Source of the DNA: Candidatus Omnitrophota bacterium | GTDB taxonomy: Bacteria > Omnitrophota > Omnitrophia > Omnitrophales > JACROU01 | Direction of reading: 5' to 3' | DNA: 64,000 nucleotides | Assembly: GCA_016214265.1 (NCBI GenBank) | Contig: JACROU010000024.1 | Span: 5,223-69,222, forward strand | Shown here: in pieces, positions 1 to 64,000 of the stretch | Numbering within the stretch: position 1 is the stretch's first letter | Layout of the letters: each line of letters starts with the position of its first letter | Made by a program: the position numbers and the translations under genes | The notes under the pieces: generated by a model | Told to the model about the DNA's origin: nothing | What the model saw: the letters and a program-made list of their open reading frames with translations, nothing else | Database searches by the model: none

Positions 1-3000
1 TTGAACCGGATGTCCATCCACATAGTCGATCGTGCCATTGACTTGATCAATGACTCTGAGAAGCGACTGAACGATATTCGTTTTTCCGCTCGAATCCGTG
101 ACGGTGCTATATCCATATTCTGCGCCGGCAAGAGTGGTCAGTTGGGTGAGTTTTCCCGAGGCGTCATAAAATCGGACTACGTTTAAATCATTTGTGATTT
201 GAGTTTCATTTCCCGAATAGGCGTATTTGAATGTGCCCAGAAGATTTCCGGCGCGCGTCACGCTCGTCTGGATAAGACGGCCAAGTGCGTCATAACTCAT
301 ATCCATTTGCGTGAGCACACCATTTTCTGTGGATTCAATCTGAACCACCTTGTCATTTTGAACAATCGAGCGGCTCCCGCTTGCACTCGTAAATTCAGCA
401 AGATGCGCCACGGACACAGGATTGTTGTTGGCATCCAGCTCTTCGGCGATTCTATATTGGCGGCCATCGGTCATCGTGAGCCAAAACGGTTTATCCTGAC
501 TGACTTTGAGAAGAGTTCCATCGGCATACTTCACCTGCGTGAGAGCCTGATTCACGAAAGTAAGCTCTTTTACATCCGGCGTGATAATCAGAGCATCTTT
601 GAGATTGCCGTTGGCATCATGTGTGAAATTCTTGATGACGGTTCCATCCGGCTTTGTGATTTGGATGACTTGATCATTTGAAATGCCGAATACGGTTCCG
701 TCATGATCCACAAGTTCTTTTAACTTCCCGTCAGAACCATAAGTCCGCTTGAGGCCGTCACGGGACACGATGAGCCCTTGGAGGAATCCGAGAGGGTCGT
801 TGGCGAGTGCATATTGAGTTTCGTTTCCGCTTGCATCCAGCACACGATTGATCAGTCCAGACTCATCAAAGAAAAATTGGGTGCCGTCGCCCCGAGTCCA
901 CTTTTTGATTGTGTTGGAAGTTGTGTACTGAACTATTTGAGGAAGCGGGCTTGCGGGATCCAGCGTCACGCCTCCGCTGATTCGGGCTTCGTATCCATCC
1001 GGGGTTTGCGTGATTTGATAAAGGAAGTCCGTTCCCTGATACGCGATTTTTGAAAGCTTGCTTTGCGTGAAGAAAAATTCTGTGCCGTCTGATTTCCTAA
1101 AATCTTCAATTTCTCCTTGTGCATTTAAGGTGACCCGGTTGTCTCCCTCAAAAATATGCGTTCTCAATAAATTGCCGGAGACACCAAACGCATAGGTGTA
1201 ATAAACCACGCTTCCATTCGCGAGCACTTCGGCCTGGGCTCGTCCATCACTGTTATAGAAAATACGAGTTCCTTCAGGACGAAGTTCTTCGACAATTTTT
1301 CCTGCCTCAAGCCGGTACAAAACTTTACTTGCCGTTTCAATCCATCCGCCTTGAAGCACACCGCTTGCATCCAGGCTGGGATCAATCAAACCGGCCTCAG
1401 TCCCATTCAGATTAAACGTGATATTGGTCTTGCGCTCCGGCAGCGCCGGCTGAGCAAGGGCATTCAAGATCACGAGATAATAGGCCGCCACATGACCACC
1501 CCCGCTGGTCGGCACATCGACCTGAAGCAGATTGCCGCCGGAAGTCAGCGTGACGGATTTTGTCATGGGTGTCCCGTCACTGGTATAGGCGAGCGTATAA
1601 CTCGGATTATTCGTCAGTGTTGGGGAGTTGAAAACCACTTCCGGCAATTTCGTTTCGAGCATCACGTTGAAATCGAGTTTTGTTTCATTTCCTGCGGGAT
1701 CTTGTTCTGCAATCGAAAGTGTGTTCACACCTTCCGTCAGTGTCACACTTTTTGTCTTTTGCACTCCATCGACTGTGTAGACAAGCGAGTAATCCGGCTG
1801 ATTCACTGAGACAGCCGATGTCACCACCACCTGTGGGGCAATCGTATCGAGTGTCACATCGAAATTTAATTTCGTTTCGTTTCCTGCCGGATCTTGTTCT
1901 GTAATCTGGAGGGTGTTCAGTCCTTCGACTAATGTCACAGGTTTTGTTTTTTGAACACCATCAACGGTATAAGTCACAGTGTAGTCGGGTTTGTTGGTCA
2001 GCGAAGCCGAAGTCGCGGCGACAACCGGACCAACCGTATCCAGCGTCACGTCAAAATTAAGATTCGTTTGGTTTCCAACCAAATCTTGTTCGGCGATCTG
2101 GAGCGTGTTTAATCCCTCAACCAATGTCACGGGTTTTGTTTTTTGAACGCCATCGACGGTGTACGAAAGCGTGTAATCGGGTTTATTCACAAGATTCGTG
2201 GAAGTGACAGTGATAGCCGGAGCAACAGAATCCAGTGTTACATTAAAATTAAGTTTCGTTTGATTACCGGCAGCATCCTGCTCCGAAATCTGAAGCGTAT
2301 TCCCTCCTTCGGTAAGTGTCGCTGTTTGCGTTTTCTGTACACCATCCACGGTGTAGGAAAGTGTGTAGTCGGGTTTGTTAGTGAGTACGGCCGAAATCAC
2401 GGCGACAACCGGGGCAATCGTATCCAGCGTCACATCAAAACTGAGTTTCGTTTCGTTTCCAGCTAAATCTTGTTCGGCGATCTGAAGTGTGTTGAGCCCT
2501 TCAGTCAATGTCACAGGTTTTGTTTTTTGCACTCCATCGACGGTGTACGAAAGCGTGTAATCAGATTTATTGGTTAACGCGACTGAAGTCGCAGCAACTA
2601 CCGGGCCAATCGAGTCCAGCGTCACGTCAAAATTCAGATTGGTTTGATTAGCCGCTGCATCCTGTTCCGTAATTTGGAGGGTATTTACACCTTCGATCAG
2701 CGTCACGGGTTTTGTTTTCCGAACTCCGTCCACAGTGTAAGTCAGTGTGTAATCGAGTTTATTTGTCAACGCGACTGAAGTCGCTGCGACAACCGGAGCA
2801 ATTGAATCAAGTGTTACATCAAAATTTAAATTCGTTTGATTACCCGCCAAGTCCTGTTCGGTAATCTGAAGCGTGTTCAGTCCTTCGACCAATGTCATGG
2901 GCTGTGACTTCTGTACACCATCCACCGTGTAGGCAAGTGTGTAATCGGGTTTATTCACAAGATTCGTGGAAGTGACCGCAACAACTGGCGCAACCGAGTC

Positions 3001-5937
3001 CAGCGTCACATCAAAATTCAGATTGGTTTGATTACCAGCCGGATCCGACTCGGTAATCTGAAGCGTATTCCCTCCTTCGGTAAGTGTCGCTGTTTGCGTT
3101 TTCTGTACACCATCCACCGTGTAGAAAAGTGTGTAGTCGGGTTTGTTCGTGAGTACGGCCGAAGTCACGGCGACAACCGGGGCAATCGTATCCAGCGTCA
3201 CATCAAAACTGAGTTTCGTTTGGTTTCCAGCTAAGTCTTGTTCGGCAATCTGAAGTGTGTTCAGTCCTTCAGTCAATGTCACGGGTTTCGTCTTTTGAAT
3301 ACCATCCACGGTATAAATCAGTGTGTAATCAGGTTTGTTCACAAGACCCGCAGAGGTAACCGAGACAGCGGGAGCAATTGAATCAAGTGTTACATCGAAA
3401 CTTAAATTCGTTTGATTACCCGCCAAGTCCTGTTCGGTAATCTGAAGCGTGTTCAGTCCTTCGACCAATGTTATGGGCTGTGACTTCTGTACACCATCCA
3501 CGGTGTAGGAAAGTGTGTAGTCGGGTTTGTTCGTGAGTACGGCCGAAGTCACGGCGACAACCGGGGCAATCGTATCCAGCGTCACATCAAAACTGAGTTT
3601 CGTTTGGTTTCCAGCTAAGTCTTGTTCGGCGATCTGAAGCGCGTTCAGTCCTTCGACTAGCGTCACTGCTTTTGTTTTTTGAACGCCGTCCACAGTGTAA
3701 GTCAATGTGTAATCGAGTTTATTTGTCAAAGCGACTGAAGTCGCAGCAACTACCGGAGCAATTGAATCAAGTGTTACATCAAAATTTAAATTCGTTTGAT
3801 TACCCGCCAAATCCTGTTCGGTAATCTGCAATGTGTTCAATCCTTCAACGAGTGTAACGGGACGCGTTTTCTGTGCACCATCAACGGTGTACGTCAGTGT
3901 GTAATCAGATTTATTGGTTAACGCGACTGAAGTCGCTGCGACAACCGGGCCAATCGAGTCCAGCGTCACATTGAAATTCTGGTTCGTCACGTTACCCGCA
4001 GCGTCTTGTTCGGTGATGGTGAGCGTGTTCAGTCCTTCCACGAGTGTCGTTGTTTGCGTTTTCGCTACGCCATCGACAGTGTAGGTCAGCATATATTCAG
4101 GCTTGCTCGTCAATGCGCTTGAAGTCACCAGGATCAGCGGTGCGCTATCCCAATACACCACATCCTGAAACACCGAAATATTCCCCCACCGGTCGGCGAA
4201 TGATCGAAGAATCGGGTTCGCGCCTTCTTTCAACTGAATCTGCTCTGTGTACGCCTCACCGTCAATATCCAGAACAAGTTCATAATTCGACTGATTCACA
4301 AGGCCCTTCGACAAGCGCGTCACCACCGGTGCGGTTGTGTCTTGCTCCACAAGTCCGAACTTCACGTCCAGATTCGTGTTCGTCGAATACCACCACGGCG
4401 AGTTATTCCTCACATCGATCTCGAAAAAGCGGATGTTCTTAATATCCAGCGACCACGTGTAATCCGCCAAATCCAGCATGAAGAATTTCTCCTCATTCTG
4501 CGTGATCCCCTGAAGCGTGACCGATTTGCGCTGGCCGTACCAGTCGGTGATCACCAGTGACGCTTCTGTGACATTACCTTTTAGCGCAAGCCCCATCCGT
4601 GAATTCTTCGAAAAATCAAAGTTTTGATAGTTAGAGTTTTCAATTCTTGCCGCAAGCGGATTCGGCTGATAATAATAGTAATAGTTATTCCAGCCTCCCC
4701 ACCAATAATTGTTCCATCCCCAATAATTTTGCGACGATGATGACAACTGAAATTGCGTGTAATCCGGCGTTTGTGTGGAATTTACGTATGACCCGTAATT
4801 TGTCGTCACCCACGCGGGCTGGCCATTCGTGGTAAGCGGCATGAGGCCCGACAAGCCGAAACCGTTCTGGCCCTGAATCACATTCGGCTCATAACTTCTC
4901 ATGTACTGATTTTGAAAATAATTCTGATAATAATAATTGCCGTAATAATTTTGATAATACCCATACCCCCATGAATTCCAATATCCGGAATAATAGTTAT
5001 ACGGATAACCCCAATAGGCATATCCGCCGTGGCGCGGTGAGTAGGGATAATAACCGTTATAGGCGTTTGCCGGCGGCTGGGTACGCACAAACAAATATCC
5101 CTGCTGCTGGCCGTAGCCGTTGTAGGGATTGTAGTAGTTGTAAAAATTGTAAAAATTATTCTGATTCTGAAGCGCCGTCAGTTTTATCTGCCGAATTTGA
5201 TCCAGATCGAGATAACCCGAAAGATTCGTCAGATCAATATCATAAATCCGCTCTGAGCCGTATGAATTGGTCTGTAGCAGGTCCAAACTTACTTTGTTGC
5301 CAAACGCGTCTTCCATCTCAAAAAGAATTTTTTCCGAGTTACTGTCAATCGCGAACCGGAGATGATTCAATTTGGAAAAATCCGCCGACTCCACGAGCGA
5401 CGTCGATTCTTTATCGTAACTGAAAATAACGCCCGGCGCGGTGCCGGGATTTCTCAGGTCATAATCGACTTCAACACCTTCTCTGGAATTACTGACCATT
5501 GATGAGTGCAAACTTTTAATACTGGCCCCTGCTGGCAATCCGGTTAAATCATTTTGAGTGAGATTCCAGCTGGAGCTGACTGGCTGAGCCTGTGTCGCCG
5601 TATTCGCGGTAACGGGCTGAAGGGTTGAGCTCTGCGTCATAAAAGACGTGGTGCTCGACTGACTGGCGTTTTGCGTTAAAGTATTTTGATAAACCGAAGT
5701 ATTTTGAGTTTGAGGCTGACTGGAATTAGCTTGGACGACTGGCTGACTTGGCGTTTGTGTCTGCTGAGCCACTGGGGTGGCTTGCGCAAATGCACATTGC
5801 TGGGCAAGAAATGAGATTAGCGTGAACGCGGCGACTGCGCGGAATAAATCTTTTTTAAACTTTTTCGTTCCTCGTCTCTCACCTCCTGGGTAGGTGGACT
5901 TTGAGGTTCGATCAAATTTTTTTTTGCTTGAGAACAA
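1..5937 (-). CDS. Giant secreted/surface protein that is 5'-complete and 3'-truncated by the window edge (>1950 aa). It has a signal peptide, a Gln/Thr-rich linker, a Tyr/Asn/Gly/Trp-rich low-complexity region, at least 13 tandem 64-aa Ig-like repeats, and then YD/RHS-type repeats that run off the window.
   Basis: Hand translation of the minus strand in one frame (codon top coordinate = 0 mod 3) is stop-free at every stretch checked: 5937..5341, 4980..4921, 3660..3421 and 1440..1021. That frame gives ...TKKFKKDLFRAVAAFTLISFLAQQCAFA (signal peptide), then a Gln/Thr/Pro-rich linker, then WNSWGYGYYQNYYGNYYYQN, then repeats VTLDSIAPVVA..KPDYTL.YTVDGVQK...TL.EGLNTLQI.EQDLAGNQT, then YD-like ...YGSDGKLKELVDHDGTVFGISND.... 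The gene is absent from the ORF track because it has no stop codon inside the window. The start is ambiguous: in-frame TTG at 5937 (GGGGAG 7 nt upstream) or TTG at 5961. A strong AGGAGGTGA Shine-Dalgarno sits 10 nt before an in-frame ACG at 5868 that is followed by a canonical KKFKK-hydrophobic-AFA signal peptide. No in-frame ATG occurs until 5640. Confidence 0.72.
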   Translation of the reverse strand, partial: MFSSKKKFDRTSKSTYPGGERRGTKKFKKDLFRAVAAFTLISFLAQQCAFAQATPVAQQTQTPSQPVVQANSSQPQTQNTSVYQNTLTQNASQSSTTSFMTQSSTLQPVTANTATQAQPVSSSWNLTQNDLTGLPAGASIKSLHSSMVSNSREGVEVDYDLRNPGTAPGVIFSYDKESTSLVESADFSKLNHLRFAIDSNSEKILFEMEDAFGNKVSLDLLQTNSYGSERIYDIDLTNLSGYLDLDQIRQIKLTALQNQNNFYNFYNYYNPYNGYGQQQGYLFVRTQPPANAYNGYYPYSPRHGGYAYWGYPYNYYSGYWNSWGYGYYQNYYGNYYYQNYFQNQYMRSYEPNVIQGQNGFGLSGLMPLTTNGQPAWVTTNYGSYVNSTQTPDYTQFQLSSSSQNYWGWNNYWWGGWNNYYYYYQPNPLAARIENSNYQNFDFSKNSRMGLALKGNVTEASLVITDWYGQRKSVTLQGITQNEEKFFMLDLADYTWSLDIKNIRFFEIDVRNNSPWWYSTNTNLDVKFGLVEQDTTAPVVTRLSKGLVNQSNYELVLDIDGEAYTEQIQLKEGANPILRSFADRWGNISVFQDVVYWDSAPLILVTSSALTSKPEYMLTYTVDGVAKTQTTTLVEGLNTLTITEQDAAGNVTNQNFNVTLDSIGPVVAATSVALTNKSDYTLTYTVDGAQKTRPVTLVEGLNTLQITEQDLAGNQTNLNFDVTLDSIAPVVAATSVALTNKLDYTLTYTVDGVQKTKAVTLVEGLNALQIAEQDLAGNQTKLSFDVTLDTIAPVVAVTSAVLTNKPDYTLSYTVDGVQKSQPITLVEGLNTLQITEQDLAGNQTNLSFDVTLDSIAPAVSVTSAGLVNKPDYTLIYTVDGIQKTKPVTLTEGLNTLQIAEQDLAGNQTKLSFDVTLDTIAPVVAVTSAVLTNKPDYTLFYTVDGVQKTQTATLTEGGNTLQITESDPAGNQTNLNFDVTLDSVAPVVAVTSTNLVNKPDYTLAYTVDGVQKSQPMTLVEGLNTLQITEQDLAGNQTNLNFDVTLDSIAPVVAATSVALTNKLDYTLTYTVDGVRKTKPVTLIEGVNTLQITEQDAAANQTNLNFDVTLDSIGPVVAATSVALTNKSDYTLSYTVDGVQKTKPVTLTEGLNTLQIAEQDLAGNETKLSFDVTLDTIAPVVAVISAVLTNKPDYTLSYTVDGVQKTQTATLTEGGNTLQISEQDAAGNQTKLNFNVTLDSVAPAITVTSTNLVNKPDYTLSYTVDGVQKTKPVTLVEGLNTLQIAEQDLVGNQTNLNFDVTLDTVGPVVAATSASLTNKPDYTVTYTVDGVQKTKPVTLVEGLNTLQITEQDPAGNETKLNFDVTLDTIAPQVVVTSAVSVNQPDYSLVYTVDGVQKTKSVTLTEGVNTLSIAEQDPAGNETKLDFNVMLETKLPEVVFNSPTLTNNPSYTLAYTSDGTPMTKSVTLTSGGNLLQVDVPTSGGGHVAAYYLVILNALAQPALPERKTNITFNLNGTEAGLIDPSLDASGVLQGGWIETASKVLYRLEAGKIVEELRPEGTRIFYNSDGRAQAEVLANGSVVYYTYAFGVSGNLLRTHIFEGDNRVTLNAQGEIEDFRKSDGTEFFFTQSKLSKIAYQGTDFLYQITQTPDGYEARISGGVTLDPASPLPQIVQYTTSNTIKKWTRGDGTQFFFDESGLINRVLDASGNETQYALANDPLGFLQGLIVSRDGLKRTYGSDGKLKELVDHDGTVFGISNDQVIQITKPDGTVIKNFTHDANGNLKDALIITPDVKELTFVNQALTQVKYADGTLLKVSQDKPFWLTMTDGRQYRIAEELDANNNPVSVAHLAEFTSASGSRSIVQNDKVVQIESTENGVLTQMDMSYDALGRLIQTSVTRAGNLLGTFKYAYSGNETQITNDLNVVRFYDASGKLTQLTTLAGAEYGYSTVTDSSGKTNIVQSLLRVIDQVNGTIDYVDGHPVQ
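1600..4140 (-). repeat. Intragenic tandem array of about 13 copies of a 192-bp unit, each encoding a 64-aa Ig-like / 'VDTIAP'-type domain, inside gene A.
   Basis: The 8-mer tccagcgt recurs at 2423, 3191 and 3575, with spacings of 768 and 384 bp (4x192 and 2x192). Near-identical antisense ORFs at 2143..2466 and 3028..3234 in the track confirm the DNA-level repetition. The translated units are in-frame and begin with D-V-T-L-D-(S/T)-I-A-P-V-V. Confidence 0.85.
4650..5160 (-). other. Tyr/Asn/Gly/Trp-rich low-complexity segment of gene A (about 170 aa, aromatic-rich and prion-like).
   Basis: Minus-strand translation of 4980..4921 gives WNSWGYGYYQNYYGNYYYQN. The surrounding DNA is dominated by tat/tac/aat/aac/ggn/tgg codons (the plus strand shows ata/att/gta/cca runs). 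Confidence 0.7.
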
Positions 5938-6068
5938 TTCATTGCTCCCCGAATGCCCCAATCCTTTGGGTGACTAAGATCCATCTTCAGTTTTCTGTTT
6001 ATCCGTGTTTTTCCACTTGAAATTCCCAGGAATACAATTTCAAAGGAAGAATCAACATGTTGGTGCAA

Positions 6069-6097
6069 ACCTTACCTGCTCACAAAATCGATGTCAA
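6069..6097 (-). promoter_or_regulatory. Candidate promoter for gene A (TTGACA-N17-TAAGGT).
   Basis: On the minus strand, TTGACA is the complement of 6092..6097 and TAAGGT the complement of 6069..6074. It lies in the 240-bp gap between the gene B stop (6176) and the gene A start. Confidence 0.3.
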
Positions 6098-6175
6098 GCG
6101 ATTAGTCGAAAATAGTTGAAAATTCTCAGAAAAATCGTTTATTTTTCATTAAATACTTTTAACAAGCTTGAATTA

Positions 6176-9100
6176 CTAAGCAGCGGTTTCAAGAATCCGG
6201 GTTTTCTGCCAGAGACGAATTTGTTCCTCAAGAATGGAAGGCAAAAGTTCGTAGGTAGAGCTGTTTATATCCATGTGGCGGAAAAGATAATTCCAGTCGC
6301 TCTTGTTACCAAAGGCATCGAAAACAGTTCTCAAAAGAGCCGACCGATAAGCTTCTTTCTTCAGCCCATTTTTTTGATGGACAACACGGAAAGCGCTCTC
6401 CGGCCAGCTTTCATTAAATTGATGATTGAGGAAAACAACCTGGTCCGGTCGTAATTCTGTCACATTTCCATCGGGAAACATTGCATCAACGATTCTCGTT
6501 TGAATTCGTGAAAGAAGAGCTTTTAGATCGAGCCGGGTTGTCCTTTCTAAATTACCCCACTTGACAAGATACACGTGCCTGTCTTTCAAAAGTGAGCCGA
6601 ATTCATCCTCCACTTTTCTAGCTATTTCCTCGTCTGGGACAAGAAAAATCACACCCTGTGTCCGGTAATCACTGCGAAAATCCCGTTGCTTATCCAACAG
6701 TTGCTCCAAAACATCTGCATCGAATTTCATAACAAGCGGCGTAAAACGAGGCGATTGAATCACTGAAGGTCCAAGGTTTCGCCTGTTCTCCCCAAGACTT
6801 TTTCCGGAAGATGCCGGTTCGGGGGCGGTAAAGACAATGCGGTATTCATATACGCCATATGGATTTTTATAATAATCCTTCGTGTAACGCAATTCGCCTA
6901 AAATTTTGTCGGAGTCAATTGGCGGTTCCCAAGCTCCACTATCTTCCCGCTTCTGTAAATAGAATGCCAATCCGCCGCCTCGATCTGATAACACCAACGG
7001 TTGTTCTATTGTGATAATGTCATGATTTTTACTTTTTGCTTCTAACGCAGTCTCCAACGCCCAAAGGATACGTATGAAAAAGGCATGAGAGGTGTCGGCG
7101 GGCGTAGAAAAATCAGGCACGCTTTTGTAAATTTCGGACAAACGTGTTTTTAAAATCTCATAATCCTGGAGAAATTCAGCCATTAATCTTCCCTTAAATT
7201 CTTTTTCTTCTCCCACAAGCATTCTGCCAGTCTGATGTTTTGCCAACTTTGGCCAAAGATCGTATAATTCAGTTGATTGTTGTTTTTTGACTAATTCTTG
7301 CTTCTCGATCACTGCTCGCTCCAATTGTAATGGGACAGCATTCATCTCTGTTTGTAAAACCCGCAACTCATTATCGGAAGGTTTTTGATAGTACGCGTGA
7401 CCGGGGAGCTTTTTGGCAATAAAATCCACATTCTTTGCTGTCCCGGAATCCAGATCAGAAATCCGGCTTGCCCTTTCCAGAAATTCAGTAACCGCTTTCG
7501 AAAAATCATTTCTCATTTTATCGGGTATTTTTGCGTCAGAAACGATACCGAGCATAATTTTACTGGCATCCTTGAGCCAAACTTTCTGCCTTTCAACATA
7601 TTCTTGCGGCGTGTCATGAAATTTTCCATGTCTGAGGTGAAACAATTCTGCTTGTATCTTGAGAAACTGGATAAGCAGAGAATCATTGGATGTGTAACAA
7701 GTTAGGGTTTGCATAGCTCCGGTCTCATCCGTAAACATAATAAATTCCGGCTTAAAATTGGCGAACCCTCCCCCATGAATAAGTACGATAAGCCGCCTAT
7801 AGGTGTCAAAATGAGGCGAGATGCTGGGATTGGGGTTAGATGGATCAAATGGTTTTGGTGGCATCGGTGGAGCTGGAAGAGAATAATATTGAGGGTGATC
7901 CTCCACGTACTGCAACGATTTACGGGCTCCGTCAAAATCTCTGGCCCAAATTTGATCAAGAATTTCTCTTTGTGTTTGTCGAATGAAACTCATTCGATCT
8001 TCAACCCTTTTCTTTGAAAGATATGTAGGGATGTTGCTGATAGCTCCAGTAACAAGACAACCAGCGCTAATCAGCGCAAAAAGAAGACAGCCTTTTGAAA
8101 AACGTCTGGAGGGCTTTTTGTCGGTGTCAAGGAGCGCAACAACGGCCTGCGCTTTTTCTGATGACGCTGTTTTTCTGACTTTCTGAGCTGGTGATGGTGA
8201 TTTCGGCTTTCCGGTAACAGCCGCCGCAGTCGTGGCGCTGGCAGTTTTGGCTACAGCGTTTCGTTCCGACGGCTTGTTCAGCTGAAAAAGCACCGTCAAT
8301 TTGAAACGCTGCCCGACCTGGGGGGCAAAAGCACCGTTCACATCCACTTGTTCCGGCAACTTGATCGATTTAAGTCCGTTTTTATCAGCGGGAATTGGCG
8401 GCTGAAATTCCCGGGTCGCTGGATTCTCGCGCTGGACGAAAACAGTCAGCTTTCCCTCCTTTGTGTCAAATTCCAAGTTGTTGAGCTGAATCGGCTCGTT
8501 CTTCCTGCGGCGACTCGAAATTTCAGCAAGAATGCGCTTGAGAATTCTCAGATTATTTGGAACTTTGGGATCTGACGCTGAAAGCTCGAGCTCCCTTTGA
8601 TACGCGAGAATGACCTGCTCATAAATGTTGTCAGGTGTCGGCGGCAAAGTGCCTGATGCGATACCCAAACTTTTTCCGGAAGAAGCCGATTCCAGAGCGG
8701 TAAAAACAATTCGGTATTCATATTCACCCATGGGGCAACATATCCGTCTGACGCGAAATTCATCAAGGATAGATTGGTTGCCAATAGTCGGACACCACGG
8801 CTCATTCCCTTTCCGTTTTTGTAAATAAAAAGCTAACCCACCTCCTGGAGCAGGCAAAAATAGCGGTTGTTCGATACGAATAATTTCACCTCGAGATTTT
8901 TTTTCTTCCAAGATTTGCTGCAAAGTCTCTTTAACTATTGTCATAAAAGCCTTAGGGTGCCCGTTCGCTTGGTTATCTCGTGGCATCCCGTATAAATACT
9001 TCTCCACAATTTCACGTCCGCGAACAAGTTCATTGACAGGTCTGTCGTAATCACGAATCTGATGAGCTAGTACCGCTAACCATAACTCGAACAATCTATC

Positions 9101-16900: not shown

Positions 16901-19900
16901 AAACATCCGGTTTGTCTGGGCTTCAAGCGCGGCTTTGTCTTTGGAAAGTTCTTTGTGACGCTCGCTGAGCATGGCGCGAATCGAATCTTTTTGTTTTTCC
17001 TTTAGCTGTTCCTCGAGCCGGTTCATGCCTTCCCGGTTAATGTTCCAGGTTTCAAAAACGGCTTTGTCGCGTTTTGCGAATACGTCAACGTTTGCAAACA
17101 GCTCTTGGGCGATAGTTTGAATTTCACTCTCATTAATGACACCACGGTCAACAAGCTCTCGCAGATAAACTGAAAGCGCTTCCCGAGGATTAGCGAGGAA
17201 GGCGTTAATGTCATCAAGATTGTTGAGTCCTTTGACATAGTCAATTGCCAGTTGAGCGACGCGGTCTCCTTTTCGCGCGTCTTCTTCCAACGTATGGGCC
17301 CGATTGAAAAGTCGTAAGTCATGTTTCGGAATACTGTGGCCACGAATTTCTTCCTCAAGGTCATTATCGATTAACTGCCAGAAAAGCCGATCGTGCACTT
17401 TCCGCAGCTCTCCGGTTCGTTTCAGGAAATGGCCGTGCACATCCACGTAGAAGATGGTTTTGCCCTGAGCATTTTTCTCGTTGCTTGTTTGCACTGCCAG
17501 AGATTCACGAGAACTCATGGATTTTGTATCCGGATTAAAACGGACAACAAAAACACGGTCGTCCACTTTCGATTCACGCATCATCGCTCCGGCTTTTTGC
17601 TGCGCCTTTTTCTCGATTTCAGCGTAAATTTTCCCGAGCTCTGTGGTGGCCTTGAAATCCGCATATTCTTTTTCGAGCTGCTCGAGTTTTGCTTGTGCTT
17701 CTTCCTTCGTCATTCCCGCGGGCAATTCTTTCCTTCCCTCCGCGTAGGAGCGCATCGCCTCGATTCCCGTCTTTTCATCATGGAAGCGGGCGAGCTCTTT
17801 GTATTCCGCTTCATTCACAGGGGCGTTATTTTCCCGGTCAGCCTGAATGGTCTTTGAAATTAACGGAGCGATAAATGCGCCTAGCTGCGGCAGTTCTTTT
17901 AGCAAATCATCCCATGTTTTTCGCTCGGCTGTAACCGCTGTGGTAATTTTTTTGGCCAGCTTGTCTATTTCCGTTGTAACTTTTGGCTCCGCTCGATTGA
18001 CAATAGCCTCTGCTTTATCGCGTAATGCTTGCGCTTTTTCAGGCTGTTTTTCCTGAATGGCGTCGGCTTGGCGCAGTAAATCAACGGCCTTTTGCAAGTT
18101 AGCCAGTTTTCCTCGTTTGATTTTTAATTGCTCCAAAGCGGATTTTAAGTTTCCTTCAATTTCATTAAGAGAAGTCTGGTGATCACTCGCTCCTTTACCC
18201 CCCTTAGCTTCTTTAAGATAAGTCCGTATTTTTTCGATGCCATTGTCTTTAAGTTGATCGTAAGCGCTCTGAGTTTCATTATCCTTATCCGCTTTCTTTA
18301 TTTTGTTGATGGTTTTAATGATTTTCGCTAGCTGCGAAACCATCTTCTTGGCGTCGATGGTTTTATCCTCTGGATGATTCAGGCTGTAAACCAGCATCTG
18401 AACCCCGTTGATTAACAATTCCTTTTCTTCATCGGATACGGGAACCTTCTCAGCAATCAGGGCACGGGCAATGTCGCGTATCACAGATTGAGCACGCATA
18501 TTCGATGAGAATGGTGAAGCGAGAGCATATCCGATTTTGGCCAGCGCGTTTCTCACCGCGCCCCGTTGCTCATGAAGAGTGAGGGCCAGTGCCGTTTGTC
18601 CAATTTCAGCTGGACCGGGAATATCTTTGTAAGCGCCGGGATTTTGTTTGGTCTTGAAATCCCGGGCAGCAATCGAAGCATCCACATTCGCGGCGAAGCG
18701 GCGAATTTCATCCTGACGCATTTTCGCGATGCTTCCCCCATTCTTTGACGCGGCGACCGCCATCAAAGCTGCCTGGGCATCCAAACTAATAGGAGAGGTT
18801 TGAAGCAGCAAGGCCAGCTGGGCCATGATTTTTACGGGATCTTCTTTAGAGACTGAAGCCAAACTTTGTGCGGCACCCTGAAGTTTTCCGACAGAGTTAT
18901 TCCTGAAATAATTCGCGAATCCGATTTCCAGGGAATTCCACGTTTGTGCGACGCGGGTTCTAACACTGGGCCACAACAGGTCACGCGGCGATGCCAACGT
19001 CACCATGGCATTTCGTACCCAACTCTTTAATCCCTTTAACGGTCCCTTGATTTCTCCAAGCGTTTCATCAAGCCGGGCACGAGCGACCGCTTTTTTCTCC
19101 ATCGTTTTATCCATTTTGTCTTTCAAATCCTGGCCGTGGTAGAAGCGCTTCTCCTGCTCCTTCTCAAAATTGATAATGGGCTTGACCGCGTTCTGCAATT
19201 GTCTCGCGACATTTTTATCCGCGATATTTGCTGCAAGCTTATCGACGAGTTCTGCCATCGCGAGGCCACGGTTTCGATTGCTTAGCGCAGAAGTAATCTC
19301 CGCCTTAATCTCGTGCGTGCTCAAATCAACGCCGGATTTGCTCAAGAGATCAAGAAAATTCGTCATGGGAAGTACGGTTTTGAGTAGATCCGAATTGATC
19401 ATCCAGACCGGAATCGTTCTATCCTTCATCAGCGCGGCCAATGCGGCAATCAACGCTTTCTCGTCCTCATCTTTCGGAGGCGGAATACCCAACACTTTAA
19501 GCAGAGGTTTAAGTTTCTGCACAGCTCCGCCAACCCCTTCTTTCGATGTTTTCATCGCGGCGAACGCCTTCACCAAATCTTCACCGGTCGCTGTCAATTT
19601 GCCGCGTCCGTCCACATATCCCTGCTCGCGGGCCGTTTTGACTAATTGCTGGAATTCCGCGTCCGTAACAGATCCTTTTTCGATAATATTTTCTTTCTCA
19701 AGTTCTTTGACGTTATCGGAGGCGGAAATAGCACGGGTGGTAACGAAATGCTGAGCCGAGGGCTGCGGAGCCACTCTGGGGATATCGGTTTCGCGAATTT
19801 TCTGATTGATGAGACGTGCGACTTCGGCGGGACTTCTGGCTTCGGCAATGCCATGTTCTTTCAAGCGTTGGCCGTTTAAGTTTAATTCTTTCGTTTGATC

Positions 19901-22900
19901 AAACGCTTCACGTGTCGGCGCCCGCGCCAGATCCGGAACGACCATCCCCACTTTAACGCCTTCCACCTGTGACTCAATCACTTTACCGGTGGCATCGACC
20001 ACGATATATTTTGAACCATCTGCCTCCAGATACAGCGTTTTCGACGTATCGTTTAGCGTCAGCTCGCCCATCTGATTCATGGCTTTGATTTGTGCCTCGA
20101 TCTGATTCCGAATCGCTTCAGGCAATGCACTGGCTCTCGATGCGGTTTTTAAAATGGCCTCGAGGAATGATTTGTTTTTCTTTAAATTATTGCGCAGGCC
20201 GTCAATTCCTTTCTGAGCGCCGCCTAAATTCGTGTCGGTGTTCTTTCCTTTCTGCTCCTGAAATTTAGCACGCTCTTTTGAGAGCACTTGGATGATAGCG
20301 TCCTTCTCGCTTGCCGATAGTTTTGTATTCGCTAAAACATTGGCTTTCATATCTTCCAGGAATGTCACCAGCGCGGCATCCTGCGAATCGGTGAGGGCCC
20401 GATACATATTTTTTTGCACCGAATAGGTTTCGTTGTCCTGAAATGTGTTCCGGAGGGCAACGACGGCCAATGGGACGCGGCGGGTTTTGCCCGGAATTTC
20501 ATTTTCAACAATTTGCCAGTTTTCATCAACGATCACTTCTCTTGAATTTCGAATATCGTCCGTGGTTTTAAACTCTTCGATTACTTTACCTTCACGGTCT
20601 CTGGCCGCAAATCCGCCAATGAAACTCACATCCACTGAATGATATAAAGCCATGTTGTTGACGCCGGCATCACTAGGGCTTGTCGTAAAGAGTCCATCCG
20701 GTCGATTGACTTCTGCGGCAAGTTGTTCGGCTGTGATTTTCCCTTCCCGGAACATCTGGGCAGCACCCGCCGTGCGGGCGTAAACGAATTGATCGGAAAC
20801 TTTTCCGTTTTTGTCCGTCACGCGAATGCGGACACCTCGATCGCGTTTGACCAGCTGTTCAAAGTCATACATATTGGTCTCGGAATTGGCAAAAGCGTGA
20901 AAAGCCACATCCGGTCCCGTGGAAACGTCGACACCGCGTGTCGCGCCCAGGTTAAAAAATACGCCTACCCGTTCTCCACGTGCCTTGGCGTCCATCAAAT
21001 AAGATTTCAAGCCTTCCGACAGCGATTCCGTCGACCTTACTACTTTCCCATCCTTCATCGTGAGCTTAATCCACTTGGTTCCCTGATCTTTGATGAATAC
21101 CGTTTGAAACTGACCGCTTGCCAATAATTTTTCCTGTAACGGATTGATCATCTCCGCGGTTTCATCGATGTCTGATTGCCCATCTAGAAACACGTGATGA
21201 AAACTTGACGAGTCTTTATCCACGTTAATATTATCAAGTGCGGTGCGAATATCTCTTGATTGCGAAATATTGTCTTTGGTGAACCACCCCTGATCAAAGG
21301 CATTGGCGTACACATATTTGGCAACGTCCACATTATAAATTTTCTCTAAAATATTTTTCATGTGCATCAGTGTGCCTGAAAACCCGCTGAAATCGGATCC
21401 ACCTTTCCGGAACGCCATAATCGTTTCAAGCCGTGAGGAACGAATAGACTCGGCCGACTTTTTAATCTTTGAGAGAAAATCTTTGCGCGCTTCCGCCTTC
21501 TTAATGTCTTTTCCCAGGAATCTTAAGAAAATCAGCTGAGTGAACGCCTGCAGGTAGGCGTCGGATTGCTGCAATTGCGGAGCAACCGCATTACCCGCCA
21601 TCACTTTGATCGTGTCTCGAAGCTCAAAATATTGCGTGAATGAAATCAGATTTTCTTTGGCAGCGCGTTTGAATGTTTCCTTCGCCCGAAGCGCCACAAT
21701 TTTGGTGTCCGTGGTCGGTGTCCCTTCAATCAGAATTTTTATTTGCGCCGGTGTGAGCCCCATATCCCGGATATCGACCATGAGCGGCTGAAGCAGATTG
21801 GTCTCGCTTTGCGTGAGCTGACGCGGCGCTTTGACGCCCTCTTTCTCGAACATTTCAGCGTAATAAGCGATTTGACGACCTTCATATTGTTTGAGCGAAT
21901 TAGACAGGCCAACGAGTGAAGCGCGGAATTCTTTGACGATTTCGCGGCGATCTTCGACAAGCGAGTCTAATTCGGAATCTTTCATCTGAATCATTTTCGC
22001 CGCTTCAGCAGCCGTAACGCCCGGCATTTTCTTCGCTAGGGCTTCTGACAAAACATCCAGCAGTTCTTTATTGTTCAAATCAAACTTCACATCGTGAATC
22101 ACCGCGGCTTTTCCCTGGGCTTTTTGCTCTAAATATTGTGTCCACGACATCGGGCCGATGATTCTGTCTGATTTGTGGTCATACAACCTGACGTAAGTCA
22201 GACTTCTTAACGCGTCCAGATAATCTTTTCCTTTAAGCTCGCCGATTTTGCCTTTCCCCTTAATCTCGAAACCGAGAAGGATGTCATCAATCTCTGAAAT
22301 GTTATTTTGCGCGCTTTCGGCAATTATATCTTCCGAATCCTTGCCTTGTTTTTGTACGCCATTGGCATCGGCGTTGGTATCGGCTTCATCGTAAATCGTG
22401 CGGTTATTGGAGACCATCAGTTTGTGAAACTCGATTAAATTCTTCTGCGCTTGCAAATCGCGGACGTTTAACTGTTTCTCACCCTTGGTGTCCTTAAGCT
22501 CGTTATTGAGAAAATCAATGGTGGTGGCCTCCACGATGATAATGCCGCCTTCTGCTTTCATCTTTCTTAACTTTTCAAGCTTTTCGGTATCGCCTTGCGC
22601 AATGGCCTGCAAGTCCTCTTGCTTGATCACCATGCGATTCATCTTCTTTCTCTCTATCATTTTATTTAAATCTTTATCCTCCACCGTTTCCGTAAACAGC
22701 ACTTCATTCGGTAGAGCAAATATCGTGATATCCCCGTTCACCCGGCCGATGGAGTCCAGATGCTTTTGGAGCGCAGAATTTTTATTTTTTTCTTTATCGT
22801 TTTTGAAGGCTTGATTCAAATGCGCGGCAGCAGCAAAAATAACCGCTGTTTTTCCGGTACCGGCAGGAATTAAGTGGAAGGTGTTGCCATTGATGGCGAG

Positions 22901-25900
22901 ATTCACGACGGCCAGAAATACTTCCACATCATTTCGAATTCCCAGCTGAGAAAAACCATCCATCGTTTTGACGTAATCATCGACAGCTTCGTTAATGAAT
23001 ACGGCGAGAGCGCGCTGTTCTTTCGTTCCCACGTTTTCATCCGCGCGCATAATCACTTCTGTTACACCATTCTGGGAAGTGATGACTTCCTTATAGATAA
23101 CACCGCCTAGCGCTTTCCCCTTGCCGATGAGCGTTTTTTCAATAATTTCCCTGTGCGAACCCACTGCGCTTTTTCTCGCTTCTCTTGATTTGCCGCTATC
23201 CGATAGCGCCTGCCGTTTGGTGTCTCGCTCCGAAACCACCTTTCCGCGTTCTGCTTCAAGCGATGCAGTTACTCGCGCCGGCGGACCACGAGGTGCTTCG
23301 CGTTCGAGAAGGGCGATTTGTTGTCTGATCGTGGTCTCTTTCGCCAAAACTGATTTGAGATCCGACTGAGCCTTGGCGAGTTCTGCTTCCAGTGCCGCCT
23401 CTTGTTCCGGCCCGGCTCGTGTCGGCATGGATTTTTTGAGAGCATCGAGACGTTTCATATCGGCTAAACGGGTAGATTCCAAAACTTTCAGTTCATGGCG
23501 CAATTGAAGCAGTTGTTCGCTTGCTACCCGTGCTGCAGCCTTTTCGGTAGCCTTCGTCGCCTGTGGCACAGCACTTGGAGACAAAACATTTTTAAGTCCC
23601 ATCGTCTGAATAATCGAGGTCGCAAATGAACGCAGACCGATAATGTCTAGCCGCGCTAGTTCTAATGCTTTGGCCTTGGCATCAATTTCATTCGGATCCG
23701 CTTTCTCAGATTTCCTGAGCGCTTCAAGTGCGCTCCGTTGGGCCTCATACCGGCTTTCTTGTTGTGAAATAACCTTGGCCATGATTTCGAGCCACGCTTC
23801 CGCCTGCTTTGCATTGGATCTCAATGATGCATCGGTGAGCAGCTGGCTGATCTCAAAGGCCGTCAGATTTTCGTTGTTGCTAAGTTTTTGCTGAATGGCT
23901 GTTAAAAGCGCTGTTCCTGCAAGTGCAAAAGCTTGAGTCGGCCCTTGAATTTGAGCCGTTTTCAGAACTGCGATTTGCTGATCCGTTTCTCTGACTTGGG
24001 CCTCAAGTGTTTGCGCTTGGGCTTGCACTTCAGCTATCCGGGAATCCATCGCGGCTTTCATTGCGTCTGTTAAAACGTAATCGGGTGAGGCCTTGAGCGT
24101 TTCCAGCTCTTTGGCAAGCTGATCATTTTGAGTCTCGAGCTGGGCGATTCTTCTTTCGTAAGCTGCGCGCGCCGCGGAATCCGTTTCGACTTGAGCCAAT
24201 TTTGAAAGCGATTTTATCCGCATCTGATTAACACCCAATTGGCCTTCCAGGAAACTGGACCTGGTAACATAAGCTGGATTAACGCCACGCCGTAGAGCTT
24301 CTGCCTGAGTGCGTTTTAAATTTGTGAGATTTTCAGTTGCACGGCTAGCCTCCTGACGGGATTGATTGGCTTGGGTGACTAGCTGTCCGATTTTGTCGGC
24401 TCGGGATGACTCTTCGGAAGTCAATTTCTGCTTGGCCGTGACAAGGTATGAATCTGTTTTCACAACCTCTCCGGCCGCGTCGAGGTAATTGATTGAGACT
24501 CGTCCAGCGCTATCAGCCGTTATTTCGGACCGTGCGAGCGATTGAGAGGCATCGGCCTCAATATTCATCACCAGTTTCAGGTTGGTATCATAAACAGCCA
24601 TCTGCTTGTCATTCAGCACGGAAAGTCTTGAAACCAAATTGCCCGTTGCGTTTTGAATAATTATTTCCGATTGATTTTTTCTGGCGGAATCGTTGGTTGA
24701 AATTCTGGTGGTGGTTGAACCATCTGCTGATGCAACAGAGCTGATTTTAAGTCCGTTATGCCCTGCAATCGTCATCAGCACGTTTCCATTAGCATCCTGA
24801 GCCACAAATCCTACGTCGTTTCGCGCCAAACTCATAATCGGCATTGGACGACCCTCGGCATCTTTGACAAGTCCGGTCTGCCCCCCCTGTTTGAATACAT
24901 CCACTCGCAAAATATTTCCTTGCTGATCCATGGTGATGGAATATTCCCCACCTTCGGAGGTAATCACTTTTGCGACAAGATTTCCATTTATGTCTCGCGA
25001 GGTATCCAGTCCGATGATATCGCCTTTCAGCTCAAGCTGGGGAGTCTCTCTGTCACCAAAAGTAGTTCGATTATCTCCACGGTTGATATTGAGCGCTGTG
25101 CCTTCCAGGACAATAGAATGATCTGTCACGATGAGACTGTCTGTTTTATCTACACTCGAACTGAATATAATTGCCGCCGTGCCTTCCATCACTGCGACGG
25201 CAACTTTTCCGCCCTCACGAACTTCTCCTCCCAATTGAGCCATGACGACTTGACCGCGCGCAAGGGCATTCACCAGCAAACGAGGTGAACCCTGATAATT
25301 TTCGAGAATCGAAATCAGAAGCACCTTGTCGATCTTGTTGATATTTTCAGCAAAAAGCCGGAGTGTTTCGGCATCGATTTCGGAGAGATCTCGATTCATA
25401 AATAGACGAGCGACGAGACTCGCGGCATCCGTTGATTCGGAGGCAACTGAGTCCATCAAATTCTCCACGGCTCGTTCATACGCTTCCCTGGCAGTAACCG
25501 CCGCTGGCGCTTCCTTGACAAGGCCTTGCTGTCTTTCAATCATCTGAGAGATTTTAATGGCCAGTGCTTTCGGATCCTTCAAATCCGCTTCGCTGATGTA
25601 GAGAATTTCCTTACTGTTCGAATCAATGCTGTAAGTTCCGGCTCCGATAAATACAGCAACTTCGTTGAGAAGCCCAATTCCGCCAGTCATTTCGAGGGCC
25701 AATTTTATTCCCCGGTCCAACGAATTTTTTACCTGCCCCGCGTCTCCCCGAGTCATCTGCACTTCCGCCCCTTCATTAGTAAGGCTTGCGGTACCGAAGA
25801 GTTCAATCTCAAGCTCGCTTAAAGCGATCAACTCAACGTTTCCGTTCACCAAAGCATCTTCCAGGATGGCCGCTGCAAGCTCCATTTGTCCCTGAAGGAC

Positions 25901-28900
25901 AAGTTCGTCAATAAGCGTGAATACACCGCTCTGGATTTTTAACCCCTCAACAGATCGGGTTGCATCAACACCTTTTGTAATTTTGATGAAGAGATCTTTT
26001 AGGGAGGCGCTGTCTCTGCCCTGCTGATAATTTTGAACTGCCAATTGCGCAAGAACTCGAAGACTTTCAAGATAAGAAGAATTTAGCAAGTTCTGGGCGG
26101 TATCAAATTCAGCGCCGCTGGTGACTTCACGCGACGCCAAATCTGCGTTTAAAGCTTCTGCAGAATTTAAGACATTATCAATCAGTAGCTGAAGCACTGC
26201 ACTGGTATCAAGGTGTGATTTTTCTACTGCCAGTTGAGTCAGCAGTAATCGACTCTCAACCAGAAGTTGTGTATTCACTGCAAGCTCAAGTTGTACGCCG
26301 GTGAGACCGGTACCAGCGGCTTGTGCACGTTCAAAGGATGCAAAAACCTGAGCCGAGGTGACGGTACTTGAAGGAGTTGACACAGCGACAACAGGGACTG
26401 GTACATTATTGTTTTGTGCCCGGAATGTGGCCAAAACAACTTGCTGTGATTCATTGACTAGTCTGAGTAATTGAACAAGGGCCAGGATGTTTTCTTCGGA
26501 CGCTGATTTTTCAAGATTAAGCAGTTTGAGTAAATCATCCAGGCTCAATTTGGTTACAATCACGTTGCCGGCCGCATCCAGACTGATCATTCTTCCCCCG
26601 TCGGGCGTAACGATCAACTCATAAGCTTTCTTGCTATCCAAAAAGCCTTGAATATCGGTGCTGGACGGTTCTCCTGACTCCGGATGATTGTGCGTCAGAA
26701 GTTTTACCTGATCCGAATTTAAAAATGCGGTTAACGCATCAGTGGTTCGAACCTCTTCCGTAGTTCCCGTGGAATAGACGACAAATTTGCCACCCACAAC
26801 AACAATCAGAACCTCGTACCCAAGTTTTTGAATTCTCTCGAGCATCGAGAGAGTGAATGCATTTTCTTCCATCACAAAAGCAACTGGCTTTTGCTGTCCG
26901 GGTTGCGCGTTAAAGTCGAGAGCATCCATGATGGGGCCGAATGCCTTCGTTTGTATGGCTAGATTGAATGTGGAAGTCGTTATTTGTTTAATCTTTGCCT
27001 GCTGCACCGCCGGCATTTGATCGGCTAGCGCCACCATCTGCGCGAAAATCCCCATTTTTTCCAGAATGTTCACCCGGGAATCTTGTAACTTGCTATTTAA
27101 AGCATCGTACTGGGCTAACAAATTCATCATGGTTTCAGCCGTCTTCAGAGATTCTCCCGTCATCGCACTGAGTGCTCTCATATTATCCATGGGCAGAGCG
27201 GCCTGAGAAACTTGAGCGATAATCTCGGGTGTAGCGTCTGTTCGCTGTGCGACTGCTTGCGTCAACGCATCGATACTTGCCATGGCGGATTTCACCTGAA
27301 TTTCGATAGCGGCCAGCGCATCACGCGCAGCTTTCATGACTGTCGGATCCGTGGTCTCGGCGATAATTTTCTGAAGCGCGCCGGCAGCTTCCATTTGAGA
27401 TTGAATTTGCGCGATCAAGGTCTGAATTTGGGTTGATATCGCCACGGCATCAATCGGGTTTGCGGTGTTTTGAACACTGGCGGTAGTGTCCGTCACGGGC
27501 TGCTGGGCATCAGTAATTGCCTGCGTTGTTTGCGGAGCCGCTTGCCTGTCACTCACAATTGTTTCCATCGCCAAAACACGGCTGGTCATTTCCGTGTTTG
27601 TTTGATTGATGTTGGCCGCGGCCGCAACTGAAAGATTTTGCGCAAGAGCGGTGGCAATTTGATTCAATTCTGTGAGTGATTCACGTGCTGCCTGAACTCC
27701 CTTTTGTGCGAGCGCCGGATCGTTCGTTGCTGCGGCGGCATCAAGAAGCATTTGGATTTCCATTTGCAAATCCGCCATGCGCTGAAATTGATTTGCGATT
27801 TGTGTGATAGCGGCCAAATTGGATTCTAGCTGAGAAACTTGTTTTTGAACTTCCTGAACAACCTGTTCGCTGACCACTCCTTTGGCCTGCAATTCCTGAA
27901 GAATGGCGAGCGTCATTTGAGCTGATGCCACAGCATCGCGGGCTGTGGTTTCAAGCGTGCGAGCGCTTTCGAGTTCCGTCGCGTTCTGCGTTCTGGCGGT
28001 TGCCTGGGAGATGGCTCCCGTAGCATCACTCAAACTGCTGACTGCTTGAGATGCCCTCGTTACATTTGCTGCCTGCTCGGCCAGACGTGTTACCACATTT
28101 TGTGCGGCTTCAACCGCTGATTGGGGAACAAATCCTTCCCGGGCCAGCTGTTGAATAGTCGCAAGATTCGCTTCAGCAGATGCGAGGCTTGCTTGGATAT
28201 CGCTAATGATTTGCCCCGCCGCTTGCACGTCAAGATTACTTTGCGCGGTTTGCGCACTTTGTTGTGTCGCGACTGCATTCGCGTCAATTTTTGCAGCAGA
28301 CACGGCGGCTTTCTGGGCTCCAGCGAGTTCTGTTTGTGCCTGTACGGCCGCTTTCGATGTTTGATCGATTTCGGCTTGGGATGCTCCAGCAGCTTTCTGC
28401 ACATCCATCTGCTGAAGCAAATTATTAAGCCCCTGGGTTTTCATCATGACGACGTCCGCAAACGCCTGCGCAGCATCCATACGCTCTTGGTCACCCGACT
28501 CTTGAGCCTCTTGCAGTTGTTTTATCGCGTCATCAATGCTCGCGATCTGAGCATCAATCGCGGCATTACGTGCCGCGGCATCTTTTTGCGCCTGAGTCCT
28601 CATATCTTGTGTCGCTGTGGTGACTGTGCCGTCGGACTGTTGAGTGGCCGTGACTTGCTGACTGTCTGTGGTAGTTACGGTAACCACCTCGTTACCTGAA
28701 CTATTCGTCGCGACTTCAATATTGGCAGCCGTGCCTGCCTGAGTCATAACCACATTACCGTTTGAATCCAACAATTTGATTTGCGACTCTTGCCCAAACT
28801 GATTTTGAGACTCAATCACCGTGTTTCCACCGTCGGTTTGTGTGACCGTGAATTGAGCGCCCGTGGTCAATGTGTACGTGGTTTGCGTTCCTCCATCCAC

Positions 28901-31900
28901 TTGGGTTGTGACAGGAACTCCGGACACAGTACCATCAAGAGACACAACAGTTTGTCCCACATCACTCGTGAGTGTTGTCGAGCTTGTTGTTTTCGTAGTT
29001 ATTTGAGTGATAGTTCCCGCATCCGTTCGAGTAACAACAACGGATTGGTTGCCTGACATCTGAACGATAAAGATTTGCCCCTCCTCAATCGATGAAACGG
29101 ACGTGACGGTTCCGCTAGTCTGAGCAATAAGATTTCCATCTGAATCTCTAATTTTAGTGGTATTCAATGTGCCATACACGTTTGTCTGCTGAATTACCGT
29201 TTGGCCCGAGGGGGCTTCGGTTACCACAAAACTGGTGCCAGTATCTGTCTTATAAGTAATCTGCTGATTTCCAGATGCATCGGTGGTTACAGGTGAGGCA
29301 CTCGTAATTTCCTGAGTTGTTGCCAAAATTACAACTCCTTCGGTATTCGTCACGGTTGTCTGCACATTACCAACTTTGTCGGTTTCCTTCACAATGACAT
29401 TACCGGCCATATCCGTTGCTGAAGTAACAGTCGAATCAGTAAATGCGACTGTAATCTGAGTTCCTCCAAACGGACTTGGCGAAGAAACAATTGAAGCCGC
29501 TGAATCGGTTACAATGTCGGCAACCGTTCCCTGCGACGAGGTGACAACGGTTGTCGTACTTCCGTCAGTTTGTGTTGTTTGAACTATCGTAAAACCGTTT
29601 GGTGAAGTGGTAACGCTCGTCACAGCGCCAGCATCCGAAGTAATGGTTAGCACGGTATTGCCATTCTGATCCGTGCTCGAAGTAACATTTTGAACTACTC
29701 CGTCAATCTGGCTGATTTCGCTTCCTTTTAGATCATAAACTTGCGTGGATGATTCCGCACCTTTTGTCATCGTCAGCGTCGTAAGCGAATTTGTGGAGGA
29801 AAGAGTCACGGTCTGCCCCGTAGTCATGGCGAGTGAAACATTAATTTCGCCATTTGCTCCCAAGTTCGCAGAAGCGGAAATCGGGGATCCCTCCTGCACA
29901 CCTAACGTGTTTCCATAAACATCTTTGAATGTTGTTTGTGCCGTTCCGTTCGCATCTTGCGTTGTAGTTACTGTTCCCATCAATTTCGTTGCAGAATAAA
30001 GAGTTCTTTCGGATGTCGTTGTGCCCGTTTCTGCGTTAAATTTGATCACAAATTTTGTTCCATCTGCCAGCGTGAATGTTGTGGCCTCCGCCGTTACCGT
30101 CGGAGACGGTGTGGAAGTCGCAATCTCACCCACAACGACGTTATTGGGACTTGTGACAGTGTGCGGACTTTTTACACCGTCGGCAGTTTCACGCGATGTA
30201 AGCAGCGTTCCATTGTTGAGCTGATAGACGACGACTTTGGACTTATCACCAAGCGTGTAGGTTGAAAGAACGCCGCTTTCCGTTGTTTCGGTTGCAATGA
30301 ATCCAACATAAGTGGACTCAGCCATGACAATTTTTCCGCCGGCCGACTCAATTTCCGAACTAACATTCCGGTTCGCGTCCGTTGTCTGCCTCAGTATCTG
30401 CCCACCGGGCAGCTGTTCAATTTCAAGGATGCTATCTTTCACCGCAATCGTAATCAGCCCGTCCTCGGAAACTGACAAGGTCGTCACCGATCCGGCAACA
30501 GGCTTTGACAAAGCCCTGCCTTGTGCGTTTTCCACCGTAGTCGTAGTTGTTGTTCCCTTCGTCGTACTGATAATTGCATCACCTGCAAAGCTTCTGCTTA
30601 TAGAAACAGTACCTGCGGAATCTGTTTCAATTGTGGTCGTTGTCAGACGTGTTTCAGGACTGTAGCTCTGACGAACCGCGGTTACAGCGCCTTGAGTTGA
30701 GGTCAGAAATTTTCCGGTAGCATCGAATACACGAGACTCAGCTGCGGCTCCGCTTCCCTTGGCAACAACGATGGTTCCGTTGGGGGCCTGTTTAATTGTG
30801 GTTGTGACACCGCCCTGAATCTGAATAGTGGTTACGTCATTGCCATCGGCATCTTTGCTGATTGCCGGCGCATCGATTGTTCCGGAAATTTCTGTGATTT
30901 TTTGACCCGACGCGGTGAACACTTGGGTTTGAACACCTGCTATTTTTGATGTCTTTGTCACAATATCTGTTTTTTGAGCGTTGTGTGTACTCGTAATTAC
31001 ATCACCATTCACAAGCGTAACCGTTAGTTTTCCAGATGCGTCTTCCTTCGCAGATTCAACCGCGCTATCGCTTGTAAAAATTTCCGCCTGGCTTGAGCTG
31101 TAAATTGTTGTTCGAACCGGCTGTCCCGCTGTTTGGATTTCCGCAACTGTTTGCAGTGAAGTTCCTTGAATTAATTTTACGCGTATTCCATTGGCAAAAG
31201 TAATGATCGAAGTAACAGTGCCTTCAGCATCCGTGCCCGATTCGCTCGACACCACGTCGCTTGGAACCGTAGCAATAATGATTCCGGAACTCGTTTGAAT
31301 GACGCTTGCGGATTTTTCTGCAGATTTCCGGGTCATAACGGAAACTTGCTGTGACGTGCCCGGATTAAGACGTGATGTTGTTAGCACGGAACCGTCAGGC
31401 ATTGTTTGAGATTCCGATGACGTCGAGCCTTGAGGAGCTGCTCCCAAATCGGTGAGATTATTTACCCCACCAAGAACCGCGCTCAGAAAATTTTGAAGGA
31501 GTTGATTCTCTACATTCGCCTGCACTCCGGCGGCAGCTTGTGTTGTGGCTTGAGATACAACCGCTTGTGTTTCGCTCACTCGCTGCGTTTCGACTGCACC
31601 TACAAGATTGCCACGGACATTGTTAAATGTATCCTTTGCCAGATAAGCGGCAAGATCTTGTTGAATAGCCTCATTGGTTCTAGGCACCAAAGTGGGCAGA
31701 ACTTCCTCAAAAGAAATATCGTATTTCCTTTCTTCTACAGGAATTAGCGTGCTTAATTGCGTTCTCAATTTTTCTTGATCTGCTTCGCTGAGGCTTGAAA
31801 TCAGAACTGTCCAATTCTTAGACAAGATTTCTAAAGCTAATCCTTGAGGCAAACCATTAAAAGCGCCCGCTTCATTAACGGTCATTTTTACCAGCACACC

Positions 31901-34900
31901 TGCAATCATATTTTTTGCTTCGAGATTCAGAGATTCAAGAAGTCCTGAAATTTCCGAACCAAGGGCTGAGAATGCGGCTGTCTGCTGGGCTCCGCTTTGT
32001 TGAAGCATCAGAGCAAAAGAGGCTGCAAATTGATTTTGTACTTCCATTGACTCGCTTAAGTTTGACGCAATCGACTTTAAATTGTCGGAAAGAATGTAGA
32101 TGGCGAATTCGGCCGCTTTCGGATTTTCTTTGTTCAGCGCCTGAAAAGTAAGTCCTTCAATGAACGATTGTTTGTCAGCCAAATCCATGCCTGCCAACAC
32201 TTGAGAAAGCTGATCGTGCAGTCCAATCGAAAGGCCGTCCCGAAAAGCGGTGTCACTCTCCGCGCTTGAAATTTGGCCCATGAGCCCTTCGAGAAAAGCC
32301 AGCCGTTCTTTGGAAGTAGCAGCAATTTGAGGAAGCAAAGTGCCGAGTTTTCCGGAAATGACAATGCCGAGTATGCGACGTCGTCCCTCGTCTTCTGGCG
32401 CAGTCTTTTTACTGCTTTCGATTACGAGATTAATAAAATTTTTCAGCTTCTCGGCCTGAGTTGCTCCTGGGACCTCTGGTGACATCAAATCGGGATGATC
32501 CAGTAATATGGCAATCATCCCCGCTTGTGTTTCTACAGGATTTGCTGAAGAGCTATCGAACGCCATCTGATGCGCGATGCGAATCACAGCGGCTTTATTT
32601 TCCACGCCCAAAGCGTCTTGAATATTATTTAAATTGGAAAGCAATGACGAAACAATAATTCCTGCTAAAGCAGGATTATTGGTGTCCTGAGCCAGGCCCA
32701 TCAAATAACCCACAACCTCATCTCTTTTGGTTGTGTCTGTGGCGGCAAGAGAATTGAGCATGGCGGGAAGATTGGTATTGATAGCATGCATAATGGCCGA
32801 TTTAGTTTCATTGCTTATATTTGCATCACTAACCATTCCCACGAGCTGTTTAAATAAGTCTATAGCCTGAGCACCTGCCGCCTGTCCGCTCAAGGTTTGC
32901 GTGACGATTCCCCAGTTTTTAACTAATATTCCGATCAAAGCGCTTTGAACTTCCGGGCGTGCTTGCGGATTCAATCCCAAAGCAAGTAGATTATTGATCA
33001 AATTCACTCTATCACTGGCATTGTCGAGCGATGCGAGAATCACCGGCAAATTCTCACCTACGGCTTGTGCGATTTGGAGCGCCTGATCCACTGTAGCGGG
33101 ATTAGACAAAGCGTCGGGTGAAGAGAGAAAATTCAGAAAAGTTGAAAAGAGCAGTATCGCTTGCACCGAGGAAGCATTGCCTTTAATCTGCCCGATCAAA
33201 TTAATATTTTGTCCTAGTGCCAGAACTGTGGCCGTCCTGACCTCAGGTCTCGTCGCCGTGCTTTGTGCTATCGACATCAGATGATTCACAAGTGCCGTCT
33301 GACGCGCGGAATCGAGATTTGCGAGCTGTGAAATACCACTTGTGATGAGCGCAGTGGTTGTCTGTGAATCCAAATCTCCCTGTTTAATGAGGGCAAGAAT
33401 TTGATCGGCCACAACTCCGTCTTCCGCACCTTTGATACTTCCTGTAATATGAGTAAGAACCAGAATGGCGTTTTGGCGAACTGTGTCGTTGGAGTCCGAG
33501 AATAAAGGCCCAAGCGAATTAAAAACTGCAAAAGCTTCCTCGCTTGTTAACAAGGAACGAATACCGAGAATTGCTTCCTGGGCCGCCACGGAAGTTTCAC
33601 CGGATTTCATTGCTTTGATAACGGTGTTCAAGGCCTGGGCACGGGCCTCTCCTGTCATATTCGGAAACACTCCGCTTAGGGCACCAAGTGAGGCATTGAC
33701 AATCTCCGGTGAAGAACTGTTTAAACCCTCAAGAATCGCATGAATCACAGCTTGCCGTGTTTCTTCCGCCATGGAAGCGATGTTTGTCGATAAAGAACCC
33801 ATAATTAACACTTGGAGGTTGTTTTTTTCCGAAAAATTTTCAGATATTTTTAGCGCATTTAACGCTGCTAAAGCGCTTTGAGTATTCACCGCACCTACTG
33901 CAAGGTTTTGTAATGACAGATGGTCTGTATTCACCCCGGCGGATTTTAATTGTGCTTTCAATTGATTTAGATTTTGAAGCACCGTCACCACATTGTTTGC
34001 ATTGAGACCAAGTTTATCTGCCATAATTGCGATATCTGGAAGTGAAAACTCTACGGCAGAAATATTCGGTAAACTTTCGCGTAAAGACATAGCGGCTTTA
34101 TATATTTCCCCGATCACACCCGTCGTATAGTCCGAAGTGTCTAGAAATCCATAAGCTTGAAGCTGGGCAATTCCTGCCAGATTCAGTCCCGCAGCATTAG
34201 GGTTGATTCCCTGTTTCTCAAAATAATTTCGCGCAACACTGAGCTGGCTTAATACTGCCTGAGCGCCAACCAGATTTTGTCCGAATCCGTTGCTCTCGAA
34301 TTGAAGAATATCCTGAACTGAAAACTCCGGAAGATTAACGGTATAACCCAAAGCCGCTCTCATTTGCACGGTGGACTGAATCAGATTGCGCGCCGTGGGA
34401 CTCATGCTTGCGGATGAGAGTGAATCAAGGTTTACCGCTTCGCCGCGAGCGGCACTATTCACCATTGAAGTTGCCACCGCCGCCTGAACCAAGGCGGAAG
34501 CATTTTCAGTGGACAATTTGACATTTCCGTTATGCGCTGCGTCGATCACCAACAAAATGGCATGATCCAAAACCGTAGGATGATTTTGCTCAAGGGATAT
34601 GAGCGTGGCAAAAGCAGAAGGATCAATAAGCTGTCTCAGAGTTTCCAATGCATCCGATTTCAGGCCTTCAAGGACCGGCAGGTTGAATTCTTTATTAACC
34701 TTGATATCGGCCTCGCTGAAGGTGAATCCTCCATCAGGAAGTTTGATATTGGGCAAAGTTTCCCCAGCGCGCTGAGCAACGAGAGCGGTGCGCATGGCCT
34801 GCAAACTATTGATAAGATTCTGGTGATGCTCAGCCTGACCTTCTCCACCTCCGGAGATAGCTTCGGCAATGTAGGTATCAGCGAACTCCTTGGCTGTGTT

Positions 34901-37900
34901 TTCATCAATTCCCATCCATTTGTGAAGCACATAGGTACCGAAGAAATCGCCGGCGAGTTCCTCAACAAAAGCTTCATCGATTACGCCGCCGACTTGCTGA
35001 CCGACAAATTGCCCCAATTTTGAGGCGAAATTCTGGCTGATTCTTCCTCCCAGCTTGGTGGATAATCTCCCCATCCAATCTCCGGTACTTTCACCGGCCT
35101 TATTGATTCGGACCCAAGAGTTCCAAATGCCTCCGATTCCTGTAGTCGTTTGTTTACCAGATGAGTCAGCCGTAACTCCTAGAGTATCAAGGGTCCTTGT
35201 TACCATTCTTACGGAAGATCCCATCGAAACGGAAAATCCAACCTGGCTTTGAACGCTTTTCAATAAATTCATCCCAAATGTGCCTGCGGCGGCTGTAAAT
35301 CCTGTTCCCATCGCGGCTCTTTCAGCGGCAGACATGCCAACATCAAAAGTCTGTCTGAAGAATTGTACAAACGGCTGCTCTTTAATGCCATTTAAAATGG
35401 CCCGGCCCCAAGATTCCTCCCCTCCTTTGAACAAAGTTCCGAGCAAATTTTTTCCGCCGGTTTTTATGGCGTCCCAGGTAACACTTGCTGTTCCTTTTAA
35501 TCCGGACAAAAGTGCAGAACCCAGCCCAGTGGTTCTATAAATGCTTAGGGCATCATTGAGCACAGTGCCGAGACGGCCCAAAAGTCCAACCTTGCTGGCC
35601 GCCTGCTTTGATACCATTTTAGCCAGTGTCGACCCGACGGCGCTCATGCCTTTTGTGCCAATTGCGCTGGCAACACTGCCGACAATCACAGCTACATCGG
35701 CCAGAAATGGTATCCACGATTTTTCGCCTTTCTTCACATTGAAGTTGCCAAGCGAACCTGTGGATTCCAATGCTGGAATCAAAAGTCCCGCAACAAGTCC
35801 AAGGGCAGGACCGCCAACAATGGATAAAGCGGCTAAGGAAGCATAAGTTGCTGTTTGAGCCACTTGATATCCTGCAGAAATGGCCGTATAGATCCCGCCT
35901 TTTTTTGCCGCATAGTCGTAAATGAGTGCGGCACCATCCTTTTGATTCTGTACAAATGTCTCATCAGTTAAAAGTTGGTATGCTTGACCGGCAAGAGTAT
36001 AGTTCTTGATAAAACTTCCAATGGGAGAATCCGCAATGTAATTGAATGCTTTTCCCGCAACATTGGTAATTCCGCCCCATGCTGTAGAGAGAGCGCTTCC
36101 TACTGTTGATACAACGCTACCGATTGATTGACCCATAAACGAAAATGTATCTTTGACGAATTGCCATGCGCCTGTTTGACCTGTTGAAGTCATCTGTGCC
36201 TGCTGTGTCTTCGGGACTGGCGCAAATTCAATTCCGCGAAGCTGAACAGTATTCGTTATTGTAGTAGTATCATTGGCAAATTCCCGGCCGGCAGCATCAA
36301 AACCGTTCTGAGCCGCATTGAACCAATAATTAAGCGTCGAATGAAACCAATTAGTTTCTTTTTCCGTTACAGATTCGGTTAACTCTGTATTTTGGAAAAT
36401 TTCACTAGTAAGATTGGCGTCACCGCCGCCATATTTTTTTAGAGCTATGCCCTTTGCTTGTGTCAGGTCAGTAACAACTCGATTTTGGTCATCCTTTATA
36501 ATATTCCCGTCCGGTCCTCGATATAAGGTTATTGGTTCTCCAACAGATTTTTCTCTTCTGTAATTTTTTCTAACGCCGTCCATATCTATCGTATAGGTGC
36601 CGAGCTTAAACCTGCCATATTCGTCAATCACAGTTCTGGGCTGCTGAATGTTTCCGTTCTTGTCTCTGAAAGCGGTGCTGATATCAGTAAATCCAGTAAA
36701 ATTACCGGCCTCATCTTTCAAGCGGATATTTCTGTAAGGGAGTCCATCAGCGCCAAACCCCATGGTTCCAACGTTAACGAGCTCACCTTTTGGGTTGGTG
36801 TCAAAGAAGTTATATCCCAAAGAACCATCAGGTTTTTTAGAAACAACTGCCGCCGAGCCCACTATGGATGAGGAACTTTCACCGACGAGATTGCGTATAG
36901 CGCCGCCTGCACCACTCGGATCATTGCTTACGATTACGATGCGTAGTGCATTATCATCCAAAGGCGGAGTGAAATATAACTTGCCATCTACTACAATACG
37001 AACGGCAACTTCCTTCATTGCGCCCGATACATCAGCTGCAAAAACGCGGGTAGTGTTTATCTCTGTAATTTGTGGTTTACCGCCGATATTTGCTTCAACC
37101 AGTTTTTTGTCAACTTGTAACCTTGTGTGTTGCACCTGCCCCTTATCGTCGGTCCTATCTATACTAACTTCAGTTCCAATAGGTCCCTCAATGGTTCCGT
37201 TGTCATTAAGAATAGCGCCCGATTTTGTGAACCGCACGACTGTATTCTCGCCTAACTTAACGGGCTGCGAAATGTCTATAGCGCTAATTCCGCGCGATGA
37301 TCTGATGGAATTATTTGCTTTGTCTTCAATCGTTCCGTTTTTCACGACATTGTCAATGACAACTACACCGCCCCGATAAATCACCCCCTTTTGATCTGTA
37401 AATCCATCCTGCACATCCATGCGTGTTTTACCGTCAACAGTAATCGATGTTGTCTGCTCCTTCCCTGTGCTATCCTTTTGCGTAATAGATCCTTTAGTCA
37501 AAACATTATTTTCCATAATTGATCCTGCTGCCAAAGTGGTCCGGCCCTCATTGTCTAGGCTGATGTCTTGAAGTGCTTTGATCGTAATAACTTTTCCATC
37601 AACAATGACCTGTTCCTGCTTCTCTGAGCGAAGCGTACCGGTAATCTTCTGCTTTCCATCAGAATCAATAAATATAACGGTTCCTGCAATGAGGATGGAG
37701 CCATCCCTATCATTCATGGCCATGTCTGTCTGAAGTTTCTGGATTCCGAACTGTTTGCCGTCAGCACCGATCTGATACGTAGTCACAGAGGCAATAACTG
37801 GTTTTCCATCTGCTCCCAAGACTATATTGCCCGTGAGCGGATCAGTTTTGTATTGATTGATAATCATCGTTCCATTCACAACTTTTGGTTGCCCATCTTT

Positions 37901-40900
37901 CGGAATTTCCACCGAAGAACCGGCTGGAATAACCATTCCATTACTCAGATCAATTTCATTATTACCTGCGATAAAAGTTGTCCCGCTCAGCCTCACAATC
38001 ATGGTGTTTCCCGTGGTAGTATCAAAAACCTCGCCCGTTACCAATTGACCGTTCTCCAAAACAGATCCTTGTTTGTATACCCTCCCCTCAATAATCACCG
38101 TTTTTGCGTTAATAATGGTACGATCAATCGCTGCACCGTCTGCCCCAACAGTGATTTGCCGGGTAATACCACGCGCATGATCAATCATGGTACCCGCCAC
38201 CTGCTCCATATTCCCCTCAGAATCGATATAGGCAACAAAGTCTGTTCCATATTCCTGAAGCAAATTTCCGGTTTTGTCACGATTGCCCGCACCTGGTTGC
38301 GTGACCGAAAGTTTCGTGCGCGCTTTTCCTGTGGCAGAATCGACTTCTTTTGTGTAAAGAAGATGCGTGACAATATTTTCATAGGATCCGTTTATGATCA
38401 CCAGACTACCATCTTCGCCAATACGAATTTTTGACCCAGCCTTGATAATCAAAATGCCGTGATTTGTATCGGTTCCAGCCGGACTCGAGATGTCTTCTCC
38501 GATTTTGACACCATTTGAGTCGAGTACTGCCTCACGTATCTGGCGAGTTGTGCGGTTATAAATCGACCCCTTCACCAGCTCAATACCTTCCGTCACTTCA
38601 ATCTTGGTCCCCGCCTCGCGCGCCACTTCGCTGCCGGCCAGCACGGCATATTTTTTCGCGGCTTCTTTGTACTCGCGTCCTTTTTGCGCGATGTCGATGA
38701 CGCCTGTTTTTACATTTTCCACTTTTCCGGAAATGAGTGTTCCGTTCAGCATCAACGTGCCTTCCGTGAACACATTCCGTGCCTTCCCCATCGAATCATA
38801 TTTCGTAGCTTGATCTTGCAAGGCGCGGGTGACGGATTCCATTTTCCCAGTCTTCAGATCTTTCATCACGGTTTCCTGGAATTGCTCGGTAATGCGGGTT
38901 TGTCCCAAAAAGCCACCCTTGTCCGTGTAATAATTAAATTGCTCGCGAAGCGGATCTTTATCCTTCTCACTACGCATATTCGTTCTGGTGTAGGTCTCGC
39001 GCATTTCTTTGCCGAATTTTTCGGTAAGTGACATGGTTTCAAACGCCTGTTGTTTGCCGTTCCGGGTGACAATTTCAGTTTTGTGCGTTTCAGTGGCCAG
39101 CACCTCGCCTTTATGGCCGACGACTTTTTTAGTGACATCCCCTTCTTTCGAAACCGTCAGCACATCAATTTCGTTCTTGAAATTGAAACGATTTTTGTAA
39201 GTAACACGGTCTCCATTTTCGCTCATAGTGGTATAAGATTTTTTAATGGCCTCAAGCTGTTTGTCGGTGGCAAATGATGGATCGCTGGCCTGGACCTTTT
39301 TCCACGACTCCGTCATTTCCTTGGCGGATTGAAAGAACTTATAGGCTTCGTAATCACCGTTAATCTGACCGGCGTCTGTTTTCTTCCGGTCATAAACACC
39401 CTCCAGGAATTTCATTTGAGACGCAATGGCGCCCTTATTATTTTCAAAATCTTTTTTGGTTTGATTCCCGTTGATGGCAAAAAGCGCTTTGTTCAAGTCC
39501 AGATTGATATTTTCGATACGGGAATACATCGCCTCGTTTCCGGTTTTAAGATTGATATTTAACCGGCGGAAATTATCGGCGATACCCTGATCCAGCCTGC
39601 CGGCATTTTTGACAATCAATTGATTATTGAAATCGAGTGCAAGGTTTTCACGCGTGGGTGCATTGGCCAGTTCATTGAGCCCAGCTACATTAGCGCCGTC
39701 GTAGACATTTCTCAGGTTCTTCCGGACAATTCCATCGGCTTTCTCTGTTTCCTGCAATGCCTCATTTTCTGCAATCCGCTTTTGCTTGAGCCCGGCCAGC
39801 TCATTCTTTTTATCTGTGATTTGCTTATTCAAATTGGCGATGGTGTCCATTTGTGTCTGGGTTACAGGATCGAGGGCATGCAGCAGATCCGATTTTTCTT
39901 TTCCAAGTTCAGCAATCTGTTTTTGAGTCTTTGTAATTTCGTCTTTTAACGTCTTGATTTCGTCCGGAATACTAAGGACAAGATTCATTCTGACCTTCAT
40001 TTCCCGGTCAAGATCATCATTTTTGGCTTTGAATGCGGTGATATTGTTGGTTATTTCCTTCGACTGTTTGAGAGATTCGGGATCCGTCTTTCCGGCAAGC
40101 GCCGCTTTCGCCGTTTCCAGCTTTTCAATTTCAGCAAGGTTGACATCTTTCATTTTTTGTTTTTCGCCAATTTCCTTGGGCAGGCGCACATTCATATCAT
40201 TTTCTTTAATTTTAATAGAATTTTCGTTACTCTTAATTGAAGCGTTCGCGTCACTGATGCGTGTATTGACTTCCTTTAGTCTGGCACCGCCCGCTTCCCG
40301 CATAAGACCGGATTCAAGCTCCTCGTTGGCCGTTTTGATTTTAAGTTCAAGAACACCAATGGCTCTTTCAGCTGCGGCGATTTGAGGTTCTATCTTATCC
40401 AGCGTATCCGTCCCTCTCCCTCCGTATAAGGTTTCCAATTTCTGAAGAAATTTCTGTTCTTCAAGGAATCCGCCACCGACGCCAATGCGGCCGGAATCAG
40501 CGTACTGAAAATTGTAGGAACCTTGACCAGAGAATTGGCCATTTAATCTCATGGTATTCAAATTGCCTCTCAGCTTTTCAATATTCGCCGTTTTTTGCTG
40601 CTCCAACGTTTTCACATCCGCTTTCAATGTATCCCGTTGGGCTTTCAAATCAGTTAGATCTGTCTGAATTGTAGTCAGATTTGTTTTTAACTTTTCAATA
40701 TCCCTGCCAATTGAATCTCGAATTTCTCTGTATTCGGCTATCAAGGCCTGTCGGTCCTGTTCTGTTCCAACATAAGCATCACCGGCGGCGATAAGTTCAT
40801 CAATACCTTTTTGCCAATGGCTGATTTCTTTTTGGTACTGGGGAATATCGGTATCCACCCTTCTCTGCGCTTCTTTGAGATCGGCTTCCTTTTGGGGCAG

Positions 40901-43900
40901 TTTCAAATAGATTTTGTTTATTTCTGCCTGTTTTTCGTTGATGGCTTTCACATCAATTTCCAAATCACCGGAACGAATATCGGTTTTGTTCGTATACACA
41001 TCCGTAACAGGCGTCGCACTGTAATAAGGGGCTCTGGCTTCAAGTACAGGCTTATTGTCATAAACGCTTGTATTTGCCGTGATGAGCCCATCTCGATCCT
41101 TGGCCATCGCATCACCGAGCGTCTGGAAAGTCCCCCAATTCATAGTAGGATTTGCTAGATACAGCCCCCGCTTTTCAGCAGGAATATCTCTCCACACATT
41201 CCAGGATAACTCGGTTCGATAAACCGGCTGTTGATAGCTGTCCCATGTTCCGTCACTTTTTTTGTAAGTGATCGTATCGTACGAGGCAATCAAAGCCTTG
41301 CTGGTAGAGCTCGCCGGTGGAGTCTGCCAAAGGGGCGCTGAATTTGCCTGCGTTAATTGATTGGTATCAGCCGCCGAATCGACAGCGGCTTTTAATTTGG
41401 CGATAGTGGCCAAATTCAAATCCATAATATTTTTCTCGTAATTTTGTGAGGCCGCTTTTAATTTCATCAAAATGCCGCTTTTCTCCCCATCCTGATAGTA
41501 CTGATAATTCATGTAGGCAACTTTGAGATTGGATTGATCTGCTGGTGATGCGGAATAGGACCAAATCTGACCGGCAACGACCTTGTCATAATAAGTCTTG
41601 GCCAACGCCAGAAGATCTACGCCATCCGTTGCAGGCCGTTGAGATTCCGGAAGCACTTGAACGAACGCCAATATCGCTTTTTTTAATCGTTCTTCGGATA
41701 ACTGCTTGCCTTTTGTAAAATCAGCTCCCGACTTGGTCCCAATCAACTGACGTTCGTAATATTGCGTTGCCAGCTGCTCACGGTCGTTGATGGAATGATA
41801 AATATTCCGGATTTTATCGACAGCTGAAGAATAGCCGCCATATCCAGTTTGCAGGGAATTTTTGGCGTTTTGAAATGCCGCGTTGTTTTGCTGCATAAAT
41901 CCGTTAAGCGCGTTGGCCACACCTGTTTCAGCATTCTTTCGCTGATCGCGGTATCCCACCAAACGGCCTTTAAGATCTGCAATTTGACGGCGTAGTGTAA
42001 CGGCTTCGGTTGTTGTCTGATCAGTCATAGCATCCAACTGCGCTTTCAAAGTCGTGATTTTGCTATTGGCGGCGCTTTTTTGCTCATCATAGTAAGCAAT
42101 TTTATTTTCCAGATTTCTCCTTTCCATAGAAGTGGTGGCGCTATTCAGCTGTTGTTTCAGTTTGTCTGTGTTGTATCCCTCCAGATCCATTTCGAACTTA
42201 TCCTTAGCTTCTTTTTGAGCTGCCTTAAGGCCATCCTTTGCATTTGTAAGGGCATCGGCGTGTGTTTTGACCATATCTTTTTCGAAAGTCATCCAGCCAT
42301 TCATTTCATTGGAATATGTTGCATGAATCACGTTTTGCTGGGCGATGTATTCATCACTGGCATTTTTCACGGCGGCGTTATACGCAGATTCATCTCCGGT
42401 TTTTAGACGTGCCTCTTTAGCCGCGTAGAGAGCTTTTTTGTACACGTCCTCGGCCAGCTTCAAATCAGTATTTTTCTTGTTTTCTGTTGCCTCACGGCCA
42501 TCACTTAATTTCTTTTTTTCGGCAAGCAACGTTGTTTTGGCAGAACCCTGGAATTTAGCCTGCTCTTCCGCAGTCATTTCTCTGCCTTCTTTGTCTGCTT
42601 TTTCTTTCACAGATTTATCGCCAATGACTGCCAGAAATGCATCTTTCGCAGACTGCGTTGCTGTCTTGAACTCCTTAAACGCCTTATCAATGCGTTCGTT
42701 GGAAACCATCAATTCGTCGTTGTAAAGATCAATAAGTTTTGCCAGGGCATTTTTCTCACCTGACTGCATGTATTGAACATCGTTGAATGTGAATGAGAGG
42801 GTGGCCAATTTACTGTTAAGATCAAAATCACTTAGAGCAGAATTCCAGGGTTTAAGAACACCCTTAAAAATTTCTTCGGGATAAAAATCCAGTCTATCCA
42901 TCAGCCCGGCTTTTTCCCAACCTGCTGGAGGCGGGGCATTAGGCCGGCCATAAACATAAGCCATTTCGGGAGGATCAGGCTGTATGCTGGATAATGGGCG
43001 AGTTGTCTGGGCGGTAGTGTATTTATCATTGACATTTTTTAATTCATCGGTTGAAAAAAGCTTCATATAGTTCGAGTCAGCCAGCCTGCCCATAGCACCT
43101 TCATAGGTATAATATTTTGTGCCTGCAGCATCCACCAGCTTCGCTTCAATCTCGACATCACTTTTTTCTGGAAATTTCTGTTTTAAAAGTGCTTTTCTCT
43201 CATCAAGCGTTTTAGAGGTTGCATACAGCAAATCATTGCTTTCTTTGTCCGCTTTCATGACAAACTTGCCGTCAAAATACCCTTTGAGATTTTCGTAAGA
43301 AGGAAACGACTGCGCAATTAACTCTGCTGTGTTCTTGGTTGGGTCCCAATTGAATCCCCAACCGCCGCTATCAGGAAACAGTTTTTTGAGTTCATAATCT
43401 TTTACCTGCGGATCCACAGCCGGATCTGCCATCAATTTGAGAAAATTTTCTTCGGTGGCCGAATTACGGAACCATTCCCTTAGCCGTTCCGTTTGCGTCT
43501 GATCGCCAACCATGGCTTCGATTATTTTCATATCTTTATCGGGATAGATCGATTTCAGAAAATCTTTCTGTTCATCAGTTCCGCGATAATGCCTTTGGGC
43601 GACTTTGTACAATAGTTCTGATGGAGAAGTAACCTGCACATCTTTAAGCGAGGTCCCTAAAATCGAAAAGCTGTTCCAGGGATCTCCACCCTGCTGTTTG
43701 AGATATGCAGATGTTTCTTTATCCATACCTAATGTCTTGACCACTGTCTGTCCTCCCGACAAGCCTTCCAGTTTCCAGTTAAAAACATCGGCGTTGGTAT
43801 AATCATAGATATATTGTTTAACTAACTCACTTCTTAAGTTCTCAACATCCTTAATGTAATCAGCGCTATTTTTCCCGTCGATTTGCAGTGGTGAAAATGA

Positions 43901-46900
43901 AGAGCCATACCCTCCTGTGAATTGCCCTGCCATTCCTGGATCATAGCCAAAAGCCCCCGTTTCAAAATAAGCTGACCTTGAGGGTGTCGTAAGATCAAGC
44001 GAATAAGTCTTGGTGGCAGAATTATATTTAAAGAAGTCGCGAATTTTAAATTCCATTGGGTCTAATCCCATCGGATTATTAAAATTTTTCTCCTCGCTAC
44101 GAACAAAATCTGTGAGCCGGTTCATGTATTCAAAGCGGTTGCCAGTCAAAGAACCGTAAGCATTACTCAGATAATCATTGAGAGCGTTAATATTATTTTT
44201 AAGCTGGGAAATATAGATCTCGGAATTTTTCTGAAGCTCTGAACTCGAATCCAGATATTGGCCAAAAATTGCCGGGGCCAGGCGCGTGTTTTCAGGCAAA
44301 GAGGGGTCATAATCCGCCAGCATCATAAGCCCATTATTCGATTTGACCTGCGACGGGTCCACGGAATAAAGGAACTGTCTGCCGATATTTTCACGCCACT
44401 CCTGGATCTGGCGCATCTTCATATCGAAATACGAGTCGGCAGAATCCAGATAATCATCTGTGGCGTCGCTAACTTCCTCCTCAAGCTTCTGCTCCAATTT
44501 TTGATCAACAACCAATTTTGCATCAAGCGCCAGCGCCACATCGCTGCGATATTTATTTGAGATATCATTCCAGGCTGTTTCCAGATCGATTTCCATTTGC
44601 TTGGTTTCGTCATAAGCTTTTTCTTTGCTTGCATCCCGGATTCCTCTGGCATTCCCTACGGATTTATCATAAGCATCTATTGCCTCGCGAACTCCAGCAG
44701 CAGTATTCAGCGCGGCGGAATCATTTTTAAACGTTAGAAGCAACGTTCTAAAAGCAGCAACTTCGGGATTTTCCTTACCATCCGCGTCCATGCCGGTCAT
44801 TGCGTCCGGTGAAATGTCCTGAGCGGCAAATTGGCGGGCGTATTGATCCAGATACAGGGTGCGATCCGGTGAAGCCATAGCTTCGGCAAAATCTTTCAAC
44901 GAGACGGCGGATATATCTCCGGCCTTTTGGATAAAGTCGGACAAGATTTTTTGAAGTTGATCATAAAATTGCGGTACAGCCTGATCCCGAATTTGACGGG
45001 CCTGAGCCTCGGCTTGAGCGAACTGTTTATCAGCAGCGTCAAGCTGTGAATCACGAATCCAGTCAATTTCGATTTTTTTATCGACGTAACTTCTCCGATC
45101 GGTCAGGTTTTGTAGTAGAAGCGCTTTTCGTTCACCCGTGTAGGTATTTGTCGTTTTATCTCGCCCATCCTCGTATTTAGTAATAACGTCATCAAGATTA
45201 TCATCCGGATTCTTACGTACGTCGGTGTACTGCTCCTGAATATGCTTCTCATTTTCATCATATTTTGTATCCGCATAGGCCATCTTGTCGCCTGAGGCAA
45301 TTGGACCGGCAGTTTTTTCGATCTGCGCTTTCTCCGCGGGCGTAAACTTCCCGAGATTTTGATAATAGTCATCCCAGTTTTTCAAGATCCCCGCTTCATC
45401 CGTTTTGATTTCAGCTAAAGCGGCATCCATCTGACTTTTAATTGAATTGGCGTTAGCCTCAATAATATTGACGAATTTATCGGGGTTATTGGCGTCGTAA
45501 ACGTAGGTTTCCCCAAATTTTCTGAGAGCGGATACGGAATTATCATAAATTTGAGTCGCCTGGTCCCAATACTTCTGAATCGGCCCATTAGGACCTTCGC
45601 GATTATTGAGCATTTCTGTCTGCGTGTCGTACTGCCAGTCGGAAACATTTTTAATGTAGGCGTTTTGAATCTTCTTCAGTTTCTCTTCAAATTGTGCCGC
45701 GTCAAATTTGTCAACGATGCTCTTCGCATTAGGCTGAAGCGTTGTCCAGGTGGTGGTTTGACTGTTGATGTTGTCAGGCTCAGTTGCATTTTTTGCTGTC
45801 CCATATATGTATTGAGCGGCATACAAAAGATTTCCGATGTTTACTTCGTCCAATTGACCGCTCGGCGCGACTGTTTGACCGATATAACCGCCGATTTTCC
45901 CTTGCCAGCTTCCCTCAGTTGTGCTGGTTCTTTCATAAGAAAACGGCTGCCCATACGAATCAACCCCGGAAACCATTTCCTTTTTCCATACCCAAGTCCA
46001 ATCACTGCGACGGGTATCAGCCGTGCTATTAATAAATGCCGCTATTTCATCGTAGAGACCTTTCAAATTCCCTGAAAATTCGGTTTTCAACTCCTGAAAT
46101 TTTACATCCTTTTGAGCGACATAATTTTCCAGTTTAGTCATTTCAGTCTTGTAGACTTCCAGATTTTTTTTGTCTTTAAGAAAATCGGTTTCCTTGATTT
46201 CGATTTTATTTTTGTTCAGTTTGATAAGCGGGTCAGTATCGAGAATGGGCGGCATTGGCAGCTGTGTTGTCTGTGCGGTCTTTATATTACCCGCGGCATC
46301 CATTTCATCAATTTCCATCAGCATGCCTGCATTGTCGTATATGTATTTAAACGTGGAACCATTTTCAAAGGAAACACGGGAAACATTTCCCTGGTCATCA
46401 TAATATTCCGTCGAAAATGGAATACTTTCCCCCGTAACCGAAGTTCTGGCAGGATGCTCAACATAAGCTACTTTTCCATCGATAAGAGTTTGCGTGCTTT
46501 TCACACCGTCATAGCTGGTTATGTTGATGCTGGTCACAATGCCATTCGTGTAGGTATAACTGTATGTCCCGACATTGGGGATCACGACCGTCGCCAGGGT
46601 ACCATCACTGTTGAAGGTTTCCTTATAACCATCGGCATTGTTGACCGTGTTGGTGGTTTCATTGGCTTTGCGAAGCCCATTAAGATATTCATAAACCTCT
46701 TCATACAAATCCACGACGTTCTTCAGAGCATCATAGGCTTGTTTTTTCATAAAATATTGCTGTTCTGCAACGGCTAGACCGGCAATGGCGCTATCGCGCG
46801 TACTCGTATCCACTGCCGTTTTGTAACGCTCAATCGCCTGATCGTAAGCGGTCCGGGTCAATGTGTATTCAATTTCAGCGGCGTGAAGTTCCGCCCATAG

Positions 46901-49900
46901 CCCTTTGAGAACGGGATTCCGTCCTTCCGCTTTTGCCTGCGCTATTTCTTTATCAACCGCGGCCAGTGTTGCATCCTTTTGCTCTTTAATCGAAAGTCCC
47001 ATCAATTGAGACAGCGTATTGCCGCCCAGTTGAAAGATGTGATCTTTGAACATGGCCATGATTTTTTTGTAATTGGCCTCGCGTTTCTGAATCTTTTCCT
47101 CGCGGGAATCATTCGGATTTTCTTTATTCAGGAAACTTTCACTGTAAATCTTTTCCATGCGGCTTTTAATGATATCGAGATGATTCTGGACAGTCTCCTG
47201 AGCATCCTCCATCGACTTCTTCCGGCTAGCTAGATCCACGATTTTTCTGGCAAATGCGTCTTTGGCATTCTTGTCCATGCGGATTGTTGTGGGAGGTACT
47301 TTGCTGGCTTCCCGCTGAAAATAATCGCTCATTTCCTTAATGACTTTGGTTGCCTCAGCCTGCTCAGCCGGAGTCATGAAAGAAAATTTGGGCCAGGTGG
47401 TTGTGTTTCCAGATTTTAGGCCTACCCAGAATTTTTGCACGCCTCCGATGATCGCGTTGCTGCTATAAAGCGGAGTGGGCCCTTTGTTAATATCGATCAC
47501 AGCTGTTGGGGGGCTTAACCGGATAAAATCTCCTGCTGCGTTTGGCGGGAACTTGAACGAATTATCACCTGGCTGGGCGGAGCTTTTCAGCTCTAATTCC
47601 GCGTCTTCCAGAAGCACGTCTTTGAAGGTGCCATCTTCACTAGGTACGATAATTTTGAGAAGCTTCCGGTAGATGACATTTCCATCGTCATCCCGCTTGG
47701 TGTCTCCGTAATAAGCTTTCCCGATCGGTTTACCATTCACCGTCCAGTTAATCATCGAATCTGGTTTAATGATCGAAGACTGACCCTCAATTTGAAAAAC
47801 AATATCCGGCACTTCTGTTCCCTCGGGAGCCGTCGATTTAGAAACCGGTAGCATCGCTCCGGTTTGATCCCATTTCGTGTCCTGCGTGGTCATTTTGACG
47901 AGATCAATATCCTGCATGATGAGACCCTTGCGGTCTTTCATCATCGGCGTCAAAATTTGACCCACCTGCTGATTTTTATCGTTGTACACCACCATGCTTC
48001 CTTCACTGCTGATAAACGTCAATACCGGTTTTCGATTCTGATCGGTGCCAATCGAAAGTTCATAATCGTAGTTCGATACTTTTGGCGCCTTTCCCGCCTT
48101 ATTGTTGATTGTTTTCAGGGTCAGACCTTTTTTAGGACCTTCGGTGTAATAGAATGTGACATTTATCTCAGTGTCTCCAGGAAATTCAACGCGATCGTCT
48201 TCTGTTTTTACCAAAATCGACGGATCCTTTTCGTCATAAAAATACGCGGTTGTGTTTTCCTTGAATTCACCGGTTGGATTACCGTCGGTACCGATAGCAT
48301 CACGCCGCTGATGGGTCAGATTTCCTTTTTCATCAAATGTAAAATTGACTTTGTATTTCACCGATGTGATGGACATCGGCGCATCCGGGTTTAATGAGGT
48401 AATCTTTTTATCTTCTTCAGTCATCAAGCCGGTAACGCTCATTCTTCCAGCAGAATCATAAGTAAAATCCTGAAAATCCTTATTGGCCCATACTTTTCTT
48501 ACCACCCGCCCTTTTGGATCCATTACCGTTTTTTCGCCGACTGTTGAGGAGTCTGCTGGATTCTTAATGTCTCCAACAATTTCAGTCATCGTAAACAGCA
48601 CATCGGTCGTGTTTGGATCCAACGCATAAGTCCACCGGCGAGAAATACCGTCGCTTGAAGTTTCCATTCTGAGGCGTCCCGTTGCGGTGTCAAAATCCTT
48701 CCACTGCTTAAGACCAATTTGGTCATCCACTTTCGATCTTAATATTTCTGTCGTTTCGGACATCAGATTTCCCGATTTATCGAACAGAGGCGTTCTGGAT
48801 TGTGAAAAGGTAAAGGGGCCATCAACGGGATCATCCCAATCCCGTGATTCCATTAAAACAAGCTGCTCCTCAGCAATGCCTGGAAAGTTTCTCATAATTT
48901 TATGAACGGCATAGCCGCTGCTATAAGTCTCAAATATTTCCCTGCCATCATCTGTAGGCACATACCGATATTTAATAGTGCTGCCGTCTTTTGTTTTTAT
49001 GGAAGTCACATCATTGGTGATGGGATTAAAAGTGCGTACTGTATCCGCCTCACCGGTAAGATATTTGGGATCGATCATGCCGGGTGTTTCGGCAATTTGC
49101 GGAGTTTTAAATCCGGAGGCTAAATCAAATTGGGACTTTAAACTGTCAACATTTTGTTCCACGTGAGCTTGAATATTTCGAGCGGCAGCATCTTCTTCTA
49201 GGGTTGTTTCGGAGTGAGTCAGAACTGTTCTGAGAAGTTCACGGTTGTCCGCGGCAAGAAGCTCAATTCCTGAAAGAAATGCAGAGGCTGCGAAGAATTG
49301 CTTGTTGGCAAGAGCAGCGGCGAATTGCGCGCCGAGCAAGCCCATTTCTGTCTCTATTACTTTCATATCTTGAATGGTGTCTGCAGAAGGAGGCGGACGA
49401 TTGCTGTAATCCAGTTTCGCTATTTGCTCCATCCACGTGGTTCTTCGAGCCACCATGTTTTGTTTTGCGTTTTCAAGCGCTTGAATTTCGGCCGGCTCCG
49501 CTTCAAGACCCGTCATTCCTGCAATCACAAGGTCCACCGTGTCAATCGACTGATCGAGCTTGCGGATTTCGCGCTCGGCGCCTTCCCGGTTTTTAGCCGT
49601 AATCAACTCTTCAGCCTTCGCGCCCGATGCGTCGAATAAAGCTAATGCGTTTTTCTCGACCGAAAGAAATTGTTCTTTAGTGGCTGTTCTTTTCATTTCC
49701 ACTGCTGCAAAAACACTCTTTGCTTGATCTCTTTTATCACGAATTGACGTGAGCAAATCTTGTGCTTTCTGCAAATCTTCCGGCTTAATAAGTTCTTCAG
49801 CGCCCGGCGGAGGCGTCAAACGAGCAGCGGCCTCTATCAGAGAATCAACGGCGATTTTTGTGAAGTCATGAAGCAGAGACAGTTGATTGTAGGCAAGTTC

Positions 49901-52900
49901 AATCTGGGCAGGATCGTCTGAATCTAATCCTTTGGCTAATGAATCCAGTGCCGTTTGAACTGTAATCACATATTCTGAAGAACCAACATTGTTATTATTC
50001 CCATCCTTAGTGTAGGTGAAAGCCCGCAGAGCCGAGATACCGGATTTTGCGTTAAAGAGAATATTTAGCGTCTGATCCCCTTCCGGGCTGTATCCGTTAA
50101 GTGTTACACCCCCATTTTTATCAACCATCGAGGTCCAGCGTTCACTACCACTTGGATATTTATCATGACGGAACACCGCGACTCCCCCCGACGAATCAAC
50201 AGACTTCACGAGCTCATTATCGCTGTCGAATTCCCTGATCGTCGTATTGTTCGTTGTCAGATCTGTCTCGCGAACTCTGAAACCTCCGTTTTGGTCGAAA
50301 TTGTATTCATTCTCAATTTTGAACTGTTGAATTTTTCCGGTTCCGGAATTCAATACTTTTCTAAAAATTGGTTTACCATTGCCGTCTACCGTAGATTCTG
50401 TGATAGTTCCATTTTGATCAATGTCACGCTTGACGCGGGGCCTGCCATCCGGGTATTTTTCAAGAATTGTACTTGAAGTGGAATATTGTTTTCCGTCAGC
50501 CTTTTGAACATCCGTTTTGACCGGTTGTCCCGTCAGAAGATCCATGGTTTCGATCGTGATATTTCCGTTGGGATCAGTTGTCTTTTTCTGTTTAACCTGG
50601 TCATTTTCAAATACGTAATCAATTTTAGTCAAAGCATGAATCCCCTTGGCAGGATCCACCAAAAGATTTTCTATCGGCAGACCAGAAGCTTCATCGAATT
50701 TTTGTTCCAGATATTTTCCGCTAGAATAAATCTGCTTGTTCGATTTCTTGGCTCCAGAATCATAATAGTCATAAGCCCAGCGGGTTTCTTCGCCGTTCGC
50801 ATCCACAGTGCGCGTAATTTCGCTATCGGCGTTAATTTCTTTTTCGGTAATAAAACCATTGGGATCTTTGGATACGATACGAACACTCTTGTCAGCGTTC
50901 CGGAACCTCCGGATGTTCGTAACTTCTCTGTCGCCATTGGGTTTTTCAGTAATTTCCGATTTGGATTCACCCAACAGATCAAGCATTTTCCGCGTGACAA
51001 CACCTGTATTTACATTGGTGGTGATATCTTCGGTCACATTCCCGCGCGAATCCTTCTTTTGTTCAAAACGCGTGGTTACCTTAGATCCTGTAACTTTATT
51101 CGTAACCGTTTGCTCAGTTAGTTTTCCTTTTACAAAACTGCGCTCGGTCACGCTGATACTGTCTTCCTCCGTTTGTTTGGCCAAAGTACCAGTATTGGGA
51201 ACATATTCATTAATGAAGGTGGTCGTTTTCGCCCATCCAAGAATGCTTTTGAATATCGACTTTACCGGATTCTTAAACTCGTCCAGATGCTGTTCGATCA
51301 TATTTCCGAGCCTGTCCCAGCGTTTTACAATACGATTCACATCGTCATACTCGAATTTTTCCGCCGTGCCAAAGCGATCGATAGAAAGCAAAGGACGGCC
51401 ATCCGCATCCATGACAGTGGTTGAATCAAGCGCTGCAGTCCCCGGATTGGCATCGATGACAAAGCCATCCGCGCCAATATCGAGTGTGTATCCTTTCGCA
51501 TTGGGACGTGTTTTTTTGAGCGTCGTCTTCTCTGTCTCACCAAATACATTTTTCTCCGTCGCATAGAATAAGACAGAGCCGTCACCCTCATTCACCGTGG
51601 CCTTCAGCTCACCCTGAGCATCATAATGATTAACGCTTTTCCGGAACTCGATTGGTTTTTCGTTCTCATCATATCGGTACGGCTCCAAAACATAATCAAC
51701 AACCTCAAGATCATCCTCCCCCACATGAATTGTTGTGTAATGCGTTTCGGTAAAATTGGGCGCAATAGTAAAATCCAATTTAGATTCGCTTCCGTCTACC
51801 TTGTATCGATATTCTGTTTTTTTACCTTCGGGATCAGTCATGTAATCAATAATGTCTTTTCCGAAAACATCCCGTCTGAATATAATTTTCGAACCATCAG
51901 AAAGATCCTGGCGTACGAGCGCGCCCCACTCATTGTAAATAAAATCACGTGAGCTTTTTACTTTGCCGTCCAGACCGATAATTGTCATTCGTTTTGGACG
52001 TTCTTGCTCATAACCGCCCTCGAAATCGGTGATTGTTGTTTCTTTTGCGGTCTTCCTCGTTTCTGAAATCATCAAATTGGCTCCGTCATAGGCGTACGTG
52101 CTTTCAAAATCAACGGTTTTGCCGTCTTTTTTATATCCGGTAGTGACAAGAGGTCTGCCGATTTCATTAAACTTTGTTTTAGAGCGCCATTTATCATCAC
52201 CACCAACTTGCCCTCTCGGATCTGGCTCGCCCACCGGACTCAATTCCTGGATTTCTTCAAGACGCCCGTTAGCGCGATAGAACATATGTGTCACTGTAGA
52301 TAAACTGCCATTTTTGTATTTATGCCTGGTTATGGGCCTCTCCGATCCAGCATCACCTTCAAAAAAATTAATTTCATCCAAAAATTCTTTGCCATCTGCT
52401 TGGGTAAAAGTCTTACTAGTTTTAATCAGCCGGTTTCCATCATATTCATAACGTTCAATACTAGATCCAGGGCCCTTCTTCATTATGAGCTGATTATCCT
52501 TGTTAAACACATTCACGGACGTAAGCTGTAAATCCGAATCCTGAATTGTTTCTGGGTCAATATTTACGCGATTACTATTAATCACATAAACCTCTTGTGT
52601 GGGATTGCCTTCCGGGGTAACGCCCGGCTTGGTAATGGATGAAATGTTTCCCTGGGAATCGACAGAAACAATCGCCCGAGTAGCTTCCGCTCCCTCTTGT
52701 CCTCTGAATAGCGTGATTGTCTTGCCACCATCGGATGTTACACGCACCGCTCGTTTCAATGCACCGGGTGTTGATACCGTTTGATCCCCCGTCGCTCCGG
52801 GAACAAGATTCTGAACGTCCACATAATTGAATGTCGTTTTGGCAGCCCAATTGCCGTCCGGACCGTATTCTGTCGAGCTAAGATTTTTTCCGGCCGGACT

Positions 52901-55900
52901 CATGACCGTTTCTCGGGCTTTTTTTCTATTTAAATCTGTAATCAAGGATGGGTCATTGATTTTTTCTGATATTTCGAATTCGGTTACGATCAGATTTCCG
53001 GTTCCAGCTTCTTCGGTTGTTTGGCTGATGCCAGAGATATACCCATCGGCATCGAATAAATAAGATTCCTTAGGTTTGTCATTTTCATAAGTTGTCATCG
53101 CAGTAACAGGACTTGTAATTTCGGCACCTGTATGACGCTCCGTGCGAGTAAGTTTGTTGTTTGCGTCATAGATCATAAACGTTTTCCCGGAAAGATTGCC
53201 GGCCGTATCATAATCTTCCACTGATTCCATTTGCTTGAGTGCGTTATAACTGGTGTGACGCGTGCGACGAAGCATATCTTCCGTAATTTTTGTAGGATCG
53301 GCAATCGATTGATTCAGTGTAAACTCATCCTGAAATTCATTGCCCGTCACAGGGTCAATTCCTGAACGCGTGATTCCGGTAATTTCCTGATTGGCGTTGA
53401 AATATAACGCCAGATCAATTTTGCCGTCTGGCTTGTAATTGACAATGACTTCAAAGGGGCCGTTTTCCGCTTCACCAATTGTGCGGGCTGATTGACTTAA
53501 CCCTCCGTTCTCATATTTCAAATCGGTACGATGAGGACCAGTTGCAGAATCGTACTCGATTTGAGTGACGGGTTGACCTGCATCATTTATAATTTCCTTT
53601 GTGAGAAGCACGTCATCGGCGACAGCGCCTGGATTGTCTGGTTCTCCGACAATCCGGTAGGTTAAAGCGCCGCTTAACTTACCACCAGCATAGCTGTATT
53701 CTTTTTTCTGATCTGCCACGGTATTTAACGGGTTCTCAGGCGTCGGCGCAGACTTGAAAGTAATTTCATAAGTTAACTGATCATCGCGGAACATGCCTTC
53801 CTGATAAAACGATTTCTTCGCAAGAACGCCGCCTTTGTCCCGGGTTTCCGTGTTTTCCAAATAACCGGCGGCATCATAATTGTATTTGGTTATATTGCCG
53901 GCGGCATCCTCTGAGCGGTCAACAATCGGCGTGCCGAATTTGGGGAGCGTAGTGTAAAAGAGCGTGCTTTCTTTTGTTCCACTCTCTGGAACTGTGGGAT
54001 CCGCTGCTGTGCTAACGTCAAAAGTAACCACTTGTGTCAATTTTCCGTCTGTATAAACATTGGTGTTCCGGCTTAACGCTTTTTTTCCGGTGGAATCAAA
54101 AAGCAAAGTGAAAGCGTCTTGTCCCGTTGCGTCAAAAAATGTAGAACTCAGAACCGTGGGATCAGCCATACTCCGCTGAGTATCCTTCTTGAGAAGAACT
54201 TCTTTCCCTTCGCGAGTTTCATAAATAGATCGAGTGATCTGACCGGACGGACTTGAAGAATAATCTGTCAGAGGATTGCCTTCGGCATCTTTCATCGTGG
54301 TTGCGTCTGCATTCTTCCGGTAAAAAACTTCTTCGGTCACTTTAATCACGCCCAAATGGGCGTTGGTTTGACGTTTTAGCCCCTGAGGCTCGCCGGTAGT
54401 TTCATCATAAAGATAAACTTCTACCCCCTTCAAATTTGTGATGGTATCAATCACCTCTTCTTCAGGAGTCCCTGGCTTTGCTTTGTAGCGGATAACGCGT
54501 CCATCTTTAAAATAAAGGGCCGTATGACCATCCTCTTTTCGGACATCCTGAACCAGGCCATCGGTGTTTGTCGCCACATACGGCTTTCCGTCAGCGTCGT
54601 AATGAATAATGGTACCTGTGGACAGAACCAGCATTTTTCTGCCATCCACAGTGACGGTTTTTGAGTGAAGAATGGGGGCGTCACGCTCTGTCATCGCGAT
54701 AGCAACACCGGTGGCATCACGTTCAACGTCATATTGATGAAGCAGATTTCCATCTTTGTCGACGATGCGATTCAGAAAACCATTTTCAAAGTACGAGATA
54801 CTGCCTTGCTCATTTGATTTTGCCAAAAGATTGCCGAGTCCATCCATAATTTCAAGCAGACCTTCCGCCTCGGTTTTCTTTTCGATAAGTTCGTTGGCCG
54901 CATTGTAGGTTTCTGTTACCGTCTGTTTATTTGTATAGTCTTCAACTCGCATTGTGTAGGAGCCATCTGGTCGATATTCCATAAACTGTCCCTGAAGTTG
55001 CTTACCCGTAGCATCCGCGATAATCTGGGAGGTCATGACGCCGTCATCGTTATACGTCATTGTGAGTTTATTTTCGGCATTGATGACTTCCAGGACATTT
55101 CCGTTCTGATTCAGTTTATATTCCGAACCGCTCGGGTCTTTCAAAAAGGTGAATTTCAGAACGGATTCCCCCGCCGCGTTGGTTTCAAATTCGTATCGAT
55201 AGGTCGTAACCTGATCTCCCTGAGTGACTGTTTTTCTCATCCCTTTCTCAGGCCCTTCCGTATAAAACTCGATTTGAGTACCGTCTACTTCTGTTTGAAG
55301 CAGCACTTCCCCATTTGGAGCATATTTCGTCGTTGTTCCCCCTGCGACTTCACCCAGCTGCGCGGGAATAAAACTTTCAACAAGATTGCCGGTTGTTTCG
55401 TCGTAGGAAAATATTTGGGCAAAACCGGAAGGATCACGTTTGGTTATTTTTGATATTTTCCCTGATACAAAATAGTCATATTCCTTTTCAAATAGAACCC
55501 CGTTTTCCAGGACGGTTTCATTCATAATTTTCCCATCCGCATTAAAAATCTGCTTCGAGCCATCGACACCGGTTATCGTTTGCGTTATGACGTTTCCGCC
55601 CGCATCGAGTGTTTCCGTAATCGTATTCACCAGTACATCATCTGCCGTCAGTGCAACGCCATCAGCGCCCAAGTCTACGGTGGTTTTGCTCGAGACGATA
55701 TTCGGACTGTCGCTGGCCACTGACACAACAGCCCGATTATTCGCGCTGTAGCTAATATTGGTGGTTACTTTCACTGCCGTGCCCGTTACCGGATCTGTCG
55801 CGGAAACTTCTTTTAGCAGCAACCGGTTTCCATTCGCCGGATCAGTCACATTGATTTCCCCGTTTGGTAATCTTGTCGTCACATACCCCGTAATTGTGTC

Positions 55901-64000: not shown

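What the first reader, a model, noticed from the sequence alone, without database searches (positions are those of the whole stretch)
1600..4140. Exactly periodic 192-bp tandem repeats (about 13 Ig-like domains) with high nucleotide identity in gene A
The repeat-to-repeat DNA identity is high enough that identical 8- to 30-mers recur at exact 192-bp multiples. This configuration is prone to unequal recombination, so the stalk length of this surface protein is probably variable, as with phase- or size-variable adhesins. It is also a hotspot for assembly collapse.
Basis: seen in the sequence. Interest (0 to 1): 0.5.

Follow-up and report, generated by a model that had tools for sequence, protein, structure and literature searches.

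The report
Old Ig-domain spacer array, patchy conversion
A giant exported protein of an uncultured Omnitrophota-type bacterium carries 15 head-to-tail copies of a 64-residue Ig-like domain; the repeat is real and perfectly periodic, but most copies diverged long ago, so it is an ordinary, fairly stable spacer rod and not a fast length-switching adhesin.

Summary
The 192-bp periodicity is real. TRF finds 11.7 copies at 1835-4086, and a family HMM finds 15 units at 4341-1465 on the minus strand: 13 well conserved and one degenerate at each end. Exact in-register k-mers reach 121 nt, against 4-6 nt at control lags. The units are short Big_13-type Ig-like domains. They sit in a signal-peptide-bearing protein whose RHS/YD C-terminal part runs off the window.

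"High nucleotide identity" is overstated. Units are 60-91% identical (about 73% typically), third codon positions only 53%, median dS about 1.5 and dN/dS about 0.11. Adjacent units are the least alike. No exact run of 25 nt or more joins neighbours, and there is a 2-unit (384-nt) super-period. Most DNA similarity therefore reflects protein constraint on old duplicates.

The long exact runs lie in a few 130-220-nt tracts of 94-96% identity between non-adjacent units, and the units are mosaics. This is the signature of occasional gene conversion.

A homolog (L010) has 21 units with the same 64-aa register and the same patchy tracts, so copy number does change over evolutionary time. No close ortholog exists in any collection searched, so strain-level variation and assembly collapse remain untested.

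Verdict: new member of a known kind, low interest.

The parts
1..5937 (-). Gene A, partial CDS. Probable TTG start at 5937; the C-terminus runs off the window start. 1979 codons are visible.
   Evidence: Open frame 5973..1 without a stop. TTG at 5937 is preceded by GGGGAG at 5950-5945. No other in-frame start lies before the signal peptide.
5785..5937 (-). Signal-peptide-like N-terminus: a long basic n-region, the hydrophobic stretch AVAAFTLISFLAQQ, and AFA|QA.
   Evidence: Read from the translation. A nearly identical segment occurs in homolog L010. Inference; no predictor was run.
5917..5925 (-). A9 homopolymer (codons 5-7, KKK) just after the start codon. It could act as a frameshift on/off site.
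   Evidence: One of only three homopolymers of 9 nt or more in 64 kb. Position read. Function is not tested.
5188..5571 (-). N-terminal domain 1, uncharacterised; a paralog of the pre-array domain.
   Evidence: BLASTP between the two domains: 25% identity over 71 aa, E = 8e-6. No Pfam hit.
4639..5166 (-). Y/N/G/W-rich low-complexity region (aa about 270-445).
   Evidence: Translation. It probably swamped the word-based protein search.
4345..4629 (-). Pre-array domain (aa 449-543), conserved in homolog L010.
   Evidence: The BLASTP alignment with L010 starts at aa 452. No Pfam hit.
4153..4341 (-). Unit 1, degenerate (63 aa).
   Evidence: HMM domain score 23, spacing 63 aa.
1657..4152 (-). Units 2-14: thirteen 64-aa (192-nt) Big_13-type Ig-like units in exact register, with a 2-unit super-period.
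1465..1656 (-). Unit 15, diverged (38-42% protein identity to the others).
   Evidence: HMM score 92. Identity matrix.
3482..3654 (-). Recent exchange tract: 173 nt, 96% identical to 3270..3098 (lag 2 units). It contains the 121-nt exact run 3630..3510 and straddles the unit 4|5 boundary.
3043..3264 (-). Recent exchange tract: 222 nt, 94.6% identical to 2496..2275 (lag 4 units).
3364..3532 (-). Recent exchange tract: 169 nt, 94.7% identical to 2956..2788 (lag 3 units).
3706..3839 (-). Recent exchange tract: 134 nt, 94% identical to 2879..2746 (lag 5 units).
1..1464 (-). RHS/YD-repeat region, continuing beyond the window.
   Evidence: Pfam RHS_repeat E = 1.7e-13 with 3 stretches.

Best explanation
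**What it is.** The array is a long-lived structural spacer (extender rod). It consists of 15 head-to-tail 64-residue Ig-like (Big_13-type) beta-sandwich units. It sits between the N-terminal domains and the RHS/YD C-terminal part of a Sec-exported giant protein, in an Omnitrophota-type bacterium.

**Why it is exactly periodic.** The domain has a fixed length and there are no linkers. Periodicity does not show that the copies are young.

**How it evolved.**
- The array grew long ago, largely by duplication of two-unit (384-nt) blocks.
- Purifying selection has since kept the protein units 70-89% alike, while synonymous sites drifted apart.
- Occasional short-tract gene conversion copies 130-220 nt between non-adjacent units.

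**What follows for copy number.**
- Copy number changes on an evolutionary timescale: 15 units here against 21 in a homolog.
- Crossovers within the conserved tracts could delete or duplicate 2-7 units in frame.
- The array is not a high-frequency size switch.

**Shown:** periodicity, divergence pattern, mosaic tracts, fold family, and the homolog's different count.

**Inferred:** export, rod function, a rod length of roughly 45-55 nm, and gene conversion as the mechanism.
For: - **Periodicity and unit count:**
- **Domain family:** Pfam Big_13, 154.8 bits against a cutoff of 27.
- **Structure:** the AF2 three-unit model is all-beta with five strands per unit, pLDDT 71.5.
- **Foldseek:** best PDB hits are the tandem BIg extenders of SiiE (2yn3, E = 1.3e-5), Aeromonas and Marinobacter RTX adhesins, MpIBP RII and GhpA.
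- **Old duplicates under constraint:** median pS 0.67, dS about 1.5, dN 0.16, dN/dS 0.11. Identity by codon position is 0.83/0.89/0.53.
- **Two-unit super-period, dissimilar neighbours:** TRF gives 76% at period 384 against 71% at 192. Third-position identity is 0.58/0.55/0.60 at lags 2, 4 and 6, against 0.47/0.52/0.50 at lags 1, 3 and 5. Adjacent units fall below a random order (P = 0.006).
- **Recent short exchange tracts:** five tracts of 134-222 nt at 94-96% identity, at lags of 2-6 units, straddle domain boundaries.
- **Runs beyond chance:** exact runs of 57-121 nt exceed all 2000 null simulations, which had mean 26 and maximum 53.
- **Mosaic units:** different thirds of a unit have different nearest partners.
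- **Lineage-specific array:** every unit 2-14 has its nearest relative inside the array (73-89%), against at most 64% outside.
- **Homolog L010:**
  - Same signal peptide, pre-array domain and RHS repeats as gene A.
  - 21 units in exact 64-aa register at only 47% intra-array protein identity, and TRF detects no DNA tandem.
  - The same roughly 95% tracts, at lags 4, 12 and 16.
- **Literature:** an independent preprint reports that nucleotide tandems in Omnitrophota long proteins have mostly 'dissolved' through synonymous change while the domain architecture persists (10.64898/2026.06.07.730766).
Against: - No reads and no close ortholog are available, so present-day copy-number polymorphism cannot be excluded.
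- Exact repeats of 57-121 nt exceed the roughly 25-nt minimal length for RecA-type recombination (established knowledge; Lovett 2004 is cited in PMC9704523). Some ongoing in-frame deletion or duplication is therefore plausible.
- Gene conversion is inferred from tract length and mosaicism. It was not shown by a formal phylogenetic test.
- The structural model has only moderate confidence, and the single-unit model failed.
- The unit matches only the C-terminal half of the Big_13 profile (positions about 50-102 of 102). It is an unusually short Ig-like module.
- Export and rod function are inferred. The C-terminus, and therefore the protein's actual activity, is off the window.
Confidence: 0.7

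Rival explanations
1. Periscope-type variable-length stalk. Intragenic homologous recombination between the repeats actively changes the number of units among cells or strains, tuning how far the protein reaches from the cell surface.
For: - The repeats are 64 residues, above the 50-residue criterion. Mean column identity is 80%, at the edge of the 80% or higher screening criterion of PMC8201768.
- Big_13 was itself defined from Periscope-type proteins.
- Seventeen exact in-register runs of 25 nt or more are present, up to 121 nt.
- Adjacent-domain protein identity of 69-86% breaks the rule that adjacent domains share less than 50% identity, as Periscope proteins do.
- The homolog has 21 units against 15 here.
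Against: - DNA identity is only about 73%, with dS about 1.5. The Periscope paper finds the largest variation at the highest repeat identity.
- Neighbours are the least similar units, and no exact run of 25 nt or more joins them.
- The tracts look like conversion rather than crossover products.
- No cell-anchor motif is seen.
- No close homologs are available to show variation.
Confidence: 0.2
2. Assembly artefact. The copy number, or the mosaic pattern, was produced by collapse or chimeric joining of repeats or strain variants during metagenome assembly.
For: - Related arrays fragment assemblies. L008 (2023 nt) and L011 (1811 nt) consist only of units.
- Scaffold L004 has N-gaps inside its array where L013 carries about 175 nt.
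- The 121-nt exact run and the 173-nt, 96% tract at lag 384 could permit a 2-unit misjoin if k-mers were 121 nt or shorter.
Against: - All 15 units are distinct.
- The frame stays open over 1991 codons with perfect register.
- Synonymous divergence between units cannot be created by collapse.
- There are no Ns in the window.
- The longest exact repeat (121 nt) is shorter than common read lengths and top k-mer sizes.
- The same patchy pattern occurs in an independent assembly of a homolog.
Confidence: 0.07
3. The long identical stretches reflect nucleotide-level selection, for example on mRNA structure or codon choice, and not recombination.
For: None specific. It was considered because the exact runs recur at the unit boundary region.
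Against: - The runs are shared only by particular pairs or triplets of units, not by all units at that column range.
- A column-wise null that preserves per-column conservation gives a maximum run of 53 nt, against 121 observed.
Confidence: 0.03

Closest known systems
Tandem bacterial Ig-like (BIg / Big_13) extender regions of giant adhesins: SiiE (PDB 2yn3), MpIBP region II (4p99, 4kdw), and Aeromonas and Marinobacter RTX adhesins (6xi1, 6xi3)
   Same: Head-to-tail beta-sandwich beads without linkers, forming a rod. The D-x-AGN motif is shared. These are the best sequence and fold matches. Homolog L010 passes the NCBIfam Ca_tandemer cutoff.
   Different: - The unit is only 64 aa, against about 90-104 aa, and matches only half of the Big_13 profile.
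- The protein has an N-terminal Sec-type signal peptide and RHS/YD repeats. It does not show an RTX/T1SS architecture.
- Gene A itself gives no Ca_tandemer hit.
- MpIBP repeats are nearly identical at the DNA level (own knowledge), whereas these are about 73% identical.
Periscope Proteins (SasG, Rib, Sgo_0707 SHIRT, CdrA; PMC8201768, PMC9704523)
   Same: A long tandem array of folded domains with unusually high adjacent-domain protein identity (69-86%) in a probable surface or exported protein. Copy number differs between homologs.
   Different: DNA repeat identity is modest and synonymous sites are diverged. Neighbours are the least similar units. Variation among close strains has not been demonstrated. 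No wall or membrane anchor has been identified.
RHS/YD-repeat proteins with N-terminal export signals (WapA-type polymorphic toxins; teneurin-like YD shells)
   Same: A signal peptide, then N-terminal domains, then RHS/YD repeats.
   Different: The RHS core, the DPxGL motif and a C-terminal toxin are not visible, because the C-terminus is off the window. A 15-unit Ig rod upstream of the RHS region is not typical of WapA or T6SS Rhs effectors (own knowledge).
Omnitrophota giant and long proteins with repeat scaffolds (bioRxiv 10.1101/2023.11.21.568195; 10.64898/2026.06.07.730766)
   Same: All relatives of the unit come from Omnitrophota MAGs. The window holds a 14,531-aa gene. The preprints describe repeat architecture with dissolved nucleotide tandems and RHS-like beta-helices.
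   Different: Gene A belongs to the minority whose tandem is still TRF-detectable. Neither paper's text mentions Ig-like arrays, and RHS appears only as a structural analogy in the 2023 preprint (term searches).

Membership tests
Big_13 / bacterial Ig-like domain (Pfam PF19077, E-set) | Profile-HMM score above Pfam's gathering threshold | tested here: met
   154.8 bits against a cutoff of 27, E = 1e-45. Each unit covers only profile positions of about 50-102 of 102.
Big_13 / bacterial Ig-like domain (Pfam PF19077, E-set) | Beta-sandwich (Ig-like) fold of the unit | tested here: met
   - The AF2 three-unit model is all-beta, pLDDT 71.5.
- Foldseek matches 2yn3 at E = 1.3e-5.
- Confidence is moderate only; the single-unit model failed.
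Periscope Proteins | [quoted passage not shown] | tested here: inconclusive
   Units are 64 aa. Mean column identity is 80%, but median pairwise identity is 75% and adjacent pairs are 69-86%.
Periscope Proteins | High DNA identity between repeats, enabling intragenic recombination | tested here: not met
   DNA identity is 60-91%, typically about 73%. Third positions are 53% identical and dS is about 1.5. Only patches reach 94-96%, and none lies between neighbours.
Periscope Proteins | Repeat number differs among closely related strains (homologs at 90% identity or more) | not testable with these tools
   No close ortholog was found in the genome, metagenome or protein collections. Only a 45%-identical homolog is available, with 21 units.
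Periscope Proteins | Cell-surface anchoring with a distal functional domain | tested here: inconclusive
   A signal-peptide-like N-terminus was read from the sequence. No anchor motif is seen and the C-terminus is missing.
RHS/YD-repeat polymorphic toxins | RHS/YD repeats | tested here: met
   Pfam RHS_repeat, E = 1.7e-13, three stretches in aa 1504-1991. Homolog L010 hits RHS_repeat and TIGR01643.
RHS/YD-repeat polymorphic toxins | RHS core with a DPxGL cleavage motif, followed by a variable C-terminal toxin | not testable with these tools
   The C-terminus lies off the window. No DPxGL occurs in the visible part of gene A or in the 4373 aa of L010.
RTX / T1SS Ca2+-stabilised repeat adhesins (MpIBP, SiiE, LapA type) | NCBIfam Ca_tandemer repeat signature | tested here: not met
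   Gene A has no NCBIfam hit at E of 0.01 or lower. Homolog L010 scores 53.7 bits against a cutoff of 50.
RTX / T1SS Ca2+-stabilised repeat adhesins (MpIBP, SiiE, LapA type) | C-terminal RTX nonapeptide repeats and a T1SS signal, with no N-terminal Sec signal | tested here: inconclusive
   No RTX Pfam hit occurs in the visible 1991 aa. The Sec-type signal peptide argues against this architecture, but the C-terminus is not visible.
Simple-sequence contingency (phase-variable) locus | Mutable homopolymer or short repeat in the 5' CDS or promoter, with observed length polymorphism | not tested
   An A9 tract occupies codons 5-7 (5925..5917). No population data are available.

The most novel reading that the evidence does not exclude
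The array could be a length-tunable reach module of a contact-dependent weapon. In this reading, Omnitrophota (putative predators or epibionts) export RHS/YD proteins on Ig-domain rods. Rod length would be adjusted in two-unit steps by crossover within the conserved tracts. Dissimilar neighbours (a two-unit super-repeat with diverged synonymous sites) would be selected to keep the rod genetically stable between such events. The A9 tract at codons 5-7 would add an on/off switch.
Probability: 0.12. Interest if true: 0.55.

Novelty: new member of a known kind. Interest (0 to 1): 0.25.

Why it matters
- **Method lesson.** Exact periodicity and recurring k-mers in a coding tandem repeat do not by themselves indicate recent duplication or hypervariability. 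Synonymous-site divergence and neighbour-versus-distant comparisons separate an old, constrained domain array from a Periscope-type variable one.
- **Omnitrophota biology.** The finding adds a documented architecture: a signal peptide, two unknown domains, a 15-21-unit Ig rod and an RHS/YD region. It sits next to a 14.5-kaa giant gene. It also shows that short-tract intragenic gene conversion recurs in these genes: in gene A, in its homolog L010, and in gene B.
- **Annotation and assembly.** The copy number here is probably trustworthy to within a possible two-unit error.

Tried and rejected
**Searches for close orthologs, to compare copy number**
- Exact-protein look-ups of the complete neighbours, gene B and the ATPase: not on record.
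- Word-based protein search with nearly all of gene A: no hit, probably swamped by the Y/N-rich region.
- The same search with the pre-array domain plus the first units: one weak hit at 35% identity.
- Genome and metagenome scans with the unique N-terminal part: nothing.
- Unit-profile scans: only relatives at 61% identity or less.

**Copy-number comparison inside the family**
- L012 against L014 (87% DNA identity) looked like 10 units against 4. L014's array is in fact truncated by an IS3-type transposase, so it is not a clean variant.
- L013 against L004 differ only at N-gaps.
- L005 and L015 are the same sequence.

**Structure**
- The single-unit AF2 model (84 aa) had pLDDT 63.9, and Foldseek on it returned only noise. 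The three-unit model was used instead.

**Other checks**
- Relaxed Pfam and NCBIfam scans of the N-terminal domains found nothing.
- The idea that gene B and the gene at 57774-63431 are paralogs flanking the giant gene was rejected, because BLASTP shows no similarity.
- Nucleotide-level selection as the cause of the long exact runs was rejected by the column-preserving null.
- The promoter and terminator scan of the gene B/gene A spacer was uninformative.
Full report

Yes. Tandem Repeats Finder reports a period-192 array at 1835-4086 with 11.7 copies, 71% matches and 0% indels. It reports the same array at period 384 with 76% matches. No listed ORF covers the array, because the gene runs off the window. 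The minus strand is open from 5973 down to position 1, which is 1991 codons.

The translation shows a striking exact 64-residue register. An HMM built from the units finds 15 domains with spacing 63, then 13 x 64 residues:
- thirteen well-conserved units at 4152..1657;
- a degenerate unit at 4341..4153;
- a diverged unit at 1656..1465.

The in-register match fraction is 0.53-0.72 at lags of 192 x k, against 0.23-0.26 at control lags. Exact runs of 8 nt or more number 50, 48, 36 and so on at the true lags, against none at control lags, where the maximum is 4-6 nt. In total there are 65 exact in-register runs of 15 nt or more, 25 of 20 nt or more, 9 of 30 nt or more and 6 of 50 nt or more. The longest are 121, 70, 63, 59, 57 and 57 nt.

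**2. How similar are the copies?**

Less similar than 'high nucleotide identity' implies. Pairwise DNA identity among units 2-14 is 60-91%, typically about 73%. The best pairs are u7/u11 at 91% and u5/u8 at 88%. This is no higher than protein identity, which is 55-89%.

Identity by codon position is 0.83/0.89/0.53. Nei-Gojobori estimates give median pS 0.67, dS about 1.5, dN 0.16 and dN/dS about 0.11. Seventeen pairs are too saturated to correct. Adjacent pairs have pS of 0.56-0.80. Most of the DNA similarity is therefore the shadow of purifying selection on the protein sequence of old duplicates.

Neighbours are significantly less alike than a random unit order would give. Third-position identity is 0.466 against 0.530 (P = 0.006). 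Even lags are more alike than odd lags: 0.575/0.554/0.597 at lags 2, 4 and 6, against 0.466/0.523/0.500 at lags 1, 3 and 5. This agrees with TRF's better 384-nt period and indicates an ancestral two-unit super-repeat. No exact run of 25 nt or more joins adjacent units; the longest is 24 nt.

**3. Where do the long exact k-mers come from?**

They sit in a few tracts of 94-96% identity between non-adjacent units:
- 222 nt, 3264..3043 against 2496..2275 (lag 4);
- 173 nt, 3654..3482 against 3270..3098 (lag 2), which includes the 121-nt exact run;
- 169 nt (lag 3);
- 167 nt (lag 6);
- 134 nt (lag 5).

All of these tracts straddle unit boundaries. A null that keeps each column's observed conservation gives a longest run of 26 nt on average, with a 99th percentile of 39 and a maximum of 53 in 2000 simulations. 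Six observed runs of 57-121 nt exceed that maximum.

Different thirds of a unit have different nearest partners:
- N-third: {3,10}, {4,9}, {5,7,11};
- middle third: {5,8}, {7,11};
- C-third: {3,5,8}, {4,6,10}.

The units are therefore mosaics. Short tracts of about 0.7-1.2 units at lags of 2-7 units are what non-reciprocal gene conversion produces. An unequal crossover at lag k would instead leave a k-unit-long diagonal. This step is an inference. The same tracts are nevertheless long enough to serve as substrates for occasional in-frame deletion or duplication of 2-7 units.

**4. What is the unit and what is the protein?**

Pfam assigns the array to Big_13 (PF19077, 154.8 bits against a cutoff of 27), with overlapping Glucodextran_B and HYR hits. 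Each unit matches only the C-terminal half of those profiles.

The AF2 model of three units is all-beta with five strands per unit (pLDDT 71.5). Foldseek's best PDB hits are tandem BIg extenders:
- SiiE (2yn3, E = 1.3e-5);
- the Aeromonas RTX adhesin (6xi1);
- MpIBP region II (4p99);
- 6xi3;
- the Aureispira grappling-hook protein GhpA.

2yn3 is also the only sequence-profile hit in the PDB. It is the structural exemplar given for Big_13 in PMC9704523.

From N- to C-terminus, the visible protein contains:
- a probable TTG start at 5937, behind a GGGGAG Shine-Dalgarno sequence;
- a signal-peptide-like segment ending AFA|QA;
- a Q/S/T-rich stretch;
- an unknown domain;
- a Y/N/G/W-rich low-complexity region;
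- a second, paralogous unknown domain;
- the 15-unit array;
- RHS/YD repeats that run off the window.

**5. Relatives**

The unit profile finds relatives only in Candidatus Omnitrophota MAGs and in environmental contigs, at 61% identity or less. Arrays in these proteins have 1-27 units with 64-76-aa spacing.

L010, from a 328-kb contig, encodes a true homolog. Its features are:
- a nearly identical signal peptide;
- the same pair of pre-array domains;
- 45% identity from the pre-array domain through the array;
- RHS/YD repeats, followed by ILEI and peptidase-C39-like domains.

L010 has 21 units in perfect 64-aa register. Intra-array protein identity is only 47% and DNA identity 53%, and TRF detects no tandem there. 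Exact periodicity is therefore a property of this linker-less fixed-length domain, not evidence of youth.

L010 also carries tracts of about 95% identity, 194-287 nt long, between units 3, 7 and 19. This is the same sporadic exchange seen in gene A.

In gene A, every unit 2-14 has its nearest relative within the array (73-89%), against at most 64% elsewhere. Gene A's array was therefore expanded or homogenised within its own lineage and is of intermediate age.

A 2026 preprint reports the same general picture for long Omnitrophota proteins: tandems 'dissolved' by synonymous change while the architecture persists.

**6. Testing the interpretation**

Its screen was repeats longer than 50 residues at 80% identity or more. 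Confirmation came from copy-number differences among homologs at 90% identity or more. The largest variation was found at the highest repeat identity.

Gene A meets the length criterion. It is borderline on protein identity, with 80% mean column identity but 75% median pairwise identity. It fails on DNA identity. Strain variation cannot be tested, because no close ortholog exists in any collection searched.

The family-internal comparisons I tried were not clean:
- L014's array is cut by an IS3-type transposase.
- L004 and L013 differ only at scaffold N-gaps.

On assembly, family arrays do fragment assemblies; L008 and L011 are contigs made only of units. In this window, however, all units are distinct, the frame and register are intact, there are no Ns, and the longest exact repeat is 121 nt. 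Wholesale collapse is therefore unlikely. A two-unit misjoin through the 173-nt tract cannot be excluded without reads.

**7. Most likely mechanism**

The array is a stable extender rod of Ig-like beads. Its length is roughly 45-55 nm if each unit adds about 3-3.5 nm; this figure is inferred from strand lengths and was not measured. The rod spaces the N-terminal domains from the RHS/YD module of an exported giant protein.

It evolved by ancient two-unit block duplication, purifying selection and occasional gene conversion. Copy number changes slowly (confidence about 0.7). Active Periscope-like variation remains possible (about 0.2). An assembly artefact is unlikely (about 0.07).

**8. Novelty and score**

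Tandem Ig-like extender arrays, their recombination footprints and Omnitrophota giant repeat proteins are all known. This is a new member of a known kind. It has a somewhat unusual short (64-aa) unit and an Ig-rod-plus-RHS architecture. Interest is 0.25.

The most novel reading not excluded is a reach-tunable, contact-dependent RHS weapon with a two-unit step size and an A9 on/off tract. I give this about 12% probability.

Noticed in passing
window 13970-57565 (-): A single 14,531-aa ORF with an ATG start and an N-terminal hydrophobic segment. It contains RHS/YD-like repeats (Pfam RHS_repeat, E = 6e-15), long coiled-coil stretches, T/S-rich beta repeats, HEAT-like repeats and HExxH motifs near the C-terminus. 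It has almost no other Pfam hits. It resembles the Omnitrophota giant proteins ('Archaeovorins') described in bioRxiv 10.1101/2023.11.21.568195.
   Followed up: partly
window 6179-12034 (-), gene B: A 1952-aa protein with a signal peptide and no Pfam hit. It has an internal duplication of about 1.87 kb. One 300-nt patch is 97% identical (8268-8567 against 10137-10436), while neighbouring duplicated parts are 79-83% identical. This is the same 'recent conversion patch on an old duplication' signature as in gene A.
   Followed up: partly
window 5917-5925 (A9 on the coding strand): A homopolymer A9 forms codons 5-7 of gene A, directly after the putative TTG start. Only three homopolymers of 9 nt or more exist in the 64-kb window; the others are at 9203-9211 inside gene B and at 12124-12132 upstream of gene B. 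It is a possible slipped-strand on/off site.
   Followed up: no
window 12216-13658 (-): An AAA_14 / DUF4143 ATPase gene (480 aa) is wedged between the giant gene and gene B. It is the only conventionally annotatable gene in the window.
   Followed up: no
window 57774-63431 (-) and 63511-63999 (-): A further 1886-aa ORF and a partial ORF, neither with any Pfam hit. The 1886-aa protein is not a paralog of gene B. All large genes in the 64-kb window are on the minus strand, and cumulative GC skew falls steadily.
   Followed up: partly
window 4639-5166 (-), gene A aa about 270-445: An extremely Y/N/G/W/Q-rich low-complexity region (for example NFYNFYNYYNPYNGYG... and WGWNNYWWGGWNNYYYYYQ) lies between two paralogous unknown domains. 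Homolog L010 lacks it and has a different insert there.
   Followed up: no
L014 1-1140: In a relative of the L012 protein (87% DNA identity), the Ig array is truncated by an IS3-family transposase (orfA/orfB). Only about 4 of 10 units remain.
   Followed up: yes
L008 (2023 nt), L011 (1811 nt), L004 6414-6422 and 7294-7320: Short contigs consist solely of Ig units, and scaffold N-gaps lie inside an array that another assembly of the same population (L013) fills with about 175 nt. Arrays of this family do break short-read assemblies.
   Followed up: partly
L010 aa about 200-215; window giant ORF N- and C-terminal regions: HxH...S..D motifs occur in the L010 homolog (IAHTHPREEQSSGPSGKD) and twice in the window's giant protein (HAHTHIEDKPPSLED and THNHPESGEPSSTD). 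They resemble JAMM/MPN-type metalloprotease signatures. This was seen by eye and was not tested.
   Followed up: no

Follow-up and report, generated by a model that had tools for sequence, protein, structure and literature searches.

At three sites of its N-terminal lectin-like module, the giant surface protein encoded by gene A carries lineage-specific residues, about 100 in all, among which Tyr, Asn, Gly and Trp are abundant and charge is nearly absent. Both the residues and their positions are well supported; the sites are a loop of the first copy of a CBM-like domain, the stretch that links the two copies, and a position inside the divergent second copy. The sequence comes from a Candidatus Omnitrophota bacterium (GCA_016214265.1, contig JACROU010000024.1, positions 5,223-69,222 of the forward strand), and this whole stretch of 64,000 nt is referred to as the window.

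Features of gene A and of its aromatic segment. Positions are those of the window; residues (aa) are numbered from TTG 5937.
Feature	Position (nt)	Strand	Remarks
Gene A, visible part	1..5937	-	1979 codons from TTG 5937; 3' end beyond the window
Signal-peptide-like N-terminus (putative), KFKKDLFRAVAAFTLISFLAQQCAFAQA, aa 26-53	5779..5862	-	read from the sequence
S/T/Q/P-rich linker, aa 54-120	5578..5778	-	relatives have a linker too
CBM-like jelly-roll copy 1, aa 121-285	5083..5577	-	block 1 loop and final strand included
Aromatic block 1, QNNFYNFYNYYNPYNGYGQQ, aa 259-278	5104..5163	-	expanded loop ahead of the final strand of copy 1
Last beta-strand of copy 1, QGYLFVR, aa 279-285	5083..5103	-	AlphaFold strand E165-171, pLDDT 80-91
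Aromatic block 2, aa 293-347	4897..5061	-	45% Y/W/F; expanded inter-domain linker
Island, aa 348-401	4735..4896	-	ordinary composition; aligns with 'SSYGRLLSSDYESFEMEF' of P0034
Aromatic block 3, SQNYWGWNNYWWGGWNNYYYYYQ, aa 402-424	4666..4734	-	52% Y/W; appears inserted within the N-terminal half of copy 2
CBM-like domain, variant copy 2 (C-terminal half, the part recognised), aa 437-511	4405..4629	-	HMM, BLASTP
Ig-like (Big_13) array, aa ~532-1509	1411..4344	-	~15-16 repeats, 64-aa period; Pfam E 9e-46
YD/RHS-repeat region	1..1410	-	cut by the window edge; Pfam RHS_repeat

The gene A of the first-pass annotation is retained with a correction, as it is read from the minus strand and truncated at the edge of the window. 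Its frame of 1991 codons extends uninterrupted from 5973 to the left edge of the window, and GGGGAG stands 7 nt upstream of the TTG start. The Pfam matches are to Big_13 and RHS_repeat, the latter (PF05593) with 40.8 bits where the cutoff is 22. The Ig-like repeats share a mean pairwise identity of 62%, with a maximum of 90%. The relatives P0034, P0009 and P0051 align at the signal-peptide-like N-terminus. Read from the sequence, the product appears to be a secreted giant surface protein combining Ig repeats and RHS repeats, with a putative Sec signal.

The peptides rich in Y, N, G, W and Q that had been quoted from this region were all found in the minus-strand frame of gene A. Over 171 aa (5160..4650, minus strand) the segment contains 39 Tyr (22.8%), 25 Asn, 20 Gly, 16 Gln and 9 Trp. 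These five residues account for about 64% of the segment, compared with 20.6% of the 20,647 aa encoded elsewhere in the window (P 5e-34); against the same background Tyr is enriched 8.0-fold (binomial P 6e-24), Trp 8.3-fold and Asn 2.7-fold. The claim of some 170 aa of unusual composition therefore stands, but to describe them as composed almost entirely of these residues was an overstatement, since the segment consists of three blocks with interruptions. D, E, K and R together number only 5 in the 171 aa; the 174-aa span has one D, one E, no K and four R, and its 14 I/L/V/M residues lie mostly outside the blocks, so that the segment has the depletion of charged and aliphatic residues characteristic of prion domains. 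At its peak the aromatic fraction per 40 aa is 0.525; the 146,000 aa of sequence used for comparison reach at most 0.375. A 40-aa stretch this rich in aromatics occurs in none of the window's other proteins; the few short stretches elsewhere in the window with at least 25% Y/W/F per 40 aa are in genes B, C and E and have an ordinary composition, and none of 64 relatives attains 30%.

Taken together, the three blocks are about 83% YNGWQ and 34% Tyr, and they are separated by 'QGYLFVR..PPANA' and by the 54-aa island. The strand QGYLFVR aligns with 'GKE.GDFTVFAK' of relatives and is the last of copy 1, which makes block 1 an intra-domain loop; the loop is extra in the alignment with six homologous modules, and is modelled with pLDDT 50-69 between confident strands. 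No homologue aligns over block 2, which has pLDDT 23-33 and no secondary structure in the model. The island, with weak strands at pLDDT about 50-60, probably combines a linker with the opening strands of variant copy 2, an assignment of moderate confidence. Block 3, a 20-aa excess over all six homologous modules in the alignment, counts 6 Trp and 7 Tyr among its 23 residues along with Gly turns, and appears to lie within the divergent copy 2; it and the island were placed by a seven-sequence alignment and a model with pLDDT of about 50-60. Homology of block 3 to the GWAGGG motif of the family was rejected, since 515 of 1000 shuffled sequences equal or exceed its score. In the whole-module model pLDDT is below 50 for all three blocks, which are accordingly predicted to be unstructured; the low values may reflect missing homologues instead of disorder.

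The flanking domains, of about 150 aa, have a CBM-type beta-sandwich fold. Their closest known counterparts are jelly-roll CBMs (CBM11, 1v0a; a mannanase CBM, 1wky; CBM30, 29, 15 and 8; CIA30), of whose sequence families they are not members, and the best PDB profile match is to a CBM32 (E 0.061). A Pfam scan of gene A aa 1-566 returned no family at E<=10; neither a Pfam family nor a described CBM family was matched by the domain in gene A or nine relatives, nor was any CAZy-type family. The domain represents an undescribed CBM-like family found, in long tandem arrays, in hypothetical proteins of Omnitrophota type. The family HMM covers copy 1 completely, the Trp of the GWAGGG motif being absent there, and covers copy 2 only in its C-terminal half (HMM positions 66-139, E 1.9e-14; pLDDT 60-78 in the model); the N-terminal half of copy 2 is degenerate. 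The two copies match each other by BLASTP with an E of 4e-6. Judged by fold alone, the domain would be expected to bind carbohydrate, and the embedding of the blocks in two modelled jelly-rolls of this type would lend indirect support to putative carbohydrate binding by the blocks themselves.

We tentatively propose, at somewhat less than an even chance and by analogy with known proteins, that the blocks are aromatic sticker loops which would give the lectin-like module glycan adhesion or self-association. Tyr and Trp would act as stickers, spaced by Asn, Gly and Gln, and their location beside two carbohydrate-binding-type jelly-rolls would allow low-specificity, multivalent contacts, with CH-pi stacking and hydrogen bonding to polysaccharide of the producer's own envelope or of a prey or partner cell. 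Alternatively or additionally, pi-pi interactions could mediate self-association between adjacent molecules. Either route would raise the avidity of the module at one end of the Ig stalk, with the RHS part presented at the other.

Sixty-two relatives contain 240 copies of the CBM-like domain, with neighbouring copies about 5 aa apart. Gene A has about 101 residues in excess of these abutting copies, and its module measures 446 aa, compared with 344-359 aa in six modules of the same architecture. The blocks are absent from all 64 detectable relatives and all 240 domain copies; they are known from one sequence, and no orthologue was found. The first-pass annotation had held that its functional claim would fail if homologues lacked the region and it showed no self-association, and on the homologues the outcome is the adverse one. 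The same absence is among the points that favour a neutral low-complexity expansion, in which small tandem duplications in tolerant loops and the linker later diverged and have no specific role. This explanation, possible if on the unlikely side, also accords with micro-repeat remnants, a degenerate (YYxN)x4 repeat in block 2 (4909-4959) and (NFY)x2 in block 1, with the degeneration of the N-terminal half of copy 2, and with the confinement of the blocks, which are predicted to be unstructured, to one loop, the linker and one insertion site. However, synonymous codons in the blocks are mixed, in ratios typical of the locus, the longest exact internal DNA repeat in the segment is 12 nt, and the only tandem micro-arrays detected by Tandem Repeats Finder are of 12 nt and 9 nt, 69% matched; the expansion is thus not recent slippage, and it has persisted. 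Three separate sites moreover converge on a Tyr/Trp-rich composition, whereas the ordinary linker of gene A and its relatives is S/T/Q/P-rich. Selection is favoured over fresh slippage by the mixed codons, by the short repeats and by the occurrence of the same unusual, metabolically costly composition at three sites.

A wider version of the sticker-loop proposal would see in the blocks a bacterial invention convergent with galectin-3 tails and mussel foot proteins, namely extracellular, uncharged Tyr/Trp stickers with which giant Ig/RHS filaments would, at their tips or bases, condense or be glued onto glycans of prey or of the cell's own envelope, and which would belong to the machinery by which ultra-small predatory or epibiotic Omnitrophota attach. 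This is speculative and we consider it rather improbable. Giant proteins of Omnitrophota have been proposed to mediate prey adhesion via CBM-like domains (10.1101/2023.11.21.568195).

The resemblance to prion-like or FG domains suggested in the first pass holds in part. The composition is closest to that of Sup35-N among the references tested (cosine 0.79-0.84), and Y, N, Q and G dominate in both while charge and aliphatics are nearly absent. In contrast to Sup35-N, the Tyr content of the segment (22-34%) exceeds Q+N, Trp makes up 5%, PQGGYQQYN-type oligopeptide repeats are lacking, and the segment is extracellular and embedded in folded domains. Under the Michelitsch-Weissman rule, Gln and Asn must together number 30 or more per 80 residues; the segment has at most 21, and the density in gene A peaks in the S/T/Q/P linker, at 24. 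The FG-nucleoporin type (one FG dipeptide in 174 aa) and the FUS-family type (two [G/S]Y[G/S] triplets in 174 aa, Ser 6%) were rejected, as was a curli/CsgA-like amyloid (no Pfam match, compositional cosine 0.56-0.71). It is very unlikely that the blocks form cross-beta steric zippers which polymerise the protein into a functional amyloid at the cell surface. The near absence of charge, the scarcity of proline within blocks 1 and 3, and the runs NFYNFYNYYN and YYYYY would suit such an element, as would the likeness to Sup35-N at the upper end of its range; the low Q+N density would not, nor would the Pro and Gly throughout block 2, the shortness of the blocks (20-55 aa), two of which are tethered inside or beside folded domains, or the absence of Pfam similarity to curli, Fap and other amyloid families.

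We are more doubtful still that Trp/Tyr/Gly-rich loops such as WGWNNYWWGGWNNYYYYY enter the interface of a target membrane and dock an RHS toxin carrier. The idea draws on the Trp, Tyr and Gly content of block 3, on the RHS repeats of gene A, typical of toxin-delivery proteins, and on the proposed status of Omnitrophota as predators or parasites, but its basis is a resemblance to viral fusion loops and Trp-rich peptides; the blocks show neither an amphipathic nor a hydrophobic pattern and contain much Asn and Gln, and the flanking fold is of a glycan-binding and not a membrane-binding type. Least probable is oxidative cross-linking of Tyr (dityrosine or DOPA) into a hardened or glue-like matrix, as in Mfp-3 and Tyr-rich eggshell or spore-coat proteins, which the Tyr content of the blocks and the Y/G/N/W palette and 'GWNN' common to Mfp-3 would favour, but against which stand the near absence of Lys and Arg from the blocks (26% in Mfp-3), the lack of any visible gene for a tyrosinase, laccase or peroxidase among the five large ones of the window, and habitats that, going by the names of matching Omnitrophota MAGs, would be groundwater or sediment and often anoxic. 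An S-layer or spore-coat likeness, also raised in the first pass, found no support, with no Pfam matches and with K, C and D essentially absent.

Uncharged low-complexity regions with many aromatic residues have been studied extensively in eukaryotic condensates, prions and animal glues; to our knowledge, they have rarely been described for secreted bacterial proteins. In the literature we found no described case in which such a region interrupts the loops of a domain of glycan-binding type. Should the blocks confer adhesion or self-association, they would provide a compact, testable example of a surface lectin module gaining avidity by loop expansion, and an experimental handle on attachment by giant surface proteins in uncultured Omnitrophota. 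If they are neutral, they would show how much compositional drift the loops of CBM-like domains tolerate. In either case the family of ~150-aa CBM-like domains (240 copies in 62 proteins) deserves a family definition.

Several known extracellular systems share features with gene A. The choline-binding 'YG' repeats, which bind cell-wall polymers or glucans, are likewise aromatic and rich in Gly and Asn, but form a solenoid of regular ~20-aa repeats; a relation to these cell-wall repeats (PF01473, PF19127) was rejected, as the segment has no Pfam match at E<=10 and no ~20-aa periodicity. The WapA-like proteins of B. subtilis are RHS/YD-repeat surface toxin carriers with an N-terminal wall-binding module. 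Gene A resembles WapA-type RHS carriers and the Periscope adhesins (PMC9999234), which join a stalk to a lectin, in its putative Sec signal, N-terminal binding module, long repeat stalk and RHS repeats, whereas its binding module belongs to a different, undescribed family; any C-terminal toxin or anchor would lie beyond the window. The blocks share with the adhesive protein Mfp-3 (UniProt Q9GUX8, sequence from PMC9287526) the Y/G/N/W palette (22% Tyr, 7% Trp), the GWNN motif and an extracellular location. Mfp-3, however, is a free 46-aa peptide that depends on Tyr-to-DOPA modification and is cationic through its Arg and Lys, while the segment has no Lys and about 2% Arg (4/174).

In galectin-3-type lectins, a disordered region with aromatic motifs, carried on a beta-sandwich glycan-binding domain, has been shown experimentally to drive agglutination (PMC12979664). 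That region is Pro/Gly/Ala-rich and forms a single contiguous N-terminal tail (cosine with the segment only 0.51-0.64), whereas the segment is dominated by Tyr and Asn and is distributed over a linker and two intra-domain sites, one a loop and the other an insertion; the two modules are unrelated in sequence and fold family. What they share is a low-complexity arrangement of Tyr/Trp with Gly and polar spacers, attached to a beta-sandwich domain of glycan-binding type and expanded by motif repetition in a lineage-specific manner. By this analogy the blocks may play a galectin-3-like role, in which self-association would convert monovalent binding into agglutination or avidity.

An aromatic segment rich in Tyr, Asn, Gly, Trp and Gln lies within and between two CBM-like jelly-roll domains in the product of the minus-strand surface-protein gene at the left edge of the window (gene A). 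The segment contains 22.8% Tyr, 14.6% Asn, 11.7% Gly, 9.4% Gln and 5.3% Trp, and only five Asp, Glu, Lys or Arg residues. The set YNGWQ accounts for about 63% of the segment, compared with 20.6% of the rest of the window (binomial P 5e-34), which bears out the unusual composition described in the first-pass annotation. Both Tyr and Trp are about eight times as frequent as in the other 20,647 residues encoded in the window, and no other protein of the window contains an equally aromatic-rich stretch of 40 aa. The segment is heterogeneous: three aromatic blocks (aa 259-278, 293-347 and 402-424), which together are 34% Tyr and about 83% YNGWQ, are separated by two interruptions, 'QGYLFVR…PPANA' and a 54-aa island of ordinary composition.

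Features of gene A and its neighbourhood; positions are those of the window
Feature	Coordinates (strand)	Remarks
Gene A reading frame	5973..1 (-)	open; continues beyond the window
Likely start codon	5937 (-)	TTG, GGGGAG upstream; first codon in the residue numbering
N-terminus	(-)	signal-peptide-like
Linker	(-)	S/T/Q/P, ~65 aa
CBM-like domain, copy 1	5083..5577 (-)	after the linker
Aromatic segment	5160..4650 (-)	171 aa
CBM-like domain, copy 2	4405..4629 (-)	divergent
Ig-like Big_13 repeats	1411..4344 (-)	about 15-16, 64-aa period
RHS/YD repeats	(-)	cut by the window edge
Similarity to P0038 upstream of the signal peptide	5863..5973 (-)	
Antisense ORF	4971..5423 (+)	150 aa, Arg/Asn/Ser-rich
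Gene B	6176..12034 (-)	1952 aa
Direct repeat in gene B	8268-8567 and 10137-10436	300 nt
AAA_14/DUF4143 ATPase gene	12216..13658 (-)	480 aa
Giant ORF	13970..57565 (-)	14,531 aa
Further large gene	(-)	1879 aa

The Big_13 repeats of gene A keep a strict period, and their pairwise identity (mean 62%, maximum 90%) suggests recent expansion or homogenisation of the array. The only close relative is a 139-aa N-terminal fragment (P0038, from run SRR3990167), which is 78% identical to the N-terminus of gene A and ends before the segment. Since its similarity extends even upstream of the proposed TTG, the true start codon is uncertain. P0038 also carries a 35-aa insertion with 'WIPAFAGMTK', which resembles a translated repeat element. 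A lipoprotein anchor was rejected, 'LAQQC' being, by eye, a poor fit to the lipobox. The antisense ORF that overlaps the segment is probably an incidental consequence of the biased coding strand, since the minus frame runs without a break and has homologous domains in frame on either side.

The neighbouring genes are likewise very large and on the minus strand. The giant ORF has RHS repeats in its first 5000 aa (55.6 bits) and no Pfam match at E<=1e-5 in its last 5000 aa. Gene B, the 1952-aa neighbour, matches no Pfam family and is internally duplicated; the two copies of its direct repeat, spaced by 1869 nt, share 97% identity, a second repeat pair spans 102 nt at 79% identity, and the protein seems to consist of two homologous halves. 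Genes 90-95% identical to the 480-aa ATPase occur in MAGs of Omnitrophota and in others labelled 'Planctomycetia'. It was located at eight genome loci (L001-L008, 50-95% identity), from all of which gene A, gene B and the giant genes are absent; synteny through the ATPase is not informative. As its neighbours elsewhere are unrelated to the window, the ATPase is either mobile or unusually conserved. Proteins with the N-terminal architecture of gene A are 'hypothetical protein, partial' entries from one Candidatus Omnitrophota MAG. In Omnitrophota, giant genes that carry CBM-like repeats have been described, and a role in prey adhesion has been proposed for them (10.1101/2023.11.21.568195).

The two flanks of the segment are homologous (BLASTP E 4e-6). 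Pfam finds no family in the first 566 aa of gene A. When 1.84 billion representatives were searched exhaustively with phmmer, 64 relatives (P0001-P0064) emerged, all of which align within aa ~115-258 or ~433-562. Nothing in these relatives aligns with aa 281-430, although the HMMER composition correction may mask a likeness present at the level of composition only; nor has any of the 64 a 40-aa window that is at least 30% aromatic. The homologues thus lack the region, the possibility that the first-pass annotation had singled out for checking. Word-index protein searches with the N-terminal 566 aa, the segment alone and the family profile gave no matches, which is weak evidence, because that collection holds known relatives that were matched by phmmer.

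The flanking domain, of ~150 aa and without a Pfam model, is an undescribed family with the consensus …GWAGGGFSYDDF…DLS…FGLKG…VKLE..D..G.K…DLT.VR.IYFIVEG.NQTGTLE…. A profile of 152 positions built from 87 copies aligns with copy 1 over its full length (E 1e-33) and with copy 2 at model positions 66-139 only (E 1.9e-14). The domain occurs in 240 copies in 62 of the relatives, some reaching 5000-7000 aa, as back-to-back tandem arrays in which neighbouring copies are about 5 aa apart after adjustment to the model; applied to gene A, the identical calculation leaves an excess of about 101 residues. The order of full copy, half-matching variant copy and Ig repeat is shared by six modules of P0034, P0002 and P0010, which measure 344-359 aa compared with 446 aa in gene A, the excess residing in the aromatic blocks. 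Block 3 (…YWWGGWNNYYYYY…) was considered as a diverged form of the 'GWAGGGFSYD' core of the family and rejected: it scores -0.5 bits against the sub-profile, 515 of 1000 composition-preserving shuffles score equally or better, and hmmalign leaves the stretch unaligned. Bicupin matches to a model of the whole module (Foldseek, TM 0.12) were set aside as artefacts, the two-domain model being of low confidence.

It is well supported that the blocks are insertions, specific to this lineage, rich in aromatic residues and probably unstructured, that occupy the loops and linker of a tandem CBM-like module. Equally well supported is the position of this module at the N-terminal end of an Ig/RHS surface protein that is secreted by an Omnitrophota-like bacterium. 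This interpretation rests on a single sequence, in which the C-terminus of gene A lies outside the window. As to function, we tentatively favour a role as 'sticker' patches for adhesion or self-association, which would let the lectin-like module bind with higher avidity.

A neutral expansion of the blocks is a somewhat less likely explanation. The only tandem arrays detected by Tandem Repeats Finder are (YYxN)x4, degenerate with 69% matches, and (NFY)x2. Exact internal DNA repeats do not exceed 12 nt, and Tyr, Asn and Gln are encoded by mixtures of codons in ratios typical of the locus (TAT share of Tyr codons 67%, compared with 64% in the giant gene). These observations exclude recent replication slippage. 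The blocks probably began as micro-duplications, and their bias has been kept up in the amino-acid sequence. Six peptide patterns, of which three came from the aromatic blocks or their borders, were scanned against metagenomes and revealed no orthologue, and exact look-ups of gene B and P0038 located none.

The first-pass annotation had likened the region to prion-like and FG/YG low-complexity domains and to S-layer and spore-coat proteins. The resemblance holds for composition, which is nearest to Sup35-N (cosine 0.84) and next to mussel foot protein 3 (cosine 0.75-0.77; sequence from PMC9287526), and fails on the explicit features of every class tested. The segment has 21 Gln and Asn per 80 aa, where prion domains require 30, a single FG dipeptide, two [G/S]Y[G/S] triplets, and none of the Lys and little of the Arg of cationic mussel-foot proteins; Pfam matches it to neither cell-wall-binding nor curlin repeats. 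Chlamydial Pmp 'FxxN' motifs, suggested by the (YYxN)x4 run, were dropped because GGA[ILV] motifs and a Pfam match are both lacking. Amyloid or prion-like assembly by the blocks, close to Sup35-N in composition and short of the Gln/Asn count, is improbable. Insertion of these Tyr- and Trp-enriched blocks at a membrane interface is slightly less probable still, and oxidative cross-linking of their abundant Tyr residues is the least probable of the readings. For the favoured sticker patches, the best mechanistic analogue is the galectin-3 type, in which disordered regions with aromatic motifs are attached to a beta-sandwich glycan-binding domain; such regions have expanded independently in separate lineages and bring about agglutination through self-association (PMC12979664).

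Follow-up and report, generated by a model that had tools for sequence, protein, structure and literature searches.

The locus described here raises a simple question: why do two modules of one bacterial gene, which have otherwise diverged substantially, share a stretch of almost identical DNA? The gene (hereafter gene B) lies in a window of 64 kb, i.e. the whole stretch of DNA that was analysed, which belongs to an 82-kb contig and is filled by five large genes (table 1). Its product, a large envelope protein of an uncharacterised family, is identical to the NCBI protein HZC17_02615 of Candidatus Omnitrophica bacterium and is known from a single contig of a metagenome-assembled genome (MAG). 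We first set out the layout of the gene and then weigh the possible origins of its repeat.

Table 1. Position of gene B, its segments and its upstream neighbours in the 64-kb window.
Feature	Positions	Strand	Extent	Basis or remark
Giant ORF with RHS repeats	13970..57565	minus	14,531 aa	upstream of gene B
AAA_14 + DUF4143 ATPase gene	12216..13658	minus		GC 0.41 (low); between giant ORF and gene B
Gene B	6176..12034	minus	1952 aa	single ORF
Signal-peptide-like segment (...SSICQA/AP)	11960..12034	minus	aa 1-25	Kyte-Doolittle peak aa 5-23 and sequence reading
N-terminal domain, TIKI/ChaN/EreA/TraB-fold	10523..11959	minus	aa 26-504	SLG at its end
Tract copy 1 (block domain of module 1)	10137..10523	minus	codons 505-633	repeat finding, blastn, codon comparison
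Linker 1, basic, S/T/A/K-rich, low-complexity	9941..10135	minus	aa 634-698	
Hydrophobic helix 1	9854..9940	minus	aa 699-727 (peak 702-720)	Kyte-Doolittle
Module 1 post-TM domain, mainly helical	8654..9853	minus	aa 728-1127	C-terminal YEYRIVFTA...GKSLG
Tract copy 2 (block domain of module 2)	8268..8654	minus	codons 1128-1256	repeat finding, blastn, codon comparison
Linker 2, basic, low-complexity	8093..8266	minus	aa 1257-1314	
Hydrophobic helix 2	8024..8092	minus	aa 1315-1337 (peak 1315-1333)	Kyte-Doolittle
Module 2 post-TM domain	6785..8023	minus	aa 1338-1750	C-terminal YEYRIVFTA...GKSLG
C-terminal alpha/beta domain	6179..6784	minus	aa 1751-1952 (~200 aa)	common only to P0036 and P0037

Two modules in a nearly unknown family

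The initial annotation had proposed a twofold module of about 630 aa. Indeed, gene B contains two tandem in-frame modules of 623 aa each (aa 505-1127 and aa 1128-1750), and every motif listed at that time (the conserved block, the S/T/A/K linker, the hydrophobic helix, DRM.IR..QREILDQIWA, GGGLAFYLQKR and YEYRIVFTA) was retrieved in both copies. Within each module, a block of 127 aa precedes a linker that is basic and of low complexity; a single hydrophobic helix comes next, and last a helical domain, approximately 400 aa long, with GKSLG at its end.

An exhaustive profile search of 1.84 billion protein representatives yielded a family of three members, namely gene B and two relatives designated P0036 and P0037. 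P0036 is a single-module orthologue of 1328 aa with the same domain order as gene B (27% identical), and the P0037 locus is a 1.8-kb fragment that is not informative on module number. A protein search with the P0036 module as query returned P0036 alone, the metagenome contigs scanned for relatives gave only the P0036 contig, and the genome contigs scanned gave none. Pfam and NCBIfam yielded no relevant match for gene B, P0036, P0037 and four homologues; the module profile did not match any PDB sequence, and an AF2 model of module 2 with the C-terminal domain (four-sequence alignment, pLDDT 53) had no Foldseek PDB match at E <= 0.001. The protein family is essentially unknown and undescribed, whereas the mechanism invoked below for its repeat is already known.

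As the single-module orthologue P0036 exists, the two-module form arose by duplication of a module, and this change was an in-frame tandem duplication with its junctions in the SLG-containing linkers between domains. The duplication is old, since synonymous sites are saturated and amino acid identity between the modules is down to 43%.

A tract of near identity with abrupt ends

Repeat finding and blastn delimited two tract copies (8268..8654 versus 10137..10523) of 387 bp, with 96.9% identity and 12 mismatches, slightly wider than the near-identical 370-bp repeat initially reported (8281..8650 versus 10150..10520), the existence of which is thus borne out. The copies lie 1869 bp apart, i.e. 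623 codons, in frame, and no other near-identical repeat was detected within the 64-kb window. A codon-by-codon list places the edges of the tract at 504/505 and 633/634, where identity switches within one codon.

The comparison of dN and dS between module copies called for by the initial annotation gave the following values. Within the tract (codons 507-633 versus 1130-1256), amino acid and nucleotide identity both reach 97%, with a dS of 0.084 and a dN of 0.014 (dN/dS approx. 0.16), whereas the other 459 aligned module codons are 43% identical in amino acids and 56% in nucleotides, with a saturated dS of approximately 1.6 and a dN of 0.52. Synonymous divergence is therefore about 20-fold lower in the tract, and the chance of obtaining 370 matches out of 381 at a background identity of 0.56 is approximately 4e-77. 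Moreover, residues identical in both copies use the same codon in 94% of cases inside the tract versus 50% outside.

Two further features set the tract apart. Its differences are unevenly distributed, six of the 11 falling within 66 bp (Fisher p = 0.005), and its GC3 is 0.58 versus 0.39 for the rest of the modules. The corresponding block of P0036 has a GC3 of 0.40, so that the high value of the tract is not intrinsic to the block domain; it could, however, have other causes than the one favoured below.

Origin of the near-identical tract

Any repeat of this kind, 387 bp long, 97% identical and 1.9 kb apart, is of the type that confuses assemblers, and a single MAG contig is its sole source. 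The contig could then be a chimeric or mis-phased product of short metagenomic reads, in which the second near-identical block, or all of module 2, is spurious. Nevertheless, 12 sites differ between the copies and the longest run of perfect identity is 87 bp, so that the two are resolvable with 150-bp reads or k-mers above 87. Both copies are also embedded in diverged homologous flanks (43% amino acid identity), in perfect register inside a single unbroken ORF of 5.9 kb. A de Bruijn assembler would collapse a repeat, not create diverged flanks around it, and a simple chimera of two single-module genes cannot give the observed order. An assembly artefact is thus distinctly unlikely.

The initial annotation had offered strong selection on the sub-domain as one possible cause of the identity. 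The block is indeed a conserved domain, 40% identical to that of P0036, and the dN/dS of the tract would fit purifying selection acting on the protein since the original duplication. However, protein-level selection alone cannot explain the identity, because synonymous sites are nearly identical too (dS of 0.08 versus approximately 1.6) and the edges are abrupt; as a sufficient cause it is refuted. Synonymous sites are saturated even in strongly conserved motifs of the rest of the module (QREILDQIWA, GGGLAFYLQKR and YEYRIVFTA, the most conserved of them, display a dS of at least 1.1), and between lineages the conservation of the block does not exceed that of the C-terminal domain (39%). This explanation is accordingly highly improbable.

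Selection could instead act on the nucleotides themselves, for instance if both copies carried an embedded RNA element, a regulatory site inside the gene or a gene on the opposite strand. A 75-codon antisense ORF does occur in both, as is trivially expected of near-identical DNA, but the tract contains no notable promoter or terminator signal, and its 387 bp far exceed typical regulatory sites. An RNA element was rejected, as the tract had no Rfam match and, with folding z-scores of 0.62 and -0.11, neither strand was more stable than expected. Nucleotide-level selection therefore has scarcely any likelihood.

A further possibility is a recent replacement or insertion of the block by some route different from homologous conversion, for instance a second partial duplication into module 2 via illegitimate recombination. 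The exact coincidence of the tract with the block domain and its very sharp ends would fit such an event, which would nonetheless need two precise in-frame junctions. Furthermore, the linkers following the blocks are homologous between modules (18 of 50 positions identical over columns 121-180; 71% of 28 and 45% of 22 in 30-column windows), so the old duplication already included a block there. At its 5' end, the tract coincides with the old duplication junction, as expected of conversion limited by homology, and its uneven internal divergence points to multiple events. Consequently, we regard this route as doubtful.

Intragenic gene conversion is probably the best explanation of the tract, gene B then consisting of two old modules with a recent overwriting. 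One copy of the 127-codon block recently overwrote the other, leaving a dS of 0.08 and abrupt ends. The initial annotation had preferred conversion to a single old duplication, and this preference is supported by the roughly 20-fold drop in dS, the sharp boundaries and the contrast in codon identity. More generally, the tract combines a local collapse of dS relative to flanking homology and abrupt boundaries, both of which mark gene conversion, with an enrichment of GC at silent sites, which is supportive but not strictly defining.

The overwriting would have been a RecA-type intragenic gene conversion, in which the two direct repeats recombined homologously and non-reciprocally. On its 5' side the tract ends at the duplication junction, past which there is no homology, and on its 3' side it ends where the indel-rich linker begins and homology has decayed. 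Since in-tract differences cluster and GC3 is raised, conversion was probably repeated; for the ‘ongoing’ conversion suggested initially, these are indirect signs only. Repeated GC-biased conversion may keep the block an island of concerted evolution, from which the rest of the module would have escaped. Neither the block nor the C-terminal domain has a further copy in the giant ORF, the other neighbours or the 34 homologues of the N-terminal domain. A consequence of conversion would be that the two modules offer almost the same block domain, presumably to one common partner, and the 387-bp direct repeat could itself mediate the loss or gain of a module.

Membrane topology and the SLG motif

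With Kyte-Doolittle 19-residue means of 2.15 (aa 5-23), 2.25 (aa 702-720) and 2.01 (aa 1315-1333), the three hydrophobic segments have the length and hydrophobicity needed to span a membrane. Positive charges flank each helix on both sides, which makes the positive-inside analysis ambiguous. The two internal hydrophobic helices noticed in the initial annotation exist, but the architecture described there as unusual is not so for the phylum, as a signal peptide followed by sparse single TM helices is common in long Omnitrophota proteins. Nevertheless, duplication of the module creates a parity paradox, the two helices of gene B being in conflict with the single one of its orthologue P0036. Internal K/R-rich and C-L-L...C segments were also considered as lipoprotein signals and rejected (poor lipobox, 200 aa into each module).

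An (A/S/K)SLG motif is present at every domain junction (aa 503, 1122 and 1746 of gene B; aa 509 and 1132 of P0036), and it occurs five times, with a spacing of approximately 400 aa, in the family member P0009, the body of which is unrelated. Taken together, the 34 N-domain homologues show no enrichment of SLG; only gene B, P0036 and P0009 do. Gene B and its relatives could conceivably be self-processing polyproteins, in which the TIKI-fold peptidase would cut at (A/S/K)SLG, the freed block-linker-TM-domain modules would insert singly, the block would dock the neighbouring giant RHS-type protein and the 387-bp repeat would let module number vary by recombination. With modules cleaved and inserted independently, the parity paradox would disappear; even so, we consider this reading a long shot.

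An N-terminal domain with a TIKI-type fold

The N-terminal domain is a predicted hydrolase-like domain of the TIKI/ChaN/EreA fold, with the TIKI alpha/beta architecture, a parallel beta-sheet core and an intact catalytic signature (E83-x-H85, E119, R391 and GGFH416-419). Twenty-one sequences share [E/D]83-x-H85, E119 and H419, along with R391, without exception, and in their linear order the two His and two Glu match those of RRSP (E3900/H3902/E3930/H4030). The domain of gene B had no Pfam or NCBIfam match at the gathering threshold, and is thus a fold-level relative rather than a member of a curated family; PF04187 gave weak matches in four of 21 homologues (best E 0.0075), and the domain profile matched no PDB sequence.

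Compared with the superfamily of TIKI, TraB-PrgY, ChaN, erythromycin esterase and RRSP (PMC6254334), the domain differs in being recognised by no Pfam or NCBIfam model at threshold, in having its core split by a helical insertion of approximately 230 residues, and in sharing only 9-18% sequence identity with solved members. This likeness concerns the N-terminal domain and not the repeated block. Dozens of very large multi-enzyme proteins of Omnitrophota and Elusimicrobia begin with this domain, which defines a broader and so far undescribed branch within the superfamily of TIKI hydrolases.

A giant-ORF neighbourhood

P0036 lies 121 bp downstream of an ORF of 17,359 aa, which is orthologous to and collinear with the 14,531-aa ORF upstream of gene B (31-45% identical over the last ~3,300 aa). 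Adjacency of the family to a giant ORF is thus conserved in the two Omnitrophota lineages compared. The ATPase gene intervening in the present window is probably an insertion and is mentioned for context only.

Long TM-punctuated proteins of the same phylum have been described (West-Roberts et al. 2023, bioRxiv 10.1101/2023.11.21.568195; Nielsen and Lui 2026, bioRxiv 10.64898/2026.06.07.730766), and they share with gene B a signal peptide, isolated TM helices hundreds of residues apart and a giant-locus setting, gene B lying immediately downstream of an ORF of >14,000 aa. T2SS and pilus genes, PilZ and glycoside hydrolases are among the neighbours of giant loci given there, whereas no T2SS/pilus, PilZ or glycoside-hydrolase gene was found within the 64-kb window. 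Gene B, by contrast, is just 1952 aa long, and its module and C-terminal domains lack Pfam content and are matched by only two relatives; the accessible text of both reports contains no description of its family.

Comparison with known cases of concerted evolution

Gene conversion causes concerted evolution of bacterial paralogues and intragenic repeats, as in tufA/tufB, in rRNA operons and in surface proteins with tandem repeats (e.g. Rib/alpha-C and SasG/Aap). Its occurrence in prokaryotes has been surveyed (PMC6053082). The repeat of gene B is probably a clean textbook case of partial concerted evolution within a single bacterial gene, and implies no new mechanism: an ordinary evolutionary process is met here in a very rare protein family. 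Its main value thus lies in the context, namely a near-unknown family, a synteny with orthologous giant ORFs in two lineages and an N-terminal domain of a TIKI branch, which together provide handles on the processing and anchoring of giant Omnitrophota proteins (catalytic residues, a candidate cleavage motif and the topology paradox).

As in known bacterial examples, synonymous sites are nearly identical within otherwise diverged duplicates, the tract ends sharply, the direct repeats share a replicon, and the tract is enriched in GC. However, gene B differs from these examples in that two 623-aa modules lie in one ORF and only one fifth of each is homogenised, whereas in most repeat proteins whole short repeats are homogenised across many copies. 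Here, conversion is read from two copies in one gene rather than from a phylogeny of sister genomes.

A recently copied tract in a duplicated module

Gene B is a single open reading frame (ORF) whose product is identical to hypothetical protein HZC17_02615 of a Candidatus Omnitrophica MAG, its sole source being one 82-kb contig. Repeat finding and a blastn self-comparison of the gene both reveal one long near-identical direct repeat, or tract, of 387 bp (96.9% identity, 12 mismatches), the copies of which lie 1869 bp, i.e. exactly 623 codons, apart from start to start. The 370-bp repeat reported in the initial annotation falls within these two copies, and all the motifs from which a twofold module had been proposed are found in both modules by global protein alignment. 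Each module consists of a block domain, encoded by the tract, a basic linker, a hydrophobic (TM) helix and a post-TM domain.

Features of the gene B region (window coordinates unless marked aa)
Feature	Position	Strand	Description
Downstream gene	1..5640	minus	at least 1,880 aa; runs off window start
Ig-like repeats of downstream gene	1583..4086		about 12 tandem 192-bp (64-aa) Big_13 repeats
Gene B	6176..12034	minus	single ORF, 1952 aa
Tract copies	8268..8654 and 10137..10523		direct repeat
N-domain	10523..11959	minus	TIKI/ChaN/EreA/TraB/RRSP fold
Module 1	aa 505-1127		tandem with module 2
Module 2	aa 1128-1750		tandem with module 1
ATPase gene	12216..13658	minus	AAA_14 + DUF4143; GC 0.41 versus about 0.47 around; between giant ORF and gene B
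Giant ORF	13970..57565	minus	14,531 aa; sole Pfam content RHS repeats; gene B downstream
Upstream ORF	57771..63410	minus	1879 aa

The 64-kb window holds no second high-identity repeat, its one other repeat array being the Ig-like repeats of the downstream gene. These are 65-80% identical at the DNA level and, in contrast to the gene B block, not homogenised; this gene, which also has a signal-like N-terminus and RHS repeats, looks like an adhesin.

Divergence between the two modules (codon alignment, Nei-Gojobori distances)
Region	aa identity	nt identity	dS	dN
Tract, codons 507-633 versus 1130-1256	97%	97%	0.084	0.014
Rest of modules, 459 aligned codons	43%	56%	about 1.6 (saturated)	0.52

Only 11 of the 381 bases of the tract interior differ (seven synonymous and four non-synonymous changes), and a run like this would arise at the background identity with a probability of about 4e-77. 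Where the copies share a residue, the codon is also the same in 94% of cases within the tract versus 50% outside. Yet the best-conserved motifs beyond the tract, including DRM..QREILDQIWA and YEYRIVFTA..GKSLG, still show dS of at least 1.1, so that purifying selection at the protein level cannot explain the tract: its DNA was itself copied recently between modules. Rather than one old duplication, the initial annotation had proposed ongoing gene conversion or strong selection on this sub-domain; the contrast in dS supports conversion, and the motifs conserved elsewhere argue against selection as a sufficient cause.

A function at the nucleotide level (RNA element, regulatory site or antisense gene) could also preserve the tract, and a 75-codon antisense ORF does exist in both copies, as is trivially expected of near-identical DNA. 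However, no Rfam match was obtained in 5500..14500, for neither strand does tract RNA fold more stably than shuffled sequence (z = 0.62 and -0.11), and promoter and terminator scans of the tract gave nothing notable. That the second copy is an assembly artefact is unlikely, as the 12 differing sites and perfect-identity runs of at most 87 bp make the copies separable by ordinary reads. Moreover, each sits in its own diverged yet homologous flanks inside one intact 5.9-kb reading frame, and the order of gene B is not obtainable by a simple chimera of two single-module genes.

Both edges of the tract are abrupt. On the 5' side, codons 493 to 504 all differ and the tract ends at the old duplication junction: block 1 is preceded by the N-domain tail (..AAAASLGF) and block 2 by the module 1 tail (..GKSLGIASGT), which are non-homologous, so that conversion cannot reach further upstream. 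On the 3' side, all codons differ from 634 on, several of those listed (e.g. 638 and 639) only synonymously, and the tract stops at the first codon of the basic S/T/A/K-rich linker, where homology between modules is still recognisable but with indels and low identity. An end at this decayed linker is the outcome expected of homology-dependent conversion, and the homology of the linker indicates that the old duplication already had the block at that position.

Gene B family and genomic setting

Pfam and NCBIfam gave no match for gene B. When 5.8 billion proteins were searched by word index, 34 relatives emerged, all large (1.3-3.3 kaa) and aligning solely to aa 10-490 or so; those named by their source are Omnitrophota (with Candidatus Auribacter) or Elusimicrobia/Endomicrobium. 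An exhaustive HMMER search of 1.84 billion representatives with a two-module profile matched just two proteins besides gene B: P0036, of 1328 aa (E = 1e-31), and P0037, which is a fragment of 373 aa (E = 6e-4). Further module searches of genome contigs, metagenome contigs and word-indexed proteins yielded no additional relatives. The block and C-terminal domain are absent elsewhere in the window and in the N-domain homologues.

P0036 has the parts and order of gene B, module number apart: N-domain, SLG, block, linker, TM, post-TM domain, GKSLG and C-terminal domain, with one module only. Since its length plus 623 aa gives that of gene B, the latter is the module-duplicated form. The two modules share 43% identity with each other and about 26% with P0036, which places the duplication after the P0036 lineage had split off.

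On the 421-kb JGI contig Ga0187892_10000005, a 17,359-aa ORF precedes P0036, with 121 bp between them. The last 3,300 aa or so of the two giant ORFs are collinear (31-45% identical), and each has a gene-B-family gene downstream; thus, the pairing is conserved in two divergent lineages. The ATPase gene is probably a later insertion, because the related locus has just the 121-bp spacer there. Upstream of the giant gene, an ORF with an N-terminal hydrophobic segment and P/Q/A-rich linkers shows no Pfam/NCBIfam match and no similarity to gene B or the giant ORF. Omnitrophota giant genes are treated by West-Roberts et al. 2023 (10.1101/2023.11.21.568195) and Nielsen and Lui 2026 (10.64898/2026.06.07.730766), in the consulted sections of which the gene-B family is not described.

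N-domain and junction motif

The N-domain is covered by no curated family model. Going by their PDB descriptions, we take 2rad/2qgm, 6xcq and the TraB chain 8bqs_DQ to belong to the TIKI superfamily; HopBA1 (5T09), ChaN (2G5G), RRSP, PMT and the Ere family (Bcr135) are explicitly included in it (PMC6254334). The invariant residues of the N-domain ([E/D]83-x-H85, E119, R391 and GGFH416-419) match, in linear order, the 2His/2Glu signature of this superfamily (PMC6254334), and weak PF04187 (ChaN, Tiki superfamily) matches occur in 4 of 21 homologues. The N-domain, a putative hydrolase (peptidase or esterase), is related to the TIKI superfamily by fold and is not a member of a curated family. It heads the 34 large relatives (P0002-P0035), whose bodies carry varied enzyme domains, among them phosphoglucomutase, nucleotidyltransferase, hexokinase, sigma-70, kinase, NUDIX and CPBP protease.

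Structural matches of the N-domain
Structure	Protein	Score
2g5g	ChaN	10.3
2rad / 2qgm	Ere-like proteins	9.5 / 8.5
5t09	HopBA1	9.0
8bqs_DQ	TraB-family protein	9.0
6xcq	EreC	8.7
5w6l	RRSP	8.4

Gene B contains SLG three times (0.7 expected), at aa 503, 1122 and 1746 (window about 10520, 8663 and 6791), and P0036 has it at aa 509 and 1132, always at domain junctions; G-x-S-L-G is invariant in a four-sequence alignment. P0009 has only the N-domain in common with gene B, the rest of its body being unrelated and free of internal sequence repeats, but it contains five [AG][AS]SLG motifs about 400 aa apart (aa 609-2153) and six SLG in all (1.0 expected). In these three proteins, SLG is often part of G-K-S-L-G or A-S-L-G. 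The junction positions, the spacing in P0009 and the protease-like N-domain suggest that SLG could be a motif for proteolytic processing or for junctions, an improbable reading because SLG is not enriched in the remaining N-domain homologues.

Topology

Gene B has an N-terminal signal-like segment and, as first annotated, two internal hydrophobic helices (Kyte-Doolittle). This layout is not unusual for the phylum, contrary to the initial annotation: in the giant-gene studies (10.1101/2023.11.21.568195, 10.64898/2026.06.07.730766), a signal peptide with an isolated TM helix every few hundred residues is usual in long Omnitrophota proteins, predictions that their authors caution are unvalidated. 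A question of parity nevertheless arises, P0036 having one helix versus two in gene B. One helix separates the N-domain and block, on one side of the membrane, from the post-TM and C-terminal domains across it. With two, the module 2 post-TM and C-terminal domains of gene B would lie opposite in side to their orthologous counterparts, and its 97%-identical blocks in different compartments. The conflict would disappear if one helix did not cross the membrane, if cleavage of the chain preceded insertion, or if gene-B-type proteins fell outside standard rules. Positive charge on both sides of each gene B helix does not decide orientation. Both pre-TM linkers of gene B (aa 634-698 and 1257-1314) are K/R-rich and strongly basic, whereas that of P0036 (aa 636-690) is strongly acidic (DTDDDEESEDSEPEPAE); such a charge reversal beside a membrane helix could have consequences for topology.

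Probable gene conversion and known systems

Six of the 11 differences within the tract fall in codons 572-593, a span of 66 bp (Fisher p = 0.005). Each block copy has a GC3 of 0.58, compared with 0.47 for the N-domain, 0.42 for the C-terminal domain and 0.39 for the modules outside the tract; in P0036, the block (0.40) is below the remainder of the gene. Clustered differences and raised block GC3 fit repeated, GC-biased conversion, without being proof of it. The best explanation for the tract, and a fairly likely one, is intragenic gene conversion between its two old tandem modules, probably on more than one occasion. The biology around the tract may deserve further study: an orphan family of three members linked to giant ORFs, a TIKI-fold branch not yet described, and the parity paradox. 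GC-biased gene conversion reportedly operates in bacteria, as Lassalle et al. are said to have found in 2015. Gene conversion is an already known process, to which the gene B tract probably adds another case.

Follow-up and report, generated by a model that had tools for sequence, protein, structure and literature searches.

Our analysis of a 64,000-nucleotide stretch of a Candidatus Omnitrophota genome (hereafter, the window) revealed, embedded in a giant ORF, a region that is very probably an SF2 helicase-type, twin-RecA ATPase motor. The helicase-like P-loop ATPase module put forward in the original prediction proved to be real, bearing the full SF2 motif set along with a predicted twin-RecA fold, and both its sequence and its modeled structure suggest a complete SF2 motor that is probably catalytically active. 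As judged from the sequences compared here, it is a distinct motor lineage, so far found only inside giant Candidatus Omnitrophota proteins, and it is missed by standard annotation. Giant Omnitrophota proteins with fused motor ATPases had been described before, and the finding overturns nothing established.

The host was confirmed as a single ORF of 14,531 aa, and the N-terminal hydrophobic segment originally read as a signal peptide is present (table 1). The N-terminal ~7,200 aa are rich in Thr, Asp, and Gly, look extracellular, and include an RHS/YD repeat, the only Pfam family over threshold in the whole giant protein. A transmembrane (TM) cluster follows, with marginal hydrophobic segments at aa 7148 and aa 7417, just beyond its coordinates (35657..35833). 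The C-terminal half, also ~7,200 aa, comprises a Thr/Ser/Val-rich stretch at aa 8500–9560, then an Ala/Gln coiled coil at aa 9700–11400, and the motor, roughly 2,200 aa before the C-terminus. We picture the host as a giant membrane protein made up of a signal peptide or signal anchor, an extracellular-looking N-half, a TM anchor at ~aa 7245, and a motor-bearing C-half. BLAST detected no internal repeats in it, and searches of the whole protein and of the module with PADLOC, Pfam, and NCBIfam retrieved nothing significant beyond the RHS repeat and a weak DUF3638 match. Elsewhere, window positions 1–6300 produced no Rfam match in a check for rRNA and correspond to the end of another large ORF.

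Table 1. Features of the giant ORF and its motor module, in window coordinates and residues of the encoded protein.
Feature	Window position	Strand	Residues and remarks
Giant ORF, host of the motor module	13970..57565	minus	14,531 aa, zero cysteine
N-terminal hydrophobic segment, signal peptide or signal anchor	57437..57493	minus	aa 25-43
RHS/YD repeat	46310..46402	minus	aa 3722-3752; PF05593, E 6e-15
Transmembrane cluster	35657..35833	minus	strong TM aa 7245-7263; weaker hydrophobic segment aa 7285-7303
Whole conserved module	19166..23068	minus	aa 11500-12800; common to all relatives
SF2 ATPase core (RecA1, inserted domain, RecA2)	20696..22963	minus	aa 11535-12290
Motif I / Walker A, IPAGTGKT	22847..22870	minus	aa 11566-11573
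Motif Ia-like strand and helix, FALPNEVLFTETV	22682..22720	minus	aa 11616-11628
Motif Ib-like IDFLNNELK	22493..22519	minus	aa 11683-11691
Motif II / Walker B, IYDEADT	22376..22396	minus	aa 11724-11730; DExD in all relatives covering the site
Family-specific inserted domain	21629..22375	minus	aa 11731-11979; holds conserved RASLVG..LKQ.EG
Return strand and most conserved family signature, APxLQQSDxYLxAxTQLxF	21515..21613	minus	aa 11985-12017
Motif III, SGFSGTL	21368..21388	minus	aa 12060-12066
Motif V, LGATRGVDV	20924..20950	minus	aa 12206-12214
Motif VI with arginine fingers, QLVKRDRGVR	20828..20857	minus	aa 12237-12246
Conserved C-terminal extension of the module	19166..20695	minus	aa 12291-12800

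The motif pair from which the original prediction started, PAGTGKT (aa 11567–73) and IYDEAD (aa 11724–29) separated by ~157 aa, holds within one ORF at a spacing of exactly 157 aa: GTGKT begins at aa 11569, near window position 22861, and DEAD begins at aa 11726, near window position 22390. When composition-preserving shuffles of the protein were scanned for G.GK[ST] followed by hhDE.[DH] 60–250 aa downstream, the pair arose in 0.13% of 3,000. The region first delimited for the module (21900–22900) contains motifs I to II but breaks off midway through the inserted domain, and the arginine-finger-like QLVKRDRG noted after the DEAD box lies outside it, where QLVKRDRGVR turned out to be a well-formed, conserved motif VI. 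Motifs III, V, and VI follow one another in order and are invariant or nearly so in the alignment of relatives (A3). By eye, without statistical support, the motif Ib-like segment resembles the FDYLRDN of SecA. The Q-motif glutamine is missing from the window copy, the inserted domain returned no structural match, and the C-terminal extension exhibited a weak, sub-threshold match to a wHTH-like Pfam family at about aa 12624–12675.

The assignment to SF2 rests on the conservation of motifs I, Ia, Ib, II, III, V, and VI in canonical order, on the improbability of the motif pair in shuffled sequences, on relatives that pass the Pfam cut-offs for DEAD or ResIII, and on a confident AF2 model of the module (pLDDT 76.5), in which two RecA-like α/β lobes build a twin-RecA SF2 fold. 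All strong matches in the structure searches of this predicted fold were SF2. At the sequence level, DEAD and ResIII were matched by 4 of 14 relatives at about 1e-6 (ResIII at 26.3 bits in P0009, cut-off 22.5; DEAD at 26.3 in P0011, cut-off 26), and the other matches of the relatives were a single weak Cas3 and a single weak type IV DinG. The window copy itself gave no significant Pfam or NCBIfam profile match; its weak DUF3638 match (E 0.004) covers motifs Ib–II, the literature on DUF3638 held nothing informative, and PDB sequence searches (phmmer and profile) returned no match or noise only. The absence of a significant helicase HMM hit, originally named as a result that would speak against the module, was therefore observed for the window's own sequence, but not for the relatives, which reach DEAD/ResIII, and the predicted structure is SF2. 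The accompanying suggestion of an SF1 or RecD-like ATPase did not survive, since the strong structural matches were all SF2 and the HMM matches of the relatives DEAD/ResIII; no best match was of UvrD, RecD, or Upf1 type, and no AAA_30 or AAA_19 profile supported it. DEAD/DEAH-box and ResIII (PF00270, PF04851) are the only Pfam families that the relatives reach, but the window copy falls below detection, lacks the Q-motif glutamine, and does not have SAT as its motif III, and the ~250-aa insert and conserved ~500-aa extension found here have no counterpart in those families.

About 30 relatives were found, and all those carrying an organism name belong to Candidatus Omnitrophota or Omnitrophica. 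They were first recovered by an exhaustive HMMER search, after which alignment A3 was used for scans of genome and metagenome contigs; neither the single sequence nor alignment A1 produced a match in a word-indexed homologue search, and the single sequence also retrieved nothing in the genome-contig scan, where A3 succeeded. On every relative contig long enough for judging, the module lies within a giant ORF, and in every relative with enough sequence a TM cluster precedes it by 600–2,500 aa. By BLAST, it is the sole stretch that most related giants share, and identity to the two closest relatives (L010 and L011) amounts to 48–64% at aa 11500–12300 versus 12–35% in the upstream flank. In these comparisons, the motor module is the conservation peak of otherwise divergent giant proteins. 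The GK of motif I is invariant across relatives covering the site, and the variable position of the motif II DExD is occupied by A, V, G, S, or F; one subclade carries GGGKN, where the final residue of motif I is Asn instead of Thr/Ser, and keeps both GK and DExD. The Pfam content of the giant protein and its relatives is essentially nil, public records label the related giants "hypothetical protein", and no conserved neighbors were found downstream of them, just unrelated housekeeping genes.

Both structure searches of the predicted fold ranked SecA first. Alignment of the family profile with E. coli SecA by hhalign brought motif III, the first RecA2 strand, and motif V into register, and no in-register alignment was obtained with human eIF4A, all at non-significant scores (E 0.02–0.09). 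This register, together with the position of the insert, which sits between motifs II and III where SecA has its PPXD, inclines us toward a SecA-like motor. Both are twin-RecA, SF2-type motors with a large domain inserted between these motifs, share motif III (GxxGT), motif V (xRGxD), and motif VI (Q..R.RG.R), and are associated with the membrane. The differences are also considerable: SecA_DEAD (PF07517) and the NCBIfam SecA models matched neither the module (E<=10), the whole protein (E<=0.1), nor the 14 relatives (E<=1), SecA_PP_bind and SecA_SW matched neither the window protein nor any relative, so that a helical scaffold and wing domain was not detected by Pfam, and the insert is not PPXD-like. 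Moreover, motifs I and II are 157 aa apart here versus about 100 in E. coli SecA, which is soluble and about 900 aa long instead of being fused inside a 14.5-kaa protein.

Divergent SecA_DEAD-type domains after a TM anchor have been reported to be common in giant Omnitrophota proteins, SecA_DEAD or SecA preprotein-binding domains also occur in some actinobacterial giants (West-Roberts et al. 2023, bioRxiv 10.1101/2023.11.21.568195), and a PF07517 architecture cluster of giants has been described (Nielsen & Lui 2026, bioRxiv 10.64898/2026.06.07.730766). A motor in such a protein, held at the outset to be unexpected, is indeed present, but similar ones had already been reported (bioRxiv 10.1101/2023.11.21.568195). 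The window protein resembles the published cases in being a giant Omnitrophota membrane protein, in carrying its motor after a TM anchor and toward the C-terminus (TM at aa 7245, motor at aa 11535–12290), in having no detected scaffold and wing domains, and in evolving fast. It differs in that the published domains are recognized by the SecA_DEAD and SecA_PP_bind HMMs, whereas the window protein and 14 relatives are recognized by neither, and in that its insert is not of the PPXD kind.

As an overall explanation, we consider a cytoplasmic, membrane-tethered, polymer-translocating motor the best reading, held tentatively, and a SecA-like, cytoplasmic, protein-handling role would be a plausible but by no means assured form of it. 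As the motifs and the fold show, ATP binds between the two RecA lobes through the Lys/Thr of motif I, the Asp-Glu of motif II, and the arginines of motif VI, and hydrolysis would open and close the lobes. The ~250-aa insert would project from RecA1 at the place taken by the preprotein clamp in SecA and by the Arch in XPD, a position suited to holding a linear polymer across the lobes. Such a motor may act as a SecA-like translocase or remodeller of polymers that helps giant surface proteins to be exported or assembled. Because it is translated last, its own N-terminus would be a less likely target than other copies of the protein or the neighboring large secreted proteins, which it would serve in trans. 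A motor that is translated last could not aid the co-translational export of its own N-half, which speaks against a SecA-like export role, as do the generic DEAD/ResIII/Cas3/DinG matches of the relatives, among which no SecA-specific feature appeared.

Regarding the side of the membrane, a strict hydrophobicity cut-off leaves the window protein with one signal segment and one strong TM, which puts the N-terminus outside and the C-terminus inside; should the second segment (aa 7285–7303) also be a TM, a hairpin would form and place the C-half on the same side as the N-half. We lean toward the cytoplasm because the module follows a TM cluster in every relative with enough sequence, because the same order of TM anchor, SecA-related domain, and C-terminus has been published for Omnitrophota giants, and because an ATPase requires ATP. 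In that precedent, the post-anchor, SecA-bearing region was read as intracellular, and by this analogy and the architecture, we favor cytoplasmic placement over effector delivery. Against it stand the surface-protein-like sequence after the anchor (Thr/Ser/Val-rich, then Ala/Gln coiled coil) and the lack of cysteine in the whole protein, motor included. Absence of cysteine is typical of exported proteins.

A cytoplasmic, membrane-tethered motor could also act on nucleic acids, as a helicase or translocase of DinG/XPD, Cas3, or RIG-I type engaged in handling the very long mRNA, in nucleic-acid anchoring or import (DNA or RNA), or in ComFA-like uptake, which we regard as somewhat less likely. 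The only sequence-level matches of the relatives are to nucleic-acid helicase families, as described above, and the conserved basic/Ser motifs SIRSSR and RASLVGR, like the weak wHTH-like match, would suit nucleic-acid binding. The XPD family carries TSGTL as its motif III and an Arch domain inserted between motifs II and III, and the GFSGTL found here is akin to the former. With XPD/Rad3/DinG proteins, including the CasDinG of CRISPR type IV, the module shares an accessory domain at this position, the SGTL of motif III, and a motif I–II spacing above that of DEAD-box proteins. Yet its insert matches no Arch domain, its motif II is DExD rather than DEAH, and its motifs V (ATRGVD) and VI are nearer to those of SecA or DEAD-box proteins than to those of XPD. 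An XPD-like enzyme with an Fe-S cluster was rejected, given that the four-Cys 4Fe-4S domain between motifs Ia and II is impossible in a cysteine-free protein. No nuclease or other nucleic-acid enzyme domain was found in the giant protein or its relatives, and SecA still ranks first in both structure searches.

It seems improbable that the C-half, motor included, is exported and delivered to the interior or surface of a prey or host cell, where its ATPase would be an effector consuming ATP of the target and comparable to the effector domains known from MARTX toxins and from phage and conjugative polyvalent proteins. Such an arrangement would follow if the segments at aa 7245 and 7285 both span the membrane, leaving the C-half beside the extracellular-looking N-half, and it would fit the RHS repeat, the surface-protein-like Thr-rich and coiled-coil sequence between anchor and motor, and the existence of predatory and episymbiotic Omnitrophota whose giant proteins have been tied to prey attack. 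It would also fit the absence of cysteine from all 14,531 aa and its absence or near absence in the relatives, but the adjacent genes are cysteine-poor too (0.05–0.6%), which makes this partly a trait of the locus. Profile searches detected no translocation, processing-protease, or secretion-signal domain in the giant protein, RTX repeats are likewise missing from it, and no secretion-system genes were found within the window; the conserved order of TM cluster and motor is more simply explained by a cytoplasmic tail, in agreement with the published precedent. That the motifs are chance matches, or belong to a decayed pseudo-ATPase serving as a mere structural spacer, is highly improbable. The window sequence does lack a significant HMM or PDB sequence match, and the GGGKN subclade has lost the Thr/Ser that ends motif I, but the rarity of the motif pair in shuffles, the ordered conservation of all seven motifs, the invariance of GK and DExD even in that subclade, the position of the module at the conservation peak, and its confidently predicted SF2 fold argue otherwise, and the chance-motif reading was rejected on the shuffles, the motif conservation, and the fold. 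We give little weight to a broader conjecture, in which an unrecognized SF2 lineage with a new clamp-like insert would be the conserved engine of cysteine-free, hyper-divergent giants and serve predator–prey interactions rather than housekeeping export, either as an ATP-driven effector inside the prey or by drawing prey polymers, nucleic acid or protein, through the membrane of the attacker.

The ~1,300-aa module would be an expressible target, testable apart from the 14.5-kaa protein. APRLQQSDPYLxAHTQ, together with GFSGTL, GATRGVD, and RDRGVR, is usable as a marker for finding and classifying relatives, and HMM-based surveys undercount the motor domains of giant proteins. For giant Omnitrophota proteins, which are nearly without recognizable domains, a conserved and, from its sequence, probably active ATP motor provides a functional handle, in a giant-protein subfamily for which no enzymatic feature had been found before. 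The earlier view that a SecA-like domain is present in most giants may apply also to giants now scored without one.

The giant protein of 14,531 aa, encoded in a single uninterrupted frame on the minus strand (window 13970..57565), carries a complete SF2 ATPase core that is conserved and under selection, includes a new insert and is specific to giant proteins of Omnitrophota. Both motifs on which the original prediction rested were recovered with the claimed spacing of 157 aa: GTGKT begins at aa 11569, inside IPAGTGKT, and DEAD begins at aa 11726, inside IYDEADT. The accompanying QLVKRDRG was found as part of motif VI, outside the region in which it had been placed (window 21900-22900). An explanation by chance motifs or a dead ATPase is hard to credit, as the pair (G.GK[ST] followed 60-250 aa later by two hydrophobic residues and DE.[DH]) recurred in only 0.13% of 3,000 composition-preserving shuffles of the giant protein, which confirms that it is real. 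Searches using the window's own copy were uninformative: Pfam matched only an RHS repeat in the whole protein (aa 3722-3752) and, in the conserved module (aa 11500-12800), only DUF3638 weakly across motifs Ib-II (E 0.004), NCBIfam, PADLOC and PDB sequence searches gave no matches, and a word-indexed homologue search gave no relatives. This lack of a significant HMM match would have spoken against a helicase but was overturned by evidence from the wider family and from structure.

When 1.84 billion representative proteins were scanned exhaustively with HMMER, 17 relatives emerged (12 at E <=1e-10), mostly fragments of very long proteins, and pattern scans added 7 loci in genomes and 6 in metagenomes. 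All taxon-named relatives were from Candidatus Omnitrophota or Omnitrophica, labeled by NCBI as 'hypothetical protein' or 'tetratricopeptide repeat protein'. On every contig of sufficient length, the module's open frame extended beyond the 10-kb flank, and the frame stopped 1,700-2,300 aa past RecA2, matching the window. Homology was limited to aa 11500-12800 in most relatives, with longer collinearity only in L006, L010, and L011; identity to the two closest (L010/L011) was 48-64% over aa 11500-12300, 12-35% immediately upstream and 24-45% further downstream. Judged from these alignments, the module is a conservation island within a fast-evolving protein. Pfam DEAD and ResIII were matched at ~1e-6 by four of 14 relatives, two exceeding the curated cut-offs, and SecA_DEAD by none of the 14.

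The relatives' alignment exhibited the full SF2 motif set in canonical order, motifs III, V, and VI included. In one subclade (P0002, P0003/L004, P0004, P0010/L008, P0017, L003, L007) motif I reads G[GV]GKN, with Asn replacing the Mg-coordinating Thr/Ser and with DExD and motif VI kept; motif I also occurs with GKS or GKG at its end. A sub-threshold Pfam match to wHTH-PRTase_assc (E 4e-4; 20.7 bits vs a cut-off of 27) lies in the conserved extension after RecA2, in a stretch conserved in several relatives.

Features of the giant protein and its neighboring genes (aa, residues of the giant protein; nt, window positions)
Feature	Position	Sequence or remark
Q-like motif	upstream of motif I	R.GV.Q; Q absent in window copy
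Motif I	aa 11566-73	IPAGxGK[T/N/S/G]
Motif Ia-like	aa 11616-28	LPNxxLF
Motif Ib-like	aa 11683-91	aLDFLnn
Motif II	aa 11724-30	DExD in every relative covering it
Insert	aa 11731-11979	~250 aa, between motifs II and III
Family signature	aa 11995-12013	APRLQQSDPYLxAHTQLVF
Motif III	aa 12061-66	GFSGTL
Motif V	aa 12207-13	GATRGVD
Motif VI	aa 12237-46	QLxxRDRGxR; window copy QLVKRDRGVR
wHTH-PRTase_assc match	aa ~12624-12675; nt ~19541-19696 (-)	
N-terminal hydrophobic segment	aa 25-43	
Thr/Asp/Asn/Gly-rich region		~7,200 aa, with RHS repeat
Hydrophobic cluster	aa 7245-63; 7285-7303; 7148, 7417	strong TM; weaker segment; marginal
Thr/Ser/Val-rich stretch	aa 8500-9560	beta-rich-looking, up to 21% Thr
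Ala/Gln stretch	aa 9700-11400	~1,700 aa, coiled-coil-looking
Motor	C-terminal part	followed by ~2,200 aa
Large gene	nt 57771-63410 (-)	
480-aa gene	nt 12216-13658 (-)	AAA_14 + DUF4143 (Pfam E 4e-32, 4e-27)
1,952-aa gene	nt 6176-12034 (-)	300-nt repeats at 8268-8567 and 10137-10436
Open frame off left end	nt 1-5973 (-)	at least 1,991 aa, signal-like N-terminus

Modeling of aa 11500-12290 with AlphaFold2 on a 14-sequence alignment (pLDDT 76.5) places the twin-RecA SF2 fold of the motor beyond reasonable doubt; together with the relatives' motifs, this bore out the helicase-type ATPase identity. The suggested SF1/RecD-like motor was rejected because no SF1 protein was among the top structural matches. 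Foldseek against the PDB ranked Bacillus subtilis SecA first (3jv2_B, E 7.7e-7), followed by DinG, MDA5/RIG-I, and DdmD, and SecA entries had the highest TM scores (0.34-0.40), a lead that on this model appears real but marginal. When the family profile was aligned by hhalign, motif III, the first RecA2 strand, and motif V fell in register with Escherichia coli SecA but not with eIF4A, none of the scores being significant (E 0.02-0.09). SecA harbors its preprotein cross-linking domain (PPXD) at the site of the insert, between motifs II and III, as XPD does its accessory Arch domain, although the insert is not PPXD-like. The motor represents a new lineage, so far without annotation, whose inserted domain is novel.

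The side of the membrane on which the motor resides depends on the number of crossings: under a strict hydrophobicity cut-off, a signal segment and one TM would leave the C-terminal half cytoplasmic, whereas two TMs would put it, motor included, outside. In every relative with enough sequence, the motor follows a TM cluster by 600-2,500 aa. Between cluster and motor, the window protein is Thr/Ser/Val-rich and then Ala/Gln-rich (aa 8500-11400; nt 23366-32068 (-)). It has no cysteine in its 14,531 aa; fetched stretches of L003, L006, L008, and L010-L015 (up to 7,006 aa) are cysteine-free or below 0.3%, the neighboring genes have 0.05-0.6%, and the 16 Cys of P0002 all lie in the N-terminal part before the TM region, in pairs spaced 7-12 residues. 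The lack of cysteine and the surface-protein-like sequence between anchor and motor lend export some plausibility, yet an effector delivered to prey seems unlikely to us. A membrane-tethered nucleic-acid helicase would be a less strained alternative, though still a doubtful one.

The giant gene is one of five consecutive large minus-strand genes, among which only the 480-aa gene directly downstream has Pfam content beyond the single RHS repeat; no AAA_14 + DUF4143 equivalent was seen downstream of related giants. The next, 1,952-aa gene is internally duplicated, its 300-nt repeats (97% identity, 1,869 nt apart) being flanked by weaker ones, so that its two halves resemble each other and each contains a hydrophobic segment. 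ARAGORN called a 90-nt tRNA-Pro(tgg) at 58846-58935 (+), within an opposite-strand 1,879-aa ORF, which is probably a false positive. In the Omnitrophota MAG locus L001, a 23S rRNA intervening-sequence protein gene (PF05635; 11318-11698 (+)) lies directly downstream of the related giant gene.

That giant Omnitrophota proteins can carry motor ATPases in their C-terminal part has been described before. [quoted passage not shown] Nielsen and Lui found a PF07517 architecture cluster, with 15% of catalogue proteins >=10 kaa lacking a Pfam match and 39% combining a signal peptide with TM helices (bioRxiv 10.64898/2026.06.07.730766). The window protein fits this picture, but SecA HMMs do not detect its motor, and the insert differs from PPXD. 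Our best reading, tentatively held, is that the motor may be a SecA-like polymer translocase, tethered to the membrane on its cytoplasmic side, which would help, probably in trans, to export or assemble giant surface proteins.

Follow-up and report, generated by a model that had tools for sequence, protein, structure and literature searches.

JAB/MPN+ enzymes are cytoplasmic (iso)peptidases of ubiquitin-like systems, or are found as C-terminal toxin or RadC-type domains. The prokaryotic JAB domains identified before the toxin examples of Zhang et al. 2012 were all intracellular (PMC3482391), and the canonical JAMM motif was described as E-Xn-H-S/T-H-X7-S-X-X-D (Ambroggio et al. 2003, PMC300881). 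Pyrococcus furiosus JAMM1 (5ld9/5lda), Archaeoglobus AfJAMM (1r5x/1oi0) and Prok-JAB (PF14464) have the order E, HxH, S, D in common with the protein family of gene D, a giant gene of the window (the whole stretch of DNA analysed, 64,000 nucleotides), and share with it, as judged from domain size, the minimal form without Ins-1 and Ins-2. These archaeal and prokaryotic enzymes are cytoplasmic, stand-alone proteins acting on SAMP/Ubl conjugates, whereas the domains of the D family lie behind a signal peptide and are fused to giant proteins; the former have the x7 spacing, whereas the copies in D have x6 and never reach the Pfam cut-off.

With RadC (PF04002) the likeness lies in the motif of the internal copy (copy b), HNHPESGEPSSTD, which is near the RadC string HNHPSG..PS..D. 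P0079, a Mu-F plus ADP-ribosyltransferase polyvalent protein with four JAB repeats, is RadC-like, as in the polyvalent proteins of phages and conjugative elements, and indicates that multi-copy JAB proteins exist. RadC proteins are intracellular with a predicted role in nucleic-acid processing, whereas the D family has a signal peptide. Tox-JAB-1 and Tox-JAB-2 (DUF4329; Zhang et al. 2012, PMC3482391) also place a JAB fold in secreted RHS-repeat proteins, and the HTH of the family is similar to the Tox-JAB-2 motif 'E, H[ST]H, S, D'; weak matches to DUF4329 and to Toxin-JAB1 were given by 1/60 members each. Tox-JAB domains are C-terminal cargo with an adjacent immunity gene, whereas in D copy a is N-terminal, copy b lies ~4,200 aa from the C-terminus and an ATPase gene is found downstream. 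Ubl-linked JAMM systems (SAMP, Bil, CBASS-Cap3, sulfur-carrier) differ in their Ubl, E1, E2 or CD-NTase association, which was found neither upstream in 20 loci of the D family nor among the neighbours of D in the window. In the same lineage, N-terminal C39 and S8 peptidase domains occupy the same place beside the signal peptide of Omnitrophota giant proteins and were proposed (West-Roberts et al. 2023 preprint, 10.1101/2023.11.21.568195) to cleave either the giant protein or other substrates; these are Cys/Ser peptidases of another fold, whereas the D family has a predicted metallo JAB domain. Both that preprint and the 2026 Omnitrophota genome survey mention N-terminal C39 and S8 peptidases, and neither names the JAB module.

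Paired motifs in a giant gene

The product of gene D is a giant secreted protein that starts with a signal peptide and the N-terminal JAB module, followed by RHS repeats at ~aa 3722, a TM hairpin at ~aa 7245-7303 and the second JAB copy (Table 1). Membrane and leader segments were called from a hydrophobicity scan, and RHS_repeat was the sole above-threshold Pfam match in the gene. The leader resembles those of the family members, being of the same type and ending in F-x-x-Q. The neighbours of D in the window are giant orphan genes and the downstream ATPase (AAA_14/DUF4143), for which an exact-protein lookup gave no record. D is nearly free of other internal repeats.

Table 1. Positions of gene D and of its predicted features in the window
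Feature	Position (nt)	Strand	Details
Gene D	13970..57565	minus	single stop-free ORF, 14,531 aa (ORF list and frame scan)
Signal peptide or signal anchor, RLYLKKIIAAGTAFTFLFTQVNILSAYSLP	57422..57511	minus	aa 19-48; hydrophobicity maximum 2.07 in the first 60 aa
Conserved N-terminal module around copy a	56171..56773	minus	aa 265-465; pre-JAB segment, JAB domain, post-JAB helix 'ARQALNNFVTKVD'
JAB/MPN+-like domain, copy a	56249..56617	minus	aa 317-439; canonical N-terminal family member
Predicted catalytic Glu, copy a	56546..56548	minus	E340 in 'FETGIGVLNG'; family column E20, conserved in 117/118
Metal-site motif (predicted), copy a, HTHIEDKPPSLED	56393..56431	minus	aa 379-391; H379, H381, S388, D391
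JAB/MPN+-like domain, copy b	26501..26878	minus	aa 10230-10355; divergent, internal
Predicted catalytic Glu, copy b	26813..26815	minus	E10251 in 'YEVLIVVVGG'; column invariant in two alignments
Metal-site motif (predicted), copy b, HNHPESGEPSSTD	26654..26692	minus	aa 10292-10304; H10292, H10294, S10301, D10304

An earlier, sequence-only reading of this DNA had reported two HxH...S..D motifs in gene D. Both are present, together with the flanking peptides quoted for them, and they are the only such sites in the 14,531 aa; the position given for copy b, nt 26654..26692, proved exact (HNHPESG from aa 10292), and HAHTHIED begins at aa 377 (nt 56437 downward). Composition-preserving shuffling gives the pattern H.H.{5,8}S..D an expectation of 0.0165 per shuffle, with two or more occurrences in 0/2000 shuffles. 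The proposed paralogy of the two regions was also confirmed: ~91 aa could be aligned with 27% identity (pairwise E 6e-8), and each copy is the best non-self match of the other within the whole of D (E 5e-6 and 2e-5). When the two copies were turned into a profile and searched for, no third one came up, neither in D nor in the adjacent genes nor in the six-frame translation. Two details had to be amended. The spacing had been read as x8 and x6/x7; since the HTH of copy a, and not its HAH, aligns with the HNH of copy b, both copies are H-x-H-x6-S-x2-D. The RadC-like string 'HNHP.SG..PS..D' had been attributed to the second motif, and belongs to the copy at aa 10292, which was listed first.

The family of N-terminal modules

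A two-copy profile was searched with HMMER against 1.84 billion representative proteins and gave 115 matches at E<=1e-3; the repeat-type matches P0080, P0081, P0108 and P0109 were left out of the family as repeat artefacts. The 108 strong single-domain matches start at a median of aa 128; the start lies in the first 350 aa for 101/108 and never beyond aa 606. Among the 92 matches with a domain start at aa 90-350, 87 begin with Met and 78 carry a signal-like hydrophobic stretch. The catalytic residues are strongly conserved over 119 domains (E in 117/118, H in 116/118, H in 115/118, S in 113/117 and D in 116/116), and the motif residues of copy a correspond to the family columns H59, H61, S68 and D71. 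Copy a has both the family profile (E 3e-30, aa 321-419) and the family position behind the signal peptide at aa 19-48. Copy b also matches the profile (E 1e-19), but its position is atypical, as it is the sole one of 110 domains beyond aa 606.

The module consists of the signal peptide, a low-complexity linker, a 'YEYERYsFedA..LL.PeYA' segment, the JAB domain and a helical 'eAR..LN.FI...D.YN' segment. It heads large or giant secreted proteins that otherwise show no sequence relation to one another; in BLASTP, ~100 family proteins align to D solely at aa ~265-463 and at copy b. The other domains found in members are RHS repeats, F5/8-type-C/discoidin and Ig-like domains. The module constitutes a family of its own, previously undescribed and outside every Pfam/NCBIfam model, and seems to be limited to the Omnitrophota and their close relatives (nearby PVC-type MAGs). 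In a sample of 20 genome loci, drawn with a close subfamily as query and therefore biased towards that subfamily, 12 are titled Omnitrophota, Omnitrophica or Omnitrophus and 8 are 'uncultured bacterium' MAGs; up to three paralogues occur in one genome of this sample and the ORFs extend >3,000 aa from the domain.

No conserved upstream neighbour was found across the 20 loci, histidine kinases and response regulators being the only recurrent ones, in a few loci. A Ubl, E1 or E2 partner gene was sought upstream in these loci and among the window neighbours and was not found; hence, a ubiquitin-like substrate is not indicated. No relative was detected in 2.9 million viral contigs. For copy b, no relatives were obtained by a metagenome scan, nor by word-indexed searches with copy b or with D aa 9900-11400. 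The same type of search with the 60-sequence profile yielded only 4 short proteins.

Assignment to the JAB superfamily

The two motifs are probably the metal-binding/catalytic signatures of a ~100-125 aa JAB/MPN+ (JAMM) domain present in two copies that diverged long ago; the domain belongs to the N-terminal module family, copy b being the exceptional member. The JAMM residue order Glu...HxH...SxxD is present in copy a (E340/H379/H381/S388/D391) and in copy b (E10251/H10292/H10294/S10301/D10304). JAMM domains have the form 'E-x-x-G-x-L-x-G' around the Glu, which the context of E340 matches.

When 330-aa fragments spanning the motifs were searched directly with HMMs, no JAB-clan Pfam match appeared even at E<=10. 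Copy b as a 120-aa query gave Prok-JAB at E=0.13 (12.6 bits vs a cut-off of 25), and none of the Pfam/NCBIfam JAB models (including PF14464, PF04002 and PF01398) reached its threshold on either copy of D. The absence of a JAB-family HMM hit, which the sequence-only reading had named as counting against the domains, is thus formally the case for the D copies; it is the family as a whole and the predicted structure, and not a direct match, that support the assignment. The claim of two paralogous JAB/MPN+-like domains carrying the Glu, HxH and S..D residues is borne out by family conservation, by sub-threshold enrichment in JAB-clan matches and by a profile-profile link to RadC-like repeats.

At the family level, Prok-JAB is the Pfam model matched by the most members (25/60, best E 5e-4, still below the cut-off), followed by RadC (4/60), and unrelated Pfam families were matched by 1-2 of 60 members at most. 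The most frequent weak NCBIfam matches were to RadC models (9/60 and 6/60). When the family was compared by hhalign with the JAB repeats of P0079 and P0107, a probability of 97.4% (E 1.6e-11) was obtained with E, HxH and S..D in register; P0079 independently scores above the whole-protein cut-off of Pfam RadC (28.8 bits vs 22.1), its single stretches being individually non-significant. Because the Pfam gathering thresholds were not reached, the domain was filed at superfamily level only, via this hhalign link.

Two independent AlphaFold models (pLDDT 85.8 and 80.5) have a common beta-alpha-beta-beta-alpha-beta-alpha-beta3-alpha topology; the alignments used for prediction comprised 6 sequences, since word-indexed homologue searches yielded few relatives. 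As assigned by DSSP in the copy b model, the HxH (H79/H81) ends strand 74-80 and S88/D91 start helix 89-98, which is the placement of the MPN fold. Foldseek matched PfJAMM1 (E 5.8e-4, probability 1.00), and the closest structural matches are peptidase-type JAMMs, not RadC. Sequence profile searches of the PDB gave no significant match, the best relevant one being the Mov34/MPN protein 2kcq (E 0.45). The summed matches of the P0079/P0107 repeat profile to designed 'Pizza' beta-propellers in the PDB were discarded as a repeat artefact, each stretch having E>=20.

The exact X7 spacing between His and Ser is not present in D, where six residues are found (IEDKPP in copy a, PESGEP in copy b). Across the family, the distance from HxH to Ser ranges from x5 ('HFHHDGPPS') to >10, and the non-x7 spacing was treated as loop-length variation and not as exclusion from the JAMM superfamily.

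Roles of the module and origin of the internal copy

The JAB domain of D is likely a hydrolase, an activity that, like zinc binding, we infer. Following the JAMM paradigm for the roles of zinc, Glu and Ser (PMC300881), Zn2+ would be held by H379/H381/D391 in copy a and by H10292/H10294/D10304 in copy b, a zinc-bound water would be activated by E340 or E10251, and the tetrahedral intermediate would be stabilised by S388 or S10301, respectively. Since it follows a signal peptide, the domain should act outside the cytoplasm. Its substrate may be the protein itself, a partner or prey.

The most likely role of the module, put forward tentatively and at less than even probability, would be that of a peptidase/isopeptidase in giant-protein maturation, in cis or on sister proteins. 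In other Omnitrophota giants, C39 and S8 peptidase domains take this N-terminal position. Against a peptidase stands the fact that RadC, the clade nearest in sequence, is a predicted nuclease (PMC3482391, PMC5512222). A conserved, apparently active JAB module placed immediately after the signal peptide in >100 large or giant Omnitrophota proteins would represent a use of this fold not described before, and the module provides a concrete, mutable handle on their export and maturation. In fragmented metagenome assemblies, the family profile can also be used to recognise the genuine N-terminal ends of giant genes.

A conserved [FL]-R-[SRA]-[GA]-x motif with a loose likeness to a ubiquitin tail is found ~55 aa after the domain (F/L in 63/66 and R in 59/66 family sequences). 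'FRAQN' at aa 10381 follows copy b, copy a lacks the motif Arg, and a GG variant occurs in a single subfamily only. A more specific form of the maturation role, which we regard as speculative and improbable, would make the module the dedicated maturation protease of Omnitrophota giants: after export, a cut in cis at this motif would free the ectodomain from the signal anchor, and copy b would make a second cut at 'FRAQN', splitting D in two. A JAMM protease that acts outside the cytoplasm and processes itself would, if true, be the first of its kind.

Among the alternatives to maturation, a secreted effector hydrolase directed against prey or host is unlikely but carries some weight. Its targets would be isopeptide/peptide bonds of the envelope or, as predicted for RadC and Tox-JAB, nucleic acid. 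The strong conservation of the catalytic residues, the predicted extracytoplasmic location behind the signal peptide and the adhesion/carbohydrate-binding repeats of members (F5/8-type-C, Ig-like, RHS) would agree with it, as would the predatory role proposed for Omnitrophota giant proteins (10.1101/2023.11.21.568195) and the presence of RadC, with its proposed nuclease role (PMC3482391, PMC5512222), among the nearest sequence models. However, a fixed N-terminal place beside the signal peptide in >100 otherwise unrelated proteins is not expected of an effector; the known JAB effectors of polymorphic toxins are C-terminal and paired with immunity genes (PMC3482391), neither of which was found here, and the top structural matches are to peptidase-type JAMMs instead of RadC.

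It is rather improbable that one or both copies are catalytically dead MPN scaffolds (cf. Rpn8, Abraxas) serving as folding, docking or export-recognition modules. The conserved N-terminal position does resemble that of polymorphic-toxin trafficking domains; copy b lacks the conserved C-terminal 'EYV..GVYAYN' block of the family, and the copy-b-like domain of P0082 has no HxH. Nevertheless, all five catalytic residues are kept in both copies of D and in at least 96% of the family, which would not be expected for a pure scaffold.

According to the sequence-only reading, each JAB copy would mark an autoprocessing site and the 14.5-kaa chain would be cut into separately released modules. The location of copy b deep inside D with its active-site residues kept, and the conserved [FL]-R-[SRA]-[GA]-x motif, which reappears after copy b, are consistent with this model. 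It is very doubtful on account of the missing motif Arg after copy a, the limitation of the GG version to one subfamily and the position of the domain in the family: 0/108 relatives have a deep internal copy and 101/108 have the domain within the first 350 aa, so that internal release is not the general job of the family. Nor is there a literature precedent for JAB as the releasing peptidase of polymorphic toxins; the idea that JAB domains are processing peptidases there is not supported, since the described Tox-JAB-1 and Tox-JAB-2 are C-terminal toxins and predicted nucleases (PMC3482391).

The lack of an above-threshold HMM match on the D copies and the non-canonical spacing might suggest that a protein of this great length contains the motifs by chance, its domains being unrelated to JAB. 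This reading has a negligible probability and is already contradicted by the shuffles (two sites vs 0.0165 expected), the paralogy of the two regions, the 108-member family with invariant motif residues and the hhalign probability of 97.4%.

Regarding the origin of copy b, a recent intragenic duplication was rejected, because the two copies are ~26% identical and each is nearer to other family members (up to 42-43%). The simplest reading is that copy b may be what is left of two tandem giant genes that fused or recombined, and its deep position in D may mark an ancient fusion. The leader of P0038 gave a weak, low-complexity alignment with the region upstream of copy b, by which the fusion is not demonstrated. 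The domain of P0082 is likewise internal, and its loss of the HxH indicates that internal copies can decay; in copy b of D, every catalytic residue is kept.

Two homologous motif regions in gene D

Giant genes on the minus strand dominate the window, and gene D is a single ORF encoding a secreted protein. The sequence-only reading had proposed two paralogous JAB/RadC-like motifs in D, and both peptides that it quoted are present where it had placed them. The pattern H.H.{5,8}S..D occurs at these two sites, against 0.0165 expected per shuffled D, and at least two sites were obtained in 0 of 2000 shuffles; no further site was found in D or in the neighbouring genes. The paralogy was borne out as well. 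The ~100-aa regions around the motifs, named copy a (N-terminal, aa 317-439) and copy b (internal, aa 10230-10355), are homologous, with 27% identity over 91 aa (pairwise E 6e-8), and within whole D they are mutual best non-self matches (E 5e-6 and 2e-5). In their alignment the HTH of copy a stands opposite the HNH of copy b, so that both copies read H-x-H-x6-S-x2-D. No third copy was detected in any frame of the window by a two-sequence profile search.

Direct database tests on the D copies themselves, suggested by the same reading as a JAB-family HMM check, were negative. JAB-clan Pfam models gave nothing at E<=10 on 330-aa fragments of D around the motifs, copy b taken as a 120-aa piece reached E 0.13 and 12.6 bits against Prok-JAB (cut-off 25), and PDB sequences searched with the D copies gave no match. 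Pfam matches in D are nearly nil, the exception being RHS repeats near aa 3722. Besides the signal peptide, the only strongly hydrophobic segments inside D are a mid-protein pair, which may form a membrane hairpin; if so, both copies would face one and the same membrane side.

Coordinates of features in the window
Feature	Protein position	Window position	Strand	Remarks
Gene D		13970..57565	-	14,531 aa
Copy a motif HAHTHIEDKPPSLEDF	aa 377-392	56390-56437	-	
Copy b motif HNHPESGEPSSTD	aa 10292-10304	26654-26692	-	
FRAQN after copy b	aa 10381	26411..26425	-	match to [FL]-R-[SRA]-[GA]-x
D, TM-like hydrophobic pair	aa 7245-7303	35657..35833	-	hydrophobicity; 21 aa apart
D, weak internal repeats	aa 8782-9616	~28718..31222	-	~130-200 aa each, 27-33% identity
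D, signal peptide	aa 19-48	57422..57511	-	hydrophobic core ending 'FLFTQV'
D, leader motif 'EFMFEESPLSS'		57140..57172	-	
Upstream gene, leader motif 'QDFMSDSSSLSAPE'	~aa 107-122		-	gene at 57771..63410
Partial ORF, leader motif 'SFMTQSSTLQP'	near N-terminus		-	
Partial ORF		1..5973	-	off window start; secreted giant; four Big_13 Ig-like domains, RHS repeats
Orphan gene downstream of D		6176..12034	-	1,952 aa, internal tandem duplication
AAA_14 + DUF4143 ATPase gene		12216..13658	-	480 aa, Pfam; between giant genes

The domain family and its relation to JAB/MPN+ proteins

When the two-copy profile was run with HMMER against all 1.84 billion representative proteins, 115 proteins were retrieved at E<=1e-3, and a rebuilt profile found one strong domain in 108 of them (E 1e-17 to 1e-41). 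The family consensus is fEVGIaVl.GeIVLFTSG...EI....a..LL..AsfiaHTHPe..GPS..Dl..Ag...EYViT..GVYAYN..G., preceded in its extended form by a 'yeyerYsFedAldlLrPdYAsA' segment and followed by a 'veAR..LN.FI...D.YN' helix. In the family alignment the motif Glu is conserved in 117/118 sequences, the first His in 116/118, the second His in 115/118, the Ser in 113/117 (the others have Thr) and the Asp in 116/116.

The domain starts at a median of aa 128, lying within the first 350 aa in 101 of the 108 proteins and at aa 530-606 in the other 7. Where the start falls at aa 90-350, the initial Met is present in 87 of 92 members, of which 78 show a hydrophobic stretch like that of a signal peptide; behind a signal peptide, the domain would be extracytoplasmic. 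Family proteins, many of them fragments, reach 7,110 aa, and the complete ones contain RHS, F5/8-type-C and Ig-like domains. Homology to D is confined to aa ~265-463 plus copy b, so that what the family shares is an N-terminal module, conserved among proteins that are unrelated elsewhere. Twelve of 20 loci in GTDB species genomes (up to three per genome) are titled Omnitrophota, Omnitrophica or Omnitrophus, the rest being 'uncultured bacterium' MAGs, and cluster names added one more Omnitrophota record and one 'Verrucomicrobiae' MAG record. The family ORF in these 20 loci mostly exceeds 3,000 aa and reaches the end of the retrieved DNA.

Copy a (median identity to the family 33%, with the D signal peptide upstream) is a normal, though divergent, family member. 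In copy b, with a median identity of 27.5%, the C-terminal EYV/GVYAYN block is missing. This copy is similar to a 'YSTG...HFH' subfamily whose own proteins have the domain at the N-terminus, and no other family domain copy lies far inside a protein.

Four independent lines agree in placing the domain, with high confidence, in the JAB/MPN+ superfamily, outside every existing curated family. When 60 family domains were compared with Pfam, Prok-JAB was matched by 25 (best E 5e-4), RadC by 4, and DUF4329 (Tox-JAB-2) and Toxin-JAB1 weakly by one each, with at most 2 members matching any one unrelated family; the NCBIfam RadC models were matched by 9 and 6 of the 60, and the archaeal desampylase model by 1. 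A PDB profile search aligned the HxHP..PS..D block to the Mov34/MPN protein 2kcq (E 0.45). The family profile also retrieved P0079 (1,232 aa) and P0107 (2,067 aa), phage/polyvalent-type proteins with four and three tandem JAB-like repeats ('HNHP..FS..D', 'HYHP..GPS..D') next to Mu-F-like and ADP-ribosyltransferase domains, and thus multi-JAB architectures exist outside Omnitrophota. P0079 scores 28.8 bits against Pfam RadC over the whole protein (cut-off 22.1), a sum over repeats in which no single stretch is significant. Using hhalign, the family was aligned to the repeats of both proteins at 97.4% probability (E 1.6e-11), with Glu, HxH and S..D in register.

The two AlphaFold models, from 6-sequence alignments each (pLDDT 85.8/pTM 0.80 and pLDDT 80.5/pTM 0.77), both have the topology beta-alpha-beta-beta-alpha-beta-alpha-beta-beta-beta-alpha, with the Glu just ahead of strand 2, HxH at the end of strand 4 and S..D at the start of the next helix. 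Foldseek ranked PfJAMM1 first (E 5.8e-4, probability 1.00, TM 0.51/0.56), followed by 2kks and AfJAMM. The textbook JAMM motif is E-Xn-H-S/T-H-X7-S-X-X-D (PMC300881), whereas the D copies have x6; across the family the HxH-to-Ser loop spans 5 to >10 residues.

The JAB domain class is already known. No description seems to exist, however, of the family itself, its apparent restriction to Omnitrophota, the extracytoplasmic N-terminal use on giants or the second copy deep inside D: no curated Pfam or NCBIfam model captures the family, neither the Omnitrophota giant-gene preprint (10.1101/2023.11.21.568195) nor a 2026 Omnitrophota genome survey uses the term JAB, and in a literature search pairing Omnitrophota with JAB-type domain terms no top-ranked paper mentioned Omnitrophota.

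Predicted role of the domain and origin of copy b

In the JAMM paradigm, established with AfJAMM, Rpn11 and Csn5, zinc is bound by two His and an Asp, the Glu activates the zinc-bound water, and stabilisation of the intermediate falls to the Ser (PMC300881). By analogy, the motif His, His and Asp of the family domain would be zinc ligands, its Glu would activate the bound water and its Ser would stabilise the intermediate. Since the family evolves fast, the near-total conservation of these five residues speaks for an active enzyme.

We tentatively predict a role in maturation or processing, because the domain has a fixed place beside the signal peptide in otherwise unrelated proteins and because C39 or S8 peptidase domains occupy the same N-terminal place in other Omnitrophota giants (10.1101/2023.11.21.568195). 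A classical ubiquitin-like substrate is unlikely, since no Ubl, E1 or E2 genes were found in the neighbourhoods, mostly upstream, that were covered at the family loci. We consider it rather unlikely that the domain is an effector acting on prey material, including the nuclease activity predicted, though never demonstrated, for RadC and Tox-JAB; a scaffold role is more doubtful still.

The suggestion that the JAB copies mark release sites for internal modules has a low probability. Its premise, that JAB domains serve polymorphic toxins as processing peptidases, does not agree with the literature, in which Tox-JAB-1 and Tox-JAB-2 are C-terminal toxins (PMC3482391). One point favours the suggestion: a motif [FL]-R-[SRA]-[GA]-x is conserved ~55 aa beyond the domain (F or L in 63/66, R in 59/66) and has a match, FRAQN, following copy b, but it is degenerate after copy a, and its GG form is confined to one subfamily. 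The motif may be a cleavage site or no more than a structural hinge. The subfamily form, 'FRRGGT', loosely resembles the LRGG tail of ubiquitin.

Copy b did not arise by a recent duplication of copy a: they share 26% identity, and each is nearer to other members; D has almost no other internal repeats. Tandem giant genes are frequent around family members (loci L010 and L016, and the window), which makes the fusion of two adjacent giant genes a plausible origin of copy b. The sole alignment supporting fusion is weak, and no relatives of D aa 9900-11400 were found in the collections searched.

Leader motifs and other genes of the window

A leader motif, [DE]-F-[LM]-x-[DEQ]-x-S-[PS]-L-S, lies ~50-100 aa past the signal peptide. 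It is common to the secreted giants of the window, with or without a JAB domain, occurs in JAB-family members elsewhere (e.g. 'FLQNDSPLS', 'FLVSDSPLSP') and is possibly a signal, specific to the lineage, for sorting or anchoring. The signal-peptide core often ends in F-[LF]-x-[STN]-Q-[IVT]-x-P (D, the family proteins P0002, P0017, P0022, P0038 and P0051, and others), the upstream gene having 'FVFTQV' and relatives 'FFFSQT' and 'FLFHQI'; a regex for this ending, too loose to quantify, matched 58/107 N-termini against 25/86 internal control windows.

The D segment aa ~640-1311 is common to the family proteins P0004, P0114 and P0115 at 24-26% identity; neither this segment nor the weak repeats of D matched Pfam. 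The ATPase gene is the only ordinary-sized gene of the window with clear Pfam domains, and its exact 480-aa protein is absent from the public gene index. In the orphan, residues 507-1124 and 1130-1748 share 48% identity over 655 aa, and the first 125 aa of the two halves are identical at 121/125 positions (window 10142..10516 and 8273..8647), a pattern suggestive of recent gene conversion or of a segment that has been homogenised. The partial ORF shares up to ~40% identity over 650-1,150 aa with an Omnitrophota giant ORF in locus L016, which makes an Omnitrophota origin of the window probable. It also contains a Tyr/Asn/Gly-rich low-complexity tract ('YYNPYNGYGQQQGY...').

Follow-up and report, generated by a model that had tools for sequence, protein, structure and literature searches.

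What does a short hydrophobic stretch do at the midpoint of a protein of 14,531 amino acids? Bacterial proteins that exceed 10,000 amino acids are almost wholly uncharacterised, and their membrane topology decides which domains act inside the cell and which act outside. The stretch of DNA analysed here (the window; 64,000 nucleotides) carries the giant ORF on its minus strand (13970-57565; from the ORF list and translation), with the block of interest at the midpoint of the ORF. There are no in-frame stops in the 43.6 kb frame and no Cys codons, against 260 and 690 Cys codons in the other two frames. Bases 34900-35910, flagged in an earlier note on this DNA, translate to residues 7219-7556; they lie in one uninterrupted ORF, and the strings that the note quoted, GGPALGLVAGLLIPAL (residues 7251-7266) and VAVIVGSVASAIGTKGMSAVG (residues 7291-7311), are found once each. 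The window gave no match in genome, metagenome and viral collections, and no related viral contigs were found there.

By composition, the real extent of the feature is a Gly/Ser-rich, acid-poor block of residues ~7130-7530 (34976..36178, minus strand), which is shifted upstream of the range flagged before. Gly makes up 14.7% of this block versus 6.7% protein-wide (~59 of 401 residues, with ~27 expected) and Asp plus Glu make up 5.2% versus 13.3% (~21 residues, with ~53 expected), both many standard deviations from the protein mean. Trp is at 2.0% versus 0.6%, and the least acidic 300-residue windows of the giant protein fall in the block. Ala is not enriched (11.2% versus 9.9%), so the earlier label of Gly/Ala-rich has to be replaced by Gly/Ser-rich. 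The highest G+A content of the protein is found elsewhere, at residues ~9650-9850, in a polar Ala/Gln coiled-coil-like region that is different in kind from the block. The long uncharged stretches and the small-residue zipper spacing described in the note are both borne out: the longest uncharged run of the giant protein (44 residues, 7223-7266) lies in the block and is one of four runs of at least 30 residues, another being 7140-7171, and small-xxx-small-xxx-small motifs peak in the block at 13 per 200 residues versus a mean of 2.7. There is no repeat within the block (score 49 versus a shuffle null of 42 ± 7), and the amphipathicity analysis suggested in the note placed no block window above the Eisenberg 'surface-seeking' line.

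Helices were called using hydropathy scales, namely Kyte-Doolittle, GES and the Hessa/von Heijne ΔG (in a re-implementation), with the ΔG scan listing segments below 2.5. Over all 14,531 residues, 19-residue windows reach a Kyte-Doolittle value of at least 1.6 only at residues 7241-7267 (maximum 2.08) and 7283-7304 (1.93). The strongest transmembrane candidate is helix 1 (residues 7238-7266, TATYASLAALSIVGGPALGLVAGLLIPAL; 35768..35854, minus strand), with a Kyte-Doolittle value of 2.08 and a ΔG of -0.62; it is covered by the longest uncharged run, has a GxxxGxxxG zipper at residue 7252 and also holds a GGP and a second Pro. Only two segments of the giant protein have a predicted insertion ΔG below 0: helix 1, the sole internal one, and a signal-peptide-like N-terminal segment (residues 20-47, LYLKKIIAAGTAFTFLFTQVNILSAYSL; 57425..57508, minus strand; ΔG -0.16, GES 1.39), which is less hydrophobic than helix 1 on every scale used. 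The loop that follows helix 1 (residues 7267-7283, ESTGSLGNFNVKKGEKS; 35717..35767, minus strand) reads in the sequence as having three Lys and two Glu residues. It leads to helix 2 (residues 7284-7307, WIPFLADVAVIVGSVASAIGTKGM; 35645..35716, minus strand), a marginal but conserved candidate with an embedded Asp (Kyte-Doolittle 1.93, ΔG +2.25). A weak candidate, helix a (residues 7147-7167, SIGSVVSTVGSALSTAWGGIT; 36065..36127, minus strand; GES 1.54), lies inside the 32-residue uncharged run 7140-7171 and is missing from the ΔG list. After helix 2 the charge map gives a basic, Gly-rich stretch (residues 7305-7415; 35321..35653, minus strand), predicted to be helical at low confidence, in which Lys7305 to Arg7331 include five K/R and no D/E, as the positive-inside rule would lead one to expect if the C-terminal flank were cytoplasmic.

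The transmembrane-grade part of the block is only ~70 residues long (7238-7307). The remainder is mildly polar and the best 100-residue mean hydropathy is only +0.58, with the highest windows starting at residues 7251 and 7201. The earlier picture of a unique hydrophobic block of 340 residues is right in that the sole Kyte-Doolittle windows of at least 1.6 fall here and wrong in its length. An AlphaFold2 model of the block, of unusable confidence (pLDDT 33), is all-helical, with a helix-loop-helix at the positions of helices 1 and 2, and shows neither the lack of helices nor the β-solenoid that the note had named as outcomes against its reading.

When 1.84 billion representative proteins were searched exhaustively with HMMER, one relative came up: MBI4398669.1 (hereafter P0001), a partial protein from a Candidatus Omnitrophota groundwater MAG. 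The blastp alignment between it and the giant protein has 920 columns with 27% identity (E = 6e-73). Common to the two is a helical domain (residues 7419-8211; 32933..35311, minus strand; from blastp) that includes HEAT-like repeats at residues ~8014-8110 (the HEAT model scores 24.1 bits, above its cut-off of 23.5, and Adaptin_N matches weakly). The best-conserved motif in the alignments spans residues 7520-7576 (GQQ..G..DEAF.EE.AG ... EFAD.YIAEAIS.GGEG; 34838..35008, minus strand). P0001 has exactly one segment with a ΔG below 0 (residues 701-728, -0.21), which sits between a YD-like β region and the conserved helical domain. Helix 2 aligns to residues 709-736 of P0001 (D-x-A-x-I-x-G-S) with the Asp kept and z = 3.9 versus shuffles, and this alignment is colinear with the next match. 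Helix 1 is absent from P0001, and the hairpin as such is thus not conserved. What is conserved in this independent genome, at 27-32% identity, is a hydrophobic helix and the domain that follows it. Comparably hydrophobic helices, probably buried, are found in the conserved HEAT-like domain, for example at residues 8131-8149 of the giant protein (ΔG 2.41) and 1579-1597 of P0001 (Kyte-Doolittle 1.86).

The block divides two kinds of sequence. The half before it is β-rich and carries an RHS/YD-repeat region at residues ~1200-3760 (46286..53968, minus strand), where Pfam RHS_repeat (PF05593) scores 24.6-55.6 bits in four overlapping pieces, above the gathering cut-off of 22. The half after it is α-helical, with the HEAT-like repeats, coiled-coil-like stretches and P-loop/DEAD motifs. 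Tyr is at 3.8% before the block versus 1.4% after it, and Cys is absent from both halves alike. The P-loop/SF2-like motif set (20924..22882, minus strand) comprises a Walker A motif at residue 11569 (within 11562-11576), hhDEAD at 11724-11729 (within 11722-11729) and GATRGVDV at 12207-12214; the Walker A and DEAD pair arises in 0.25% of shuffles. At the level of motifs, the C-terminal half may be an ATPase. The helicase-like module of the earlier note is retained as this motif set and not as a family assignment: the motif region had no family, PDB or homologue match, a search for SecA_DEAD (PF07517) downstream of the transmembrane region gave no Pfam match at E ≤ 1 and no PDB match at E ≤ 10, and the AlphaFold2 model of the region is unusable. 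Towards the C-terminus there are two HExxH motifs and a weak Aspzincin_M35 match (E = 0.0023).

On balance we favour a block that is a short group of membrane-spanning helices, inserted co-translationally, which anchors the giant protein in the membrane of the cell that makes it. The membrane core is most likely to be helices 1 and 2 within the Gly/Ser-rich, acid-poor juxtamembrane region. The N-terminal signal peptide would send the β-rich RHS/YD half (residues ~50-7130) through Sec across the cytoplasmic membrane; the emerging hydrophobic cluster would then act as a stop-transfer or anchor sequence and stay in the membrane of the producer, leaving the giant protein tethered at its midpoint. 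The glycine zipper of helix 1 and the conserved Asp-bearing helix 2 may pack together or with the copies of other chains. The earlier note had put forward a mid-protein envelope anchor as its alternative to a toxin; it is the better supported of the two, given the signal segment, the internal segment with ΔG below 0, the switch in composition and the published precedents. An odd number of spans, either just helix 1 or all three of a, 1 and 2, is slightly preferred; the α-helical half and its Walker A/DEAD motifs would then stay on the cytoplasmic side, with access to ATP. An even number (the hairpin) would place both halves outside. Span parity differs among the plausible models and the side on which the C-terminal half lies is a guess. 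Some observations go against an anchor. Helix 1 contains the GGP and a second Pro and is absent from the only homologue, and helix 2 is marginal and has an Asp. The lack of Cys in both halves is more easily explained if the two share a constraint such as export. One of the preprints on Omnitrophota giants cited below places their HEAT repeats in predicted extracellular regions.

The same helices could instead belong to a soluble domain, as the buried core of a Gly-rich helical linker between the RHS half and the HEAT-like domain, with the low charge reflecting flexible Gly/Ser linkers. The helix-breaking GGP of helix 1 and the similar-scoring, probably buried helices of the HEAT-like domain are consistent with this, and transmembrane predictions on giant proteins are considered unreliable by the authors of a preprint (bioRxiv 10.1101/2023.11.21.568195). 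We nevertheless judge it unlikely, as helix 1 outscores the protein's own signal peptide on all scales used, the 44-residue uncharged run is unique in the 14,531 residues and P0001 keeps a segment with ΔG below 0 in the equivalent place of its architecture. That composition simply drifted by chance at this point of so long an ORF, or that the ORF is not one real gene, is highly improbable: some 14.5 thousand residues offer many windows and a single homologue makes for thin evidence of conservation, but a stop-free frame of 43.6 kb cannot be chance, the Gly enrichment and acid depletion each lie many standard deviations from the mean and the hydrophobic helix and the domain after it are conserved in an independent genome.

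The toxin-like pore or translocation region proposed in the note found no positive evidence. It would require insertion after secretion, with the whole protein exported and the helix pair entering the membrane of a prey or neighbouring cell to form a pore or a conduit for adjacent parts, for instance the region of the ATPase motifs or the HExxH domains at the C-terminus, in the manner of the TcdA/TcdB hydrophobic regions, the diphtheria toxin T domain or colicin hairpins. Neither sequence nor profile comparison gave any similarity to toxin translocation domains in Pfam or the PDB. The loop of a self-inserting hairpin is expected to be short and acid-tipped, and the three Lys residues here disfavour spontaneous insertion; in addition, the hairpin is not conserved, the block has no strongly amphipathic helices, and searches for an Rhs DPxGL autoproteolysis motif, PAAR and VgrG were negative. 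The complete lack of Cys is, on the other hand, as expected of a polypeptide that travels unfolded, and the RHS repeats together with the two HExxH motifs and their weak Aspzincin_M35 match resemble a polymorphic-toxin layout. The GxxxGxxxG zipper of helix 1 also suits a pore, since such zippers are often seen in helices that form channels. The only relative comes from the Omnitrophota, a phylum that has been called predatory (bioRxiv 10.1101/2023.11.21.568195). Taken together, we regard insertion after secretion as having a low probability.

A larger scheme, which we think quite unlikely, builds on the anchor: one chain would form a trans-envelope machine, with a cytoplasmic half of 7,000 residues bearing a highly divergent SF2/SecA-like ATPase and an extracellular RHS-type filament of 7,000 residues. 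If true, ATP hydrolysis inside the cell would be coupled, mechanically or for secretion, to a structure on the cell surface that acts on prey; in a variant, the helices would enter the membrane of the prey, and the half with the ATPase would be delivered there.

Among known systems, the TcdA/TcdB delivery domain, the diphtheria T domain and the colicin hairpin share with the giant protein a central, uncharged, small-residue-rich helix pair in a large secreted-type protein, with cargo-like domains beside it. The block had no family match in Pfam (including the TcdA/TcdB, diphtheria T and colicin models), NCBIfam, PHROG, PADLOC or the PDB, and PDB searches with phmmer and a two-sequence profile gave only spurious matches (E > 0.003). 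Its loop is Lys-rich rather than acid-tipped, its hairpin is not kept in P0001, and the autoprotease and receptor-binding modules that those toxins carry were not detected. For phage tape-measure and tail-lysin families in PHROG and Pfam, the only match of the block was to phrog_1047 and was not significant (E = 0.047, 12.7 bits). With the Rhs/YD polymorphic toxins (T6SS Rhs effectors and TcB-TcC cocoons) the giant protein shares RHS repeats above the Pfam threshold and a possible C-terminal metallopeptidase-like motif. It differs in that the regular expression DP.G[LWMIV] for the DPxGL-type motif has no match in it and in having no PAAR, VgrG or prePAAR domain. Its hydrophobic helices are mid-protein rather than N-terminal, ~3,400 residues past the last Pfam-detected RHS repeat (residue ~3750), and are followed by ~7,000 residues, far beyond what a cocoon could enclose.

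The closest likeness is to the giant proteins of Candidatus Omnitrophota, which carry transmembrane regions that in many cases precede divergent SecA-type DEAD domains (West-Roberts et al., 2023; bioRxiv 10.1101/2023.11.21.568195). A 'signal peptide + TM' class accounts for 38.9% of 916 long Omnitrophota proteins (bioRxiv 10.64898/2026.06.07.730766), and the layout predicted for the giant protein fits this class, which the literature defines by DeepTMHMM and which was assessed here by hydropathy scales. Its single ORF exceeds 10,000 residues, with a predicted N-terminal signal peptide, candidate internal transmembrane helices, RHS-like β regions and HEAT repeats; DEAD-type P-loop motifs lie downstream of the transmembrane region, and its only relative is an Omnitrophota MAG protein. 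Transmembrane anchors in such giants have already been described and the block adds no new principle by itself; no activity can be assigned to it from sequence. By sequence the family is essentially an orphan, with one match in the 1.84 billion representatives. Unlike those giants, the protein has no Pfam match to C39, dockerin, TSP3 or SecA_DEAD, the last of which many but not all members of the class have, and its ATPase motifs lie ~4,300 residues after the transmembrane cluster instead of adjacent to it. Proteins of at least 10,000 residues have a median of 16 transmembrane helices (bioRxiv 10.64898/2026.06.07.730766), whereas here there is one tight cluster of one to four candidate helices at the exact midpoint. 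One such cluster rather than dozens makes this an unusually simple case, which would be a tractable model for the threading or anchoring of a very long polypeptide.

The giant gene is a single uninterrupted frame in the window (13970-57565, minus strand) encoding 14,531 residues, and the flagged stretch at 34900-35910 translates to residues 7219-7556, at the near-exact midpoint of the protein. The two peptide strings quoted in the earlier note are each found once, at residues 7251-7266 and 7291-7311. A 19-residue Kyte-Doolittle scan of the whole protein reaches 1.6 or more solely at residues 7241-7267 (maximum 2.08) and 7283-7304 (1.93). The simple sum on the Hessa biological scale has residues 7245-7263 at the top and the N-terminal signal segment second, with segments at 7284, 7417 and 7148 in ranks 3-5, and a GES/TopPred-style scan places 7244-7264 first (1.82) and 7147-7167 second (1.54). 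The position-dependent ΔG predictor (Hessa, von Heijne) was re-implemented, and its values are approximate (sanity checks: poly-Leu, -7.5; poly-Ala, +1.5); it gave a ΔG below zero for just two segments in 14,531 residues, the signal segment at 20-47 (-0.16) and residues 7238-7266 (-0.62), hereafter helix 1. Helix 2 (residues 7284-7307) is marginal in the re-implemented predictor, at +2.25. The longest uncharged run of the protein (44 residues, 7223-7266) is also found here, and residues 7140-7171 form another of the four uncharged runs of at least 30 residues.

The transmembrane-grade part of the feature is thus a helix-loop-helix of ~70 residues within a Gly/Ser-rich, acid-poor region of ~400 residues, which sits ~90 residues upstream of the range in the earlier note. 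That note had described an exceptional Gly/Ala-rich hydrophobic block; the hydrophobicity is indeed unmatched elsewhere in the protein, but its extent is smaller than described, and the composition is only half as stated. Over residues 7130-7530 Gly makes up 14.7% (6.7% in the whole protein), whereas Ala is not enriched (11.2% versus 9.9%). Ser (9.7% versus 6.8%) and Trp (2.0% versus 0.6%) are raised, and Asp plus Glu falls to 5.2% from 13.3%. The small-residue zipper spacing noticed earlier is borne out: small-xxx-small spacing peaks at the block, with a GxxxGxxxG motif within helix 1. The other stretch rich in Gly and Ala (residues ~9650-9850) is different in nature, being polar and rich in Ala and Gln. 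A repeat array was considered and rejected, as neither a significant internal repeat nor a tandem DNA repeat is present; the block also matches neither the rest of the protein nor the neighbouring proteins.

On the N-terminal side of the block, a signal-peptide-like N-terminus (residues 20-47) is followed by RHS repeats above the Pfam cut-off at residues ~1200-3760, and β-rich sequence that is also rich in Tyr (3.8%) reaches right to the block. On the C-terminal side are HEAT/adaptin-like helical repeats (HEAT scores 24.1 bits; cut-off, 23.5), Ala/Gln coiled-coil-like stretches and the most extensive of just three internally repeated regions (28649-30964, minus strand; residues 8868-9639), whose β-rich units share ~29-36% identity with one another and have no Pfam match. 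A motif scan located a P-loop/SF2-like set at 20924-22882 (minus strand; residues 11562-12214): a Walker A, FHLIPAGTGKTAVIF, at residue 11562, an hhDEAD Walker B (TIYDEAD) at 11722 and a motif-V-like GATRGVDV at 12207. A Walker A/DEAD pair with helicase-like spacing occurs in 0.25% of shuffles. Pfam, NCBIfam, PADLOC, PDB and homologue searches gave no support for a named helicase or SecA family here, the AlphaFold2 model of residues 11525-12300 was unusable (pLDDT 41.8) and a Foldseek search of the PDB with it returned meaningless TM-scores (<0.12); if this region is an ATPase, its sequence would make it an extremely divergent one. Near the C-terminus, two HExxH motifs (HELTH and HESTH; 14990-15742, minus strand; residues 13942-14192) coincide with a sub-threshold Aspzincin_M35 match (E = 0.0023; 18.8 bits; cut-off, 30) and may mark metallopeptidase-like end domains.

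Word-indexed homology searches with residues 7100-7620, 6600-8199 and 11480-12400 returned no matches. Exhaustive HMMER with residues 6800-7999 against 1.84 billion representatives found one protein (E = 4.6e-46), MBI4398669.1, a partial hypothetical protein of 2,885 residues that fills an 8.8-kb contig of a groundwater Candidatus Omnitrophota MAG. It aligns with residues 7419-8211 of the giant protein (27% identity, E = 6e-73), with a weaker continuation to residue ~9360. The repeated region at 8868-9639 is weakly conserved in the relative. Locus searches across genome, viral and metagenome collections, which do not include the 176 complete Omnitrophota genomes of 10.64898/2026.06.07.730766, gave nothing with the block and recovered just this known contig with the alignment of the two sequences. 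Pfam, NCBIfam, PHROGs and PADLOC found nothing significant in the block or the C-terminal half, and PDB sequence and profile searches with the block, the conserved domain, the ATPase-motif region and the C-terminus found nothing. By sequence, the block and its surroundings are nearly an orphan: apart from this single relative, the databases that were searched contain no member of the family.

Ahead of the conserved domain the relative has a YD-like β region and then one segment with a ΔG below zero (its residues 701-728, -0.21). The best partner of this segment is helix 2, through D(V/I)A(V/L)I(V/A)GS (z = 3.9 versus shuffles), and this alignment and the match that follows keep the same order in both proteins; nothing in the relative corresponds to helix 1. 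A first MAFFT placement had set the segment against residue ~7360 of the giant protein, but local alignment and shuffle controls favour helix 2. A second, weaker hydrophobic segment (residues 849-867, Kyte-Doolittle 1.66) lies inside an insertion relative to the giant protein. The best-conserved element between the two proteins is an acidic motif, GQQ..G..DEAF.EE.AG ... EFAD.YIAEAIS.GGEG (34838-35008, minus strand; residues 7520-7576), which lies ~215 residues past helix 2 and matches no known family. Ahead of the start annotated for the relative, positions 1-170 of its locus continue the frame in YD-repeat-like sequence broken by two stop codons; the fragment may be a pseudogene, or one piece of a longer gene whose assembly contains errors.

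AlphaFold2 on the block with the two sequences gave an all-helical model at a pLDDT of 33.4, with a predicted helix at residues ~7225-7267 kinked at GGP, a loop at 7268-7283 and the next helix from 7284. Nothing in this model points to a β-solenoid, which the earlier note had named as one outcome against its reading, although at this pLDDT the model shows no more than that.

In the best-supported reading the block serves as a membrane anchor within the cell that makes the protein; envelope anchoring was the second of two possibilities raised in the earlier note. The signal peptide would direct export of the RHS half, and the hydrophobic cluster would then halt transfer and remain in the cytoplasmic membrane. 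Directly after helix 2, Lys7305-Arg7331 holds five Lys/Arg residues and no acidic residue, the charge pattern expected of a cytoplasmic flank. This flank, the signal peptide, the cluster itself and the published layouts of giant Omnitrophota proteins all argue for an anchor. The other possibility, that the hydrophobic helices act on a target membrane as in toxin pore or translocation regions, is in keeping with an RHS-bearing, Cys-free chain, its possible C-terminal metallopeptidase motifs and a lineage that is reportedly predatory, but we consider it improbable: the block matches no pore or translocation family (Pfam, PDB sequence and profile searches), the loop between helices 1 and 2 is rich in Lys, the hairpin is not conserved and the Rhs cleavage motif DPxGL is absent from the protein. 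Nor is the block markedly amphipathic, with no window over Eisenberg's amphipathic threshold, and the hydrophobic-moment test likewise gives no support to cationic, antimicrobial-peptide-like helices after helix 2. The toxin resemblance first proposed has no positive evidence behind it.

The number of spans sets the topology of such an anchor. One span (helix 1) or three (with helix 2 and a weak candidate at residues 7147-7167) would leave the C-terminal half cytoplasmic, in keeping with its ATPase motifs and with the positive-inside charge pattern after helix 2. Two spans (helices 1 and 2) would put both halves outside, which suits the absence of Cys from both and the placement of the HEAT repeats of such giants outside the cell (10.1101/2023.11.21.568195). 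The relative, with one strong segment and possibly a second weak one, constrains this parity weakly.

The giant protein has no Cys in 14,531 residues; read in its other two frames, this DNA has 260 and 690 Cys codons. The relative is likewise Cys-free, and the few Cys of the neighbours at 1-5973 and 57771-63410 are confined to the N-terminal signal region; together these observations indicate that Cys is strongly selected against throughout the chain. The word 'cysteine' is absent from the main text of two preprints on giant proteins (10.1101/2023.11.21.568195; 10.64898/2026.06.07.730766).

Giant Omnitrophota proteins have been described with transmembrane regions, after which divergent SecA-type DEAD domains often come, and with RHS-like β-helices and HEAT repeats (10.1101/2023.11.21.568195). 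The present protein has a signal-peptide-like N-terminus, internal candidate transmembrane helices, RHS-like and HEAT regions and DEAD-type motifs; its architecture is of a kind already described and the midpoint cluster is no surprise. The class with signal peptide and transmembrane segments accounts for 38.9% of 916 long proteins (10.64898/2026.06.07.730766). Unusually for that class, in which many scattered helices are the rule, this protein has a single compact cluster at its midpoint, which makes it a convenient test case.

Three more large proteins with signal-peptide-like N-termini flank the giant gene on the minus strand: 1-5973 (>1,991 residues; Big_13 and RHS repeats), 6176-12034 (1,952 residues; no Pfam match) and 57771-63410 (1,879 residues; no Pfam match). 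The hydrophobic cores of their signal peptides look alike (FTFLFTQV, VFVFTQV and LISFLAQQ), and blastp found no similarity among the three or to the giant protein. An AAA_14/DUF4143 ATPase gene lies among them at 12216-13658. Besides its signal peptide, the 1,952-residue neighbour has two strongly hydrophobic, Cys-containing internal segments at residues 699-727 (ΔG -3.65) and 1310-1332 (-0.36), making it a further candidate in this gene cluster for a protein with a signal peptide and internal transmembrane segments. ARAGORN called a 90-nt tRNA-Pro(TGG) at 58846-58935 (plus strand), antisense within the 1,879-residue ORF, which is probably a false positive.
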